Assembly: GCF_963676685.1 (NCBI RefSeq) | Contig: NC_092350.1 | Span: 38,936,001 to 39,000,000, forward strand | Direction of reading: 5' to 3' | Source: Mytilus edulis | Taxonomy: Eukaryota | Length of the DNA stretch: 64,000 nt | Shown: piece by piece, positions 1 to 64,000 of the stretch | How the letters are laid out: every line of letters starts with the position of its first letter | Numbering within the stretch: the stretch's first letter is position 1 | Translations under genes and position numbers: made by a program | Notes under the pieces: model-generated | Databases searched by the model: none | What the model saw: only the letters and a program-made list of their open reading frames with translations | Told to the model about the DNA's origin: nothing

Positions 1-1326
1 TTATCTTATAGTTCGTTTCTGTGTGTGTTGCATTATTGTTTGTTTGTGTGTTGTTTTTTTTTTGTTGCACTTTAGTATAAGCCTGGTCCCTTTGATAACT
101 ATTTTCACAGAATTTCACTAAATAACGTTTTTGAAAGTCAAATGTCTCCAAATATGCTTTGAAACCTACGAAAAACTGAAATCTCTAACTGAACATGACT
201 ACAGGGTTAAAGAATGTACATCATTAAATTTCACGACTTGCGTCGCATTGTCATGCTAACTTTAAAAAATCAAATACGGAATGCTTACCCGTTTAATTTT
301 GGTGAATTCGACAAATGATTTAAATAAAGGCAACAGTAGTATACCGCTGTTCAAAACTCATAAATCCATGGACAAAAAACAAAATCGGGATAACAAACTA
401 AAATCGAGGGAAACGCATTAAATATAAGAGGAGAACAACGACATAACACTAAAATGTAACACACATAGACAAAATCCCACGAGAATAATATATATAACAT
501 CAAAACCAAATACATGAATTTGAGATAGACAAGTACCGTGACACGTCTTATCGCAATGTGAATTTACACTCAAAAATAAGAGAAAACAAACGACACAACG
601 TTATAATGTAATACACACAGAAACGAACTATAATATAACAATGACCATATTCCTGACTTGGTACAGGGCATTTTTAAAGGAAAAAAAGCTATGAAATGAA
701 AACATGAGAATGTGAAAAAAAAATAAAAAATATTAATTTACCTATCCAAAGCGAGACAAATTTGCTTGACGATATAACATCAATTTCCTTTCAATTATGC
801 ATGCACAAACACTCAGTTTTGTGAACGTTCTGTTTCAGAACAAAAATACAAAATTCAATTATGGCACCGTAATTAAGAAGTAAAATCACAAAAAAAATAT
901 CTCCAAGGAAAATTTCACAAAGGAAAGTCCCTAAGCAACTGCCAAAATCAAAAGCTAAAACAAAGCAAACAAATTGATAATAACTGTCATATACAACACT
1001 TGGTACAGTCATTTTCTAAATAGCCTTTCGGAACCGTCAAGTTCCATTGACGTGAACGGATCCGGTTGTTCTTCTAAGAGTTCATGTCATTTGTTTGTAT
1101 ACCTTGGTGTGTATATTACGGATAAATGTGTTTTGAACTACTGACTACAGACACATGTTCATTCACATTAACTTAGTTGTTCTTGTGTTTCTTTATATCA
1201 ACAGTTGTCATTGTTTATCAACCATTCACAGACAATACAGAGGACGAAAAGGAAAAAAAACCCTGAAAGCTATGAAGTATAAATGTTGATGTCCATTCGA
1301 AAAATTTAATTTTAATTTTTAATGAT

Positions 1327-3921
1327 TTATATGGTGTATTTTCTTTGCTTTTGCTTACAACACAAAAATGAATTCCAAATTCGTTTTTCCTGAACTTCGA
1401 TTAAAAACGTCAACAAACTTCCGGATAAAACTATGATACCCAAAAGCCAAAACCACTGACTGGGATTTTGTTCTACAAACTGACGCCATAATGTATTCCA
1501 TACCAGAGCTCCTGCATTTCCTCCTGCTCCAACTAACCCCGCAACAATGCCTACGTGAGAAGGCAGAACATACGGTACGATGGCAAATGTTGTTCCTTCG
1601 GACATCTGGACAAACATGCTGAAAAATATCATTACGGCAATAGACGTGGATATAGTAGACATCTGACTAAATATTATCAACATTATACCTTCACCTACTA
1701 AGCAGGTGAAATGAGCAACTAGACGGCCTGCAATACCTAAATATTTTCGCATTATGTCTGAGTAAATTCCTCCCATGGCCCTAGCAAAGAGATTCATTAA
1801 ACCAAACAATGATGCAATCAAACTTGCAGCATCTTGATCTAGGATACTACATTCATTTGTGTCCATCTCTTTAACTTCACTCGTCATTGTTGTGATTGTA
1901 ATGTTAGAGAATGAATTGCACTCTTCTACACAACCCTCCTTTTTAAAGTTGTACAGGAAATAAAGGTTCATGACGGTATTGACAGCAATTTCTATTCCAA
2001 AACACATCCCATACTGTATCACCAAAACTAATATAGTTATCACGGACAAAAATATGTTGCTTTGATTAGATATGTGTTTGTCATTGTTGTTCCGAATCTC
2101 TGATGATAAAGGCTCAAATTTCGTTCCGTCAATGTTTGTTTCCTTTACAGCTGAAAAAAAATACAGGTAGACATTTTTTATTGGTGGTAATTATTTATCA
2201 GTTGAACAAATATAACTATGGTGACGATGTGATGTCGAAAAGAACTTTTAAAATATACAGTGTACCATAAATCCAATTACTTCTAACTTTGTCATGTATC
2301 AAATTGGTTTAAAAATAAAAACACATTTGAATATAACTTTATACATGCTATGTTTTCAAAGCGCTTTTCTCGATTAATCTGTATCAGTAGCGCTTAAATC
2401 TACAAGTTAAATCCAAAAATATATACTTTACCTTTATTTGCATTCTTGTCTTTATCTGAGATGTGCTCGAATCCTTGGTTGTCGACTCCTTGCTTTTGAT
2501 TTGTTTTGTCTACAGAACATGTTGGTGCTGTTGGCAATAGCCGATTGTCCCAATGTCCTTGTGGACAATCATCAGATGTGAAAATTATAGAAATACCTGA
2601 AAAACAGTGAGTATTCTATTTTCATGTTGATAGTACTTTACAAATAACATATTGCTTCGACAAACTTCGGTTATAGGCACCTAGTTTATGAACATAAAAA
2701 CAGATTTTAAAGATTGACAGATATTTTATTTTAAGTATCGTAATTGTAATATGAGTCCGGATTCAAATACAAATTCTCAACATTTGGCATTGTGTACCAA
2801 AAAAGGAGGCAAATTATAGCTGAGAGTGTCGGCGTGTTGCTGTGTCATTTTGTCTGATCATTCATAAATTTATTATAGGTAGTCATGTATACCTTGATAG
2901 CACGAAAACCTTTAGTCAAAAGTAATCGGAGATTAAAAAAATAACAATATGAGAGAACACTATTTGAATAATAAAGGCAACAGTAGTATACCACTGTTCG
3001 AAATTCATAAATCGATTGGGAAAAACACTATAAAAGTAAATTTAAGCAACTATAAGTCACCGTTTGTTTTTCAACAGTTGACAACATTAAATACCAGTTG
3101 TTCATACAAACGCTCCCTTCCACTTGCGTGTATACTATAAAAAAATATATATGATGCTATAGGAAACCAAAATAAAACATCATAAAAGAGGTTTATGTGA
3201 GTATAATTGATTTGGTAAAGATATCATCAATCTATGTTTTGTTTAAAAAAATCATATTGATTTTTAAAATTTTTGACGTACCTGTTAATACACAAATTAC
3301 TGATGGAACGACGACTGCTAATTTCCATGCCAGAAATTCGTCTGCTCCTATAACTTTCATCAACTGAAATAATCCTGGCATCAATATGAATGTGAATCCT
3401 CCCCCTAAATTACCCCACCCACCAGCTATGGCATTAGCTGTTCCAACAATCTTCGAATTAAACATGGCTGAAGTCCAGAATTGACAAGGAACAAACGTTC
3501 CACCTAATATTCCAACAAAAAAACGTAAAACGATAAGCCCCGTACCAGTTTTTATTACGCCTGCTAGTGCCATTGGTATAGCACCTGTAATCAAAAGGCT
3601 ACACATTATTTTTCGAGGTCCAAACTTGTCACACATTGGTCCAATTATCACTCGAACTGCAATTGTAGCGGCAACACTAGCAATTCCAGAGTTAGCAAGA
3701 TCTGTTTTAGATAATTCCAGCTCTTTTCTTATAGTGGGGAGAAGAGGTTGAATACCAAACCATGACGTGAACGCAACAAAGAAACAAAACCATGACGCAT
3801 GGAAGCTTCGCATATGTGGACGAGCAATGCTGAATAATCTAAATTGTTTTGCTTTGCCAAGATCATCTACTTCTACCTTTTTGGCTTGAATTTTCCTCAT
3901 AATATTTGTACAACACGACAT
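1327..3921 (-). CDS. NRT2: Nitrate/nitrite porter (NNP/NRT2 family, MFS), paralogue A; 3 coding exons, ~542 aa
   Basis: Exons 3921-3282 (640 nt), 2596-2432 (165 nt) and 2150-1327 (824 nt) join through GT-AG phase-1 introns into 1629 nt of open frame. Motifs: FRLFSIARPHMRSFH..W N-terminus, TM2 Arg (AATIAVRVIIGPMCDKFGPRK), nitrate signature GTANAIAGGWGNLGGG, DDCPQG after TM6, TM8 Arg (FGLMNLFARAMGG), second signature GIVAGLVGAGGNAG. An acceptor AG at 3940-3939 implies an upstream 5'UTR exon. Confidence 0.93.
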
Positions 3922-5119
3922 CGTTTTTTGAGTATAATCTGAAAATTAGAAGCATTGGTAGTATTATAGAAGTTATTTAAAGATACTAGGCTTACAATTT
4001 ATTTTTTCGCTAGACTCGCGCGTCGTCTGCATATCAATTGTCAGTAGTGCTTGAGGAGTTGGAAAGTTGGATATATTATAGACGGTATAGACAGGGTAGC
4101 TTTATGTTCTAATTGCATATGAGTATTCTATGTTAGAGTTATCAGATCAAATTTTGTTGATAGATAGTACAGTCTGTAGTGTCTATAGTCAACCTATCGT
4201 TTCTGTCTATGCGTCACAAATATTGGTAACACAAAAACAGCGTATACCCTAAGAACTGCAGATTTAATAGAAGAACTCCTAATGAGATTTTAGATCTATT
4301 TGTCTTATTCTTATTTTCTGTTTTAATTGATTTTTGTTAAGTTAATTGGATCCTCTTTTTAAAAACAATAACGTACATTACAATTATCGGAATGACGGAA
4401 ATTTTTTATTTGGAAAAGGGGCTTGCATTTAAGTTCTGACAGACGGGTTTTTTTTTTGTCATTTGGCCTCTTTGTTTCCAGTTTTGGTGTATCAGCTTTA
4501 ATCCGTTATGTATATACCTCTCTTGGTTTGTTTCACATTTTTTGCATCCAGTGACCATTTATAGATAACTGCATTATATGTTTTTTTATAACTATTATTG
4601 AACACCGAACGGTGTATACTAGTAGTTGTTTACATCTTTGCCTTTAGTTTTTAGTTATTAGTTGTCACATATCATCTCATATTATTTCGGTTATTATACA
4701 CCTTTGCTTTCAGATATTCGATTTTTTTATTGAAAGAAATTCAGCAAAGCGCTTTGGACGCATGAAGTGTTTAAATTTCTTTTTTGGATTTTTGATCAAG
4801 CAATGTGTCATGTAGACTTCGGTTGATATGTAGTGTTTTAACTATATAGATGTGGTATGAGTGTCAATGAGATACCAATTAAAAAAAAGTTAAACCATTA
4901 GGGTCAAAGTACGGTCTTCCAAACGGAACACAGCGACCAGCAAGCTATAAAGGGCCCCTAAATGACTAGTGTAAATAAACTCATCATATATACCAGGATT
5001 AAATTTTGTATTTACACCAGACGCCTGTTTCGTCTACAATAGATTCATCAGTGACGCTCGCTTCCAAAAAAGTTAAAAAGACCAAATAAAGTACGAATTT
5101 GAAGAGCTTTGATGGCCAA

Positions 5120-5700
5120 AGGAGTAGGTTCAGTAAGACCCCTTTTTGGCCTCAAAATATAGCAGTTTTACAAAAGTATGAAAATGTAATCTTTAAGCTA
5201 TTTACTGAAAAGTAGAATGCTTCTGCTACATAAATATGGGATATTTTTTGACAATACAATGCACATATATCGGATGCTAGCATCATTAAGTCATGCTAAA
5301 TTACTGAAATCTTCACAATTTGAGCATTTTAGTTAAATTTTCGACGGTTTCCGTCTAAAATGAAAGTGGCCGCATTCGTGTTCATTCATAATATTGAAAT
5401 GTAAGTTGTATTTAATGATAATTAATAACATATATAAAGGTTGAGGATGAACACGGATGCGGCCACTTTCAATTTTGACAAAAACCATCTGAAAAGTGAC
5501 GTTTTTTGGCATATTTGATAGATTTTTCATATTTAAGCTTGAATCTGAGCGTTTTTAATAACTTAATTAGTTAAAATCTTTTACATAAACTAATTGAATC
5601 AATTTGAATAAACATTCCAGTGTTTAAAAAGTGTCCAACATCTTTCGTTCGATGAACTTGAAATTTGAGGCCAAAATCGGCCCTTACCGGACCTACTCTT
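5120..5700. mobile_element. Non-autonomous DNA transposon/MITE nested inside another dispersed repeat
   Basis: Imperfect TIRs ggagtaggttcagtaag / cttaccggacctact, plus an internal inverted pair at 5357-5386 and 5445-5476. It interrupts the dispersed repeat aaactcatcatagataccagg...ccaaa|ttcctaaa...tacagctaagg (4975-5745), related copies of which occur at ~17366, ~20951 and ~24343. Confidence 0.7.
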
Positions 5701-8700
5701 TTCCTAAATGTTTTTCCAAATACAGCTAAGGTTATCTGTTCCTGACGTAAAACAGTTCAATACGGTATTTTTTATCCCTGATATGGTCACTGTTTTATAA
5801 GTGACAACATAAAGGGTTTGTTTGGAAGAAAATAAAATATATCTCATCAACATTCATTCTTCTTAATGTAATTTGTTGATGTATTCCAATGACTGCCTTG
5901 TTAAATAATATTTGAGGTACCATTTTTTCTGCGTACATGCATGATGTACTGCCTTTTTTCTAGACTTAACGTTACACAGTGCGTGTTCATTAATCCCTGA
6001 AACTTTCGTCATAATAATGTAATCGTATTTTACATAGGCCATTTTCGACAAAGTATAGCATCTCATTGTAAAGAATTATTCAAGGCGCAATGTCAATGGC
6101 AGAGCTTATATATCCGTTTTACTCATCTGACTTTAATAGAAAATAAGAAAAAGACACATATCCCTAAATATAAGCTGAGTAAATAATACAAAAATTGAGA
6201 GGGAAAAGTCAAATAATCAGAAAAATTAATCTCATCCGGCTTCGAATGCATGAATAAAAAATGCATACATATTGGGAGGTAAATTCAATTATTACATGAA
6301 GTTACCTCAATATTATTTTTTCATCCTTTTCAAAATGTATACAGGATATCTGGTCACAAATATCACATTGTGGTAATGGGAATGAACTTTTTTGTGTGAG
6401 TTTTTGATTGTCATATGACAGACTGTCAAGCGGGTCTTTGATATTTGAAAAAAATACAAATGTACGGTTGATTTACACATATGCTTATAAAATATAATGA
6501 TATATAATTCTGCGTCAAAAATTCGTAAATGGTGACCCCGCTTGCAAGTAACGTTATTAAACGAACATAACTTGAAACAGAAAAAGAGACTACACCCACT
6601 TCGAGCTTGATATGCATTTTGTGCTAAAAAGTATTCTGTATAAGTCTCATAACATTTTGTTGAGGCAAACAAACGTCATAACGGAAAGCAATTTTGGGAC
6701 GTAGGTACGAGTGAACAAATGGACATACAAGAATAACACTTAATACCCTCTCCGGTGACGGCTGAGCCATATAAAAATAACACAGATTAATTGGTATGCG
6801 TTAAGAAACAGCCAATAAAATATAAGTAGGAGGTGCACAATGCAAATTTTGTACAAGAATATTTTTTCAAAGTGACAATCCAGTCAATGGTTTGATAGGT
6901 TGTGGACAAAAATGTCTACTCTAAATAGGATCACCCTCAGTTTTGTAGGGGTTCGTTCTGTTCAGTCTTGTGTTTTGTGTACACGTTGTTTTATGCTGGT
7001 CTCTTCACGTTTAAAAGCCATGGTGTTGTCAGTTTATTTTCAACTAATGAGTTTGAATGTCCTTTTGGTATCTTTCGCCTCTCCTTTTCTACTCGTATCA
7101 AATAAAAGTTAATAACAAATTCGGATTTATATTTTTAGTAAGGAACGCAATCAAAATGAATAATCGTAACAAAATTAATTTAAAAATGCAATTTCTTGTA
7201 TAAAGTATAAAGACGGCTTGTCGTATTGAATTATTATGTCGTTTGTCAATTGATTTTGTTTTCATCGATGAATTTTTTAGCGATGAAAAAAATTGACGCG
7301 TTCTGATAAATGCTTTGTAGGAGTAATTTTTATATCGCTTATCGTAGTATAACAACTTATTTTTAGTCGAGCAAACATTGTAAGTTGTATCGCAAACATG
7401 AATGTTTCATGCTCTTGTATTAGTATACGTAATATTTGTTTGCTTATTACAATGTTAATCTTTCGTGTGTAAGTTAACAATTGATGTATAATAAGGTCGC
7501 ATTGGTTACTTTGAGATAAAAAAAAAAAAAAAAGGATATTTTTCATAAAAAAAACTCATACTTATATATAGGAAATTGTATAGTATTGTATCAACATGTG
7601 ATTAAAAATTTGTGATATCCTTTGTACTTTCTATAGAAGATTTTGTATTTTGAAAAAAGTAAGGATTTATCAACTTAAGTTAATATGGCCGTATGTTCAA
7701 CACAAATTTTACTAAGCATCCAGACACACCTGTGCACAAATGAAACTCATTTATTTTGGTTTGCGCTATTTTCTGCAGACTGGGGACGGATTTGTAACAC
7801 TTCTTCAGAGCGAAAATTGAAATTATCTCCAGGAGATAGTACAGTCGATAGTGATTTACCGACCGACCAGCGACCTTACTGTGAAAAACATTTCGTATAA
7901 TGTATTTTTGAACGATTATTCAGTATCGGTAATTAGTAAAATCACAAAAATACTGAACTCCAAGGGAAATTCAAAAAGGAAGTTCCGAACCAAATGGCAA
8001 AATAAAAAGCACAAACGCATCAAACGAATGGAAAACAACTGTCATATTCCTGACTTTGTACAAGTGTTTTCTCGTGCAGAAAATAGTGGATTAAACTTAT
8101 TTTATTGCTAACTAAACCTCTCGTTAATTTCAAACCTAATTGATTAAGATTCTTGAAACGAAATTCTATAGTTTTTTATCAGCCCGAAATACATGTCACG
8201 GACTTTTAAAACTAAAGGTTATAAAAGACGTACTATTATGTAGTAGAGAATTGATAAGAAGTAGTGGATTCGTAAACGATAATCAACGAGCGACTTTAGT
8301 CTGAATTTCATGAAAATAATTTCGTCGTTTTTATTGTCTAATAGCTGGAACTGACTAGATCCACACGGTTCACATTTATATTTAACTTATACAAATATTA
8401 TTTGACTTAAATATGTTGTTATCTTCCCTTTTTATTACCAGATTTTGTATTTGCAAATAATTATTTCATTCAACGTTGAATCATTACAAATAATTTATAT
8501 TGATTAGATTTTAGTATTAATAATTCATTCAAAAAGACATATTATCAATATATGGATTTTTTAAAATCTTTTTTGGAAAGTTAAAAAAAATTAATTACCA
8601 ACATTAAAAAACCTTTAATATTTACATATATAGTAATCAGCAACCTAATGAGTAAATTAATGGGAGATATCTCCCATTTGATTGAATTAACAATACACAT

Positions 8701-9240
8701 TCAAAATGACTTAAAATTTAAATGAAGTGTAAAATTTACAATAACACCGCTTCACTAGACACCAGTCGATGATAAAATAGATACAACGATTGGCCTAAAT
8801 TAAAAAATAATATATAAATTTTGTTTATATTTCATTTTTACTATAAAGTTGACGATTTTGTTTCTGGTTTCACCGTCAAGGAAGTAGTTTTACAGTCGTA
8901 GCTAATCACACTTTATTCACATAAGAGTCAGTTAAATTTTGACGTATATTTGGACCATTTATAATCAATCAAAGAAAAACTAAGTGATCATAGTATGATA
9001 TCATTGTAACCATAAAAACAAAAGTAAGCATTTGCTATGATGAAAAGGGAAAGGCCTTGTATCTTAAAAGTGATAACTGTAAACTAATGTGTAAATGGAT
9101 GTTTATTTTATCAAGGAATTCCTTAATTCTATAGTGTTTATATATTTTATTAGATAACAAAAAAGACAGAAATACAGTATATTGACATGCATTGACAGAT
9201 ATACGCTATGAGAGTGGTATTTCAATAATTATTTATATCA

Positions 9241-9320
9241 GCTCTCGTGGTCTAGTGGTATCGTGCATAGGCTACAGACTTTATGGTCGAAAATACGCGC
9301 GAGTTCGAACCTTTCATTAG
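9241..9320 (+). mobile_element. tRNA-like sequence (SINE head or tRNA pseudogene)
   Basis: Pol III A-box tggtctagtgg and B-box gagttcgaacc are present, but the acceptor stem does not close cleanly. Confidence 0.5.
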
Positions 9321-10444
9321 TCATTCGTTTTTGAGAGGATAAAATATCGTACGTTAAAAGTTATGATAGAAGTTATCTTAAGTTAACATGATGGTCAGTG
9401 GATTCTTGAAAAATAATCAAGTTATTGCCTACTCATTTATTATTAATAATACTGCTTGTGCTTAAAATTTCGTCATATTTTATACTCAACATCCCTACGC
9501 AGTTGCTTTCATCTCTATTTTTCTAGTTTGTAAAAATATTTTTAAAAAGCAGCATGTTTTATTGCGTTTTTCGATTTCAGGTAAATGACACAGAGTATTA
9601 CCAATATAGCCGTATATAAGTTTATAAATGTTTTGTTAATCTGAGTATACACCATCTTGTATAATGGTATGTTTGTGGTCTAGTAGAACTTCATCTTGGC
9701 ACAGGAGTTAGTGTCAATCCCTAATGCATTATACTTACTAGGTTAGGAAGATCGTGACATGTTATTCCCTTTTTAAGACGTAATATGAAATATGTTGAAT
9801 GCAACAAAATCAGGACAAGACTATCGCAACGTAAAAAACGAATGGCAAATTGTTATAGCTTGCTGATAAAAGATATTTCGAAATGGATTTCTACCGGTCT
9901 AAACATGTATCAAAATCTTTATAATCCTGAAACTATGTTTATTAAAAAAAATAAGTGGAACGTCATGTGTTCCAGATCTGTCGATGCTGGGATTTACGAG
10001 CTTTGTTATTTCTTGTAAAATATCGTCTGTCTACTGTGTTCAATTTCTTTTGAATGTAAATATGGTTTTGGTATAAAAAAAAAAAACAAAAAAAAACAAC
10101 TATTTACTCTTCCGGAGCACCTGAGATCACCCCAGTTCTTGGTGTGGTTCATATTGCTTCGTCTGAAGTTTTCTTTATTGTTTCTTGTGTATTTGTATTT
10201 GTCTGTTTGTCTTTTTCTTTTTTAGCCATGGCGTTATCAGTTTATTTTCGATCTATGTGTTTGATTGTCCCTCTTGTATCTTTCGCCTCTCTTTTACCAA
10301 CTTTTTTACTATTCCTACTTTTATACATATATGCACAATAAATGTGAAAAACAATTTATGTTTTACAAGGTGCGTCTTAAATGCCAAAAATGATTCATAA
10401 CATATACTATTCTTAGTTCTAGTAATAGTATTATCATTTATGTA

Positions 10445-10609
10445 NNNNNNNNNNNNNNNNNNNNNNNNNNNNNNNNNNNNNNNNNNNNNNNNNNNNNNNN
10501 NNNNNNNNNNNNNNNNNNNNNNNNNNNNNNNNNNNNNNNNNNNNNNNNNNNNNNNNNNNNNNNNNNNNNNNNNNNNNNNNNNNNNNNNNNNNNNNNNNNN
10601 NNNNNNNNN
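10445..10609. other. Assembly gap (165 N)
   Basis: Run of n characters between the two NRT2 paralogues. Confidence 1.
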
Positions 10610-13271
10610 GTTTTGGCTATTATTAATTTTTTTCTATTTTTTTATATAAAATATTTATGACTCACCTTGACAAAAATTGAAAGGAAATAGCAACAGGATT
10701 TACACCTCAAAATATTCAAACCAATAGCATGACCACAAATTGGTTTTTAGTAGAAAAATTGCTTGAAAATACGGATTTAAAACAAGTTATGCTTTCATAC
10801 ACACCAATTAAAGTTGTCTTTTTATATTTAAACAGAATAGTATAATTTTGATGTGGATAAAAAAATCAAAATGTGCAATGATTTGTGTATTTAAGGAGTG
10901 CAACATCCTGCTAAAGTGAAGAATTCTACAGCTCAATTTATATGTGGTTTAAGAGCGTTTGCTTTTGAAATGCTATATTACATTTTTCTCAATGATTTTA
11001 TTTCAAAAGTAGTATATATTGTATAAAATAAAATGTGAACATTCGCATGCTTGTTTTTTTTAAATATATTAAGCTTTCACAAATCTCGAAAAAATTGAGA
11101 TGTATGCTTTAAATTTGAGTCACCTTTATATCATTGTTTTTCTTTCAAGTCTTTTACAATCATGTTCAATTTACTCTAACAATTGTATGCCAAATCATCC
11201 TTATCACTTGTAACAGGAGTATGAAGTTGGATGTCCATAGTTTCACTGGAGGGTGTATTTTAGCAGTTTGCGACCCCCCTGGATATTAAGGTAGACAAAC
11301 TAACTATGTAATGTGAATACCCCAAAAAATTAGAATAAAATAGAAATATTTTATGCGTGATACAGGAGAGGAAAACCCAAGTATCTTTAAAACTGAAAAT
11401 ATCTTAAAAAGATATCTTAAAAGAAGATGTGCTATAATACCACAACAAGTGTTGCTCTCGAAAAAAATATTATGCTACTTACCGAATTAAAAAAAAATTT
11501 TTTTTACTTCTGGGCTTTTCGTTTTTTTGGAATGCCTAAATTGAATAATCCAAAAATCAATATATAAATAGACATCTAAAACGCACAAGAAACAATGTCT
11601 GAATCCTCGATAATGATTTAAAATGTTGTTTTTAAGACAGATATATCTATGATATATACCTTTTGTTGTTTGAAGTAACTCTCAGGCTGTTGAAATTGCT
11701 AACTTCGGATGGTTTCTGACCGTTTCGTCTTGTGATTCATAATATTTGGTACTGGTACATTTTGTATGGCTCTAACTCCCAGCGTTTCACTTCTATTTTT
11801 TTGTTTTGTCGGCTTTACATTGATATAAAAAGTTTTACTGCTGCGTATTGCCTTCGTTACTCCTATCCTCTAGTATTAATCGAAAGATATATTTGAGACA
11901 CTTTTCAATTCAAAGCTATGATAGATAACGAAAATGTAATGACAATAATTACTGAATCATCCAGATTGTATAATGTGTTCTCTAAGATAAATTTCATTTG
12001 TCCTGTCTAAAAGCACGTATAAACACCATGATCAAATATCTAAATTGATAATGCAAAAACATATAATACAAAACACACTTACTAACATATAAAAAAATAT
12101 TTGTATTTGTATTAAAGAAAAGGTTATACGAAAGTAGTGAATAAAGTATATATATATATATATATACCTTTATTATTTAACATTCCTTCAATGTCAAAAT
12201 TTACGAGGAAGTTATCTGACTATTCGAAAGGTAAATAAACATTGATTTGGTTATGTCATAAAACATGAAATGTAAGGTAAAAGGTAAGGTGAGTACGTGC
12301 ATTTCCATATTAAACAACTCTCGTGAAAGTTTTAAGATACCAAGTTATGCTACATATTATTTGCTTCGACACTTATATCATACCTGGGGATTTGAAAAAT
12401 GCCGTTTCAGCAAAATCTGTGATATCAGGTATCTCCGCTCTAATAAAGAGTTTTGTCAGGATAAACTTATTTTCTAGGAACAATGATAATAAGCTATAAA
12501 ATCAGGTTTAATGCACAATTTTCTACTTAAGAAAATGCCTGTACCAATTCAGTTATATGACAGTTGTTTTCAATTTATTGGTGTGTTTGAGCTTTTGATT
12601 TTGCCATTTGCGCAGGAACTTTCTGTTTGTAATATTCCTTGAAGTTCGGTGATTTTGTACTCTACTTTTTAGCAACACTCTTTCCAGTATGTCTTTCGAA
12701 TTGAAGGTTTGTGCGGTCTCATGCCGTTAGAACTCGTGTGATTTCTTAGTTTTTGTTTAAATTTTGATATCTGTTTATTCTGGAGGGATTCACACTATTT
12801 CAACTTGTGTTGCTTCTTTTAAAAATAAAAGTCACGTTAGTTTCGTGGCAAATTTGAGTGATCAAAACAAAGTTTTGTTTCAAATGACAACATAATCAAG
12901 TAAATATTAACATTTGTTATACATTATTCATAAAAACGCATTCTGCTTGTGTTCAACGGCAAAAAGGGGATATCGGTATTGTGTCCATTGAGGTGTTTAT
13001 GGAATGCAGCATATGTCTAACGAAAAGTGCTTATGCTTTTCATATTTAAGTATTATCTGTGGCCTCTAAAATGTTAGTTAGTCTAACACACCATTTCACA
13101 AACACCAAACTGACATGTTGTTTGAAACAAGCTTTCACTTCTAGTGAGCTAATATAAAAATTATCGGAGCACAATCGCATCAAAGTGATTACGATTGTAC
13201 AGAATAACCACTGATATTACGTCAGGAGATCTGAAAAGATTCTTAACAAATGAGCTCAATTTTCTATGATC

Positions 13272-13488
13272 AAAAAGTAAAATCACAAAAATACAGAACT
13301 CCGAGGAAAATTCAAAACGGAAAGTCTCTAATCAAATGGCAAAACCAAAAGCTCAAACACACCAAGCGAATGGAGACAAACTGTCATATTTCTGACTTAG
13401 AACAGGCATTTCTGGTGTAGAAATGGTGGATTAAACCTAGTTTTATAGCTAGCTAAACCTCTAACTAATATAACAGTCGCATCAAATT
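13272..13488 (+). repeat. Abundant dispersed repeat family (other copies at ~878-1016, 7936-8120, 12500-12670 (-), 17554-17680, 43740-43903 (-))
   Basis: Shared core aaaatcacaaaaatac(t/a)gaactccgaggaaaattcaaaacggaaagtc..aatcaaatggcaaaa...caactgtcatattcctgactt. Confidence 0.85.
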
Positions 13489-15173
13489 GGGCAATACAAG
13501 TGGGCTTAATAATGTTGTAATTTATAAGATGCATTCATCTGCCAGTATTGTTGAATGAAGGGATGGATACCTTCAACATATTATTGCAAATTTTTTTCAG
13601 TTTTAATTTATTAGTACTATAAATTTCAAGAGTCTCCACTCAAAATAAATTTATATTGATATGATAACTGTCATAATTTTACAAAGGAAAATAAAAATTC
13701 CATTCCAAAATGTATTGTATTCCAATATGAAATAGTCCGATGCAGACAGAGGGCATTTATAGTTAAGCATTATTTGTCTTTCTCTATATGATATAATTTT
13801 AACTGTATCGTTCTTTTCTTTCATTATCATTACACTCATGACAATACTTATCTAAGTTGTTTCCTGTACTACATCTACAATAAGTTGCCAAAATATGACT
13901 ATAAATCGTTTAATATAATGCTTCTTTATTTAGAAACTCTATTCAAAGATTTGCAAATCTTAACATCTAACAGAGTTCATGATACATGGCAAAGGGGACA
14001 TAATCTTCTTGCACCTGAAATGCATGGATGTAAATGCACACGACGGATCCATATTCGATGTATAGATGCTAATAAATATGCATACCAATCATAAATTATA
14101 TATGACCATAATATATTCTGCAATTAATCTTCTGAGACAACTTTAAATAGGTTATTGACGACATACCAAGGACATGAGTTTTCGGTTTATTTTCGTAACA
14201 ACATTTTGTTTCAGGAAACTCTGATTTAAATGACTACAGGAATATTTCAGCAAGTATGAGTGTATAAGTAGTTTTATTTGGGACTCTGAGTGTCGTTTAC
14301 AATAATGATTAAATTCACATAGAGATAGGCATTCTCTCGTTCTTAAAAAGTTGTGAAATTTTGTTTTGTTTTATTTTATCGATTAACTACATGCCTGTTT
14401 GAATTCAGTATGTAATATTTAATATGTCAAAAGAACATTGGTTTAAATTGTATTGGTTTGTTTTAGCATAAATATTGAACATAGATAGAACTATAGTATG
14501 TCCAATTTTTTATCTACCATAAGCACGACTTCTTGAAGATATGATATTTAGATGGAAATTGCAGTTACGAAGGAATAGTGAGAATATCTGTTTCCATTTT
14601 CGGTCCAAAGGACTTGCAATTTAATAATACAGTGTAATGTCGAATACCACCTTTGTTGTAGTGTCAAAAAGACAAAAGTTCATTTCTTATTAATCTCCGC
14701 AGCGTATGTGTGTCATCAAATGACTATCGGATCAGCTTTTTTAACTGATGAATAAAAACAGCAATTTTCGTAGTGGTACAGAAATACATGTAGAAGAGTA
14801 AAGGGTTCACGTCATAATATGAAAGTTTAATCAAATGCTTTTCTTGTATTTTATGTAGTAAGTGTTATTCGATGTGTATTTTATAAAACTTATGATATAA
14901 TCGAACTAATATTGTATTTATTATTCATATAATTCAATTGACAGATCATGATGCGAGTAATCATAAGTTTGTATGTCATCAATTTAAGAAAAGGTACTTT
15001 ACAATGATAAACTACATCGTTGTTTATTCTTAAAACCAATTTTAATACTTACTCAACACTTGTTTGAGTATATATTTTACACAATATATAGCTGCTTTTT
15101 TTTTTTTAGATAATAATGAATTAAAAAGGCAGTAGCGCCAAAAGATCTTTTCCGTCAAATAATGTTTTAAATC

Positions 15174-18100
15174 CTATAAGTTGTACTTCTTTTTCCGACG
15201 TTTACCGCAAACAAATACATCCCAGATCCGCTGATCTTGTACCTCAACTAAAAGCGTCAGTAAACTTCCGGATAAAACGGTTAATCCTAATAGCCAAAAC
15301 CACCTACTTGGATCCTCCTCCACTAACTGCCTCCATATTGTATTCCATATCAGAGCACCAGCGTTTCCACCTGCGCCCACTAATCCCGCTACAACACCAA
15401 TGTGTAATGGGAGGACATAAGGAACGATAGCATAAGTTGTCCCTTCGGACATTTGTACGAACACGCTGAAAAATATCATGGCAGCAATGGCATTGGGTAT
15501 AGTAGTCATAGTACTAAAGATAATCAGCATTGTACCCTCGCCTACAAGACAAGTGAAATGGGCTGTCAGACGACCCGCAATGCCTAAATGTTGACGCAAA
15601 ACATCAGAATAAATCCCACCCATTGCTCTAGCAAAGAGATTCATTAGACCAAATAAGGATGCAACCAAACTAGCTGTATCCTGATCAAGAATGCTGCATT
15701 CGTTAGATTCGTCCAGTCGGACAAGAATTGGTGTAGTCATGTTTGTTGTATTAAATTGATTATTGATATCGTTCAAACAGTCCTCCTTTTTAAATCTATA
15801 TAGAAAATAAAGGTTCATAACGGTATTGACAGCTATTTCTACTCCAAAACACATTCCGTACTGCATCACCAAAACCACCATCGTCACAGCTGCCCAAAAC
15901 TTACCAACTAGGCTGGTCGGCTCTTTATTTTCATCGATCTGTTCTATTGGAGACGTCTGTACTTCCAGTTTGTCTACATTTGTTTCCTTTTCGACTAAAA
16001 ATAAATGTCAGTTTGTATTTGAGTACTATGTAAATAAAAGCAACAGTAAGTTATTGTATGTAGTTAAAACAATTGTTAATTTCCTAATGCATGTAAAGCA
16101 AAACTTTGGTTAGCTTGCTTGCTTTGTTTGTATAATGTACAATCATATTAGGATAACTCCCAATTTAATTCAAATATTATATATACAGGTTAAACAATGC
16201 CTCTAAATATTGTTTAAAGATGTCAATCTTATTTAGAAAGCTTACATAAACAATAATACAAACAAAGCAAGCAAGCCAACCAAAGTTTTACTTTGCAAGC
16301 ATTAAGAAATCAGCTGTAAATAATTTAAAAAAACAACTTAACAATACAAATAAAAAGCTATAACATTTGACTATTCCAGAGGAAGACCGAACCAATAGAT
16401 AACTATAACATGTATAATTCACTGGTTTAGAATATATCTTCTGAACTGGTATGATTCTGGTGTGTGTTTGCATCGATTTTATGTCTATTTGTTATAAACA
16501 GCCTCGATTAGCTCGTGATAGTGCGTTCACCTCGAGTGCGAGATGTTGTGGGTTCGACCCCCGGCCGGCTCAAACCACAAAGACTTTGAAATTGGTATTT
16601 GCCGATTATCCACTAAGCACGCGCATTACGGAGCACGAGAACAGACTGATAGGCTCTGAGTTAGAAAAATGTGTCCGGATAAGGTGACATGTTTCCCTGA
16701 GGAATATTGCCTTGTGAGCTAGCACGTTAAATATCCGGCTCAATGTTCCGGTCAAGCACAAAGCAGAGAAAATATTCATATTACATTTACATGGGCTGGT
16801 CCTGAATACAAGTATGCATATCAATTTATCGCTGTACGTAAGTATCCATTCATCTTTATCATATTCACCAATTTGTAATACTAGTAAATGATAATGACAA
16901 AGTCATTTGAGATAATTAGCAACCTCAAGTATATCTGAAGGACTTGAAATAGAGTTCCCCAAAAAGGGCAAGCTTCCCATTATATGCTAGGGATCATTAC
17001 TTTTAAAGTTTCACATAACTCTACAAACGAGATATCTGACAAATGGAGACGTTTAGCATGCAAATAAAACACATTCAAATCAAAATAAATTTCCATATCT
17101 CCGCAGCAACATTTTTTCATGGTCATTTTATGGTATTCCGTCATGACAGGAACATCGTGTTATAGCTTGCAAAAAACCCTAATTCAAAGCAAACAGAATT
17201 TCATTATCTCCGCAACAACATTTCATATGCATTTCATGGTATTCCGATTCTCGTGCTTTACTTGCAAAATTTAAAAAAGTAACACGAATAGTAAGCGTCG
17301 GGCAAAAGCCAGGCAAAATGACTGACAGTTATAAGACAGAATAACAATATTCTTAATTTCAAAACACGCGCGTTTCGTTTACAAAAGACTCATAAATGAC
17401 GCCGAAATCACAAAAATTAAAAGGCCAAATGAAGTACCAATTTGAATATTGTTTAGGACCCCAGAAATACAGCTTTTGTCATATATTTAACGTGGGGACG
17501 AACATCCTTGGTATTTTGAAAAATAATTAAAGTTTTGTAAAAAGTTATATCTCAAAAATACTAAACTCCGAGGAAAATTCAAAACAGAAAGTCCCTAATC
17601 AAATGGCTAAATTTAAAGCTCAAACACAACGAATGGACAAGAACTGTCATATTCCTGACTTAGTACAGGCATTTTCTTATTTTCAAATTAGGTAAACAGT
17701 GAATGTATAATTATGACAACGTCAATGATAATTCATGCACTGTTGAAATCCATTATTATTTTTATCAAATCTTTTTATTTATCAAAAGGTGTTATCGTAT
17801 ATATTATATAATTTCTGTTTACTAGATCAGGTTTTTCTAAGGCATCATTCAAATTTAAAGACAGGTCTCTGTTTAAAATAAACTTAGACTTGAGTGATTG
17901 TTATTTGTTTAAAGTCTGGTAACACTAACTGCATACAGAATGAGGACAAGGAGAAGTCAAACAATAGATCTAATAGCAAAGTTCTGCATAGTGCGTTCAC
18001 CTTACCTTCTAAAAACGCGGGACTTTGTTTTTGAAACTACGTCATCGATAATAATAGAAATATTATAGTGTGGAAAAATAAAACATCAACGAATAACTTC

Positions 18101-20365
18101 GGTTAATTCTTATTTTCATCAAACCTTAAAAATCAAAGTATATGATGTTCTACGTGATAATTTATGTAATTTCAAGGATTTATTGTTACTGACAGTATAT
18201 TTTCCCGACAACTAAGTACATGTTCAATTGAAAGCAGAAAGATTAGTAACTTGGTTGCCCGTATTTGCTAGTCTGGAAGTTATATATTTATCAATACCGA
18301 AATATGCAATCCTTAATGACCTGACAATAGTATCGTAACTAGAGAGCATTATGACTTTGCATGTATAGACGAGCAATGCTGAATAATCTAAATTATTTTG
18401 CTTTTCCAAGATTATATTCTTTTATGTGTATGGCTTTGATTTTCCAAAAATCTTTGGAACACCGGGCATTTTCCCTCTCAAAGCCTGTTGTATATGGTCA
18501 TTTCGGGGAAAAAATATTTTATATTTTACTTTTATATATTTTATATTTTTTCTATATCTTACCTTCCTTTGGCATCTCTACTGTCTTTGAGTCATTTTTA
18601 TATCCTAAATTCGCAACACCTTGTGTTTCATTTTTTTTCTTTTCTGGTAATTTTGCAGATGGTGGCAATGTACGGTTTTCCCAAAGTCCTTGTGGACAAT
18701 CATCAGAAGTGAACAGTATTAAAATCCCTGGAAAAAACCACACACACTGTTTTAGTGGAAAGATCTACGTTCCATTTACTAATAGTTTTGTACATTTACA
18801 AATTGATAGTTTTGCACATGCTTCTCATGTTGAAATCGAGAGTAACGTCAAAATGTCTATAATTAATTTTTTTTTGTCTACCAACTGGTCTTACATTTTT
18901 CATGCACTTCCAGAATGAGTACCAATTATACGTTGTCTTGTTTTTTGTGGTGTTTTTCTTATTGTTTTATTGTTGTTGCATTGTCTTTAGTTTTGTATTC
19001 TTATAGACTGCTGTTGGTCTTTTGTCGATCTTCGTTTTATGCCATGGCGTTGTCAGTTTATTTACGACTTACGATTTTCATATTATTTTGGTATCTCCAG
19101 CCTCTCTTTTTGAGTAAGTTAATTTTTTCAAAACTGAACAGTAAACAAACTGGGAAGACAGCTGAAAAAGTATGCTTACAAATTGAAAAAGAGGGAACTT
19201 TTCATGCATTTTCGTACATGTCCGATGTCACAATGCTCATGTTATTACGCCGAGGTTAGAGCCTATTACTTTTTTATTTTAAATGAAAAAACTTACGTTT
19301 TGTGGTAAACTCTACTATCAGATTATAGTCTTTATATCCCGTTGATACGATAATATGTATGACATAAAAATATTAAATTAACTGTGAACGAGGTCCGGTA
19401 TCGATATACCTCTTTAGGTCAATAGTTATCAAAGGTACCAGGATTATAATTTAGTACGCCAGTCTGTTTTTCCTTTTCATTTTTAGCCATAGCGTTGTCA
19501 TTCTATTTTCTTTTAAAGAGCATTTAGGACCCAAAATTCCAAAAAACATGATTCTTTACAAATCAGATTGTTTGAAATATACTCAATGATAACTTTACAA
19601 AATAGTCAAAGAAATCATATGTGTTGTTATTGTTTTACGGAATAGTGCGTTCACCCGTTCAAACTTCATTCGCCTATGCAAACATGTATATAAAACTACA
19701 CTATATCATAATTTGTAGAGCCTACCTATGAGAACACAGATAACGGAAGGTATGACGACTGCTATCTTCCATGCCAGGAATTCGTCTGCTCCAAATACTT
19801 CCATTAACCGAAATAATCCCGGCATCAAAATAAAAGTAAATCCTCCCCCTAGATTTCCCCATCCGGCAGCTATTGCGTTAGCAGTTCCTACTATCTTCGA
19901 ACTAAACATTGCAGTTGTCCAGAACTGACACGGAACGAATGTTCCACCTAATATTCCAACGAATAATCGCAATATAATCAGACCTGTGCCACTTTTAATT
20001 AAGCCCGCTAGTGCCATTGGTACAGCACCAGTAATTAGAAGACAAGACATTGTTTTTCGTGGTCCATATTTGTCACACATCGGTCCGATAATTACCCTAA
20101 CAGCTACGGTAGCAGCAACACTAGCAATGCCTGAGTTAGCAAGGTCTGTTTTTGATAACTTGAGTTCTTTTCTTATTGTGGGGAGTAATGGTTGTAACCC
20201 AAACCATGAAGTGAAAGCGATGAAAAAACAAAACCACGACGAATGGAAACTTCGCATGTATGGACGAGCAATGCTGAATAATCTGAATTGTTTTGCTTTT
20301 CCAAGATCATCTTCCTCAATATGTTTGGCTTGTATTTTCCCGAGAACTTTGGTACAGCAAGGCAT
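15174..20365 (-). CDS. NRT2: Nitrate/nitrite porter (NNP/NRT2 family, MFS), paralogue B; 3 coding exons, ~541 aa
   Basis: Exons 20365-19726 (640 nt), 18727-18563 (165 nt) and 15994-15174 (821 nt) give 1626 nt in frame. Intron positions and phases match paralogue A. Motifs GTANAIAAGWGNLGGG, FGLMNLFARAMGG and GVVAGLVGAGGNAG are present. Confidence 0.93.
16085..16304. mobile_element. Foldback/MITE-like element; a related copy lies at ~38110-38400
   Basis: The ~55-bp imperfect inverted repeats are taatgcatgtaaagcaaaactttggttagcttgcttgctttgtttgtat and atacaaacaaagcaagcaagccaaccaaagttttactttgcaagcatta. Confidence 0.65.
16500..16775 (+). mobile_element. tRNA-derived SINE in NRT2-B intron 2
   Basis: tRNA-like head with B-box gggttcgacccc, followed by a core (gactttgaaattggtatttgc...cactaagcacgc) resembling mollusc Meta-type SINEs. 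Confidence 0.65.
18355..18486 (-). pseudogene. Degenerate fragment of NRT2 coding exon 1 (acceptor, ATG and first ~35 codons) inside intron 2 of paralogue B
   Basis: Aligns by eye to 20250-20385 (gacgagcaatgctgaataatct..attg/attattttgcttttccaagat). It translates KIKAIHIKEYNLGKAK*FRLFSIARLYMQS versus KIQAKHIEEDDLGKAKQFRLFSIARPYMRS, with an in-frame stop and a frameshift after the ATG. Confidence 0.85.
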
Positions 20366-22951
20366 TATTCCCGCTCAAAGTCTGTAACATAAATTTAAGA
20401 AATTATGTAAATTATAGTAAGAATCTGAAACAGTCTAGTAAGATTTTGTATGTATACCTGCTGATTATAACGCACTGGTTAATCCGTTATGATCATCAAG
20501 CAGAAAGTTATCGGTCACGATCTTTGTTGAAAAATGAAAATTTTGAGAGAAAATACATTTATTTGTAATAATTGTCATCTAAATGTAGAAAATTGTGTGT
20601 TTCATCTTTGTATTTTTTACAACAACAAAATACTTCTGTCTGATTTAAATTGTGTTCAACTTTGCCATGAGAGCGGAGATAACTCAGATATTATTTTTTT
20701 TAAAGAATAACATATGTAGCAAGGAAACGAGGCCCGTTACCCCAATTTTTATTTTTATTTTGATAAAGCATATTATACGAGCTATCTTTTCATATTTCAT
20801 CTAAAAATAATATCGGTTAGTTTTCTTTCTTTTTAATACACAAAATTGTTTTTTTCATGAACTTTCCTTACAATGTTTGACAATTTTGCCAAACATATAG
20901 CCTAGTGTGACCCATACTTTTTATTATATTTTTGAATAAAACATAATATAAATAGTTATCAAAGGTACCAGGCTTATAATTTAATACTCCAGACACGCGT
21001 TTCGTCTACATAAGTCTCATCAAAACAGTTAAAAAGCCAAACAAATACAAAATTAAAGAGCAATGATGACCCCAAATTCCAAATAGGTGTGCCAAATACT
21101 GCTAAGGTTATCTATGCCTGAGTTACGAAAATCCTTAGTATTTTGAATAATTCATACATTTGCAAACAGTAAATTTTAAACAAATTGACCAAATAATTGA
21201 TATTCATGTCAACATCGAAGTGTGGTCTACTGAGATGCTGATACCCTCGGGGAAGAAACGCCCACCAGTAGTGGCATCGACTTAGTTGTATAAATAGTTA
21301 TCAAAGATACCAGGCTTAAAATTTAATTCGCAAGACGCTCGTTTTGTCAACATATAAACTACATTTTGGGAAATTATCAAAAAATATCTATCTTTTGATT
21401 GCAAAATACATTTTTATGATACAGAGGGTGAAAGCCATTTTGTATGTGTTAATTTTATTTGCGACTGTTTAATATTCCTGCATGTCTACTGTGAAATTAG
21501 ACACAAATAGCTTTCATCATTTCTGAAATTGAATCTAGAATCCGTAGTATGAAAATCTAGATATTCATTGTTAACCCTGTTGCACTGCTATCATAACTAA
21601 TTTATTTCATAAAAAGCACTTGTCATTTTGCGGTGTAGAATTCCCATTTTATTTACGCATTTATCGTACGGTACTAAATATATATCAGGTAACAGGATAC
21701 AAAAACGAACACTTTTATTTTTTCATTTGTTAAATGCAGGCGATTTGATATGTTTTTAATCATTAAGATTAATTCGATAGGTAGAAAAAGAAAAGAAAAA
21801 AAGGACCATAAATCTAAACCACCAACAAATATCGAAACGTCACTATAGAGTAAAAAAATAGGAGGCTATAAAATATCTGTTAAAAGTACTTACAATGGGG
21901 TTTCTTGTCTTAATTTTGTTTAAATTTCAACAATGAATAAGAAGAAATTAATATTAGTAAATAGGGTATGGAAGAAGTTGAGAGGTTGCCGGTGGATTTC
22001 AAAAATATTTCCCACTTAGATTATCGAGTCTGTCCAGTGTATTGTGTATTATCGATATTATCAACATCGCCATGTCTACTATATCGTGTCATTATTGTGT
22101 CAGTATCTATAGTAGAAATTTCGATGATGATAGAAGCGAGTCAACATCGTGTTCATATTGGGTACCAAGTCTATAACTTTGTGCTTACATCACCGACCGT
22201 GCTAGGACTTTATAACCAGTCAAGGTCGTTAAAAACGTCCATAACATCACGATGTTGTAAATAGTGAATCAAAATTTTGTTAATATTGTTAACCGATTCA
22301 TACTTTTCTGTTTGCATCGTAGACATAACAATGTTGATAATATCGTGTCAATATCGTATTTATATTGTATTTGAGTTTTTACCGTTATTTTATATCGTTC
22401 ACATTGTCAACATCGCGATGATGAAAATATCGTGTCAAATCGTTTATGTTGAAAACCGAGTCAATACGCCTTTGTTAAAATTACATTGTCGTCAACATCG
22501 CGATTTTGATAATATCGAATGAACCTTGTGTTTATATTGTATACCGAGACTTTGTGTTAACATCGTTCATATCGTCACCATCGTTTCAGCATCGTTTTTA
22601 TAATGAAAACTGAGTCTATGTGTTTACACCGTTTGCTTCCTCAAGATCGCGATGTTAACAATATTATTTCAACATCGTGTTTATATTGTATACAGAGACT
22701 ATACCAAATAACAACTCAATTTTGTCATTTTATGGGGGATTTTTTGCTGTTTTTATCTCTTCTACATTTCTCTTTAACTCGTAGCAACTTAGAGCCTAAC
22801 AAATGATATACATGATGTTGACACGATATCAGATATCGTTAACACAGCAATGTAAACGACGTAAACACGATATTGGGATAAAATACGCAACCGACGGTCT
22901 TTATCAATGGATGAAACTATACAAAATATGTCAAGCTATAATTTACCGTAC

Positions 22952-23430
22952 AAAATTGAGAATGGAAATTGGAAATGAGTCAAAGAGACCACAACCCAAC
23001 CATAGAGCAGACAACAGACAACAACCGAAGGCCACCAATGGGTCTTCAATACAGCGAGAATCTCCGCACCCGGAGGAGTCCTTTAGCTGGCACAAATATG
23101 TATACTAGTTCAGTGACAATGGACGTCATACTGAACTCCGAATTATACACAAGAAACTAAGATTAAAATCAGTCAAAAGACTATCAAAGGCCAGAGGCTC
23201 CCTTTGTTTGGGACAGGCCCAAAGATGCAGCGAGGTTGAACATGTTTTTGAGATCTCAACCCTCACCCTATACATATATGCAATGTAGTAAAAACAAACA
23301 CACAGCAATATACACAGTGAAACTCCGAGTCAGAATAGGTAACAAAAGAAACTAAACAAAATTACAATAATACATGAATTAACAAAGGACTGCTAGCAGC
23401 TACTTACATGCCAGCCCCAGGCCTCAATTA
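22952..23430 (+). repeat. Dispersed repeat; inverted related copies at ~24740-25090 and ~46835-47045
   Basis: aaattgagaatggaaa..gg..aaagagac.acaacc...atatactagttcagt is matched by actgaactagtatat...ccccatttccattctcaatttt at 47 kb, and gagatctcaaccctc by gggagggttgagatctc at 25 kb. Confidence 0.7.
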
Positions 23431-26204
23431 CAGCCGATTTCATTGAGTGTGTAATGAAAGGTAGAATCCTTGGTTAGCTTGCTTGATAGCTGAGCCGTTA
23501 AGTCGATATTATGTAAGGTATCCTACCCTTCTTTCGAATTAGTCTAGACTTACAGACATGTAATTTGGCTATACTCGGACTTGTCTACTTTTAAAGGATG
23601 GCAGTTTACCTAACCTGCAATCGACTGCAAACTGATTGAAAGATTATGTCTTCATCACTCGAATATCAAGCACAATTCCTACCCACTTTTATAACACTTA
23701 TTCTAACATAATGAATATTATGATGTTCTTACTTATAGTTCAGATCCTGATAAACATTTTACACATTCAGTACAGATAGACGTGTTTCTGTGTCAGTTTT
23801 CTTGTTTTCGAGGCAGAAATGTTTTTTAATGACATTATACATGTTTAAAGAGCTCAAAATATTTACGTTCCGGAGAGTGGTAACTTCATCTGAAATTTCA
23901 CGCCGTGAAATTAGTGCACAGGTACAATACATAACTATGCAACAAACCTGTTCAACTACTTTTACAAGGCGAAAAAGAAAGTCGAATTGTGAAGCCCTTA
24001 AACAATACATTTTTAATCTGAGCATGCAAATTGAAGATTATGTTTTATATATTTCAATTAACATATTTGCAGAACAAAAACATTTATTTTGAGAATCCCA
24101 GACACTATATTAGTTTTCACTTTTTCCACTAATTCCACGTGTTTTCAAGTGATAGTAAACTCGCAGTAGCCCACAAAGCAATGTAGTTCATTGAGTCGAT
24201 TGGTCAGTTTTTCAAGGACATCATTGGCCTTGTGTTTGGAAAATTGATATGCAAATATATTCTGACGTCAGGAGTTCTCGACTTGTTCACCATTAGAGCG
24301 AAAAATATAACGTCCGTCGTTATGACATAACTGCTTATGTAAATAAACTCATCATAGATATCAGGAATAAATTAAGTATATACGCCAGACGCGCGTTTCG
24401 TCTACAAAAGATTCATCAGTGACGCTCGAATCCAAAAAAAATGCATCTCAGTTTGTATATTATGTATCTCTCAGATATTTCCAACCATAGATGTAATAAA
24501 GTAACAAACACAATTTCACTTCAAAAGCTAACCAAACCTTTCAACAGACTTACTCCAAAGGGATATAGTTACGATACTATTGTCAAGTAATTAAGGATTG
24601 CATATTTTTGTATTAATATTGATTCCCTTATAGGGTCTTTGCATCGGCAATATACATATTTATTCTAAAACCAGTTGTTAGCATGATACGGGTTATGTTT
24701 TCGTTTATCTTATGATGGTATGATACTAAACCCCTAACGGGAGGGATTTTACGTGATTTTCATATGATGAAGACATAATATGTCAATCAGTTTAATTGAG
24801 GTCTGGAGCTGGCATGTCAGTAACTACTATAAGTCGTGTGATGACTTATTCATCATTGTCATTTTGCTTAGTTTCTTCTATCACCTATTCTGACATCGGA
24901 CTCGGACTTCTTTCAAACTGAGTTTAGCTACTGTGCGTATTGCTATGTGTTTCTTTATTCTACATCAGGTAGAGGTATAGGGGAGGGTTGAGATCTCACA
25001 AAACATGTTTAACCCCGCCTCAGTTTTGCGCCTGTCCCATGTAAGAAGCCTCTAGCCTTTGTGAGTCTTGTATGGTTTTTTTAATTTTAGTTTACTTTTG
25101 AATTTTTCATATTTGTTTTTTCTAATATTTTGGTTTAGAGAACTTTTAGGTTTAGTGTACTTTCACAACTTATTAGTAGAAGAACTATTAATTTCAGCTT
25201 CTCCACTTGAAACCTTAAGTTAAATAGCTTCTCTGTAAGCAGCAACCCTCATTATAGAAAACGCAAGCCCTGGAATATCGTTTCAACTGGGAGATATATA
25301 CTCAATATGCAGGTGCTGCTGGGATGTTGATACATAGAAATGAAAAGCTCACAATTTAACAACTAAAGACAAATTTTGAATTTTAAAAAGTACTTATCAT
25401 CAAGAAAATTTAAGAAGGAGCACGCATTTTAGTTGAATATTTTTTTTCTTGTCTACTCAAAACTCGTAATGCCGTTTTCAAATATTATATTCTCAAACGC
25501 TCGAATTATAAAATGGTGAAAATCATAGCAAATAGCATTAGCAAATAGCAATGAAAACGGATATAAAGTATAGAAAATTGTGCAAACATTTTCATTTATA
25601 TATGAAAAAAAGCATTTTTTATGTTGCATTAAAGTAATAATGATAATTTGCAGTACCTTTGTGATGAAACTCCTTGTGATAAAACCAATCAGGAAGTAAT
25701 CGTTAATATATATAATGCATTCGTTTTAAAGTGACAAACATTGATACTGTTATTTACAGATGTGAAGATATGTTTGATAGGGTAAAATGAGACTTACATT
25801 ATTCGTTTTAACGACGCATTAAAAAGTGTGTTTACTTAGTATGTTTGATAGCATTCCGCAAGATATTTGGGAGTTTAATTTCCTTTACTCTTTATATAAA
25901 TATCCTCGGTGTACAATTTTTAGAAAATGATGAATACTAATTGCTTTGAACTTTTATAAGTTTAATTCTGCACTATTAAATCATTTTTTTTAATTTTCTG
26001 TTCCGTCATCTTGGCTCCGGTTTTTAAATGTCTCAACTGCATAGCAAGTGCGTAAAACATTGGCATTGAAATAATGATTGAAGAGACTACATTCGTCCTT
26101 GTATTTCATTCATGAATATTTTCTTTTACGTTTAGCTTAATAAGAGACAAAGGTAGTTACAAAGTGTAATTAACGATTTTCAAAACTAACAATTCTTATA
26201 TATA

Positions 26205-26412
26205 AAAAAGAAGATGTGGTATGATTACCAATGAGACAACTGTCCACAAGAGACCAAAATGACACATACATTAACAACTATAGGTCACCATACGGCCGTC
26301 AACAATGAACAAAGCCCATACCGCATAGTCACCTATAAAAGGCCCCGATATGACAATGTAAAACAATTCAAACGAGAAAACTAAAGAAAAACAAATATGT
26401 AACACATAAACA
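26205..26412 (+). repeat. Dispersed repeat family (partial copies at ~4848, 40363, 51236, 55810)
   Basis: Shared aagatgtggtatgatt(g/a)ccaatgagacaact..ccacaagagacc-aaatgacaca. Confidence 0.8.
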
Positions 26413-28157
26413 TATATAGTCCATTTTAATATAAATTAAGAAACTATATTTATAAATTATAACAAAACTATGGTTTCAACTCCCGAAGGCAAAGTTGATC
26501 TTTGACTTCGATCATGGATTTGTCATTTTTTGTCCTTTTTGGTCATTCAGATTTTCAACTGTTTTGGTTCTTATAATCTTGGCTCAAACATATTTGGATG
26601 ATGGTAAAGAAATGCTTCGGATGCATAGAATATATTTGTTGTTCTTAATTTTTGAACATTGATAAAATACTGTTGCCTAAACTTTCGCATTATATTAATA
26701 AAGTATGTTTGGTCCATTGCAGTCAACAAATGTAATATCTTTTTTGTATCAATAAGCTAGAATGTACATAAGGTTGTAATTATTGAGCAATTTGTCACAG
26801 AGAGAAATCCATATGTTATTAACGAACGCATCAATGTGTGTGCATGTTTATTCAGGGATTGGCTAGACGTACAAGAACTGATATGAGTCTCTCACTATTG
26901 GTTGGTTTAACTTGGACAAGTTTATTTGTCGCAGGTTACATGTCCTCGAACAAATTGTCATTAGCCACAGCGAACAATTTCGTTTCGGAGCCTCGTACGT
27001 AGACTTTTCAAACTAGTTATAAGGTGTTTGAATTATCAGAACAACTATTTTGCATCGAATTTTACAAATGACTGTGTTGATTTACTCTACAAATGAACTT
27101 GATTTTGGACAGATGTTGTGTAGCGAACCATGTCCGTCGCAGCGTATATGGAAGTGAATAGTTAGCAGCACCATTTTTTAAATAGAAATTAAGTAAATGA
27201 CACCAACGCATGCATGCAGGTTAGGAAGATACATAAAATAGTTCAGCCTCATCGTGCATGGATTGTTGCATCAGATTTTCCGTATTTTGGAAAGCATGAA
27301 ATTTTCAAAGAATTTCTGCTATTTATTTCACAATTTGAACACTGATTTCAATCTGTGCTTATTGTGCGAAATATTTTACCGATCCGTGTCTTCACGCAAT
27401 CTCTTCATCTTACTAATTGTCCGACATTCACGATGAATTCTGGTGCAATTTACTATGCATAAACATGCGTGTTTTCCCTGGATCATTTACCGATAAAGAT
27501 TTCTGTAATATTCAATATTTTACTGTTATGCGAAAACGAATTCGATCTGGATTTTCAGCAAAAACAAAACGTTATCATTTTTTATTCGTTATTTTCGGTT
27601 ACAAATTTTGCAAAACATTTTCCCTCTCCTCAGTGATAATGGGAAATACTTTTAAAATCATCTTTTCGTTTGTTCAAACTTGTTATTTGTTATATATTTA
27701 TTTTGTACCACTATTTCTCATAAAGAAGCCTAAATAAAGATATATATAATCTCAATGAATTTAATTAATTGTGTGTTTACTTGACAATATCAGGGTACCA
27801 GTATCTATATTGCTAGACCCCTTTCCATCTCGTACTTTGAATGTTTGACCAATTTAGTATAATATTAAATATACTTGTATTTCAAAATTATCATGGGGCG
27901 TAATTTATATGCTAGCATATGTAAATGGGTAAAACTGTAATTGTTTTAGATGTGTTTGTGTTGTATTTTCGTAGTACTTTTTATAACAAATTCACTAAAA
28001 ATAAGAAGGAAAATTTAAATCAAGTGAAATAATATTGAAGACCGTATTTAAATCTTAATAAATACATTCTATAATAATGTTTATTTTTAGTTCAGGTAAA
28101 TGACCTTTCATCGTTTTAAAGTTTGTTATCAGGAAGTTTAAAATAAATGGAGAAAAT

Positions 28158-30290
28158 ATGGAGTCCTTTGATGCATTGAAAAGCGTTCTGAATTCATTTA
28201 CAGGGAAAGTCTGTACTAAAAAGGATATCAATACGGCACTTGAGCTGCTGGGTAAATCCATCAACGACTATACCAAAACTCTGGAAAAAAAGAGAATACT
28301 ACGTTATATCGACGTGAATGATGTGGATCCAAAATGGACAGTCATTGGGTCTGGTCATTTTGGATACGTATACGCCAGCAAATATGGGGGATCGAAGGTT
28401 GCTATCAAAATATTCAAAGACGAATCAAAATCAAAGATTCGAGAGGGAAAGATACTGCAGGACTTGAGCCATGAAAATATCATAGCATTTCGAGGAATTG
28501 GATACATCTCACAATCAAAAGCGAAAGAAAAAAAATTACAAGTAAGTGATTCAAATAATGAGGAAATGATGTTTCTAGTCATGGAGTATATAGATCAAAA
28601 CCTGTTAAAGTACGTAGATGGGATGAGAGTTCATGAAAGAAAAGGACTGCGTTACGATATGGTTTGGAGTATTGGACAGCAGATTATTAGTGCATTAAAC
28701 TATCTTCACAATTTGAACATTGCTCATAGAGATCTAAAACCGGATAACATTCTTTTGGAGGTAGGACCGAGAAGAATCGTCGTTAAGCTGGCAGACTTTG
28801 GGCTTGCAACTCACGGCAATGAAATAAACACAAATCCTCCACGTGATGAAAGAATGCCTTCATGTATCACTGGGTCCAGAGCCAGTTCAAGCGTTGCAAA
28901 TATACGATGGGGTGCACCTGAACTATTTGAAGAAACCCTAGGTCGGGAACGGTCATTAGAAGATTATAAAAAATCGGATATATATTGCTTTGGGAATGTA
29001 CTTACATTCATGTTGACCGGAGAACGACCTTATAGCAAAATGTCAACCAACGCACTATATGACACTGAGGATCATACGGATAACATATCAACTCCAGATT
29101 TACCGAAAACTCTATCTGGTCATTTGATGGATGCGATCATTGAGTGCCACAAAGAGATTCCAAAAGAAAGACCGAAAGCTTCAAACGTTTTGAAAGATTT
29201 CTTCAGTTTGGAAAATAATCCGTATCTTTTGCAGACTAACTCGGAAACTGAAGCAGATTTTTTCAGTTGTGGATTCATGGAGAAGACAGATATATTTGTT
29301 GCCGACTCATGTACTAACAGAGAGGCGTCACAGATGGGTTTCAATGATTCTGGAATCAGACCTACAGGATACGACCATTTGGATTTAAATTGTGTCATTG
29401 AAGTAAAACATGCGCCATATCGAGACAGACCAGATGAATGGGATCTTAATAAAGAATATACGGATAATTTGGACGAATTTATAACAATGGCAAAAAAGAA
29501 AGTAATAGATAACAATCCTACTGTAGCTTTGAAGGAGTTGACATTTGCAAGACCCGGTGAAGACGAAAATCAACTTATTGAATTCAAATTTAAAGAGTCT
29601 GATTATATTCACCACAGGGCTATGAGAAAAATATGGATTGATTTTTCAAATCAGCAAAAGGCTGAAGAACTTCCCTCGAAATCAAATGTACATCCATATT
29701 TTAGTAACACGTTTGGTCTTCATGTTGCAGTCCTTACAGATGAAGGTCCTGACAAACCACAGAAATTTTTATTTCCTCGTCGTGCTCAAAGAGAGGGAAT
29801 GGCTGCACCAGGGAAATTCACTTGTGGTGCCGTCGAAAGTGCATCGAAACCAGACTACAATTTACACAACGGTAAAACGTGTGTTGATTTAGTAAATACC
29901 GCAGCGCGTGGACTGAAAGAGGAACTCGGACTAGAACTCTCAGGAAGTGACTTAGATGCTATTTGCTTAACCACGGTTTACCTAAAATTTGACACCCATG
30001 AATGGGGACTATGTGGTTTTGTCGATTTGAAAGATAAAAGAATAGACCCAAAGCATAGAATAAGTGCCAATAGTTTGAAAGATATATTTAGCACTGGACC
30101 AAAAGATAAATTTGAACACCAAACGCTAAAGTTTATAGATTTTGATTTAAAAACAATGGTTGAATTCGTTTTCAATAACCATGAAGACTTTGCAAGCTCT
30201 GCAAAACTTGTAGTTGTGAAAGTTTTGCAAGCCTTCTATGGGTGGCAACGAGTACAACAAGAGTTTGAAATTATGCGCCATGGGAAATAG
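28158..30290 (+). CDS. Protein kinase (TKL-like/Ser-Thr) fused to a C-terminal Nudix-like domain; coding region in a single exon, 710 aa
   Basis: Kinase motifs GSGHFG, VAIK, alphaC Glu (IREGKIL), HRDLKPDN, DFG, RWGAPE, SDIYCFG and KERP lie at aa ~57-350. The C-terminal half has FGLHVAVLTD..FLFPRR..PGKFTCGAVE...AARGLKEELGL, a Nudix-box-like pattern. A splice acceptor (tttttag) at ~28090 lies just upstream of the ATG. Confidence 0.9.
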   Translation: MESFDALKSVLNSFTGKVCTKKDINTALELLGKSINDYTKTLEKKRILRYIDVNDVDPKWTVIGSGHFGYVYASKYGGSKVAIKIFKDESKSKIREGKILQDLSHENIIAFRGIGYISQSKAKEKKLQVSDSNNEEMMFLVMEYIDQNLLKYVDGMRVHERKGLRYDMVWSIGQQIISALNYLHNLNIAHRDLKPDNILLEVGPRRIVVKLADFGLATHGNEINTNPPRDERMPSCITGSRASSSVANIRWGAPELFEETLGRERSLEDYKKSDIYCFGNVLTFMLTGERPYSKMSTNALYDTEDHTDNISTPDLPKTLSGHLMDAIIECHKEIPKERPKASNVLKDFFSLENNPYLLQTNSETEADFFSCGFMEKTDIFVADSCTNREASQMGFNDSGIRPTGYDHLDLNCVIEVKHAPYRDRPDEWDLNKEYTDNLDEFITMAKKKVIDNNPTVALKELTFARPGEDENQLIEFKFKESDYIHHRAMRKIWIDFSNQQKAEELPSKSNVHPYFSNTFGLHVAVLTDEGPDKPQKFLFPRRAQREGMAAPGKFTCGAVESASKPDYNLHNGKTCVDLVNTAARGLKEELGLELSGSDLDAICLTTVYLKFDTHEWGLCGFVDLKDKRIDPKHRISANSLKDIFSTGPKDKFEHQTLKFIDFDLKTMVEFVFNNHEDFASSAKLVVVKVLQAFYGWQRVQQEFEIMRHGK

Positions 30291-33200
30291 AACTTTTAAT
30301 TTAATCGTGTATATTTCAATGTACTTTCGTTTTAATGGATACACAAATTCGTAAAACAAATCATGTTATAACACTCTATCTGAATTTAGTTTAATATAAA
30401 AAAAAATGGAGATTTGCTTGCCTGTAAAATAACTAGTTAACTGTAGATATATATCTGTTTCTTTTTCAACAACATACCTCTCCTCCAGATTTTTTAAGAT
30501 TTGCATTTTTGTACACATTTCAACAAATACTACGTATTGTGAACGAACAGAATTCCGAGCAAGACAAGTATTAAATAGATAACATTTTGTATATCAACAT
30601 GTATATACACTTCATGATACTCATAAGTATACACCCTTTATTCTTCCGAACAGATTTTTTTTTTATCAGGGAACCTAGAGAGTCGGTTTGCCCTTGGTAA
30701 CTTTTTTTTAAACGAAGCCTCCAAGTACGGAGTCCGGCAAACAAATATTGCCATCATGTCCTATTCATTTTCACCGCCTGCGAAGTTATTGTGTAGGAAG
30801 GTGGTAAATTCTAGAGTGTCTGCTTTAAGGAAATCACACTATTGTTTATACGAATCGATTCGCTCTCGGCGCCGCTATAGTGTCGTGACTGTATTATGAC
30901 GTCGCCGTTTTCGAGTCCGTCGCAAAGGCTGCTAATTTATAAAAATAGTGAGCCGCTCAAAGGGACGTTCCACTAAAGCAGGAAAATGATAATGAACATA
31001 TCATGTTTTTCACAACTGTGATAATTAGATTAAAAATACATTTCCATAAGGAAGGGTCTGATTGTATTGGGGTTTACGGAATACAGAATAATGGTTAATA
31101 CTGCAGAATAAATTGCAAAAAAAAAGAAGAAAAGATAAGAGAATGATGAGGTGCTAAAATATAAAGAATAAAAAATATTGGTAACACAAACTAAATATTA
31201 ATAAATGAATGACCCTCTATCCAGACCCTTATGATAAAAAGAACATATCAATTCAAAACACATAATCATCATGCATAATCAACACTAAGAACGTTGGAAA
31301 TTCATAGCATATTCAATATAATTTAGTACCCTCTCGAACCATTTTCTCGAAAACAAAGTCGGTAACATATACTTTTTTTCGGCAGCGTATCGTCGCGATG
31401 TGGTATGTAGGGTTCAGTGTATATTTCCGGGGGGAGGGGAGGGGAGGGGGATATTAATAGATCAAGAGTAACAGCATGTTAGCGTATAGCTTCTGGAATC
31501 TGTAGTTTTCTTTTCATCAGAGTGTTGTAAAAAAGAACAATGAGTTTCGACTTTCATTTTTTTTCATATCACATGCCGGAAACGTCATAACTATAGTCTT
31601 CTATGCTACATGTATAAATAATTCATCCAAAATCTCATTTCATATTTGTATTTATCTGGCTCAGCCTATCGGGTAAATACAAAGCAGGGTCAAAATTAAT
31701 ATGTTCTAGTTCTGAATATATGCATTAAACTTGCCACTGGACGTAAATTATGTTTGAAGTGCTATTTGAAATCGTTATTTATTTCACATGTGACGACAGA
31801 AATTATCAAAGTGTCTTCCATCGTTCCCAAATTTTCCTTTGACATCTTACGCCTCTTACTTTTTTTTTCTTCTTTTTTTTGTGGGGGGGGGGGGGGGGGG
31901 GGGGGAGGGGGAGCATGGAAATGAGTTATTCGTATCTATTAATCATGTCTATTGATATATTAAACGTTAATAAGATAACGCTAGTTGAAAAACATCCAAA
32001 ACTTTACATCGGTTGCTGGCTGTCGAAGTCAAAGAAAATTTAGCACCGTATTATATTGTACATGTTGCTCAATCTTTCTTTAATGCTTAAAGTTTGTTCA
32101 GGCTAACGGCTAACATAATTTTGGCACAAAAATAAATCATATTTTGTTGTATTTCTTTAAACTGTCGTTGACGCACTGTAGGACCAGCAAGTTAAAAATA
32201 AGGCCTCTATAGACGTCAAATAATCTGGGAATATCAAACACTATGCCTAGTTTTATATTTTGGTACTATTGATTAACTACAACAACAATAAAATGCTTCA
32301 CTGAGAGCAGCCTGATACGCCCGCAGATGTTGAACCATGAACAGTTTGGGCACGTTTGGACACAATATTCAAGCTTGATACTGTCTGAGTTTGGATTGTG
32401 ATCATCAAATTTTTGACATAATAGAGGTTTCTGACACAAAATATATGTGGTCGAAGGTCATAAAAAACTATTGTGCGAAATATGACACCAAAGTTTCATG
32501 AGAACTGCTGAAAGCAATATTGAGTTGTTGTCCGAAAACGGAAAATCCCCCTTTTATAATGAATAAAACCCTATAACTCGGAAACATAAAATCTAAAATT
32601 CATAAAAAACGAAAGGGAGCTCACGTCAATAGATATAAACAATTCACCAAAGTTTTATGTCAATTGGTTAAAGCGTTCGACATGATGACGACGGACGGGC
32701 AGACGGACAACGATATACCATAATATGTCCCGTAAACGAGCGTATACAAATTTAACACGTACTATACATTTGGCTTTAAAAGTCTTAGACTACATCAATA
32801 GAAATATTTAACACACACACACACACACATGTATTTATGTAGAGTTACACGTCTTAAGAGTACTGCTAAATAGTAACAAACACATTAATGGTCCGTCTGG
32901 TGAAAGAATATTCCACTCATATAGACAAATGTTTTGTGCTGATGTTTATGTAATATTTGCAACTGAAAGTTTGGCAAAATTCAAGAAAACAATGGAGAAA
33001 AGGAAAAACCCAAAACAAGTAATAATAGTTCAGATGTAGGTTCGTGTTCAGATCACTTGGCTGTAGACAGTGACACAGTGAGATTGTCGGATTCCGACCA
33101 TGACTGAAAAGGTCAACCAGTTGTTTTAATACAAAGGTAGCTGATTAGCTCTTGATTCTTCGGTTCTTTTGAGAGAAAAAAAAAAATGCCCAATATGATA

Positions 33201-34795
33201 TAGCAGAGAGTGATTAAATTGGCACACAGATTCAATCAGTTATTTTTAAATTAACTATGATTAATCAGTATTGGCAAAAAAAAGTACATATACCGTAATA
33301 AAAGATAAATGTAATAAAAGAATATACATTTAAAGAAAAAGACGTGCACCCACAGAAAACTAGAAACTGCAATCTTAGTAATTTACTCTTAATTTCATCG
33401 GATCTCAAAGTTTTAACTCTTACCAGAATTTTTACTCTATCTAACAGTATAACTCGGAAGTTTTTAAGTGTAAGTCGAGCTTTGATTAGAACTCGTACTG
33501 GAATAAATGTTCGAAATCAAAATAAAACTCGAACTTTAACTCAAAATTTCACTGAAAGTCGAACTTACGTTGGTGCGATTATGGAGCGTTATGTAATTAC
33601 GGAAATGTTAACCAATTTAAATTTCTTCCGAAAATGGTGTCGTTAAGGGCTTTTTTAAAAGTGCCGAGTTTGTGGCTTTTTAATACAGCATTTCAGGTTT
33701 TATCTTGTGCGAATGGACAAGTTAGTGAATTTATTCTGTTTGTAGTCTAAATGGAACGTGTTACTTTTCAGCCCGGATACCCTCAGTATTCTGAAGTAGA
33801 AGATTCTAAATCTGTAAATCCGGATCCGTAAATTATTTAAATACGGCATGAGGCAGACATTCGTTTTCCCTATACAACAAATGCAATTAAAAAATTCAGA
33901 TGACTTCAACTTTGACAATTACTTTATAATAGACTGTATGTAATGTTAAAACGTTTCATTAGATTGATAAAAATATCAATTAATAATCGAAATACCTTGA
34001 AAAAATGTTATTATATTTTGTAGTGAAAAGGTTTAAGTCAACCCAATAGTTCCAAGCATTGCAAGAAATGCTCCTATGTTAGCAACGTCGTTCTCTCAGC
34101 GTTTGTTATATAGTTCCCGCCAAAAATCGATAATAAGATTATTTCCGTTTTAGCGGATTTAAAACATCGGTGACCCCCCTTTTTTATTTATGCTTTTAAA
34201 ATCTCCCCTGAAGCTGCAACTTATGCAGAAGTTTGAAGGAAAAAACATTAGTAGATTTTTTTTATTTCAAGAAAAATCTATAATAAATAGAAATTAAAAA
34301 TGGCGGGAAATGTTCAAAGGCCTTGAAAAATAAGGAAACTGAGAAAAATAAATGTGCATAAGGTAAAAGTTACAATTGAATGTTTTAGTTTTACCAGTTA
34401 AAGATCGTTTTTCAATAATTTCGCCTTCAATTAGCAACTTAGAGCGCTATTTCTATATTTCGTTATAACGCGATTCTTTACTTTTTGATGACGTCATATC
34501 TCGATAACAACATCGGTGACCCCAATTTTTTTTCCGCCTAAAATGTTGTAGATATGATCTGTATGAAGTATGATCTGTCTGCATGCAAAATTTCAATAAA
34601 TTATTATTAGTAGTATAAATAGTGTGATTTCCCTTTAAGGAGATTTGGAAAACTTACCTCAAACTCTTTATCATGTCCATGTTTTATGAATATGATCTCA
34701 TTAATACTGAAGTATATGTCACTTACGTCGTGTCATTAGTTCTTGGCCTCATTTTCACAATTTTGTAGTTAAGGTTAAAGGACTCCTCAGTAAAT

Positions 34796-35021
34796 GAGGC
34801 CCCTCATGGGGGGGGGGCCTAGTAATCACATAATCACCATTTTTTGCCAATATAATCACATAATCATTAAATATTTGCTTATCTTTAGTAATCAAATAAT
34901 CATAAACTAAAAATACAGTCCTAGGTAATCAAATAATCATGAAATATTTGGCTTAATAATCAAATAATCATTAAAAAAACGGCCAAGTAATCACATAATC
35001 AAAAACCCCATGAGGGCCCTC
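34796..35021. mobile_element. MITE with 6-bp TSD
   Basis: TIRs gaggcccctcatgggg / ccccatgagggccctc are flanked by the direct repeat gtaaat (34790-34795, 35022-35027). The interior is built from repeated taatca(c/a)ataatca units. Confidence 0.8.
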
Positions 35022-38000
35022 GTAAATATGCGATGTTATTATTGTATGTGTTTATAAATACGTCTTTCATACAGAAGAAATTCTGCAGATGTCAACCTTG
35101 TTTTCCTTACTTAAGATTAATTCAAAGCAGGTCATTCGGATATTTTTATGCCCCACCTACGATAGTAGAGGGGCATTATGTTTTCTTGTCTGTGCGTCCG
35201 TTCGTCCGTCGTACCGTTCGTCCGTCTGTCCCGCTTCAGGTTAAAGTTTTTGGTCAAGGTAGTCAGTGGCGTAGCTTGCATGTATGCTCAGATGCTCAAG
35301 CATCCACATCATTTTGACAAAAAAAAACCAAAAAAAAACAGCAGTTCAACTCAGAAGTATCCAAATGTAACAAAGCTGAGGATATGAGGATAACGTATAG
35401 TCCTTTTCGAAGCAGTATGCCTGGTTTTTCATTTAGGATAATTTAGTTTATGTAAACAAGTTAGTTCAATCGCAGAATAGTGTTTCAAGTTAACTTTTGT
35501 TCGTAAAAAAAAGTCCACGTCATCGGCTAAGGCAAGCGGAGAGAATGATGATACACAGACCAGTGGACATGTTTCATCTGAAATTGAACCTAGTGGAGTG
35601 ATGGCTTCTCATCTGACTATAGCGACTAACAACTTAAACACCATATCCTGATATCTTTTCTTGTGACATGGTCAACGACGTGATAAAAAAAAATCAATTT
35701 GTAATAGATCGTGATAATTCCTAGGCTTATGAATTCCCGTTTCTATCTAGGTGCAAATACTAATTTTTTTTCAATTAAAGAACAAAGTTCCAATGTTCCC
35801 CGCCATACACATTACATGTCATATTTTATCTATCAAAGGGAATAACTAAAAAAACCCACTTTTTTCTTTTTCTTTTTTATTTTCAATATCTTAAGAGAAA
35901 TAAAAGCTTCACAGCAAATGAAATGGGATTTCCATTACAATTTATATTCAAAGTTAAAAATATTTGATTACGACTTATGTTCGAAAGTGTCAAAGACATT
36001 GCTGATGATATAAGTTTCACTAAATCTGGCAAGAATTGTACACATGAAAGTGATAACAAGACCGGACGGTCGGACGCCCGGTATTTTTATGTCTCCTGCA
36101 ACGCGTTTAGCTAATCAAAAATTAAAAAAAAACCAAGGTTGTAGACTCAAGTTCCTGGGAATGGGAGTCACTTCAGTTCCTATATTCCAAAGTTTCTCAA
36201 TTATACAAAAGTGTCGCTGTAAAGAAGTCCGTTTTTGATATGTCAAATATAAGATTGGGTGGGAAACTTTTACATAAAATATTTATGAATTGAATGATGG
36301 TAGTTTCGAGGAAACAATAATAGTTATCAAAGGTACCAGGATTATAATTTAGTACGCCAGACGCTTGAAAATATCAATATATGAATTGGTGGGTATTTTG
36401 AACTTAAACAAAAATCTAACTAGTGTCGGATTCTGGGGGAGTACATGTGCTTAAATAAAAAATAATTTTCCGCATGTTTGTAGAGCCTACCTATCATTTG
36501 ATGTTCTTTAAATGTGTCTATCTATTATAAATTCAGATTGCCAGGTTTTTATTTTTGCAAATAATGCTACTTGATTAGTATTGCATTCTGGAATTGTTTC
36601 TTAATACAAATTTTCTTGAAATTGCAATAATTAATTTCGCACTTTTGTCCATTCTTCAAAAAAAGCACTTTTCAATCATTTCATAATTTCAATAGCTCTT
36701 TAAGCTTGCAAAGTATTAGGCTAAAAAACAAAAATTACGAATACATGGCAGTAACACCAATTAGTCAATTGCTGATTTTGGCCATAAGTATTATTTGTAG
36801 TCTCTTGCTTATCTTTTTTGTAATTGAAAATGTGTATCTATTTAGTATAGTTTTCGAGATAATAAACAAAAACACTAAATATGGGTAAAAGAGAGGCAAA
36901 TGATACTAAAGGGATATATTCAAATAAAAGTAAAATTCATCATTTATGAGCAATTACTTCCATAAGATAATGTCAGTCATATTGACTTGTTTGAAGATCT
37001 TGTCTTGCTGGTCACTTTTGCTTATTTCAGTTTTTATCTATCCATCTATCATTGTTATTAGATATTTTGTAAAAACGCAAAACAAATGTCATTAAAGGGC
37101 AGTAACTCTAGTTACATTACCCAAATGATTATTATGGCCATGTTTGATTCGATTTGGCCTATCATTTTCAGAGAAGATTTGTGTAATAGTTTACAGATGA
37201 CAACAGATGATGAACAACAAGTGATGAGAATAACAAGTGATGAGAACAACAAAAATCCAATGTAATCTTTAATCTTTTTACCTTTATTACACTTGTTGAA
37301 AATAAAAGGAAAAACAACAAAAACAATGATTCCATTCAATTTATTTGATTGAGAAAATCAAGTACCACAACCATGTGCAATACATCAATGAAAATTTTAT
37401 GTTCCTTCATAAACATTCTCTTAAAACAAGGTAAAATTATAACATAAAACATAATTAATAAAAATTCTACATGTTACTCTTTTAAAAAGTTTTTTTTATT
37501 CAGAACTGATTCAGAAATGAATGCAGTTGGGGTTGGTGCACACTTTTTTCTATACCTCATCATGCAAAAAAAAGAATCATATGTTCGAAAATTGATATTC
37601 AGAAACTGAAATAATCTATCAAATTAGCACAATACAATTATATTTGAACATCAGCATTCTTTCTTACTGACATAAAAGTGTCAAATATTGAAATGAACTA
37701 AAACAAAACTTTTTGCTTCAATTTGTCATTGCATGGTAATTACAAGAAAACAGGAAATAGATTTGTTTGTCTAACTTTCTATTAAGGTCATCAGATCTGT
37801 AAAAATGTTTCAAAGTATTTATCCATTATTTACATAACCACCTCTGCAGTCAGCAAAAACATGGTAAAAGATTACCCTTGACCGGATGATATCTATGAAC
37901 CATGACAGATTTTTTTGTTTACTTCAAGAACAAAAATCATATTTTCAAATTGTAATCCAGTGGTTCAATTTAGTGATTAATGATTTTTTTCCAAAAAATT

Positions 38001-40813
38001 ACCATCGACTGAACATATCTGAGAATCAGGACAAAAACTTGTGTATGTTTTAATAAACATAGAATATTGAAATATATTACTAATTGAAAGTTAAACTTAA
38101 GCTATTTTCCTAATGCTTGTAATTTAAAGGTTTGGTTGGCTTGCTTGTTAAGTTACTATGTTTGTATAAATGTTTGCTGAAGGATTGAAATAAAGATTGA
38201 AATCTGCAATCAAAAGATAGGCATAGCTTCAGCATAGCTTCATATACTTTAAAACATCTAATTACATCTATGAGTATAATGTATACAACCTGTAGCTCCA
38301 CCTACCTATCGATTTCAGATGTCAATCTTAATTACAATGCTTGAGCAAACATTTATACAAACAAAGCAAGCCAACCAAACCTTAAAAATACAAACATTAT
38401 GAAAATAACTCTAAAATACTCTACAATGCTGATTTCTTTCTCCTCTGTCAAAACATATGTATATACTAAACTAACAATTTTAGCTATTCTACTTCACTCT
38501 CTCTCTTTATCATTTTATTTTTCTGACAACAGGTTTACCATTTAGTTAAATCTTTTAAAAACACTCACAAAAATAGCACTTAATTTGAGTTTTCTTATCA
38601 ATAGGGTAGCTTTGTCATGCTGGTTAACCCTTGTATAAAATTAATACTTATAAACAAATTATCAATACTTTACAAATTACAATAGAAAGTTTATAATTTA
38701 TTGGTAGATTTCATTAAAATTTATTGCTTTTAATTTTGGTATCCTATCCATAAAATAGAAGACAGATATTAATTTTATATTTCCATTAAATAAAAAATAG
38801 CAGAAAATGTTTTTTTCAAATAAGAGTTCATATGTGAAAAGTCAAACTGTCCAGAAACAGATGCAAAAATGAAACATTACATAAAAATATCATGAACAGC
38901 TATCCTTGTTTTACTCCTTAAAAAAGTAAACATATAAAATATTTGTATATAATTTTCTATAGTTACTACAATCTTTCTTTTTGTTTTATACTAACTAAGC
39001 CCCTTTAACAAATTATGACATTAATGCACCAACTCTAATAACCAGCCATTTTCTCGAATTATACAATAACAAATAAACACTAAGTCTTTCATCCACACTG
39101 ATATTCATACAGCTCCATCTATGTAAAGAGCAAACAATTGTATTTTTCATTACCCTAAACATGAATCTAAATTCAGCAAATGTTACAATGTAAATTCAAA
39201 AATTATTGCATGTTTTTATTAATGCAAATAAAGCAACTTGGTGATTTTGGCAATATTTTAAGAACATGCATTCTGATATCAGGAGTTGATTTCACAAAAA
39301 GACTTAGGACTAAGATTGATTGAATTCATGAACAATTCAGTATACTTACAATCAATTTTAGTCGTAAGTTTCTTTGTGAAACTGACTCCAGATACATATA
39401 TCCACATGAAGCTCTTCCTGAAATCACAATAATAAATCTACCATTTTAGATCCGTCTTCAGAAATATCATTAATAAATGCATACAATAATTTCTGATTTT
39501 ACAGTATTTCCCAGCAGAAAACATGATGTATGTATAATAATTTTCACATACAATCACAACAAAGAGCACCAAATATAAACTAACTAATGATGATCATCTA
39601 TAATTAGATTGCAATGATTCTATTTATAACGTTTACAGCATGTCAGGTTTTCCAATTTAATAGTTCAATTACATAATTATACAGGTACTTTCCACCAAAT
39701 AACATCAATATCAATGTACACCAAGAAGTTAAATTTTAACCTTGATGTTTTACTCTCCCTCCTTGGATTGTATCAACACTGTCAATCAAGGTTTTCAAAG
39801 TCTTGGTGACAAAGCTGAACCATTATTCAAACATTATGGGGGGTCTGTATGCCTACCTCAGTCATGGCAAAAATTCAGTATGTTGATTTGGCCATTATCC
39901 AGTTGAAGCACTTTAACCAACTGATATTATTTGATAGTTTCAACTTTATAAACATGCTGATTAAACATAGAAGGCCTATAAAGAATGCTGTAAAATTTTA
40001 CAAAGTGTAGGAAATATAACAGATAATATGACATATCTAAGTAAACAAAACAAAATTGTGACTGTCCTTTGAAAGTAAACAAGAAAAACTAAATACATCA
40101 CAAGCATCAACTAAATGTATATGCAATGTCATTCATACTCCTGAACTGTTTCAGGGATAAATATAGAGGATGGAATAAAAATTATCTTTATTTAATCTAG
40201 ATTTATACTATATCAAAAGTTAAACTTTTAAAACATGCTGTAAAATAAACTTCCATAGGAAGAATGTCACTCATAAAAGCATCTTCCGTGAATGTCTTTC
40301 CTAGAACATCACATAGTTCTAAATCTAAATCACTAACAATTATTAATCAGCATAAAAATAAGGAGATGTGGTATGATTGCAGATGAGACAATGTTGAAGT
40401 TGATGCAAGCAGTTATAAGATCTTATAATCAAACTCATTAATAAGTTATGATTCATTAACATTTTTTTCTAAAAGCAATATTTAATACAAGTATTTCATT
40501 ACAAATTCAGATAATGTAATATCATTTATCCAACAGCAAAATTATAACTGTACAAAAAGGCAAACTTCTAAACATCATTGTATATATAAAATGAAAAAAT
40601 CAATTTACAATGGATGGACTAGATAATAACACAAAAATGTCTTTCTTGCAAAATTCCTGAATGACTGCCCTAAGTCAAAAATATCATTTCAAGCAATATA
40701 AAATTATTAAATTTTTTTTGATGAATTTTAAAGTCAATTTTGAAAACCTCAAAGCATAGAATGATGAACCTGCTTTGATAAAAAAAAAGTTTAAAGTAAA
40801 AGATTGTTTCTAG

Positions 40814-41067
40814 GTCACTTACTTGAGGAAATCTGCTCTTAAATTAATAAAAGTGTTCATATAGAAATGATTTTTATGAATTATCTCCCCTAGTCCAGGG
40901 AGTTTTCTCATGGTATTGTATACAATACCATGAGAAAACTCCCTGGACTAGGGGAGAATATACAATACCATGAGAAAACTCCCTGGACTAGGGGAGATAA
41001 TTCATAAAAATCATTTCTATATGAACACTTTTATTAATTTAAGAGCAGATTTCCTCAAGTAAGTGAC
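40814..41067. repeat. Perfect long palindrome (107-bp arms) whose 40-bp spacer duplicates the start of the right arm
   Basis: 40814-40920 is the exact reverse complement of 40961-41067. 40921-40957 repeats 40961-40997. Confidence 0.95.
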
Positions 41068-42457
41068 ATTACTGCAAACTGTGGATATCTAATACAGAGA
41101 AAATGTTGGATAATTTTTAATGAGATAGCGAGACAGTGAACCATCAACAAAATTTCACAAACATTACATATATGTAGATCTCAACATATAGTCTTCACCA
41201 ATAGGATAGCTCCCATACCATATAGCAAGCTTCAATTTGCCTATATTAAAAAACTGGTACACAGCATCTTAATAATCATACCAATATTTTTGGAAAAAAG
41301 GAAATATAGAGTTGCTATACACAGAAATAGGAAGTTAAGGATCCCTTGCATAGAAAAATGTTCTTATTAAAAATTCTGGATGCAATCAAACCATTTCAAG
41401 GATATTTGCTTAATACATCTTCATATTATACATGAATAAAAGGAAACATGAAATAACTGTCTGAATAAGACAGCAAGTCAACAAAACAATACAAGTTAAC
41501 CATAATAAACATACAGTTAATCAAAAGGTCTTCATAAAACAAAAGTGACCACATAATATGGAAGATTCTAAATTCCCCAAAACATACACAAAGAAGACAC
41601 CATCGACCAAGTCTCTTACACAAACATAATTTTTCAATAAATTAAAACAGGAACTACTGAATTCTAGATCTACTCTTGTGAGTTCTAAGACACTCATCCA
41701 AATGTAAAATTTACACATGATTTAAAAATAAAAACAGTATATTAACTTCACAAATGATCTACTTTTGTTGTTTAAAGATTGTGATTAAAAGAAAACCTAT
41801 CAAAAGAATAGCTATCATGCATTTGTTTAGATTCCAATTTTTTTAAATATCATGATTTGTATTTTTAAAAACTGACAATCCCTATTTTGAATACTTGTTT
41901 TAGGTATGCCCAATGAAATAAAACTAGATTAGTTCATCTATAATATGACTAGTGCCTGACAATTGAATTTGGTTTTACAACCGAGATCAAATTAAACAAT
42001 GTTTGAATGAAGGATTATTTAAAAAACATCACATGTTAAATATTTTTACATAATAATTACAACCTGCAGACGGAATAAATCATTTAAAATACAATGCATT
42101 TATATACTATATCCTCATGATATTCCTGATATCTTCTTTTAGCTATATTCATAAAGGACATATTCACACAAAGTGTTCAAAGTCTTCTTATAAAGCTTAG
42201 AAAATAATAAGGAATATCAATAAAAAAGTCAGATAAAATTTAACAAAAAAAAAGAAGAAAAGAAAACAAGAAAGCAAATTAGAATCAATTTAGGACTGTT
42301 CCATAAAAAAAACATACATGGGTCCAGAGAAGGCCCTTCAAAATCTCAACTCTGGGTGGATGTCATCTATGATTTTACATAGTGGAAATGCAAGTGCAAA
42401 ATTAATTTGCCTCTGTAGGTGGTTACTCTATTTTTAAAGTGCCTTCCTGAGTACTAT

Positions 42458-42565
42458 ATATGTTTTAATGGAACAGCCCTTACAGTATTTATCATATGTT
42501 TTAATGGAACAGCCCTTACAGTATTTAGCATATGTTTTAATGGAACAGCCCTTACAGTATTTATC
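42458..42565. repeat. Minisatellite, 3 x 36 bp
   Basis: Unit atatgttttaatggaacagcccttacagtattta(t/g)c. Confidence 0.9.
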
Positions 42566-43188
42566 ATCATTGATATATATTTTGTACTGATGGAAGAACA
42601 GTATTTGTTATCATTGAAACATAATTTGTACTGACAAAGATTTTTTTCATTAACTTACATTTGATTGTTTATACTATGACTATAGCTAAAATATAGACTA
42701 AAAAAAAAAACTGTTTGTCAAAATGTGTAATGCCATGTTAAAACAAGCACCTGCTTTCATTTGTAAATTTAAAATACAATGTATTACCGATAAAAGCAAC
42801 AAATCAATTTATTTCACAAAGAAGCTCCTAGTAAGTACATTTACTATAAACAAAACTTAAATTAAAAATGCCCTATGATTAAAATGAGTAATTTGATGAG
42901 CTAGTTGACCTCCATGTCCAATATTCCTAAATACATAACCATTACTGATCTAACCATAAAGTTATGTGTACTATAATTAAAAACATCTTTCCATAAAAGC
43001 AAGCAAGTATTGTTTCTCTGAAGGTATATCCCCTTGTAAATCATCATCTTCAATATGAAAACTTCAAATTACTTAGATCTGTTCTTAATGAAAACAAGGT
43101 TTAGAAAGCACTGATAATAGACGGGAATAAAACAATTACTTGAAAGATCAACAATCCATAATTCCTAATTAAAATACATAAAAGACTG

Positions 43189-46100
43189 CTATTGATTGGT
43201 AAAATCACCAGTGTTTAACCTTGGCCTTGGTCTTTCACCAAAGATGTATCTTTCATCATTGTGTATGCTCTGCGCCAAAGCTTGCATAGATGCTGCAATA
43301 TTTTCTGGGTCAGTGGGGAGAGACTGAAATGATACACATACATAGATTTTTTTTATTTAGAAAGATTTGTAGAAATATATCTGTCATCAAAAAGTTCAAA
43401 ATTTGTTTTGTTTTCGAATCAATGTGGAAGTTTTTAATCATAAATAAAATCATGGCTTTTCATTCCTATTTACAAAATACATTATACCTGAAATATAAAT
43501 AACAAGTATATGTGATAATAAAATTGAGAAAGGAAAGCATAGAGCATCATGCCATGCTTGAAATATCATATTTTGAAGTTAAGTGACGTTTTTATAGTGA
43601 TTAATATTATAACACAATGTTCACTGCTGTACCATATTTAGGACATTTTTACCTATTATGTCTGCACACATTGTTGTCACTATAAGGAACTTTTATACAA
43701 CTGTTATACAAGTGAGAGGTTCAACTAGCTACAAAACCAGTTTTACAATTTTTTTTAAAATAAGGAAATGCCTGTTCTGAGTCAGGAATATGATTTATTT
43801 GATGTGTTTGAGCTTTTCATTTTGCCATTTGATGGTGGACTTTCTGATTTGAATTTACCTTGGAGAAGTTGGAGTCTGGTATTTTGTTGTGTTTTACTTT
43901 TTGAAATCAGTTCTTAAATGTAATTAGTTTTCATATCATGTTACTATGGAGATTATACTTACTCCATCTTCATCAAACTCTTCAATGTCACCAGTATCCC
44001 TAATACCGGGGCACCAAGTGGGGACTGAGATTGGCACAGATGCTGAATATATTAACTTATTCTTTTTCATTGTTGAAGGGGCTTCTCTTTCACCTCTATC
44101 ATCTGAAATGAAGTTGACTAAATTAATATTGTCATTCAATCAATAGCATACTGGTAACTTTGATATTTGTTACGCTGTGTAAACTTCTAGTAAATGTTAA
44201 GGATGATTAGTTTTGAAATTGACCAGACCTATATTGTATTGATTGTTGTCATGAATTTAACATCCAATCCTTTCTTGATCATTAATAGAACATTTCTTAA
44301 GAGTAGTCTCAGCAAAATTAAACTGAACCTTTGTAAAAACCGGATAGATTTTCAATAACAATTCCAAGTGATAAGTTTTGGTATTTCTATATTTATCAGC
44401 TGTATTCAATTTTTAAGAACTTACTTCCTTCTTCAGATTCCGATTCATCGTCTGACTGATAAAATTGTTCCTCACTGTCAACATCACCTCCATCAAACAT
44501 AAACAAACCTATTAAAGGGAAGTAATTCACACAATTTTATCCAGATTCTTTTAAAATTCACGAATTCTAAAGATATTCTGTTAGTTACTGTTGTACACTA
44601 AAAAAAACTTCCTCTATTATATAGAAAACATGTACAGTGCAGTCCGGTGTGTCCACACATCTAAGACTGATGACTTCTCTTCATTCATCTGATAAACCCA
44701 ATTATTTGATAATATTGTGTGATCACATTAAAAAAAAACTTTTATTTCAAAAAAATTTTGTATGGTTTTGCCCTCAAGATTTTGTGTAATGTGTGTAATC
44801 TGATATATATTTGACTAAAATAAAAAAAATATTATCTGATGATGTAATTTTTTAATGGAAATTGGCCAAATATGGTAAATCAAGGGATTGCAGTTATTGA
44901 TTATCTCTTGACCTTATAAATTTTATTCTTTTTTATCCCTTTAGAAGGCTAAAACAATAACAAGAGCGATTTTATTTGTGTTACAGTGCTAATATGACGA
45001 TATCAGCTAATGCACGATATTACCGGCAGCTAGGACACCAGGAACTCCACTGTACACCAAAGATTTAAAAAACTAAATAATATCCTATAAAGTTATGTGT
45101 TTGTGACAGATAAGCTTAATTCTCTTTATTTAAAGAAATTCTAATTTAAATAAATTACAAACCATCAGCATTTTGATCATAATCTTCCAATGACTGTCCT
45201 CTAGGGACTGGTGTTGATTTGGCTCGTGAAAGTGCAGTTTTCTGAAAAGAAATTCAAGAATCTCTTTTTATCTCTCTGTATCTGTGTCATAGATGGAAAA
45301 AGAAATTATCCTCTGATTAAAAATTATTTTTTTATTGTCAATGCTTGTCTTCCATTACAGATAAATCTTTGGCTTTGTGTATTTAACTGTGATCACTAAA
45401 GTGTTGCAATCCAAAATTCTACAAAGTACTTGAGATTCACACCCTATTCCTCAAATTTAAAACTAAAGTGATTATGCACTACAAATAATTTTTTAAAATC
45501 TGCATTAATATCATTACAAGTAACTCTTTTTGTATCAATATCATGCAAAGTTTCTCTTTGAAACAAGATTTTAGGACTCAATTTTCTAAAGATTCAAAAA
45601 AATGTCATCAACATTCACTCACCATTTGCTCACAGTTACTGTAGATGATATTCCATTAAAATAGACATGAAGGAAGAAGGAGACTTGCAAAATCCTTAAC
45701 AAACAATATCCTTTTGTTTAGTAATTCAAATTGATATACAACCAATAATGTAAACAAAATCCCTTCTTATCTCCCCTTTTTTTTTAGGCTTACTTAAAGC
45801 ATACTGTGGCTTCATCATTATTCTTTGGATAAAAATTTAATGGATTTCAAAGTTGGAGGAAGTACAAGTTTTCAATAAGCTTGTAAAGAGACTTTGGCAA
45901 AAATACAAAATCAAATATTTACAAAAATATGATTTTTGCACAGTCCATAAACATTGGTACTCATGAAAATAAATTTGTTTAACAGTACATCATTAGATTC
46001 ATAGCTTTTTTACTATTTTCATCTTTCCAGTATTAAAGTATCATCACTTTCCTTAACCTTTTAAAAATGTCAAGTACATATACCAAACGGTAGACTGGCA

Positions 46101-49100
46101 CACAAAATGAATAATTTATTCCATAAAAGTTTTGAACACCAAGACCTACCTGTGACGTCATTCCTTTTGGCTTTAACCTTTCTGGAGACTTAGAAACACT
46201 TTTTGACCCTAAAAAGTAATTAAATGTTAATATATTGTAATAACTTAATTGAACTAAAACCCAAAGTGTAGAATGTAATAATCTTAAAATAAGTGTATAA
46301 GAACATCTCATAATATTTTACTATTTATGATGGCACAAAAATGTATTTATAATTTGACAGCGGAGAGATTTTAATAGAAATCATCTTCGCTAGCCAAGGG
46401 TTACGATCCACTCCTGCTCTCTTCACTCTTGGCGGATTGAGAGCGGGAGTGGATCGTAACCCTTGGCTAGCGAAGATGGATAGAAATATGTACTTTCAAA
46501 AAGAAATCATCAATCAAAATAACACATTTCCATTAAAGACCACAAAAAATGATTTTGTATTTACAAAGACTGAATAGCTGTAAAACTTTTCTGATCTGAA
46601 AAACGTACCTGTATTATCACCAATACCTTTCATCTTTTGCTTTTGTGCTTCTAGGAGAACACTGTAATTACAAATATCAAAATGATAATATAGTGCCTTC
46701 AGTCACTTGATATGCTCTAAATGGTTAATACAGAATTTAAAAAAATACTAATAATTTTCAATTCAGCAAAGTTCTCAAACAATCTATACAAATGCAACAT
46801 TATTTGTGATTTTACAAAAATGCAACATTATTTTAATTTTAGTTTCTTGTGTACAATTTGGAAATTAGTATGGCCATCATTATTACTGAACTAGTATATA
46901 TTTGTTTAGGGGCCAGCTGAAGGACGCCTCCGGGTGCTGGAATTTCCTGCTTTATTGAAGACCTGTTGTTGACCTTCTGCTGTTGTTTTTTCTATGGTCG
47001 GGTTGTTGTCTCTTTGACACATTCCCCATTTCCATTCTCAATTTTACATAAAATAATGCTAAACTTCTTACTCAGTATACTTTGTTTACAGTTTGTATTT
47101 TACCTTATCATTTTTTTCTTATCTTTCCTCACTTTCTCTTGCAGTTGCTGAAATAGTATTCTCTGCTCTTCTTCATAATGTCTACAATACAAAACTTACA
47201 TTATATTTTTCTTTCATTTTATATTGCATGCCTCATATTTTCTTAAAGGCATTTTTCATTATTTCCTGCAGATAAACAATGGGGATTTTGCAAATTAGTA
47301 CAATTTCTCTCAAGTTATCAATTTTTATGCACAATAAAGAGCAATCTTTTAATACCAAAACCTAGATGCTGTAATATAATTCAAACTGTCTGGCATGGAA
47401 AAGACAACTTTTTTCTTTTTTTTTTAAAGGTGTAGTGTCAAGTTTCTTGTGCAAGACATGATGACATACATTTATAACTTCCTGAATTTACAATATTCAA
47501 TTTTGTCAACCAAACTAACTGAGCATGATTAAGATTCATACTTATAGCTCCTGTACATGACAGTAAGTCTTCGGTGATTTCAAGTGTCAGACATTAATTC
47601 TTCATTTGGAAAAGCCAAAATGTGAAATATTTTTCCAATTTACAGAATAAGGAAAATTGAGAATGTCTTTATAATTTCGTAGAAAGATTCATAAGTTAAG
47701 GTAACTGTTATAAACTGGTAAGTGTATCCATAAAATAATACTTCAAATTCAGCATACTTTAATAGTTACCTACGTTTTTTTTTTAATAATTTGAGCATTT
47801 TACAACACAGACCAAAGTTGATGAATTGATTTTTAACCTCAACATCCAAGAAGTTATTTCCAGACCAGTATTCTATAAGATAAATAGTCACACAAAAAAC
47901 AGTGCATTTTACTGTTACAAGGCTATCTACGATCATCAAAAAAAATCTGATCTTAGTAAAATGTTTTACTTGATTCTGTTTTCCATCTCAGTTTCTTCTT
48001 GTATTAGGTAGTTTGTCAACTGTTCCTGTACCATATTTATTTCACCCTGTAGAGATTCAAATTGTCCAGATGATCGATCTGAAAAAAAAAACAACCTTAA
48101 AATAACTGTTGCAGAAAAACCACAAAAATTTTAAATATTATGCCAGAAAAAACAACTTATATTAAAGAAATTTGCTCAATACTTTTTTACAGACACAAAA
48201 CAAATATTTTATCTGTTTACTGATTCAATAACTCATCGTTAATTAAATCGGGAATGTGTCCATAGGACACAGACGATTCTTCTCTTGCATATAACATTAT
48301 AGGGAAGACTCTAGAACTGTAAAATGAAGCTACCCAATTTTGTACTTGATCCCATTTTTGTGGTAATAAGCATTGTGCATAAGTTTCATAACATTTACTT
48401 GAAGCAAACTAATATAAAGAACAGAAACGAAAAAATTATAATTTTTTTCCATTTGTAAATGGGAATAATTCTAGAACAGTAAAAGTGATGATACCAAATT
48501 TCTAACTTGATCTGTGATTTGTGGTACTTAGCATTGTGTAAAAGTTTCAAAACTTTTGGTTGAGGCAAACTAAAGTTAGAGAATAGAAACCAATTTTGAG
48601 ATGTAAGGACAGGACATATGTACAGATGGATGAGCGTAAATCTTAATAACCCTCCACTACGATAAGGGCATAAAAAGGAATTGAAATCTTTTAAATCTTG
48701 CTTTGAAATCACTGTCCTATCACAAATAATGTGTTTTCTCACTATAAAAACTTCAAACCTCCAAATGTGTTGATGGGTCTTAAGTTACAGCAAATAGAAA
48801 GTCAGAAAAGTGAACAAAAAAAAATGACCAAAAAATGTAGACTTCTATATACATGAATGTTATGAACTCCCCTTAATCGTCTTTGAGTTAAAACTAACTC
48901 AACTTTACTTCTATCTTGCAATAAAAAGCCTTACCAGGTATAGTCTGAAATGGTGTATCTTTTTCTGGAAGCACAAGCTCAAATACATCAGAATAATTTG
49001 GGTGGTGGTGTAATCTATCTATAACTGCAGGATCATACTGTAAATCAAACAAGAGGCTCTCAAGAGCCTGAATTGCTCACCTTAATTCTTTTGGTTAAAT

Positions 49101-52100
49101 CTCTCATCAATGATTATTTTGGCTTTTCAATTTATTTAAATGTTTTTTGGATCATCCTATTTTCTTCAAAAGCCAAAAAAAATAATCATTTTCTCCTATG
49201 TTCTATTTTAGCCATAGGAGCTATGTTTCTTGACATACAAGGAAATAAAATATAAAATTTATACTAGATACTCTGAAACTCATTTAGCCTAAGTTTGGCT
49301 GAAATTGATACAGCAGTTTCAAAGGAGAAGATTTTTTAAAGTAAGTCAACATGATGAACAAATTGTGAAAAAAGTCTTTAAAGGGCAATAACTCCTTAAG
49401 GGGTCAATTGACAATTTTGGTCAAATTGACTTAATTGAAGATCTTACTTTGCTGGACATTATTGCTGTTTACAGTTTATTTCTATCTATAATTATATTCA
49501 AGATAAAAAACAAAAACAGCAAAATTTCCTTAAAATTATCAATTCAGGGACAGCAACCCAACAACAGGTTGTCTGATTCATCTGAAAATTTCAGGGCAGA
49601 TTGAAATTGACCTGATAAACAATATTACCCAACGTCAGATTTGCTCTAAATGCTTTGGTTTTTGAGTTATAAGCCAAAAACTGCATTTGACCCCTATGTT
49701 CTATTTTTAGCAATGGCGATCATGTTTGTTGATAGATCATAACTTCGGATACAATTTACAAACTAGATACCCTAAAGAACATTCAGTTAAAGTTTGGAAG
49801 TATTTGGCCCAGTAGTTTCAGAGGAGAAGATTTTTGTAAAAGATTACTAAGATTTACGAAAAATGGTTAAAATTTAACTATAAAGGGCAATAACTCCTAA
49901 AGGGGTCAACTGACCATTTCCGTCATGTTGACTTATTTGTAAATCTTACTTTGCTGAACATTATTCCTGTTTACAGTTTATCTCTATCTATAATAATATT
50001 CAAGATAATAACCAAAAACAGCAAAATTTCCTTAAAATTACCATTTCAGGGGCAGCAACCCAACAACAGGTTGTCTGATTCATCTGAAAATTTTAGGGCA
50101 GATAGATCTTGACCTGATAAACAATATTACCCAACGTCAGATTTGCTCTAAATGCTTTGGTTTTTTGAGTTATAAGCCAAAAACTGCATTTGACCCCTAT
50201 GTTCTATTTTTAGCAATGGCGACCATGTTTGTTGATAGATCATAACTTCGGATACAATTTACAAACTAGATACCCTAAGGAACATTCAATTAAAGTTTGG
50301 AAGTATTTGGCCCAGTAGTTTCAGAGGAGAAGATTTTTGTAAAAGATTACTAAGATTTACGAAAAATGGTTAAAAATTGACTATAAAGGGCAATAACTCC
50401 TAAAGGGGTCAACTGACCATTTCCGTCATGTTGACTTATTTGTAAATCTTACTTTGCTGAACATTATTCCTGTTTACAGTTTATCTCTATCTATAATAAT
50501 ATTCAAGATAATAACCAAAAACAGCAAAATTTCCTTAAAATTACCAATTCAGGGGCAGCAACCCAACAAGGGGTTGTCTGATTCATCTGAAAATTTCAGG
50601 GCAGATAGATCTTGACCTGATAAACAATATTACCCCATGTCAGATTTGCTCTAAATGCTTTGGTTTTTGAGTTATAAGCCAAAAACTGCATTTGACCCCT
50701 ATGTTCTATTTTTAGCAATGGCGACCATGTTTGTTGATAGATCAAAACTTCGGATACAATTTATAAATTAGATACCCTAAGGAACATTCAGTTAAAGTTT
50801 GAAAGTATTTGGCCCAGTAGTTTCAGAGGAGAAGATTCTTGAAATTGTTTACGACGACGACAGACGACGACGGACGCCAAGTGATGGCATAAGCTCACTT
50901 GTCCCTTCGGGACAGGTGAGCTAAAAAGAAATATTAAAAATCCTGTAGAATTCTCATTCTTTGTACAAAAAGGAAAAAAACAACAGGTTACTTTTTTGGG
51001 GGAAATTTTAAAATATCATAATTTAAATTTTACACTTGATCAAGCAAGAATTTCCATCACTGTACCATTGCACTTCAATAATGTCAACTATTTGTCATAG
51101 TGACAGGCTCTAGTATTTTGTAGGAGATGTCTTTAATGACATGTTTGAATAAACATGAAGTTACAATGTTAACTTAAAAAAGTATGACATTTTTTTTGGC
51201 CACAACAACTAACAACTATATAAATATGTATAAAAAAGAAGATTTGGTACGATTGCCAACAAGACAACTCTCCACAAGAGACCAAATGACATATGTGCAA
51301 GTTGTATGACTGTACAATTCATTTACTTGCATTGAAAGTCATGCTTCTCAATGACATTTTTTTATCCTTAAAGTTATGTTACAAACATTTGCAGACTTGT
51401 GATTTATCTCTGAAATTGAATGGATAAAGTTAATCCAACACCATTAAAATTGATTCTCTAATTTTTGTGCTATTTTCACATTTCCTGACCGGTGTGAGAA
51501 AAATGTTTCTCCTCACTAGTGAAAAATCTGTTCTCGGCAAATGATTGGTTGAAATTTAATTGTGACGTTAAATTTCTTGTTTTCTTCTGAATTTTCTTAT
51601 TGTGACGTCACGAAAAAAGGCTCACGCTTTAAATAATAAAATCTAACTCTCTCGAGTGGAGAAATATCGTAATACACTTCTTGCAGTGTAGGAATCTATA
51701 TTTACACATTATTATCTGCAATGTTAAGTTGATCAGTAATTTACACATACCTGCACTTTTTGATTTATAAGTAATCTTGAAGATCTTGGTTTTGTTGCAT
51801 AGACATCTAGCCCACAGTTCAAGCAGCTGTGAACCAGCCATTCTCCAATCGGCTGTCGATGAACAAGATAATCTTGCTCCTTTGAAAAGAAAATATAATC
51901 ATGATGATATTTTAAAACAAATTCAGTGTTTTTTCCCCCAAAAAAGAAATACTTTAATACCTGATAAAGGGATATTCATTATTGAAAGAAGATTTTTGCA
52001 ACTAGAACACATTGCAAAATCAGATAAATGTAATTTGCAAGTCACAGCTAACTAATATATTTTCCAGTAATTTTTTTGAATGAACATATTTTTTTTTAAA

Positions 52101-55029
52101 TTTTGATGAAAGTTTTACAATTATATACAGCTCAAATAATGCTTTCTTAGCAGTATTCCTAACTACTGGACAATTATGTTAGATGCATTATTGTTATTTA
52201 TGGAAATTCTGCATATATCTGATCAGATATAAGAATGCAAATTCTAATTATTGCAGTACTAATCCAGTCACACTTTCTGCATTAATAATAAAAACCTCAC
52301 AATATTTTCTGAATTTACAGTATATCAATTTAACATTATGTAAATTTTACAATTGGTGACATATAAATAGCTGGAAATCCTTTAAACATGTTTGCGTTCT
52401 GAAGAAAACTGGAATTTTCATAATTTACACTGAACATAATCATGATAATGAAACAAAAAATCAATCTATTTTTTTGTATTATTTCATAATTCAAGCTTTA
52501 TAAGGGAGGCAACCTAGACATTTCCCCCAAGAAATTAAAACAATTTTCACCATGATCACAGGGAACATTTATTATACAAAATATTATCCTGACTACTCTT
52601 AAATATTTCATCAGTGCTGTGTACTTACAAACCTCTTGACTATATGATTAAATAGGTCTTTACACTTACAATAGTAATTCCTGGGTCAATAACTTCAACT
52701 AGTAACACTTTATTTGGGTAAAATGGTGTATTTTCTGATCCACTATCTGTAATAAATACATACAAATTTTATTAACATGGCACTAATTCCTCGATAGCAT
52801 AAAAATCATAATCTAAATATGAAATACTGTATAATTTTCATAAAATGTGTAAGATAATAATTCTACCTAAACATTCACCACTAACAGAATAAATTAAGAG
52901 TTTTACCACTGTGCCATCATTTACCGCCTTTCTATACAATATGACAATGCATGTACATGTACTATACTTATTTCAAGTGAAAATAAATAGTATTAAATGT
53001 CCAATACCAAATATCACAGGCATATCAAGATAAAATAGGATAATATGATATGAATATCAGTTCTGCTTTGCTCTAGATCAATATGGTGAGTCATTTTAAA
53101 GGGAATAGCTCTGAGGGGAAAGACGGCCTTTGTTTCTTTTTTTTATTTTGATAGTCTTCATATAAAAAATGAAAAAAAGAACAGCTAGAACATGTAGAAA
53201 GGTTGACAATATTGAAATCAATTGTTGTTTAATGTTATTTCCTTAGTTTAGGATTCAATTTGGACCAATGGAAGAGATCTGCATCTTCTTAATCTAAACA
53301 ATCGATTAAAGTTGATCGTTAATTATGTAAAATTCAACTGAATTCTGTCATTTAACAACAACTACAATATTTTCTGAAATCTTAATTGTGTACCATTTTT
53401 TGTGACAGTACTCTAAGATTTTTAATTTTTTTCTTAAGAAAGTTAGGACTAAAAAATCTATTCAGTTTTAATTTCCATTGATAAAGTTCCCAGTTACAAC
53501 TCTCATCACAGGGATACAGGTACTAATAAAAAAACAATATGATTGATGTGAACTGTGTTACCATTACAATGATTTATTTGTTGGTACACACAATTTAGTT
53601 TTAATGGAAGACTACTAATCATATATACTAAATGTCACATTTTAAGTTTTATTTTGGTAGATAATTACTCATCAATTGAGGTGCTCCTGAATTGGAGGAA
53701 GATTCACAAAACAGAATTTTACAGAAAAAATGAAAAAAATTGTTTCTCTCCCCAATCTCATGTATCTCCACGGACTTTGTTTACTTTGAAAGTTGTTGAC
53801 CTACAAATTAAAGTATTGCATGTTGATGTTTGAATCATTTACTGAACTATCGAACTCTGAGAATGATTTAAATAACCCTGCTTCTACGTAGTGTGGCATT
53901 CCAACAATGACGTCACTATAAAAGATAATGTAGGTTGGATATATTTAGAATATCTCGACATACTGATTTTTCCAGATTGTAAAAGAAACGTAAATAGTGT
54001 AAAGGACAGCTCAAAATACGACAATTTCGCTAGAAACAGAAGGGAAATGTGTAAAAAAGAGTTTAAAGTCAATCTATTCATTTGTGTGTCTCGTTCTCAT
54101 CAATCTCAGTAAAATTTGTTGGGGGGTTTTCCACACTATAAAAACAAAATGAATGATGTGAGGGGATGTCTCTCTGGTCAACCCCATAGGGGATTGACGG
54201 CTTGAAGCCGTCTTTCCCAAAAAAAATTTAAATTTTAAATTGGACATTTACCTACATGTACTATGGTCCAATATCCAAAATCTAAATACATGTTTAGATT
54301 CAGCATATCAAAGAACCCCAAGGATTCAATTTTTGTTGATATCAAACAAAGTTTAATTTTGAACCACGATTTGGACCAACTTGAAATCCGGGCACATATT
54401 AAGCAAAAATCTAAGTACATGTTTAGAATCAGCATATCAAAGAACCCCAAGAATTCAATTTTTGTTGAAATCAAACAAAGTTTAATTTTGGACCCCAATT
54501 TGGACCAACTTGAAAACTGGGCCCATAATCAAAAATCTAAGTACATGTTTAGATTCAGCATATCAAAGAACCCCAAGAATTCAGTTTTTGTTGAAATCAA
54601 ACAAAGTTTAATTTTGGACCCTTTGGGCCCCTAATTCCGAAACTGTTGGGACCAAAACTCCCAAAATTAATCCCAACCTTCCTTTTGTGTTCATAAACCT
54701 TGTGTTTAAATTTTATAGATTTCTATTTACTTATACTAAAGTTATTGTGCGAAATCCAGGAAAAATGCTTATTTGGGCCCTTTTTTGGCCCTTAATTCCT
54801 AAACTGTTGGGACCAAAACTCCAAAAAATCAAATTTAAACTAAATTTATAGTGCGAAAACCAGTGTGTCTTCGGACGACGACGACGATGATGCCAACGTC
54901 ATACCACCAAAAATGTGTTTGCGTCCATATAAAAATAAAGTTACCTGTCAAGAATTCAAATACAGCTGTGTTTGGGTTTTGTTTGCTGCTCAGTTTAACA
55001 TTCAAACAGTTACATGTAATCACAACCAT
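43189..55029 (-). CDS. AKT1S1: Proline-rich AKT1 substrate 1 (PRAS40)-like mTORC1 regulator; 12 coding exons, ~376 aa
   Basis: Phase-compatible GT-AG exons: 55029-54945, 52746-52670, 51879-51751, 49037-48935, 48078-47970, 47181-47104, 46661-46609, 46208-46150, 45241-45163, 44508-44425, 44102-43963, 43323-43189 (1131 nt). The product contains a TOS-like GLFMFDG, YSASVPISVPTW (cf. human YAKSLPVSVPVW), IAASMQALA, and FGERPRPRLNTGDF (cf. the human Akt site RPRLNT246SDF). Confidence 0.9.
46382..46478. mobile_element. Very short hairpin MITE in an AKT1S1 intron
   Basis: ~40-bp inverted arms catcttcgctagccaagggttacgatccactcc / ggagtggatcgtaacccttggctagcgaagatg, flanked by atagaaat on both sides (8-9-bp TSD). 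Confidence 0.85.
49047..50926 (+). mobile_element. HINE/pearl-like non-autonomous element with an internal ~503-bp tandem array (about 3 units)
   Basis: Starts aacaagaggctctcaagagcc. The unit marker aagggcaataactcct recurs at 49381, 49883 and 50386. A (GAC)n-like microsatellite lies at ~50851-50877, and the 3' hairpin agctcacttgtcccttcgggacaggtgagct is followed by an A run. Confidence 0.8.
54230..54936 (+). mobile_element. HINE/pearl-like element with ~127-bp tandem units (3 copies) and a 3' (GAC)n microsatellite
   Basis: aaaatctaa(a/g)tacatgtttag..tcagcatatcaaagaaccccaag occurs at ~54277, ~54406 and ~54532; cggacgacgacgacgatgatg occurs at ~54872. Confidence 0.7.
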
Positions 55030-57699
55030 CTAAAATTAAAGTAAAACTGAACTAAAAGCTTGTATATTCATAACTGTCACAGACTGTGTATGAGTTTTTA
55101 AACATTTGTAAAGCTACAGAAACAACAAATTTAGCCATTTTTTTTTATTTAAAAAGGAGCATACAATGTAACTCATAAATTATATTTAAGTGAAACCACC
55201 CAATTAACAACTAGAACTGTGTTTTGTAATAACATGATTATGAATAATAAACATTGTGTTTAAGTTTTATATTATGTGATTGAGGCAAACTAAAGTTAGA
55301 GAACATAAAAGAAAAATTCAGCATTTTTTTATGTTTATATAGGCTGTAACTTATAATTATAGTTAACAAATAAAGTGAGGCAACCCAGTTTCAAAATTGA
55401 TCTACAAATATACATGGTGTTTTGTGGTAATAAGCATTGTGTAAAAGTTTTATAACATATCTAAGGCAAACATAAAGTTAGAGAATTGTGAATAGAAACA
55501 CAACGTAAACATGATAAAGCAATTGTTATGTTAATAAAGGGGCATAACTCATGAACTGTAAAAGTGAAGCCACTCATCTGTCTTTTTTGTTAATATGCAT
55601 TGTGTTAAAGTTTTTTACTATTAGGCTGATGCATAAGTTTTTTTACTCTTAGGTTGATGCAAGCTTACATGTAAGTTAGACAGAAAGGACAGAAATGATT
55701 TTTTTTTTGTGTTCATATATCATGTCTATGTATTCAGATATAATCTTGAAGATATAGTTTGAGTGCCAATAAGACAATTCTCCATCCATATATTTATAAA
55801 AATAAAAAAGCTGTGGTATGATTGCCAATTGATGAGACAACTCTTCACAAGAGACCATGGCCAAATGACACAGAAATTAACAATTATATGTTACTCTATG
55901 TATTGTGTACATGGTATATTAGTTTTGTAATATTTCATTGAGGCAAACTAAAGTTAAAGAATTGAAACCATGTATTTATTATAAAAATGTGTTTTCAATT
56001 TTAGACTATCTAAGTCATAAAATGACAGACTTGTTTAGGTCTATTTATGTTGATGAAAAAACTTAATTTTACTTGGTAGCCAAAGTACATCACCTATGAC
56101 AGCAAAAACCTGTCTGAGAGTTCACAAGTAAATGTACTTGAGCTATCTATATTTAATTATTTTATTGAACATCCTTACTAAACACAGATGTTTTACCTCA
56201 TTAAGTGTGGTTCCAGGTGGTTGCATTGTAGGGTTAATGAACATTATCTCCGATTTTTTAGGCTCTCTTTCATATTTTTCTTTAGAAGACAAAGCATTGT
56301 CTTTCAATGTTGTCACTATTTGATTTAGATGTGTGACCTCTTTATACATATGCGTGGGTCTTGAAGTTAACCAATTTTGGTAACTTATTGACTTGTAGGA
56401 GTCCATATTTGCAACTTTTTTATTCTGGTCCATTATTTCTTGCTAAACAATAATTGACTTATTAAAGTTGTATTTTATCTTGCATTAAAGGGAGACAAAT
56501 CCCAAAACTTACAAATTTAGACCTCTATGAGTCAAAAGCAGATTAAGACTTATTATGTCTGAGCTCTGACTCCTTAATGCTCCTTTGCTACAGCAGGGGC
56601 ATAAAATTAACATTTTCCCCAAAAATCTAAATCTCATTGCTCTAAACATGCTAAATGCAAACTTAATATATGCTCTGGTAAGTAGGTAAAGTAAGTAGTG
56701 ACTTTATATTTAGAGTTTAAAACTAATCTTCCCCAACATGCCCAAGGCCATCTCAAAAAACAATTCAAAACACAATGTATATCATGATGAAATATATACA
56801 TTGTATATATACATGTAAGACACACTTAAGTACAAATACAATATTTTTAGCCAATCATCATGTCTGTGCATAATTTGTAATTCAAAACAACGAGTTTTTT
56901 TTTTAATTACCTTGTCTACCCATGCACTTGCACTGCTAGGGAATTTACATGATACGAGTTTAAAATGGTACCATTTAACTTGCTTCCCAATTTTGTACAG
57001 AGTACAGAGGCCTTAAAAGTGGCACTCACAGTACCCGGATCAAAGAGTTTATTAAAATGTAGTAAGTAATAACATGAATAGTGCACCATACCATTATCAC
57101 ATTTGTCAAAGAACTACATAGTGTACCATATAAATGCCTCTGTTGGTTCAAAAAATAATAGTGTTGACACTGGAAAATTTTATAAGACCAGCAGACAACG
57201 TAAAAATAACTCTAAAAACTTAAAATAGACTTTACAGGTAAGCTAACGAGCATCACCATGATTGGATTAATTTGAGATGAAATAACTTACTGTGAAAACA
57301 AGTCCTGCACATAAACAATTCTGTAAATTATGACCATTCTCATAACTCAGACATGAAAAGTTTGCAGTAGAAATAATATCATGTAAATGTCTATATCCTG
57401 AGGTCAGAATCTAAGTTAAGGACTCTTACAGAATTATATAACATGTACATATCTATATATAAGAGCAATCGTAATATGATGATCATTAACACAAACCTTT
57501 TTATGCATCAATTCGAATATCAGCTGATATAAAGTACATGTTTATGTATTTCTATGCGCGATAAAATTTAATTATAACTGTTTTGTTTGTTGCCCTACTT
57601 TTTATTTGTGTGCCTGTTGTCACATATTAAAATAATCTGTGCATAACTTCGTCATTCTCAACTGTGCACTTACTATTTGGCTAAATTGCCGATAGAAGA

Positions 57700-58020
57700 A
57701 GAATCTTAAACCTTCAAATCGTTCCTATTTTGATTCGATGTCGTTTGACATGATCTAAAAAATCTCGGTTAAAGTCATCAATCAACTGCGGTCAGGTCAA
57801 AGCACATGACCCCTTTCGGAACTTTTCCAAACAGGTACTCGATAGTTTCGAATTTCATTCATTGTAAATTTTATAGTAAACATGACAACGAGACAAACAG
57901 ATTGAAAGATATTATTTAGAAAATATAAAACGCAAATATGTATTTCAAAAGCGGATAAAAAAACTACATAGATTCTCCGGATTCGAAAACAATTCAATTC
58001 GTCTGCTCTCACAAGGTAAA
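57700..58020. promoter_or_regulatory. Candidate bidirectional promoter between AKT1S1 (-) and the alpha/beta-hydrolase (+)
   Basis: The two genes diverge around this region. It is locally CpG-enriched and repeat-free, with outward-facing donor-like sites (minus GAAG|gtttaa at ~57711; plus CAAG|gtaaac at ~58015) and an M-box-like GGTCATGTGCT at 57801-57811 (-). Confidence 0.4.
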
Positions 58021-59723
58021 CATTGGGTAGCTTGTCCCGTAAGCTGATCCACATGGTTGTGATTTTTATGTAAGGTTACGTATTCTGAAAGTAATTTAAT
58101 AGGCTTTTGTCGATTTGTAAGATATTCTATGTCAGTTGATGTAAACTTTGCGTATGGGATAAAAGTTTTGGGACTTTTTATTGATAATGAAAGACGAATT
58201 TTCCAAGATATCTTATGCCAAGTTGTGGTCAAAGTTCGAGGTCACGACAGAAGTTGGACTGAAATTTTGAGTTTTAACATTATGATTCCAAATTTGGGGT
58301 AGGACAACCTTTTAATGGCCTTTTGCTTTAAGGGTCCCCATTCTTTAAAGTAAGAGTTAATTCATGGTTATGGTTTATATGTGTGGGTCTCATTGTGGGG
58401 GGGGGGTTCTGATCCCAGATCCCGGATCACACCTACTGTTTTGTCAGATTTCCCGTATCCTCCTTACACTATGTATGTAAGCAATTCTTATTTTTAGTAA
58501 TTTCCCGTCTCCCACTAGACATCATTTCCCGTTTTCACAGCACAATAATTTGACTTTTACATGCCCCGCTTACAAAAAATTGGCAATCCTGCGTCACACT
58601 TAGACCCAATGAGGTTAGGGTTTAAGGTTTGAGGGTTAGAGCAAGTATTAGGTTTAGGTATGGGTTAGGGTAGGGTTGGAGTAAAGGATAGTTTAGTATA
58701 GCTCTATGTGGGTTTTAATAGAACCCTAAAGTTAAAGAAGAGTTTTTTTTACAATTTTTTTAAGGGATTAATTTATTTTTTTTTCAAAATTATTCAAATT
58801 TAGAATTTTTTATAAATTTCAAGAAGAAATCTTCAATAGCACAGTATTGCGCTATAAATTTGTAAGATCTTTGACCACATTTATTTTGTGTCAGAAACCT
58901 ATATTATGTGAAATATTTTATCACAATTCAAATTCAGACAGTATCAAGCTTGAATATAATGACGTATTATGTTCAAATTTGCCCCCAACTGTTCAGGGTT
59001 CAACCTCTGTGGTCGTATCAGGCTGCACTCAGCGAAGCATTTTATTGCTTTTGCTTTACTCAGAAAGGGGTTATCGTTCTCTGTTGTACAATAAAAAAAG
59101 AAAAAAGTGAAAATTATAACACATGTAACATGAGAATTGTCATTTTGTTACTCTGCTTATACCTACATTTACCATTGGATCAGTTTAATGAAATCTATGA
59201 CAAAATTTTACATCAGCAATATCTTAAACGAAATTAAAGTAATAAGTAAATTTCCAGTATATTGACCCGACAGAGACCTGACCATGGGCTTCTTGTCAGT
59301 TATTAATTAGCATTAGTGTTCTTAATTTTTGGAATTTTAAGGTTAAAAACTATATAGCTGACCCAATTTTCAAAATAATAACATATTAGATGTATAATAT
59401 ATTTCAACTATCTTACTAGGTAAAATTCATTAGATAAGAAAGTGTTTTTTTTGTTTTTTTAAAGTTTGTTTTATTGGTTATACTGCAAGTTTATATACTA
59501 TGCAAATAGAGATGAGTATCTTAATCGTCAATAATAAAGTACATTGTAGTATAATTTTCTCAATGGATTTTTAAAATCTCTGAATAAGTCTGTCTTTATA
59601 TAGTTTAATGGATATTTAGAGTAATCAAGGCAGCTTTTAATTTTTTTCAATGTGTAAATAGAATATTGAATTATCTATTAGTCCCAGGTAAATTCAAAAC
59701 CAAAGATTTGTTAAAGATCATTA

Positions 59724-59866
59724 CAGTAGCGGATCCAGAAATTTTCATAAGTGGGGGCCCACTGACTGACCTAAGAGGGGGCCCGCTCCAGTCACGCTTC
59801 AATGATTCCTTATATAAGCAACCAAATTTTTTCCTAAAAAGGGGGGCCCCCCTAAATCCGCCTCTG
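59724..59866. mobile_element. MITE with CAGTRGCGGAT-type TIRs and 5-bp TSD
   Basis: cagtagcggatcc ... aaatccgcctctg, flanked by catta on both sides. Confidence 0.75.
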
Positions 59867-60450
59867 CATTAGATGATTAGTAGATGACTTTAACATGTTT
59901 AAATAGTCATGAAAGTGGCACACTCTGTTATGTACTGGATGAAAACTTTATGAATACTTTATTTAATTAATATACTGAACTCCTGGATTCAAGGTTGCAA
60001 AATTTAAACAGCAAATACATTACCTTTGTTTTGTTGTGTAGCTTTAAGTCATGTTCCTTTGCAGAATCTGGCTATACCATATATAGAACATTCATGCAGT
60101 CTATGTGTTAATGATATAAATGAGTGCTTATTTATCAATTATTTATGTAATTTCTCTGACAGTATGTCACATGGTACATCAATTTAAGCAGTAATAACTT
60201 GTTTACTTAGTAATTAAATTTGTCTAAATGAAATCATAATCATGATTATGTTATTCTGAATGAGATCAAAAGGAAACAATATAGTGTTTGGTAAACAATT
60301 AGTTATAATCCTTTCACTTGATTTGCAGAAAAAAAACTTTCAGCAGTTTACCTGAAGGCATGTCATTCATTTAATCACAATTTAATTTAATCAGATGTTT
60401 AACATTAACCCATAAATTGTTAACTTTTGATCTCACTTATTACTTATATA

Positions 60451-61758
60451 TGTTACAGTGAATTTGTATAATCAGGGATTATGTAGAATCCCTGATTTTT
60501 CAGGGAATATGTAGAATCACTAAAATCATTAGTAATTATATATAATCCCTGAAAATGACCAGTGATTTTACATAATCACTGAACATTTTAATACTTATTC
60601 TACAAATTCCCTAATATTTTTTTCAGGGATTATGAATAATTTAATTTGTTTGATAAAAAAGAATAATACATATAGAATAATCATCATTTTTTACTTTCAT
60701 AGTTTAGTTTAAACATATTTTATTTGCTGAATTAAAGCAAAATGGATTAGACACAAGTAAATCATACTTTCATATTCCTTGTAGATGAAATAATTTTGCT
60801 TTTAAACACAGAGGACGATCTTAAAGATACAACCAACTGAAGGTTTAGAGATAAAGTTGAAAACTTTCAAAATTAATATTATCAAGATTCACTTTAAAGC
60901 GATAACTTTACATGTATTGTTTGTTTATTAAAAGCCAGAGTCCAATGGATATTCATGTTCTATTTGTAAATCCACAGAGCATGTTATTTGTGGTACATGG
61001 AAAACAAATTATGGAACATTTTTTTTTTTTTTTGATTTTTTTTTTGTTTTGTTTTTGTTCAAATGAACAAGAAAATTTAAACAGAGCGAACTTACGCATC
61101 TAAATGTATAGAAAAACTAAGGATTGACAATTAGGACGAAAGTTTAGAGGAAACTGGCATTTGGTGCAATATTCTCTTAGCATAATTCCACAGGGTGAAA
61201 AAGGAAAGGGGATATCAAAAAACTTAATGATAATTGTTCACCAAAAGTCTGAAAAAGGATATCGCCTGGCCAAAAAACATTAGTTTCTTGCTTGAACCAG
61301 TTCGGTGTTGCTAATTCCCTTTTTGGGGGGTACCTACAGATTGTTTAAGGAACACTTTATTTCTCTTAAGCGGGTCATAAAATCTGATTCGATATGTGAA
61401 TGAAAATGGTTTCTAAAATGTGGATATTGTGGTAATAACAGACGTAAGGCATTTATTTTAATATATTGTGTTTAACATTTTAATATATTGTGCCTAACAT
61501 TTAAAAAAAATAGGGTTATCATTTTGATATTTTGTGCTTAACATTTTACAGTTTATGTTTATACAGTGTAATGCTGTTTTCTTATGATCATTTATAGCAT
61601 AAATTATTTGACGTTTATTCATTTTCTTTATAAATAAAACTATTTCTTCACTTCAGTTATTATGTATAATCCCTGACCTTTTTTCTAGTGATTATACATA
61701 ATCCCTGAAAATTTCAGGGATTCTACATAATCACTGATTATACAAATTCACTGTAACA
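60451..61758. mobile_element. ~1.3-kb non-autonomous DNA transposon with TA flanks and subterminal repeats
   Basis: Perfect 25-bp TIRs tgttacagtgaatttgtataatcag / ctgattatacaaattcactgtaaca. Repeated gattatgtagaatccctga-like motifs occur near both ends, and both sides are flanked by TA. Confidence 0.8.
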
Positions 61759-62322
61759 TATACATATATGTATGAACAATAGTCATTAGGATGTGAAGTG
61801 ATTTTTTAAATTGAATGATAAAACAATAAAACAATAGTTCTGTTGGTTGAGATTTTTATGAATGAAAGCTTAAGGAAAGAAATGTATTATTGGAGGTCAA
61901 TGTTTATTTCAATTAAGCTTAACAGTTAAATAGAAATTGAAACATATACATTAAACATGTGAAAGTGAATCTTTCAGCACGATTCAAAATAATCTTTCGA
62001 TTTTTTTTCAGTCTCTTCTCTTAAAAATTCATACCTTCCTTTTTGCTGATCCAGCGACTTTTGTCACAAAAAGGAAGCCAAAGTGATCCTATATTCTGTT
62101 GGTATACGTAGCGTCCACAAATATATATTCACTCTTTGGTTAAGGCCTGAAAATGTTTAAATCTCCAGTTGTGACTTAAAGACAACTCTGTCTCATGTTT
62201 GCATATATATGTATGTAACAATACCATCTTCATGCCTTATATATCATGTACTGTATTGTGACGCTAGATTAAAACTGACAAGGAAAGGTAACACCTGGCC
62301 ACCAAAAGCTTTATTATTGTCA

Positions 62323-62490
62323 AGCTAAGGTGGTCGAGTGGTCTAGCGTGTCGGATACAGTGTAGGCGATTTGGTGTCTAGATATCTCAGTAGAATGAGT
62401 TTGAATCCCGGCGAGGGAAGAACAAAAAATTTGCGAAAGCAAATTTACACATCTAACATTGTTGGGCTGATGTTTAGACGAGTTGTATAA
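62323..62490 (+). mobile_element. tRNA-derived SINE
   Basis: A-box tggtcgagtgg, degenerate B-box gagtttgaatcc, and a tail ggcgagggaagaacaaaaaatttgcg. Confidence 0.6.
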
Positions 62491-63127
62491 TACAAGCTTA
62501 AGGTGCTTTAGATAAGTATTACACAAAGTTGTTAATTAATTCTTCTCGTTCTCTTCTACCATGTCTACCATACATAGTAATGTGTACAACCCAAATTAAA
62601 CATGTTGAATAACCAAGCAAGAATTAGGATTGTTAAAATAATAATTATCATGATTATTTCTTAAAAAATATTTGGAATAAAATGAAAACAAAACTTGTTA
62701 TCAGCTAGTCATACAAACACTGTCAGATGATGTCTGAGTGCAATCCCAGACTTGCATGCATGCACCTTAAAAAGTTCAATACCATTTAACAGCCAATATT
62801 TTGGCCAATAAAAATGGCTTACATTCATCTTTTCATTTGAATCAGTGCAAAATTCATCACCAGAAAAACACAGTAAAGACTGGATTCCTAATGAATGTAC
62901 TTATAATAATTACCTTAAATATTGCATGTTTTTGTAGTATATAATAAGAGACAGATTATACAAATGTACATTTTTTTTTATAAGAGAGCTACTGTTTCTC
63001 AAACTATAGCCATTCTTCAAACTGGTTGACGTGGTTGATAATAAGCAAATTGTCTGATAGTTTCAGCACTGAAATAATTTTTTTTATTCAATTCATGTTT
63101 AGTTTTCCTTTTTCAGAATGCTGAAAG

Positions 63128-63518
63128 ATGCAGTGCTGCAGTAAAAGTTGCCATTATTACTTTGTATGTGAAATTACAAAACAGTTCAGGAGTCATTTGA
63201 AATTTCAATGTAGAAATCTATTAACTTCAAGCAGACTTGAGAATCAACAGTTAAAAGCTGATAAACTTCCTCATCAGCCAGAAAATATTGTTCATAACAA
63301 ACTAACACTTCCTGTAAAATTTAAGTCATCAGATCCACATAAAGTAGAAGATATTGCTGTACAATTAAATGTACAGACCACATCCAGACATGATGCATCC
63401 CCAAGTGATCCGGTCGTCTTAGCTTTACATGGTATGCCTGGAGACGGTGGTGACTTTCACAACCTGTCCTTACAGTTAGCTCAACATGGCATGAAATGTA
63501 TTGCACCAGATTTTCCAG
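63128..63518 (+). CDS. First coding exon of an alpha/beta-hydrolase fold protein (gene continues past the window)
   Basis: Acceptor ttttcag at 63116 and donor CAG|gtaagt at 63518/63519. It encodes VVLALHGMPGDGGDF (oxyanion HG motif) and GMKCIAPDFPG, typical of alpha/beta-hydrolase strands beta3-beta4. Confidence 0.8.
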
Positions 63519-64000
63519 GTAAGTTTTCAAATTAGAACAAACCTTTATGCCCTGTCTTTAAGTAAAATGAGTGCTTGTATGTTATTATGTCTGTACTCAT
63601 TTTTCTCTATTAGCCAATCATTTGGTCTGTTTGTCACATATCAGGTTAAAGTATGGGTTGGTACCAAACACCTTGACTACATTGATTTTGCTCGTTTAAT
63701 TTTCATAAAATTTTGACAAAATATTAACTTTGACCCATTGACAAAACATATTAAAATATCACAAAACTTGAACCACACACTTATCAGATAAATGTTATCG
63801 GATATATAGCAGTTTGACAAACACTAATTTTGATCAATCAGAAGCTTAATATTTTCTTAACAACAGAATTGGATTTAGAACTTTCAGCTGATTTTAACAG
63901 AGTTATCTCCCTGTAGTGTCATGTACCACCTTTAAGTATTTAAAGATGAAGTTGTGTTCACATCCTAGAAGGAGTCCACATGATTGTTATGAATAAAACT

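Follow-up and report, generated by a model that had tools for sequence, protein, structure and literature searches.

A pair of putative NRT2-type nitrate/nitrite porter genes native to a chromosome of the mussel Mytilus edulis

Two neighbouring genes on the minus strand of a Mytilus edulis chromosome, gene A (1327-3921) and gene B (15174-20365), are native and probably functional mussel genes for putative nitrate/nitrite porters that belong to a six-gene family arranged in two clusters; all positions refer to the window, that is, the whole 64,000-nucleotide stretch of DNA that was analysed. Textbooks count animals among the organisms that do not assimilate nitrate, which makes it decidedly odd that bivalves and annelids possess a conserved NRT2 family.

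The discovery of animal NRT2 has already been made and is not new here, since its occurrence in bivalves, annelids and rotifers was described in a preprint of November 2025 (bioRxiv 10.1101/2025.11.20.689417), beyond which the literature search found no paper on the subject. As a result, the sequence-only reading, which had presented the pair as a little-studied animal transport system, stands as regards animal transporter genes and not as regards novelty, one Mytilus orthologue moreover being already named as an NNP transporter. The modest addition made here is that, in mytilid mussels, six copies, intact and under selective constraint, are retained in two clusters of three, more than the 0-5 NRT2 copies reported so far (bioRxiv 10.1101/2025.11.20.689417), in a host presumably without photosymbionts, which weakens a purely symbiosis-based explanation. 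The mussel is also an easily kept laboratory and aquaculture animal, and hence a candidate for functional tests.

Gene Structure

Each gene has three coding exons. In gene A, these are located at 3282..3921 (exon 1, with the ATG at 3921; 213 codons plus one base), 2432..2596 (exon 2, 165 nt, phase 1/1) and 1327..2150 (exon 3, including the stop codon), all on the minus strand. Similarly, the minus-strand coding exons of gene B lie at 19726..20365 (ATG at 20365), 18563..18727 (165 nt, with the phases of exon 2 in gene A) and 15174..15994 (including the stop codon). The joined frames are open from end to end and encode 542 amino acids in gene A and 541 in gene B; the introns occupy identical positions in the two genes, all four introns of the pair are canonical GT-AG introns of phase 1, and every junction reads G/GT...CAG or TAG. 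Exon 2 of gene A aligns to the M. trossulus protein P0152 through both junctions. The earlier claim of two complete 3-exon genes is thereby borne out, with "three" referring to coding exons, because an acceptor-like CAG located 15-20 nt upstream of each ATG suggests that a further, non-coding 5' exon may precede it. The joined proteins were used for frame, length, motif positions, the tree, dN/dS and tblastn against the window, and the database and fold searches were run with single exons or public orthologues as queries.

An assembly gap of 165 N (10445..10609), the only run of N, is intergenic and separates the two genes, at 6.5 kb from the ATG of gene A and 4.6 kb from the stop codon of gene B. 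The gap neither crosses nor abuts an exon, so the continuity of the frames is not at issue; the exact spacing and adjacency of genes A and B depend on this scaffold join, and nothing else does. A scan of the window found no NRT2-like fragment near the gap.

Native Locus

Genes A and B are native to the animal chromosome, because they sit on a contig of 93 Mb, carry a host repeat in an intron and have a metazoan gene as a neighbour. The repeat, an interspersed element of ~145 nt, lies inside intron 2 of gene B (17514..17687) and has five further copies in the window (874-1017, 7906-8072, 12528-12679, 13272-13411 and 43753-43865), along with at least 4,380 first-look candidates of 83-90% identity on contigs C1-C14 and the small contig C77. 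The metazoan neighbour is the exon of the PRAS (AKT1S1) C-terminal domain (43198..43314, minus strand; PF15798, 37.6 bits, above the cut-off), which is 23 kb from the NRT2 genes. The last of the five repeat copies adjoins this AKT1S1 exon, in agreement with the sequence-only reading, which had noted repeats shared between the introns of the pair and those of the AKT1S1 gene and had argued from them against contamination.

The alternative of contamination or a mis-join, in which algal, fungal or protist DNA would have entered an animal scaffold, could draw on the unusual occurrence of this family in animals and on the assembly gap between genes A and B. However, it is effectively refuted by the length of the contig, by the host repeat within an intron, by a G+C content of 31-34% over the gene region that falls inside the 27-37% range of the window, by the AKT1S1 exon and by the orthologues that occur in assemblies from at least five species of Mytilus and four further genera of bivalves.

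Family Assignment and Fold

Genes A and B are predicted, from profiles and motifs, to encode NNP porters (TC 2.A.1.8) of the eukaryotic NRT2 branch. Exon 1 of gene A covers TM1-6 and matches the NCBIfam profile TIGR00886 (NarK family) at 1.4e-56 (192 bits), exon 2 contributes the last part of TM6, a DDCPQG motif and the first part of the central loop, and exon 3 covers TM7-12 and matches the same profile at 1.4e-23 (84 bits), with the next family at no more than 36 bits; exon 1 of gene B scores 2.7e-56. The TM2 motif VRVIIG places a substrate arginine at R90 in both proteins, and the TM8 motif FARAMGG places the second at R392 in A and R391 in B. The nitrate signatures are GWGNLGGG in TM5 (residues 168-175 in both) and GAGGNAG in TM11 (476-482 in A and 475-481 in B). 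The arginines and signatures, all of which the earlier reading had already recognized, are kept in A, B and all aligned relatives, the arginines aligning with the arginine of every NRT2 in the alignment. The N-terminal motif FRLFSIARP(H/Y)MRSFH is likewise found in both proteins.

Full-length orthologues score 299-313 bits against TIGR00886 (E 1e-89 to 1e-93), more than 230 bits above the next family, which upholds the original family assignment. Against the curated cut-off of 311.7 bits, P0153 reaches 312.6, two others 303.9 and 298.7, and the orthologues nearest to A and B, P0152 and P0155, fall slightly below at 300.8 and 307.4, while Corallochytrium and glomeromycete sequences lie above it at 329 and 337 bits. 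The alignment contains lineage-specific loop insertions in the bivalve proteins, and these long insertions probably lower the bivalve scores.

The AF2 model of P0152, which served as a fold proxy (95% and 93% identical to exons 1 and 3 of gene A), has a pTM of 0.77 and a helix pattern that fits 12 TM segments, and its top Foldseek matches are all MFS carriers; sialin structures occur among the matches. Searches of PDB sequences with exon 1 and exon 3 gave nothing at 1e-5, and a family-profile search of the PDB gave SLC37A4 alone, as a weak match. Because NarK/NarU was returned neither by the PDB sequence searches nor by Foldseek, the fold evidence shows a generic MFS carrier only, and the missing matches speak neither for nor against the family assignment.

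Six-Gene Family and Selection

Six such genes are present in the genome. Three of them, A and B included, lie on contig C7 and three on C2, each trio forming a cluster with a single orientation. The exon-1 donor and exon-2 acceptor positions are common to all six copies, whose frames proved to be open wherever they were examined; in copies 3-6, the loop exon 2 was modelled only in part. Identity between the two clusters is 53-74% over per-exon matches. An old local duplication gave rise to A and B, which are sister paralogues with a dN/dS of 0.10 at a dS of 1.54, which is near saturation; the unsaturated pair of copies 4 and 5 (dS 0.34) gives 0.13. Over the range of dS among the copies (0.34-3), dN/dS thus remains near 0.1, the outcome of the selection test that had been suggested for the pair.

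Every one of the six copies has a 1:1 partner among Mytilus or transcript-derived sequences, at ~87-95% identity over matches in the exon-3 region, and in the tree five of these pairs have a bootstrap of 100, the pair of copy 5 with M. coruscus having 90/72. For example, gene A is 95% identical to M. trossulus P0152 over exon 1 and 92.7% over exon 3, and exon 3 of gene B is 91.2% identical to P0155; the model lengths also match, 542 aa for gene A and P0152 and 541 aa for gene B and P0155. P0155 and P0003 are read from Logan contigs of 1,947 and 2,027 nt, respectively, and run uninterrupted across both junctions; as each is barely longer than its own coding sequence, these contigs in all likelihood represent spliced transcripts from a relative.

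These data bear directly on the idea that the copies are unexpressed relics, i.e., young pseudogenes that still look intact. Intron 2 of gene B contains, on the minus strand (18324..18505), a degenerate duplicate of the 5' edge of coding exon 1 together with its acceptor-like signal, which could be taken in favour of this idea; the frame of this fragment closes after ~15 codons, and, as no tandem repeats were found in 1-22000, it is a single copy and not part of a minisatellite. However, the open frames, the low dN/dS over this span of dS, the conserved orthologue lengths, the transcript-like contigs in relatives and the high expression of the Tridacna homologues in gill and mantle (bioRxiv 10.1101/2025.11.20.689417) make this idea very improbable, and it was rejected.

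Phylogeny and Origin

In the IQ-TREE phylogeny, the bivalve sequences, A and B among them, form one clade (99/99) that is sister to the annelid Owenia (100/99), and the pairing of gene A with M. trossulus has a support of 100/99. NRT2 sequences of fungi, Corallochytrium and labyrinthulids come next, with weak deep nodes (72/71 for the join with fungi) in a tree that was sampled without a plant or bacterial outgroup. Plant sequences were absent among the 120 best relatives listed. The earlier description of the pair as plant/algal-like accordingly survives for the shared N-terminal motif and not for the nearest relatives, plants being unsampled in the tree. A recent transfer from plants or algae was rejected.

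Horizontal transfer or differential retention had been offered as alternative origins by the sequence-only reading, and both are discussed in the preprint, in which retention is preferred (bioRxiv 10.1101/2025.11.20.689417). Transfer from a microbial eukaryote, whether a labyrinthulid, fungus-like or algal donor, into the bivalve-annelid ancestor is a plausible but rather unlikely origin when set against vertical retention from the opisthokont ancestor. It is consistent with the patchy animal distribution, in that bivalves and Owenia are the only named animals among the matches listed, with the weak deep nodes, and with the fungus-to-rotifer transfer that has been inferred for a separate clade (bioRxiv 10.1101/2025.11.20.689417); against it, the bivalve and annelid sequences form a single well-supported clade that roughly tracks species relations, and the introns, host repeats and old paralogy indicate a long residence in the genome. 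This alternative touches the origin of the genes only and is compatible with the reading of A and B as functional porter genes.

Host Nitrate Metabolism and Proposed Function

The mussel appears from its genome to be without an assimilatory-type nitrate or nitrite reductase, as the sequence-only reading had stated for animals, because PF01077 (NIR_SIR) was not found in the genome, the control genomes being positive, and because the single Oxidored_molyb locus runs from Cyt-b5 through Oxidored_molyb to Mo-co_dimer and then a stop, which is the arrangement of sulfite oxidase. The NAR2 profile PF16974 matched nothing in the mussel genome or in the control genomes, so this negative carries no weight.

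As porters, each of the proteins would be a 12-helix MFS carrier whose TM2 and TM8 arginines hold the nitrate or nitrite between them, its most likely mode being proton-coupled import by a single component, as in fungal NrtA/CrnA, with no need of a NAR2 partner. Since the host lacks assimilatory nitrate and nitrite reductases, the task of such carriers would be transport of nitrate or nitrite across epithelia and not the feeding of a host assimilation pathway; they might take up these ions from seawater, supply them to associated microbes, or feed or clear a nitrate-nitrite-NO pool.

A different reading accepts the genes as native and expressed and holds that their substrate has shifted (to chloride-like anions, formate or nitrite only), or that they are sensors, rather than nitrate importers. 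The inability of the host to assimilate nitrate, the divergence between the clusters, which leaves room for paralogues to differ in function, and the lineage-specific loop insertions point in this direction. However, the retained substrate arginines and nitrate signatures, together with a dN/dS of ~0.1, render this reading improbable, and nitrate/nitrite transport is the preferred function.

More tentatively, in a mussel without photosynthetic symbionts the six paralogues may constitute a host nitrate/nitrite transport system with a purpose unrelated to feeding algae, one possibility being supply or clearance of the nitrate-nitrite-NO pool in gill and mantle during emersion hypoxia and another the provisioning of surface microbes. 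If this proposal is true, the photosymbiosis reading of the giant-clam preprint would describe co-option as a secondary step within a physiology found more widely among lophotrochozoans.

Comparison with Known Systems

One of the closest known systems is that of Tridacna crocea (TriNRT2.1/2.2) and relatives, which belong to the same family as the mussel genes, with the bivalves sister to Owenia. Like the mussel proteins, the animal NRT2 of Tridacna has 12 TM helices with the two arginines, the two signatures and a long central loop, and its host is likewise without nitrate assimilation. No NAR2 goes with the Tridacna proteins, and none was matched in the mussel genome, in a search whose controls were silent as well. 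The differences are the mytilid host, Mytilus not being named in the text of the preprint (bioRxiv 10.1101/2025.11.20.689417), the copy number, and the presumed want of photosymbiosis in the mussel, to which the symbiont-supply model of the preprint is not obviously applicable.

Among functional systems, fungal NrtA/CrnA (Aspergillus nidulans) and Ogataea Ynt1 are single-component transporters with nitrate signatures and a long TM6-TM7 cytoplasmic loop, as in the mussel, whose arginines are equivalent to R87 and R368; the long central loop of the mussel proteins is of the fungal NrtA type, which is described as NAR2-independent, and these fungal proteins have no NAR2 requirement (supplement, bioRxiv 10.1101/2025.11.20.689417). 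The fungal genes, however, sit in assimilation clusters with nitrate and nitrite reductase, which the mussel lacks, and in the mussel proteins the TM7-TM8 loop is extended and contains a cysteine pair and N-glycosylation sequons. The two-component NRT2 of plants and green algae, with NAR2/NRT3, shares with the mussel the N-terminal motif RPHMRxFHxSW, the arginines and the signatures, whereas plant NRT2 has a short central loop and needs NAR2. Among animals, the nitrate carrier that has been characterised is sialin (SLC17A5), an anion carrier with the MFS fold of the mussel proteins, but it belongs to a different MFS family and is related to mussel NRT2 in sequence at the superfamily level only.

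Public Mytilus entries for these genes come from automatic annotation only, and no paper on them was found in the literature searched. They include "MFS transporter, NNP family, nitrate/nitrite transporter" in M. galloprovincialis, "NRT" in M. coruscus and M. edulis, LOC134684385 in M. trossulus, which is the entry for P0152, and LOC127704762 in M. californianus, and they are 1:1 orthologues of the six copies.

Gene models of A and B

Four long minus-strand open frames appear in the ORF listing of the window at the positions named by an earlier sequence-only reading, and the short middle exons were located by a three-frame scan through a conserved ...FTSDDCPQG... stretch. Gene A is assembled from coding exons at 3921-3282, 2596-2432 and 2150-1327, and gene B from coding exons at 20365-19726, 18727-18563 and 15994-15174 (both minus strand). 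As that reading had claimed, these are two complete three-coding-exon genes: the joined frames are open over 542 (A) and 541 (B) codons, the donors are canonical GT, the acceptors CAG or TAG, and all introns are in phase 1 at identical codon positions; the two proteins share 71% identity. The single N run in the window (10445-10609) falls in the space separating A from B, 6.5 kb away from the coding sequence of A and 4.6 kb from that of B, and when both proteins were run by tblastn over the full window, no NRT2-family fragment turned up near it. Since the gap is intergenic with no family fragment nearby, it bears on A-B spacing and adjacency and on no reading frame.

A polypyrimidine tract with CAG, 15-20 nt 5' of both ATGs (window ~3925-3945 and ~20370-20390, minus strand), suggests an unannotated non-coding 5' exon ahead of each gene; because of this acceptor-like sequence, A and B probably have four exons each, counting the putative non-coding one. 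The same tract is also kept in intron 2 of gene B, in a degenerate, single-copy piece derived from the 5' edge of coding exon 1 (18324-18505, minus strand; not tandem in a tandem-repeat check), which takes in both the acceptor-like ACAG and the region of the ATG, is ~82% identical to 20249-20385 and to 3806-3896 of gene A, and shuts its frame after ~15 codons.

Family assignment

Pfam returns MFS_1 alone on the exon-1 pieces. The NCBIfam profile TIGR00886 (NarK family nitrate/nitrite MFS transporter) matches exon 1 (profile 1-182, 1.4e-56 for A; 1-183, 2.7e-56 for B) and exon 3 (profile 258-368; 1.4e-23 and 8.8e-25), with all other families scoring far below. Full-length scoring and fold modelling were performed on public orthologues standing in for the joined models, and the window exons tile along one of these, P0152 (the M. 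trossulus orthologue of A), through both junctions at 95%, 78% and 93% identity. Full-length orthologues reach 299-313 bits versus a curated cut-off of 311.7, with Corallochytrium at 329 and a glomeromycete at 337 bits; the deficit goes with two long insertions, one being the central loop and the other the loop between TM7 and TM8. Both arginines are in place, in TM2 (R90 in each protein) and in TM8 (R392 in A, R391 in B), as are the signatures GWGNLGGG and GAGGNAG and the N-terminal RPHMRxFHxSW motif; all of these are conserved across the eukaryotic NRT2 rows of the alignment. The claimed NNP/NRT2 membership and retention of both substrate-binding arginines and both nitrate signatures hold. 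At the sequence level, A and B are demonstrably intact, constrained NNP-family genes that keep their substrate-binding residues.

Native origin

Contamination can in practice be dismissed. The window (C7:38936001-39000000) sits on a 93-Mb contig (C7) of a 1.37-Gb assembly, and the G+C of the gene region (0.33-0.34) falls inside the range of the remaining window. Intron 2 of gene B carries a ~145-nt element with five further copies in the window and, at a first look, 4,380 or more candidates across contigs C1-C14 and C77 (83-90% identity among 39 scored candidates). The repeat argument already advanced against contamination stands, because one copy (43753-43865) adjoins a PRAS/AKT1S1-domain exon at 43198-43314.

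Relatives and phylogeny

Exon 1 yields 2,015 matches among representative proteins at E <= 0.001; names of relatives came from a word-indexed search queried with the closest full-length match. These include M. galloprovincialis, whose entry is already named 'MFS transporter, NNP family, nitrate/nitrite transporter', M. coruscus and M. edulis, whose entries are named 'NRT', M. trossulus and M. californianus, together with Mercenaria (five entries), Sinanodonta, Potamilus, Pinctada and the annelid Owenia. After the animals come Corallochytrium, the labyrinthulid Hondaea, oomycetes, Glomeromycota, ichthyosporeans, Chromera and diatoms, with no plant sequence in the best 120 relatives.

A careful IQ-TREE phylogeny of the spliced proteins (42 rows, 563 columns), an analysis proposed with the original claim, places A and B among the bivalve NRT2 sequences; it contains no plant or bacterial sequences, and the root is outside its reach. 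Bivalves are supported at 99/99, bivalves plus Owenia at 100/99, and A and B as sisters at 100/99, while the animal clade joins Mucoromycota/Glomeromycota weakly (72/71). Each of the six NRT2 copies in the genome has its own partner sequence (~87-95% identity over exon-3-region matches); bootstrap support is 100 for five of the six pairs and 90/72 for the remaining one, copy 5 with M. coruscus. These pairings mark the host as a Mytilus-type mussel. The partner of A is M. trossulus LOC134684385, whose 542 aa equal the gene A model; that of B (P0155, 541 aa) is known solely from a 1,947-nt Logan contig, which most plausibly represents the spliced transcript of a close relative, since it barely exceeds the coding sequence, and indirectly backs the exon model.

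Six-gene family and prior knowledge

The six copies were found by a six-frame search with exon 1. Three lie on the minus strand of C7, namely A, B and a third 88 kb from gene A (C7:38848523-38849158); the other three form a plus-strand cluster within ~100 kb (C2:48363305-48458752). All six share the three-exon layout, with the exon-1 donor and the exon-2 acceptor at identical positions, and are open wherever examined. Nei-Gojobori estimates indicate purifying selection, as dN/dS is 0.10 for A-B (dS 1.54, near saturation) and 0.13 for the unsaturated copy 4-copy 5 pair (dN 0.045, dS 0.34).

The mussel NRT2 genes are real and the reasoning that identified them was sound; the description of a little-studied animal system was overtaken by Uchida et al. 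(20 Nov 2025; bioRxiv 10.1101/2025.11.20.689417), who reported NRT2 homologues in molluscs, annelids and rotifers. In that preprint, bivalves are sister to Owenia, and the mollusc-annelid clade groups with fungi, Corallochytrium and Labyrinthulea; its authors favour retention since the opisthokont ancestor and treat a fungus-to-rotifer transfer as a separate event. Animal NRT2 is described there as having both arginines, 12 TM helices, a long loop and no NAR2, and Tridacna crocea NRT2 as expressed specifically in gill and mantle, dropping on bleaching. Ocana-Pallares et al. (2019), who handled Metazoa as a collapsed clade in a pathway survey (PMC6400420), are cited in a passage of the preprint as concluding that NRT2 is absent from animals. 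Mytilus is unnamed in the preprint text, Bathymodiolus being the only mussel with a homologue there, and copy number ranges from 0 to 5, whereas M. edulis has six copies in two clusters. The additions here are this mytilid organisation, the evidence of constraint, and the point that the largest NRT2 family seen so far sits in a presumably non-photosymbiotic host.

Structure and topology

The AlphaFold2 model of P0152 (pLDDT 76.9, pTM 0.77) has helices fitting 12 TM segments, its loops at 237-296 and 345-366 are disordered, and its Foldseek matches are MFS carriers. PDB sequence and profile searches were empty or weak, and E. coli NarK and NarU were absent from the sequence, profile and fold results; this absence is given no weight either way. 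The TM7-TM8 loop (residues ~337-372 of A and B; window ~1845-1945 and ~15690-15790) contains two conserved cysteines; such a loop also occurs in Corallochytrium, ichthyosporeans, oomycetes and Hondaea and is missing in the glomeromycete and diatom rows. By standard NRT2 topology this loop would lie outside, and its expansion in bivalves, with the cysteine pair and N-x-S/T sequons, is in keeping with a glycosylated protein of the plasma membrane.

An N-terminal Cys-Cys (MSCC/MPCC) is conserved in A, B and bivalve relatives, Mercenaria included, and in Owenia; the C-termini of A, B and bivalve relatives show a Cys, a polybasic run and a final Y-x-I/L/M. A role for these termini as lipidation and sorting signals is speculative.

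Pathway context and mechanism

The search for nitrate reductase (likewise proposed earlier) and nitrite reductase found no NIR_SIR domain in the genome (11 of 14 control genomes were positive) and a sole Oxidored_molyb locus reading Cyt-b5, Oxidored_molyb, Mo-co_dimer and then stop, a predicted domain order that is that of sulfite oxidase; eukaryotic nitrate reductase has the Mo domain first and an FAD/NAD tail. Given these two results, the host has, by its predicted gene content, the carrier without the assimilatory enzymes. NAR2 drew no match in the genome, its control being silent too.

The protein would operate as a 12-helix rocker-switch carrier, with nitrate or nitrite held between the two arginines. 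Import is probably single-component and proton-coupled, as the fungal-type long central loop and the preprint supplement suggest; carriers with such a loop act without NAR2 (supplement, bioRxiv 10.1101/2025.11.20.689417).

Other frames in the window

On the plus strand, 28158-30290 holds an intronless 710-aa frame whose N-terminal half is protein-kinase-like. The frame at 54263-54634 (plus strand) consists of three ~41-aa repeats (...KSKYMFRFSISKNPKNS.FVEIKQSLILDP...) and probably reflects tandem repetition of a ~123-nt DNA unit, not a gene.

Follow-up and report, generated by a model that had tools for sequence, protein, structure and literature searches.

At positions 28158–30290 of the window (the whole 64,000-nt stretch of Mytilus edulis DNA that was analysed), a single reading frame joins a protein kinase to a C-terminal half with Nudix-like motifs. 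The locus raises the question of what this second half is, whether the combination is peculiar to the mussel and what a Nudix-like domain might do for the kinase to which it is attached.

Structure and transcription of the gene

The following features were assigned, with amino acids numbered along the encoded protein:

28131–30680, + strand: transcribed span with a short 5' leader, the coding sequence and a 3' UTR of about 390 nt (RNA-type assemblies)
28158–30290, + strand: complete single-exon coding sequence of 710 aa plus stop, one intact ATG-to-stop frame
28158–28325, + strand: N-terminal helical region, aa 1–56, with helices at 2–12 and 21–45 (full-length model)
28341–29198, + strand: protein kinase domain, aa 62–347 (PF00069, E = 1.7e-37; PF07714, E = 2.7e-32)
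29277–30281, + strand: two-lobed NUDT22-like Nudix domain, aa 374–708 (AF2 model, structure and profile searches)
29826–29933, + strand: variant Nudix box, aa 557–592, G557-x8-D566-x17-R584-G-L-K-E588-E589-L-G591-L592 (alignments)
30102–30119, + strand: KDKFEH motif, aa 649–654, with D650 and E653 conserved across the superfamily

The product was 99% identical to a database protein of Mytilus galloprovincialis (P0001). A tblastn search revealed one copy of the gene in the window, and 28158–30290 was also the sole locus of the C-terminal domain in this genome, the gene being single-copy. Contigs assembled from four runs (X1, X3, X5 and X13), one recorded as RNA-Seq and three guessed to be RNA, started between 28131 and 28151, ended between 30284 and 30680 and were colinear with the genome with no joints. 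The gene is transcribed and its coding sequence is unspliced, in agreement with the intronless coding region of the original prediction. The read depth was zero in the flanks at 26594–27972. Due to an AG at 28131–28132, the 5' end of the transcript is either the start site or the acceptor of an intron in the 5' UTR. The splicing of all neighbouring genes, stated in the original prediction, was checked indirectly: the NRT2 neighbour was represented by an isolated exon-like ORF of 219 aa at 19706–20365.

The kinase domain scored 129.7 bits against the Pfam model PF00069 (Pkinase; cut-off of 31.7) over aa 62–347. All motifs expected of a complete catalytic domain, as had been predicted for this region, were intact: GSGHFG, VAIK (K84), HRDLKPDN (D192), DFG (D213) and APE, with K84, D192 and D213-F-G showing little or no variation across 28 members of the family. 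The protein appears to be a catalytically competent, TKL-like Ser/Thr kinase. Among solved structures, RAF1 of the TKL group (RAF, MLK/TAK1, RIPK/IRAK-like) was the best match (E = 1.1e-17), with Src and BRAF also among the first; however, the match was weak, and Src (E = 1e-16) and GSK3 (E = 7e-15) scored almost equally well. In contrast to TKL kinases, the mussel protein does not have the usual regulatory domains of the group and carries a long insert in the activation segment, which was poorly predicted (aa 223–247, pLDDT < 50 in the full-length model). The automatic database names of the family members included MAP3K7, dlk-1-like and CTR1. The full-length AF2 model (pTM of 0.71) had a low-confidence linker and did not establish a defined contact between the kinase and the Nudix-like domain, and the helical N-terminus was poorly conserved, with 14–36% identity to proteins of other phyla.

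Fold and conserved pocket of the C-terminal domain

The C-terminal ~335 aa form a Nudix-fold domain of the NUDT22 type. The AF2 model of this part was confident (pLDDT of 91.1, pTM of 0.89) and consisted of an N-lobe at roughly aa 374–505 and a Nudix lobe at roughly aa 515–708. The structure search placed human NUDT22 (5lor_A) first with Z = 22.3, rmsd of 3.6 and 274 of 290 residues aligned, the alignment covering residues 4–324 of the model and 0–287 of NUDT22. Foldseek also retrieved NUDT22 (E = 8e-12) and gave a probability of 1.00 for the Nudix fold. Dozens of other Nudix structures followed at Z = 8–14, the next after NUDT22 reaching at most 13.7. A broad family profile that included remote relatives matched 5lor_A among PDB sequences with E = 1.6e-7 at profile positions 61–209, a region spanning the N-lobe and the first Nudix strands, and protein-language features likewise pointed to NUDT22-like proteins and to bacterial proteins of ~300 aa. 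Thus, the Nudix-like character of this half, for which the NUDT22 type had already been named, was upheld by both the model and the searches.

When the C-terminal half was compared with PDB sequences as a single sequence or through a narrow profile, no match was obtained, and no model for aa 374–708 was found in Pfam, NCBIfam or PADLOC. The mussel protein was below the threshold of the Pfam NUDIX model PF00293, to which remote relatives also gave only sub-threshold matches (E = 0.00015–0.008). In a viral structure library, just generic single-lobe Nudix matches were obtained (TM ~0.3).

The mussel domain shares with human NUDT22 (a UDP-glucose/UDP-galactose pyrophosphatase; PDB 5lor, 5lou and 5lf9) an N-terminal beta-rich lobe followed by the Nudix lobe, and both are devoid of a conventional Nudix box (PMC5688067). 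Nevertheless, NUDT22 is a stand-alone enzyme of ~300 aa, whereas the mussel domain makes up the second half of a kinase protein and its family has a different set of conserved motifs (CG..E, RGL.EELG, HEWG.CG and KDKFEH). With an identity of 12–14% to NUDT22 and constant fusion to a kinase in animals, the domain represents a homologous sister family of NUDT22 and not NUDT22 itself. The identity to the tested bacterial relatives was higher (20–30%). A further Nudix-fold protein, the type 1 isopentenyl diphosphate isomerase (IDI), has a PG.WT..CGHP loop reminiscent of PGKFTCGAVE in the mussel domain and gave Z = 12.4 and a weak profile match, but it is single-lobed, its catalytic His residues are absent from the mussel domain and it fits far more poorly than NUDT22.

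The canonical Nudix box is GX5EX7REUXEEXGU. It was not matched in the mussel protein, in which the R, EE, G and U positions were retained, RE was replaced by RG, a beta-hairpin was inserted ahead of the helix and the spacing was altered. The motifs noticed originally were found at aa 519–528 (FGLHVAVLTD), 537–542 (FLFPRR), 551–560 (PGKFTCGAVE) and 582–592 (AARGLKEELGL, nt 29901–29933), and the AlphaFold model placed them, as expected, on two strands (519–526 and 536–542) and a helix (578–590). Conservation was followed in 27 animal sequences and in 64 remote relatives found by an exhaustive profile search. The Glu position of RE was occupied by Gly in all 27 animal sequences, and the remote ones had Gly in 44, Ala in 18 and Ser in 2 cases. 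R584 was present in every sequence of both sets. Three acidic residues were likewise constant in animals, namely E560 and D566 (62/64 remote sequences each) and E588 (57/64), and E589 was found in 24/27 animal and 62/64 remote sequences. In the KDKFEH motif, D650 and E653 were each retained in 25/27 animal sequences, with 56 and 59 of the 64 remote ones, respectively. The residues nearly invariant from bacteria to animals comprised Y483, D/E529, R542, E560, D566, R584, E588, E589, W616, D650 and E653.

Such a cluster of acidic or basic residues would be expected to persist in a pocket that binds metal and pyrophosphate. Catalysis is uncertain because the box is non-canonical, with RG instead of RE and an altered spacing between the Gly and the acidic residues. 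The non-canonical box could also point to a catalytically dead Nudix fold serving as a protein–protein scaffold in the manner of TIRR/NUDT16L1, the whole protein being then an ordinary scaffolded signalling kinase. TIRR was indeed among the weaker structural matches of the domain, and non-enzymatic Nudix domains are an established class (PMC5389931). A pure scaffold, however, would not need E560, D566, E588, E589, D650, E653 and R542/R584 to be nearly invariant between bacteria and animals, and we regard this explanation as very improbable.

An old animal family

The same kinase–Nudix fusion was identified in bivalves, abalone, chiton, Lingula, amphioxus, acorn worm, tunicates, corals, anemones and a sponge, that is, in seven animal phyla or subphyla (Porifera, Cnidaria, Mollusca, Brachiopoda, Cephalochordata, Hemichordata and Tunicata). 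The orthologs include Nematostella LOC116619161 and Branchiostoma floridae LOC118421409. A novelty specific to mussels was ruled out by this distribution from sponge to tunicates. In a quick IQ-TREE version of the domain tree, the animal sequences formed one clade (SH-aLRT of 99) with short branches and a roughly taxonomic internal order; the main animal groups were followed where resolved and the deep backbone was unresolved. Since the fusion is spread across Metazoa and its members form a single animal clade, the gene belongs to an old animal gene family, which is as yet unnamed. The original expectation that no standard animal family has this architecture held in so far as no named family, library model or paper was found for it, the literature search having returned no paper on a kinase–NUDT22-like fusion family, but the architecture itself proved to be widespread in metazoans.

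The identity to proteins of other phyla was 48–67% for the Nudix-like half and 36–47% for the kinase, the Nudix-like half being under the stronger constraint. An amphioxus paralog (P0035) bears a Death domain, and the copy number varies across Mytilus species, with one copy here and three to four elsewhere.

It had been proposed that the Nudix part was possibly acquired from bacteria or that the gene was retroposed, and the intronless coding sequence and the existence of bacterial relatives of the domain speak for this. As recent events in the mussel lineage, both are contradicted by the results: the same fusion is present in all seven phyla or subphyla, the animal sequences group in one clade with short branches, and neither an intron-bearing parent nor a second copy exists in this genome. 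Moreover, the GC content and context of the gene match those of the host chromosome, and kinase genes lacking introns are frequent in this genome. A recent transfer or retrocopy is thus extremely improbable. An ancient transfer, dating to the base of the animal tree or before it, would still be conceivable.

Bacterial relatives and the possible role of the domain

Among the 64 remote relatives, the domain was partnered with Pkinase in six, TIR in three, Peptidase_C14 in two and PilZ and HTH in one protein each, and a bacterial genome yielded one more TIR fusion. The TIR, caspase and kinase partners were located N-terminally of the domain and PilZ C-terminally. The caspase partners were of the NCBIfam type "caspase, EACC1-associated type", and in P0206, P0215 and P0150 the NUDT22-like relative forms the C-terminal part of such caspases; for P0206 and P0150, the match of the PADLOC "caspase" model was confined to the caspase part. 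At one locus (L020), an EACC1 gene (PF19953, E = 7.8e-21) overlapped the following caspase–NUDT22-like gene by 4 nt. Bacterial homologs were rare, occurring in 3 of 401 sampled Pseudomonadota genomes, and had as a neighbour either an integrase of phage type or another TIR gene. The suspected link to nucleotide signalling and defence is plausible in view of these TIR and EACC1-type caspase fusions in defence-like contexts.

EACC1 has been demonstrated experimentally to be a pore-forming effector freed by its caspase-like protease, which is fused to diverse sensors (PMC12642450), and the NUDT22-like domain in the L020 caspase fusion occupies the published sensor position. The mussel protein resembles these two-gene systems (Kaur et al. 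2020; Gao lab preprint 2025), in which the remote relatives of its domain are the C-terminal part of the caspases, in its modular build of an N-terminal enzyme and a C-terminal domain, variable in the EACC1-caspase systems. It differs in having a kinase instead of a caspase, no animal EACC1 partner is known, and the identity between the domains is ~23–24%. In the Thoeris type IV system, the caspase-like effector has a C-terminal domain whose function is unknown and which is thought to bind N7-cADPR (10.1101/2024.10.24.620036). These bacterial contexts have no direct bearing on animals.

The C-terminal domain could instead be the effector: switched on by the kinase or by an upstream signal, it would destroy a nucleotide (derived from NAD or ADPR, or an NDP-sugar) that is essential or serves in signalling. 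In the interpretation of Kaur et al. 2020, the ~50 C-terminal domains that alternate in EACC1-caspase proteins are effectors and not sensors, and Nudix is listed there among the conflict-system domains that act on ADPr or NAD+ (PMC7159879). The six or seven conserved acidic residues would suggest real catalysis, and a TIR–Nudix fusion could be a two-step enzyme chain. The experimental work on EACC1 nevertheless assigned the death effector role to EACC1 itself and that of sensors to the protease-fused domains (PMC12642450). Besides, the partner varies in the fusions while the domain remains constant, which is the usual pattern of a shared input module. A sensor is favoured over an effector, the latter being an unlikely role.

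We lean, with moderate confidence, towards a sensor reading in which the kinase is controlled by the Nudix-like domain through the binding, and probably the hydrolysis, of a small molecule linked to a nucleoside diphosphate. The domain would act as the input module, its ligand being presumably an NDP-sugar or ADP-ribose-type compound held through the conserved acidic metal-binding pocket and probably hydrolysed slowly. Occupancy of the pocket would switch the fused kinase, which would relay the signal by phosphorylation, most plausibly to a stress, immune or cell-death output. The same design logic is seen in TRPM2 (PMC6461439 and PMC11479946), where a Nudix domain (the NUDT9-homology domain) binds ADP-ribose and gates the signalling output to which it is fused, and where the domain of invertebrates and choanoflagellates still hydrolyses ADP-ribose. 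The output of TRPM2, however, is an ion channel and not a kinase, its Nudix domain is of the NUDT9 and not of the NUDT22 type, and the homology to the mussel protein is just at the level of the Nudix superfamily.

The relationship to NUDT22, the closest solved relative by both fold and sequence profile, may also be taken to indicate a metabolic bifunctional enzyme. NUDT22 has been reported to hydrolyse UDP-glucose and to feed pyrimidine salvage in this way (PMC10101856), and the mussel domain could be an NDP-sugar (e.g., UDP-glucose or UDP-galactose) pyrophosphatase of this type engaged in nucleotide-sugar/pyrimidine homeostasis, with the kinase merely regulating or targeting it and no role in immunity or danger signalling. 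The slow evolution of the family, whose domain tree tracks the main animal groups where resolved, its single copy here and its expression in a gut metatranscriptome, with no challenge known, would be in line with such a function. On the other hand, the identity to NUDT22 is low, the animal clade is closer to bacterial members (about 25–30% identity) partnered with TIR, EACC1-type caspase and PilZ and not with metabolic enzymes, the copy number varies in Mytilus, and the amphioxus paralog has its Death domain. The metabolic role is possible but doubtful. Slow evolution and a single copy would fit an immune function and a housekeeping or metabolic one equally well.

As a tentative and rather speculative extension of the sensor reading, the NUDT22-like domain might be the receptor of a nucleotide-derived immune or danger signal, for instance an ADP-ribose derivative of the type produced by TIR enzymes. 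The protein might then be a second-messenger-gated immune kinase that animals have in common with the TIR and caspase conflict systems of prokaryotes, and it would have been retained between sponges and tunicates, with a loss in vertebrates.

If the sensor reading is true, a kinase under the direct control of a nucleotide-type small molecule, acting through a Nudix-fold sensor, is present in many marine animals. To our knowledge, this kind of switching has not been described for protein kinases. With a sensor-like domain wired to TIR, caspase/EACC1 and PilZ in bacteria, the family would be a testable candidate for an ancient signalling connection that ties the conflict systems of prokaryotes to innate immunity or cell death in animals, and Nematostella and Ciona are genetically tractable carriers of the gene. 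Recognition of this NUDT22-related domain family, for which Pfam, NCBIfam and PADLOC have no model, could help to annotate hundreds of proteins from bacteria and invertebrates and to understand human NUDT22, about which little is known.

The kinase–Nudix gene and its transcription in mussels

The kinase–Nudix gene was found in one copy in the window:

28158–30290, + strand: kinase–Nudix coding sequence, a single uninterrupted ATG-to-stop frame of 710 aa

The protein was 99% identical to a database entry from M. galloprovincialis, and its C-terminal domain was encoded at one locus only across the 1.37-Gb M. edulis genome. The GC content of the locus (0.37) was near that of the surrounding chromosome (0.27–0.36). 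The Mytilus family members in the databases were P0001–P0005, P0017, P0021 and P0069, M. coruscus having four copies (on two contigs), M. galloprovincialis three and this M. edulis assembly a single locus; the difference may reflect presence/absence or tandem-duplication variation.

Transcription was assessed with contigs from four runs (one recorded as RNA-Seq, three guessed to be RNA) placed on the region 26200–32100. The contigs of all four were colinear with the genome from 28131–28151 to 30284–30680 and contained no splice joints inside the gene. The depth at the flank 26594–27972 was zero in every run, which argues that the contigs represent transcripts and not DNA. The coding sequence is thus expressed and unspliced, in agreement with the single frame and with the original prediction of an intronless coding region. 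The shared 5' end near 28131 comes right after an AG dinucleotide; it may mark either the start of transcription or the splice acceptor of an intron in the 5' UTR. At 26200–26400, a stretch of about 200 bp reached a summed contig depth of 15,000–34,000 in each of the four RNA-type runs, and joints and loose ends were numerous there; it is probably a dispersed repeat of very high abundance that many transcripts carry.

Intronless kinase genes were not unusual in the M. edulis genome (assembly G000), where kinase ORFs that lack introns and are nearly identical to each other were detected in tandem arrays. The array on contig C1 (44210229–44230470) held ten intact 270-aa frames with a period of 1,868 bp and a shorter 198-aa match at its low end, and that on contig C3 (19693082–19699011) held four 284-aa frames about 1,765 bp apart. 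Two other ORFs were seen in the window:

54263–54634, + strand: three tandem units of ~41 aa (SKYMFR.SISKNPK.S.FV.IKQSLIL...), therefore a ~123-bp tandem DNA repeat
63128–63535, + strand: 135-aa ORF with a C-terminal alpha/beta-hydrolase-like segment (HGMPGDGGDF...), which probably belongs to a spliced gene nearby as its first coding exon

The kinase and NUDT22-like halves

The expressed protein has two main parts, an intact kinase followed by a Nudix domain of NUDT22-like type. The kinase domain, predicted as complete, matched Pfam Pkinase at aa 62–347 (E 1.7e-37) and contained every catalytic motif (Gly-rich loop, VAIK lysine, HRDLKPDN, DFG and APE), all kept across the family. Because these motifs are intact and RAF1 and BRAF were the closest solved kinases (E about 1e-17; Src and GSK3 scored nearly as well), this half is apparently an active, divergent, TKL-like Ser/Thr kinase. 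In the full-length model (pTM 0.71), which does not fix how the two domains are oriented, helices were seen N-terminally at 2–12 and 21–45, and an insert in the activation segment at 223–247 was poorly predicted.

The C-terminal half matched no Pfam, NCBIfam or PADLOC model, and a single-sequence search of PDB sequences gave zero matches. An AlphaFold2 model of aa 371–710, built with 19 homologs as input, was confident (pLDDT 91.1, pTM 0.89), and its top structural match was human NUDT22 (Foldseek E 8e-12; TM 0.62 when normalised to the length of the model and 0.72 to that of NUDT22). An independent all-against-all structure aligner placed 274 of 290 residues on NUDT22 with Z 22.3 and an rmsd of 3.6 Å, followed by single-lobe Nudix proteins (Z ≤13.7) and IDI (Z 12.4). 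A profile including remote relatives detected NUDT22 from sequence alone (E 1.6e-7) over the N-lobe and first Nudix strands. The structural and profile matches together bear out the NUDT22/IDI-like assignment proposed earlier.

The expected variant Nudix helix was also present in alignments and model, the box reading G557-x8-D566-x17-R584-G-L-K-E588-E589-L-G-L, with RG replacing the canonical RE and a hairpin inserted ahead of the helix. NUDT22 is likewise described as lacking a conventional Nudix box (PMC5688067). Y483, D/E529, R542, E560, D566, R584, E588, E589, W616, D650 and E653 were near-invariant from bacteria to animals, which points to a putative metal- and pyrophosphate-binding centre conserved across kingdoms. 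That the domain is an inert scaffold is highly improbable, and a purely metabolic enzyme is unlikely.

Distribution and age in animals

When the C-terminal region was used as query in a word-indexed search, 72 proteins were found, about fifty of them 670–770 aa long, and 70 carried a precomputed Pfam kinase domain N-terminal to the Nudix-like domain. All bore automatic or "uncharacterized" names; the amphioxus paralog P0035 had an extra Death domain.

Animal members of the kinase–Nudix family
Molluscs: bivalves, Haliotis, a chiton
Brachiopod: Lingula
Amphioxus: three Branchiostoma species
Hemichordate: Glandiceps
Tunicates: Ciona, Styela, Clavelina
Cnidarians: many hexacorals and octocorals, Nematostella, Exaiptasia
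Sponge: Oscarella

Among these 72 matches, none came from vertebrates, arthropods, nematodes or echinoderms. In a quick domain tree, whose deep backbone lacked resolution, animal sequences formed a single clade (SH-aLRT 99) with short branches, in which the sequences sampled from tunicates, amphioxus and hexacorals and those of sponge type fell into one group each. Identity to other phyla was 48–67% for the Nudix-like half versus 36–47% for the kinase.

Judged by these comparisons, kinase–Nudix is an old, constrained metazoan family. An invention in mussels was rejected, as the same fusion occurs from bivalves through to Oscarella. The earlier suggestions of recent acquisition of the Nudix part from bacteria and of recent retroposition were likewise abandoned, given the single clade spread across phyla and the age and conservation of the family. 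The view that the architecture belongs to no standard animal family held insofar as no library model or paper covers it, but the architecture is widespread in metazoans.

Remote relatives and a proposed sensor role

In an exhaustive HMMER profile search that covered 1.84 billion representatives, 303 matches reached E ≤1e-3 and 127 reached E ≤1e-10. Outside the animal family, many were stand-alone proteins of 290–400 aa and a number were fusions; motifs common to all were F.RRS, PG..CG..E....D, A.RGL.EELG, (Y/H)EW and KDK.E. Several stand-alone relatives start with a hydrophobic N-terminal helix, seen in many bacterial members (P0117, P0102, P0106 and P0125 in the distant-relative alignment A6), and because of this helix they are probably membrane-anchored. 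In the relative P0146, the helix is replaced by a TIR domain.

Relatives of the domain are joined, by their Pfam assignments, to alternative signalling or death enzymes: among 64 relatives, Pkinase was found in six, TIR in three, Peptidase_C14 in two, and PilZ and HTH in one each. The PilZ domain (a c-di-GMP-binding family) lies C-terminal to the NUDT22-like domain in P0190, a further nucleotide-signalling partner. Among the named relatives, Thermomonospora sp. CIF 1 has a "caspase family protein", the jakobid Andalucia godoyi has a kinase fusion, and the malawimonad Gefionella okellyi has a 589-aa protein in which no Pfam domains were found.

Of the 401 Pseudomonadota genomes sampled, only 3 contained a homolog, and such scattered occurrence is typical of genes with accessory or defence functions. 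The Lentisalinibacter homolog lies ~2 kb downstream of a phage-type integrase, and another proteobacterium carries one gene with TIR, hydrophobic segment and the domain, flanked by nirS and a HIRAN gene. A Rubrivivax sp. MAG (locus L003, 6389–9560) encodes a TIR-fusion gene, an overlapping ORF and a second TIR gene, possibly a TIR system of several genes that has not been described before; the middle ORF (283 aa) is weakly similar to esterases/alpha/beta-hydrolases.

The caspase parts of relatives matched NCBIfam "caspase, EACC1-associated type". The metagenome contig L020 carries an EACC1 gene (PF19953, E 7.8e-21) that runs 4 nt into the beginning of a caspase–NUDT22-like gene; this pair is an instance of the two-gene EACC1-caspase system described in Kaur et al. 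2020 (PMC7159879). The C-terminal domains of such proteins were taken there as effectors, and the Nudix-like domain could be read in the same way; however, experiments in a 2025 preprint (PMC12642450) identify EACC1 itself as the pore-forming effector, freed by a caspase-like protease that carries diverse fused sensors. The effector reading is accordingly rather improbable. The NUDT22-like domain of L020 occupies the sensor position. For another caspase-like protein, that of the Thoeris type IV system, the C-terminal domain is proposed to bind N7-cADPR (10.1101/2024.10.24.620036).

A sensor-kinase is proposed, with slightly better than even prospects, in which the NUDT22-like domain would bind, and probably slowly hydrolyse, a nucleoside-diphosphate-linked molecule and so control the fused kinase. 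Such control would resemble that of TRPM2, gated by its own NUDT9-type Nudix domain according to PMC6461439 and PMC11479946. By analogy with NUDT22, the ligand could be an NDP-sugar; the TIR partners suggest a signal of ADPR type as another candidate.

Neither fold is new, and a gating-sensor role of Nudix domains has been described before. The NUDT22-related domain family, its pan-invertebrate kinase fusion and its place in bacterial TIR/caspase/EACC1 modules had no description in Pfam, NCBIfam, PADLOC or the literature searched, and are new as far as these libraries and searches show. A possible immune or cell-death setting for the family in animals is suggested by its partners in bacteria, the paralog with a Death domain and the differences in copy number.
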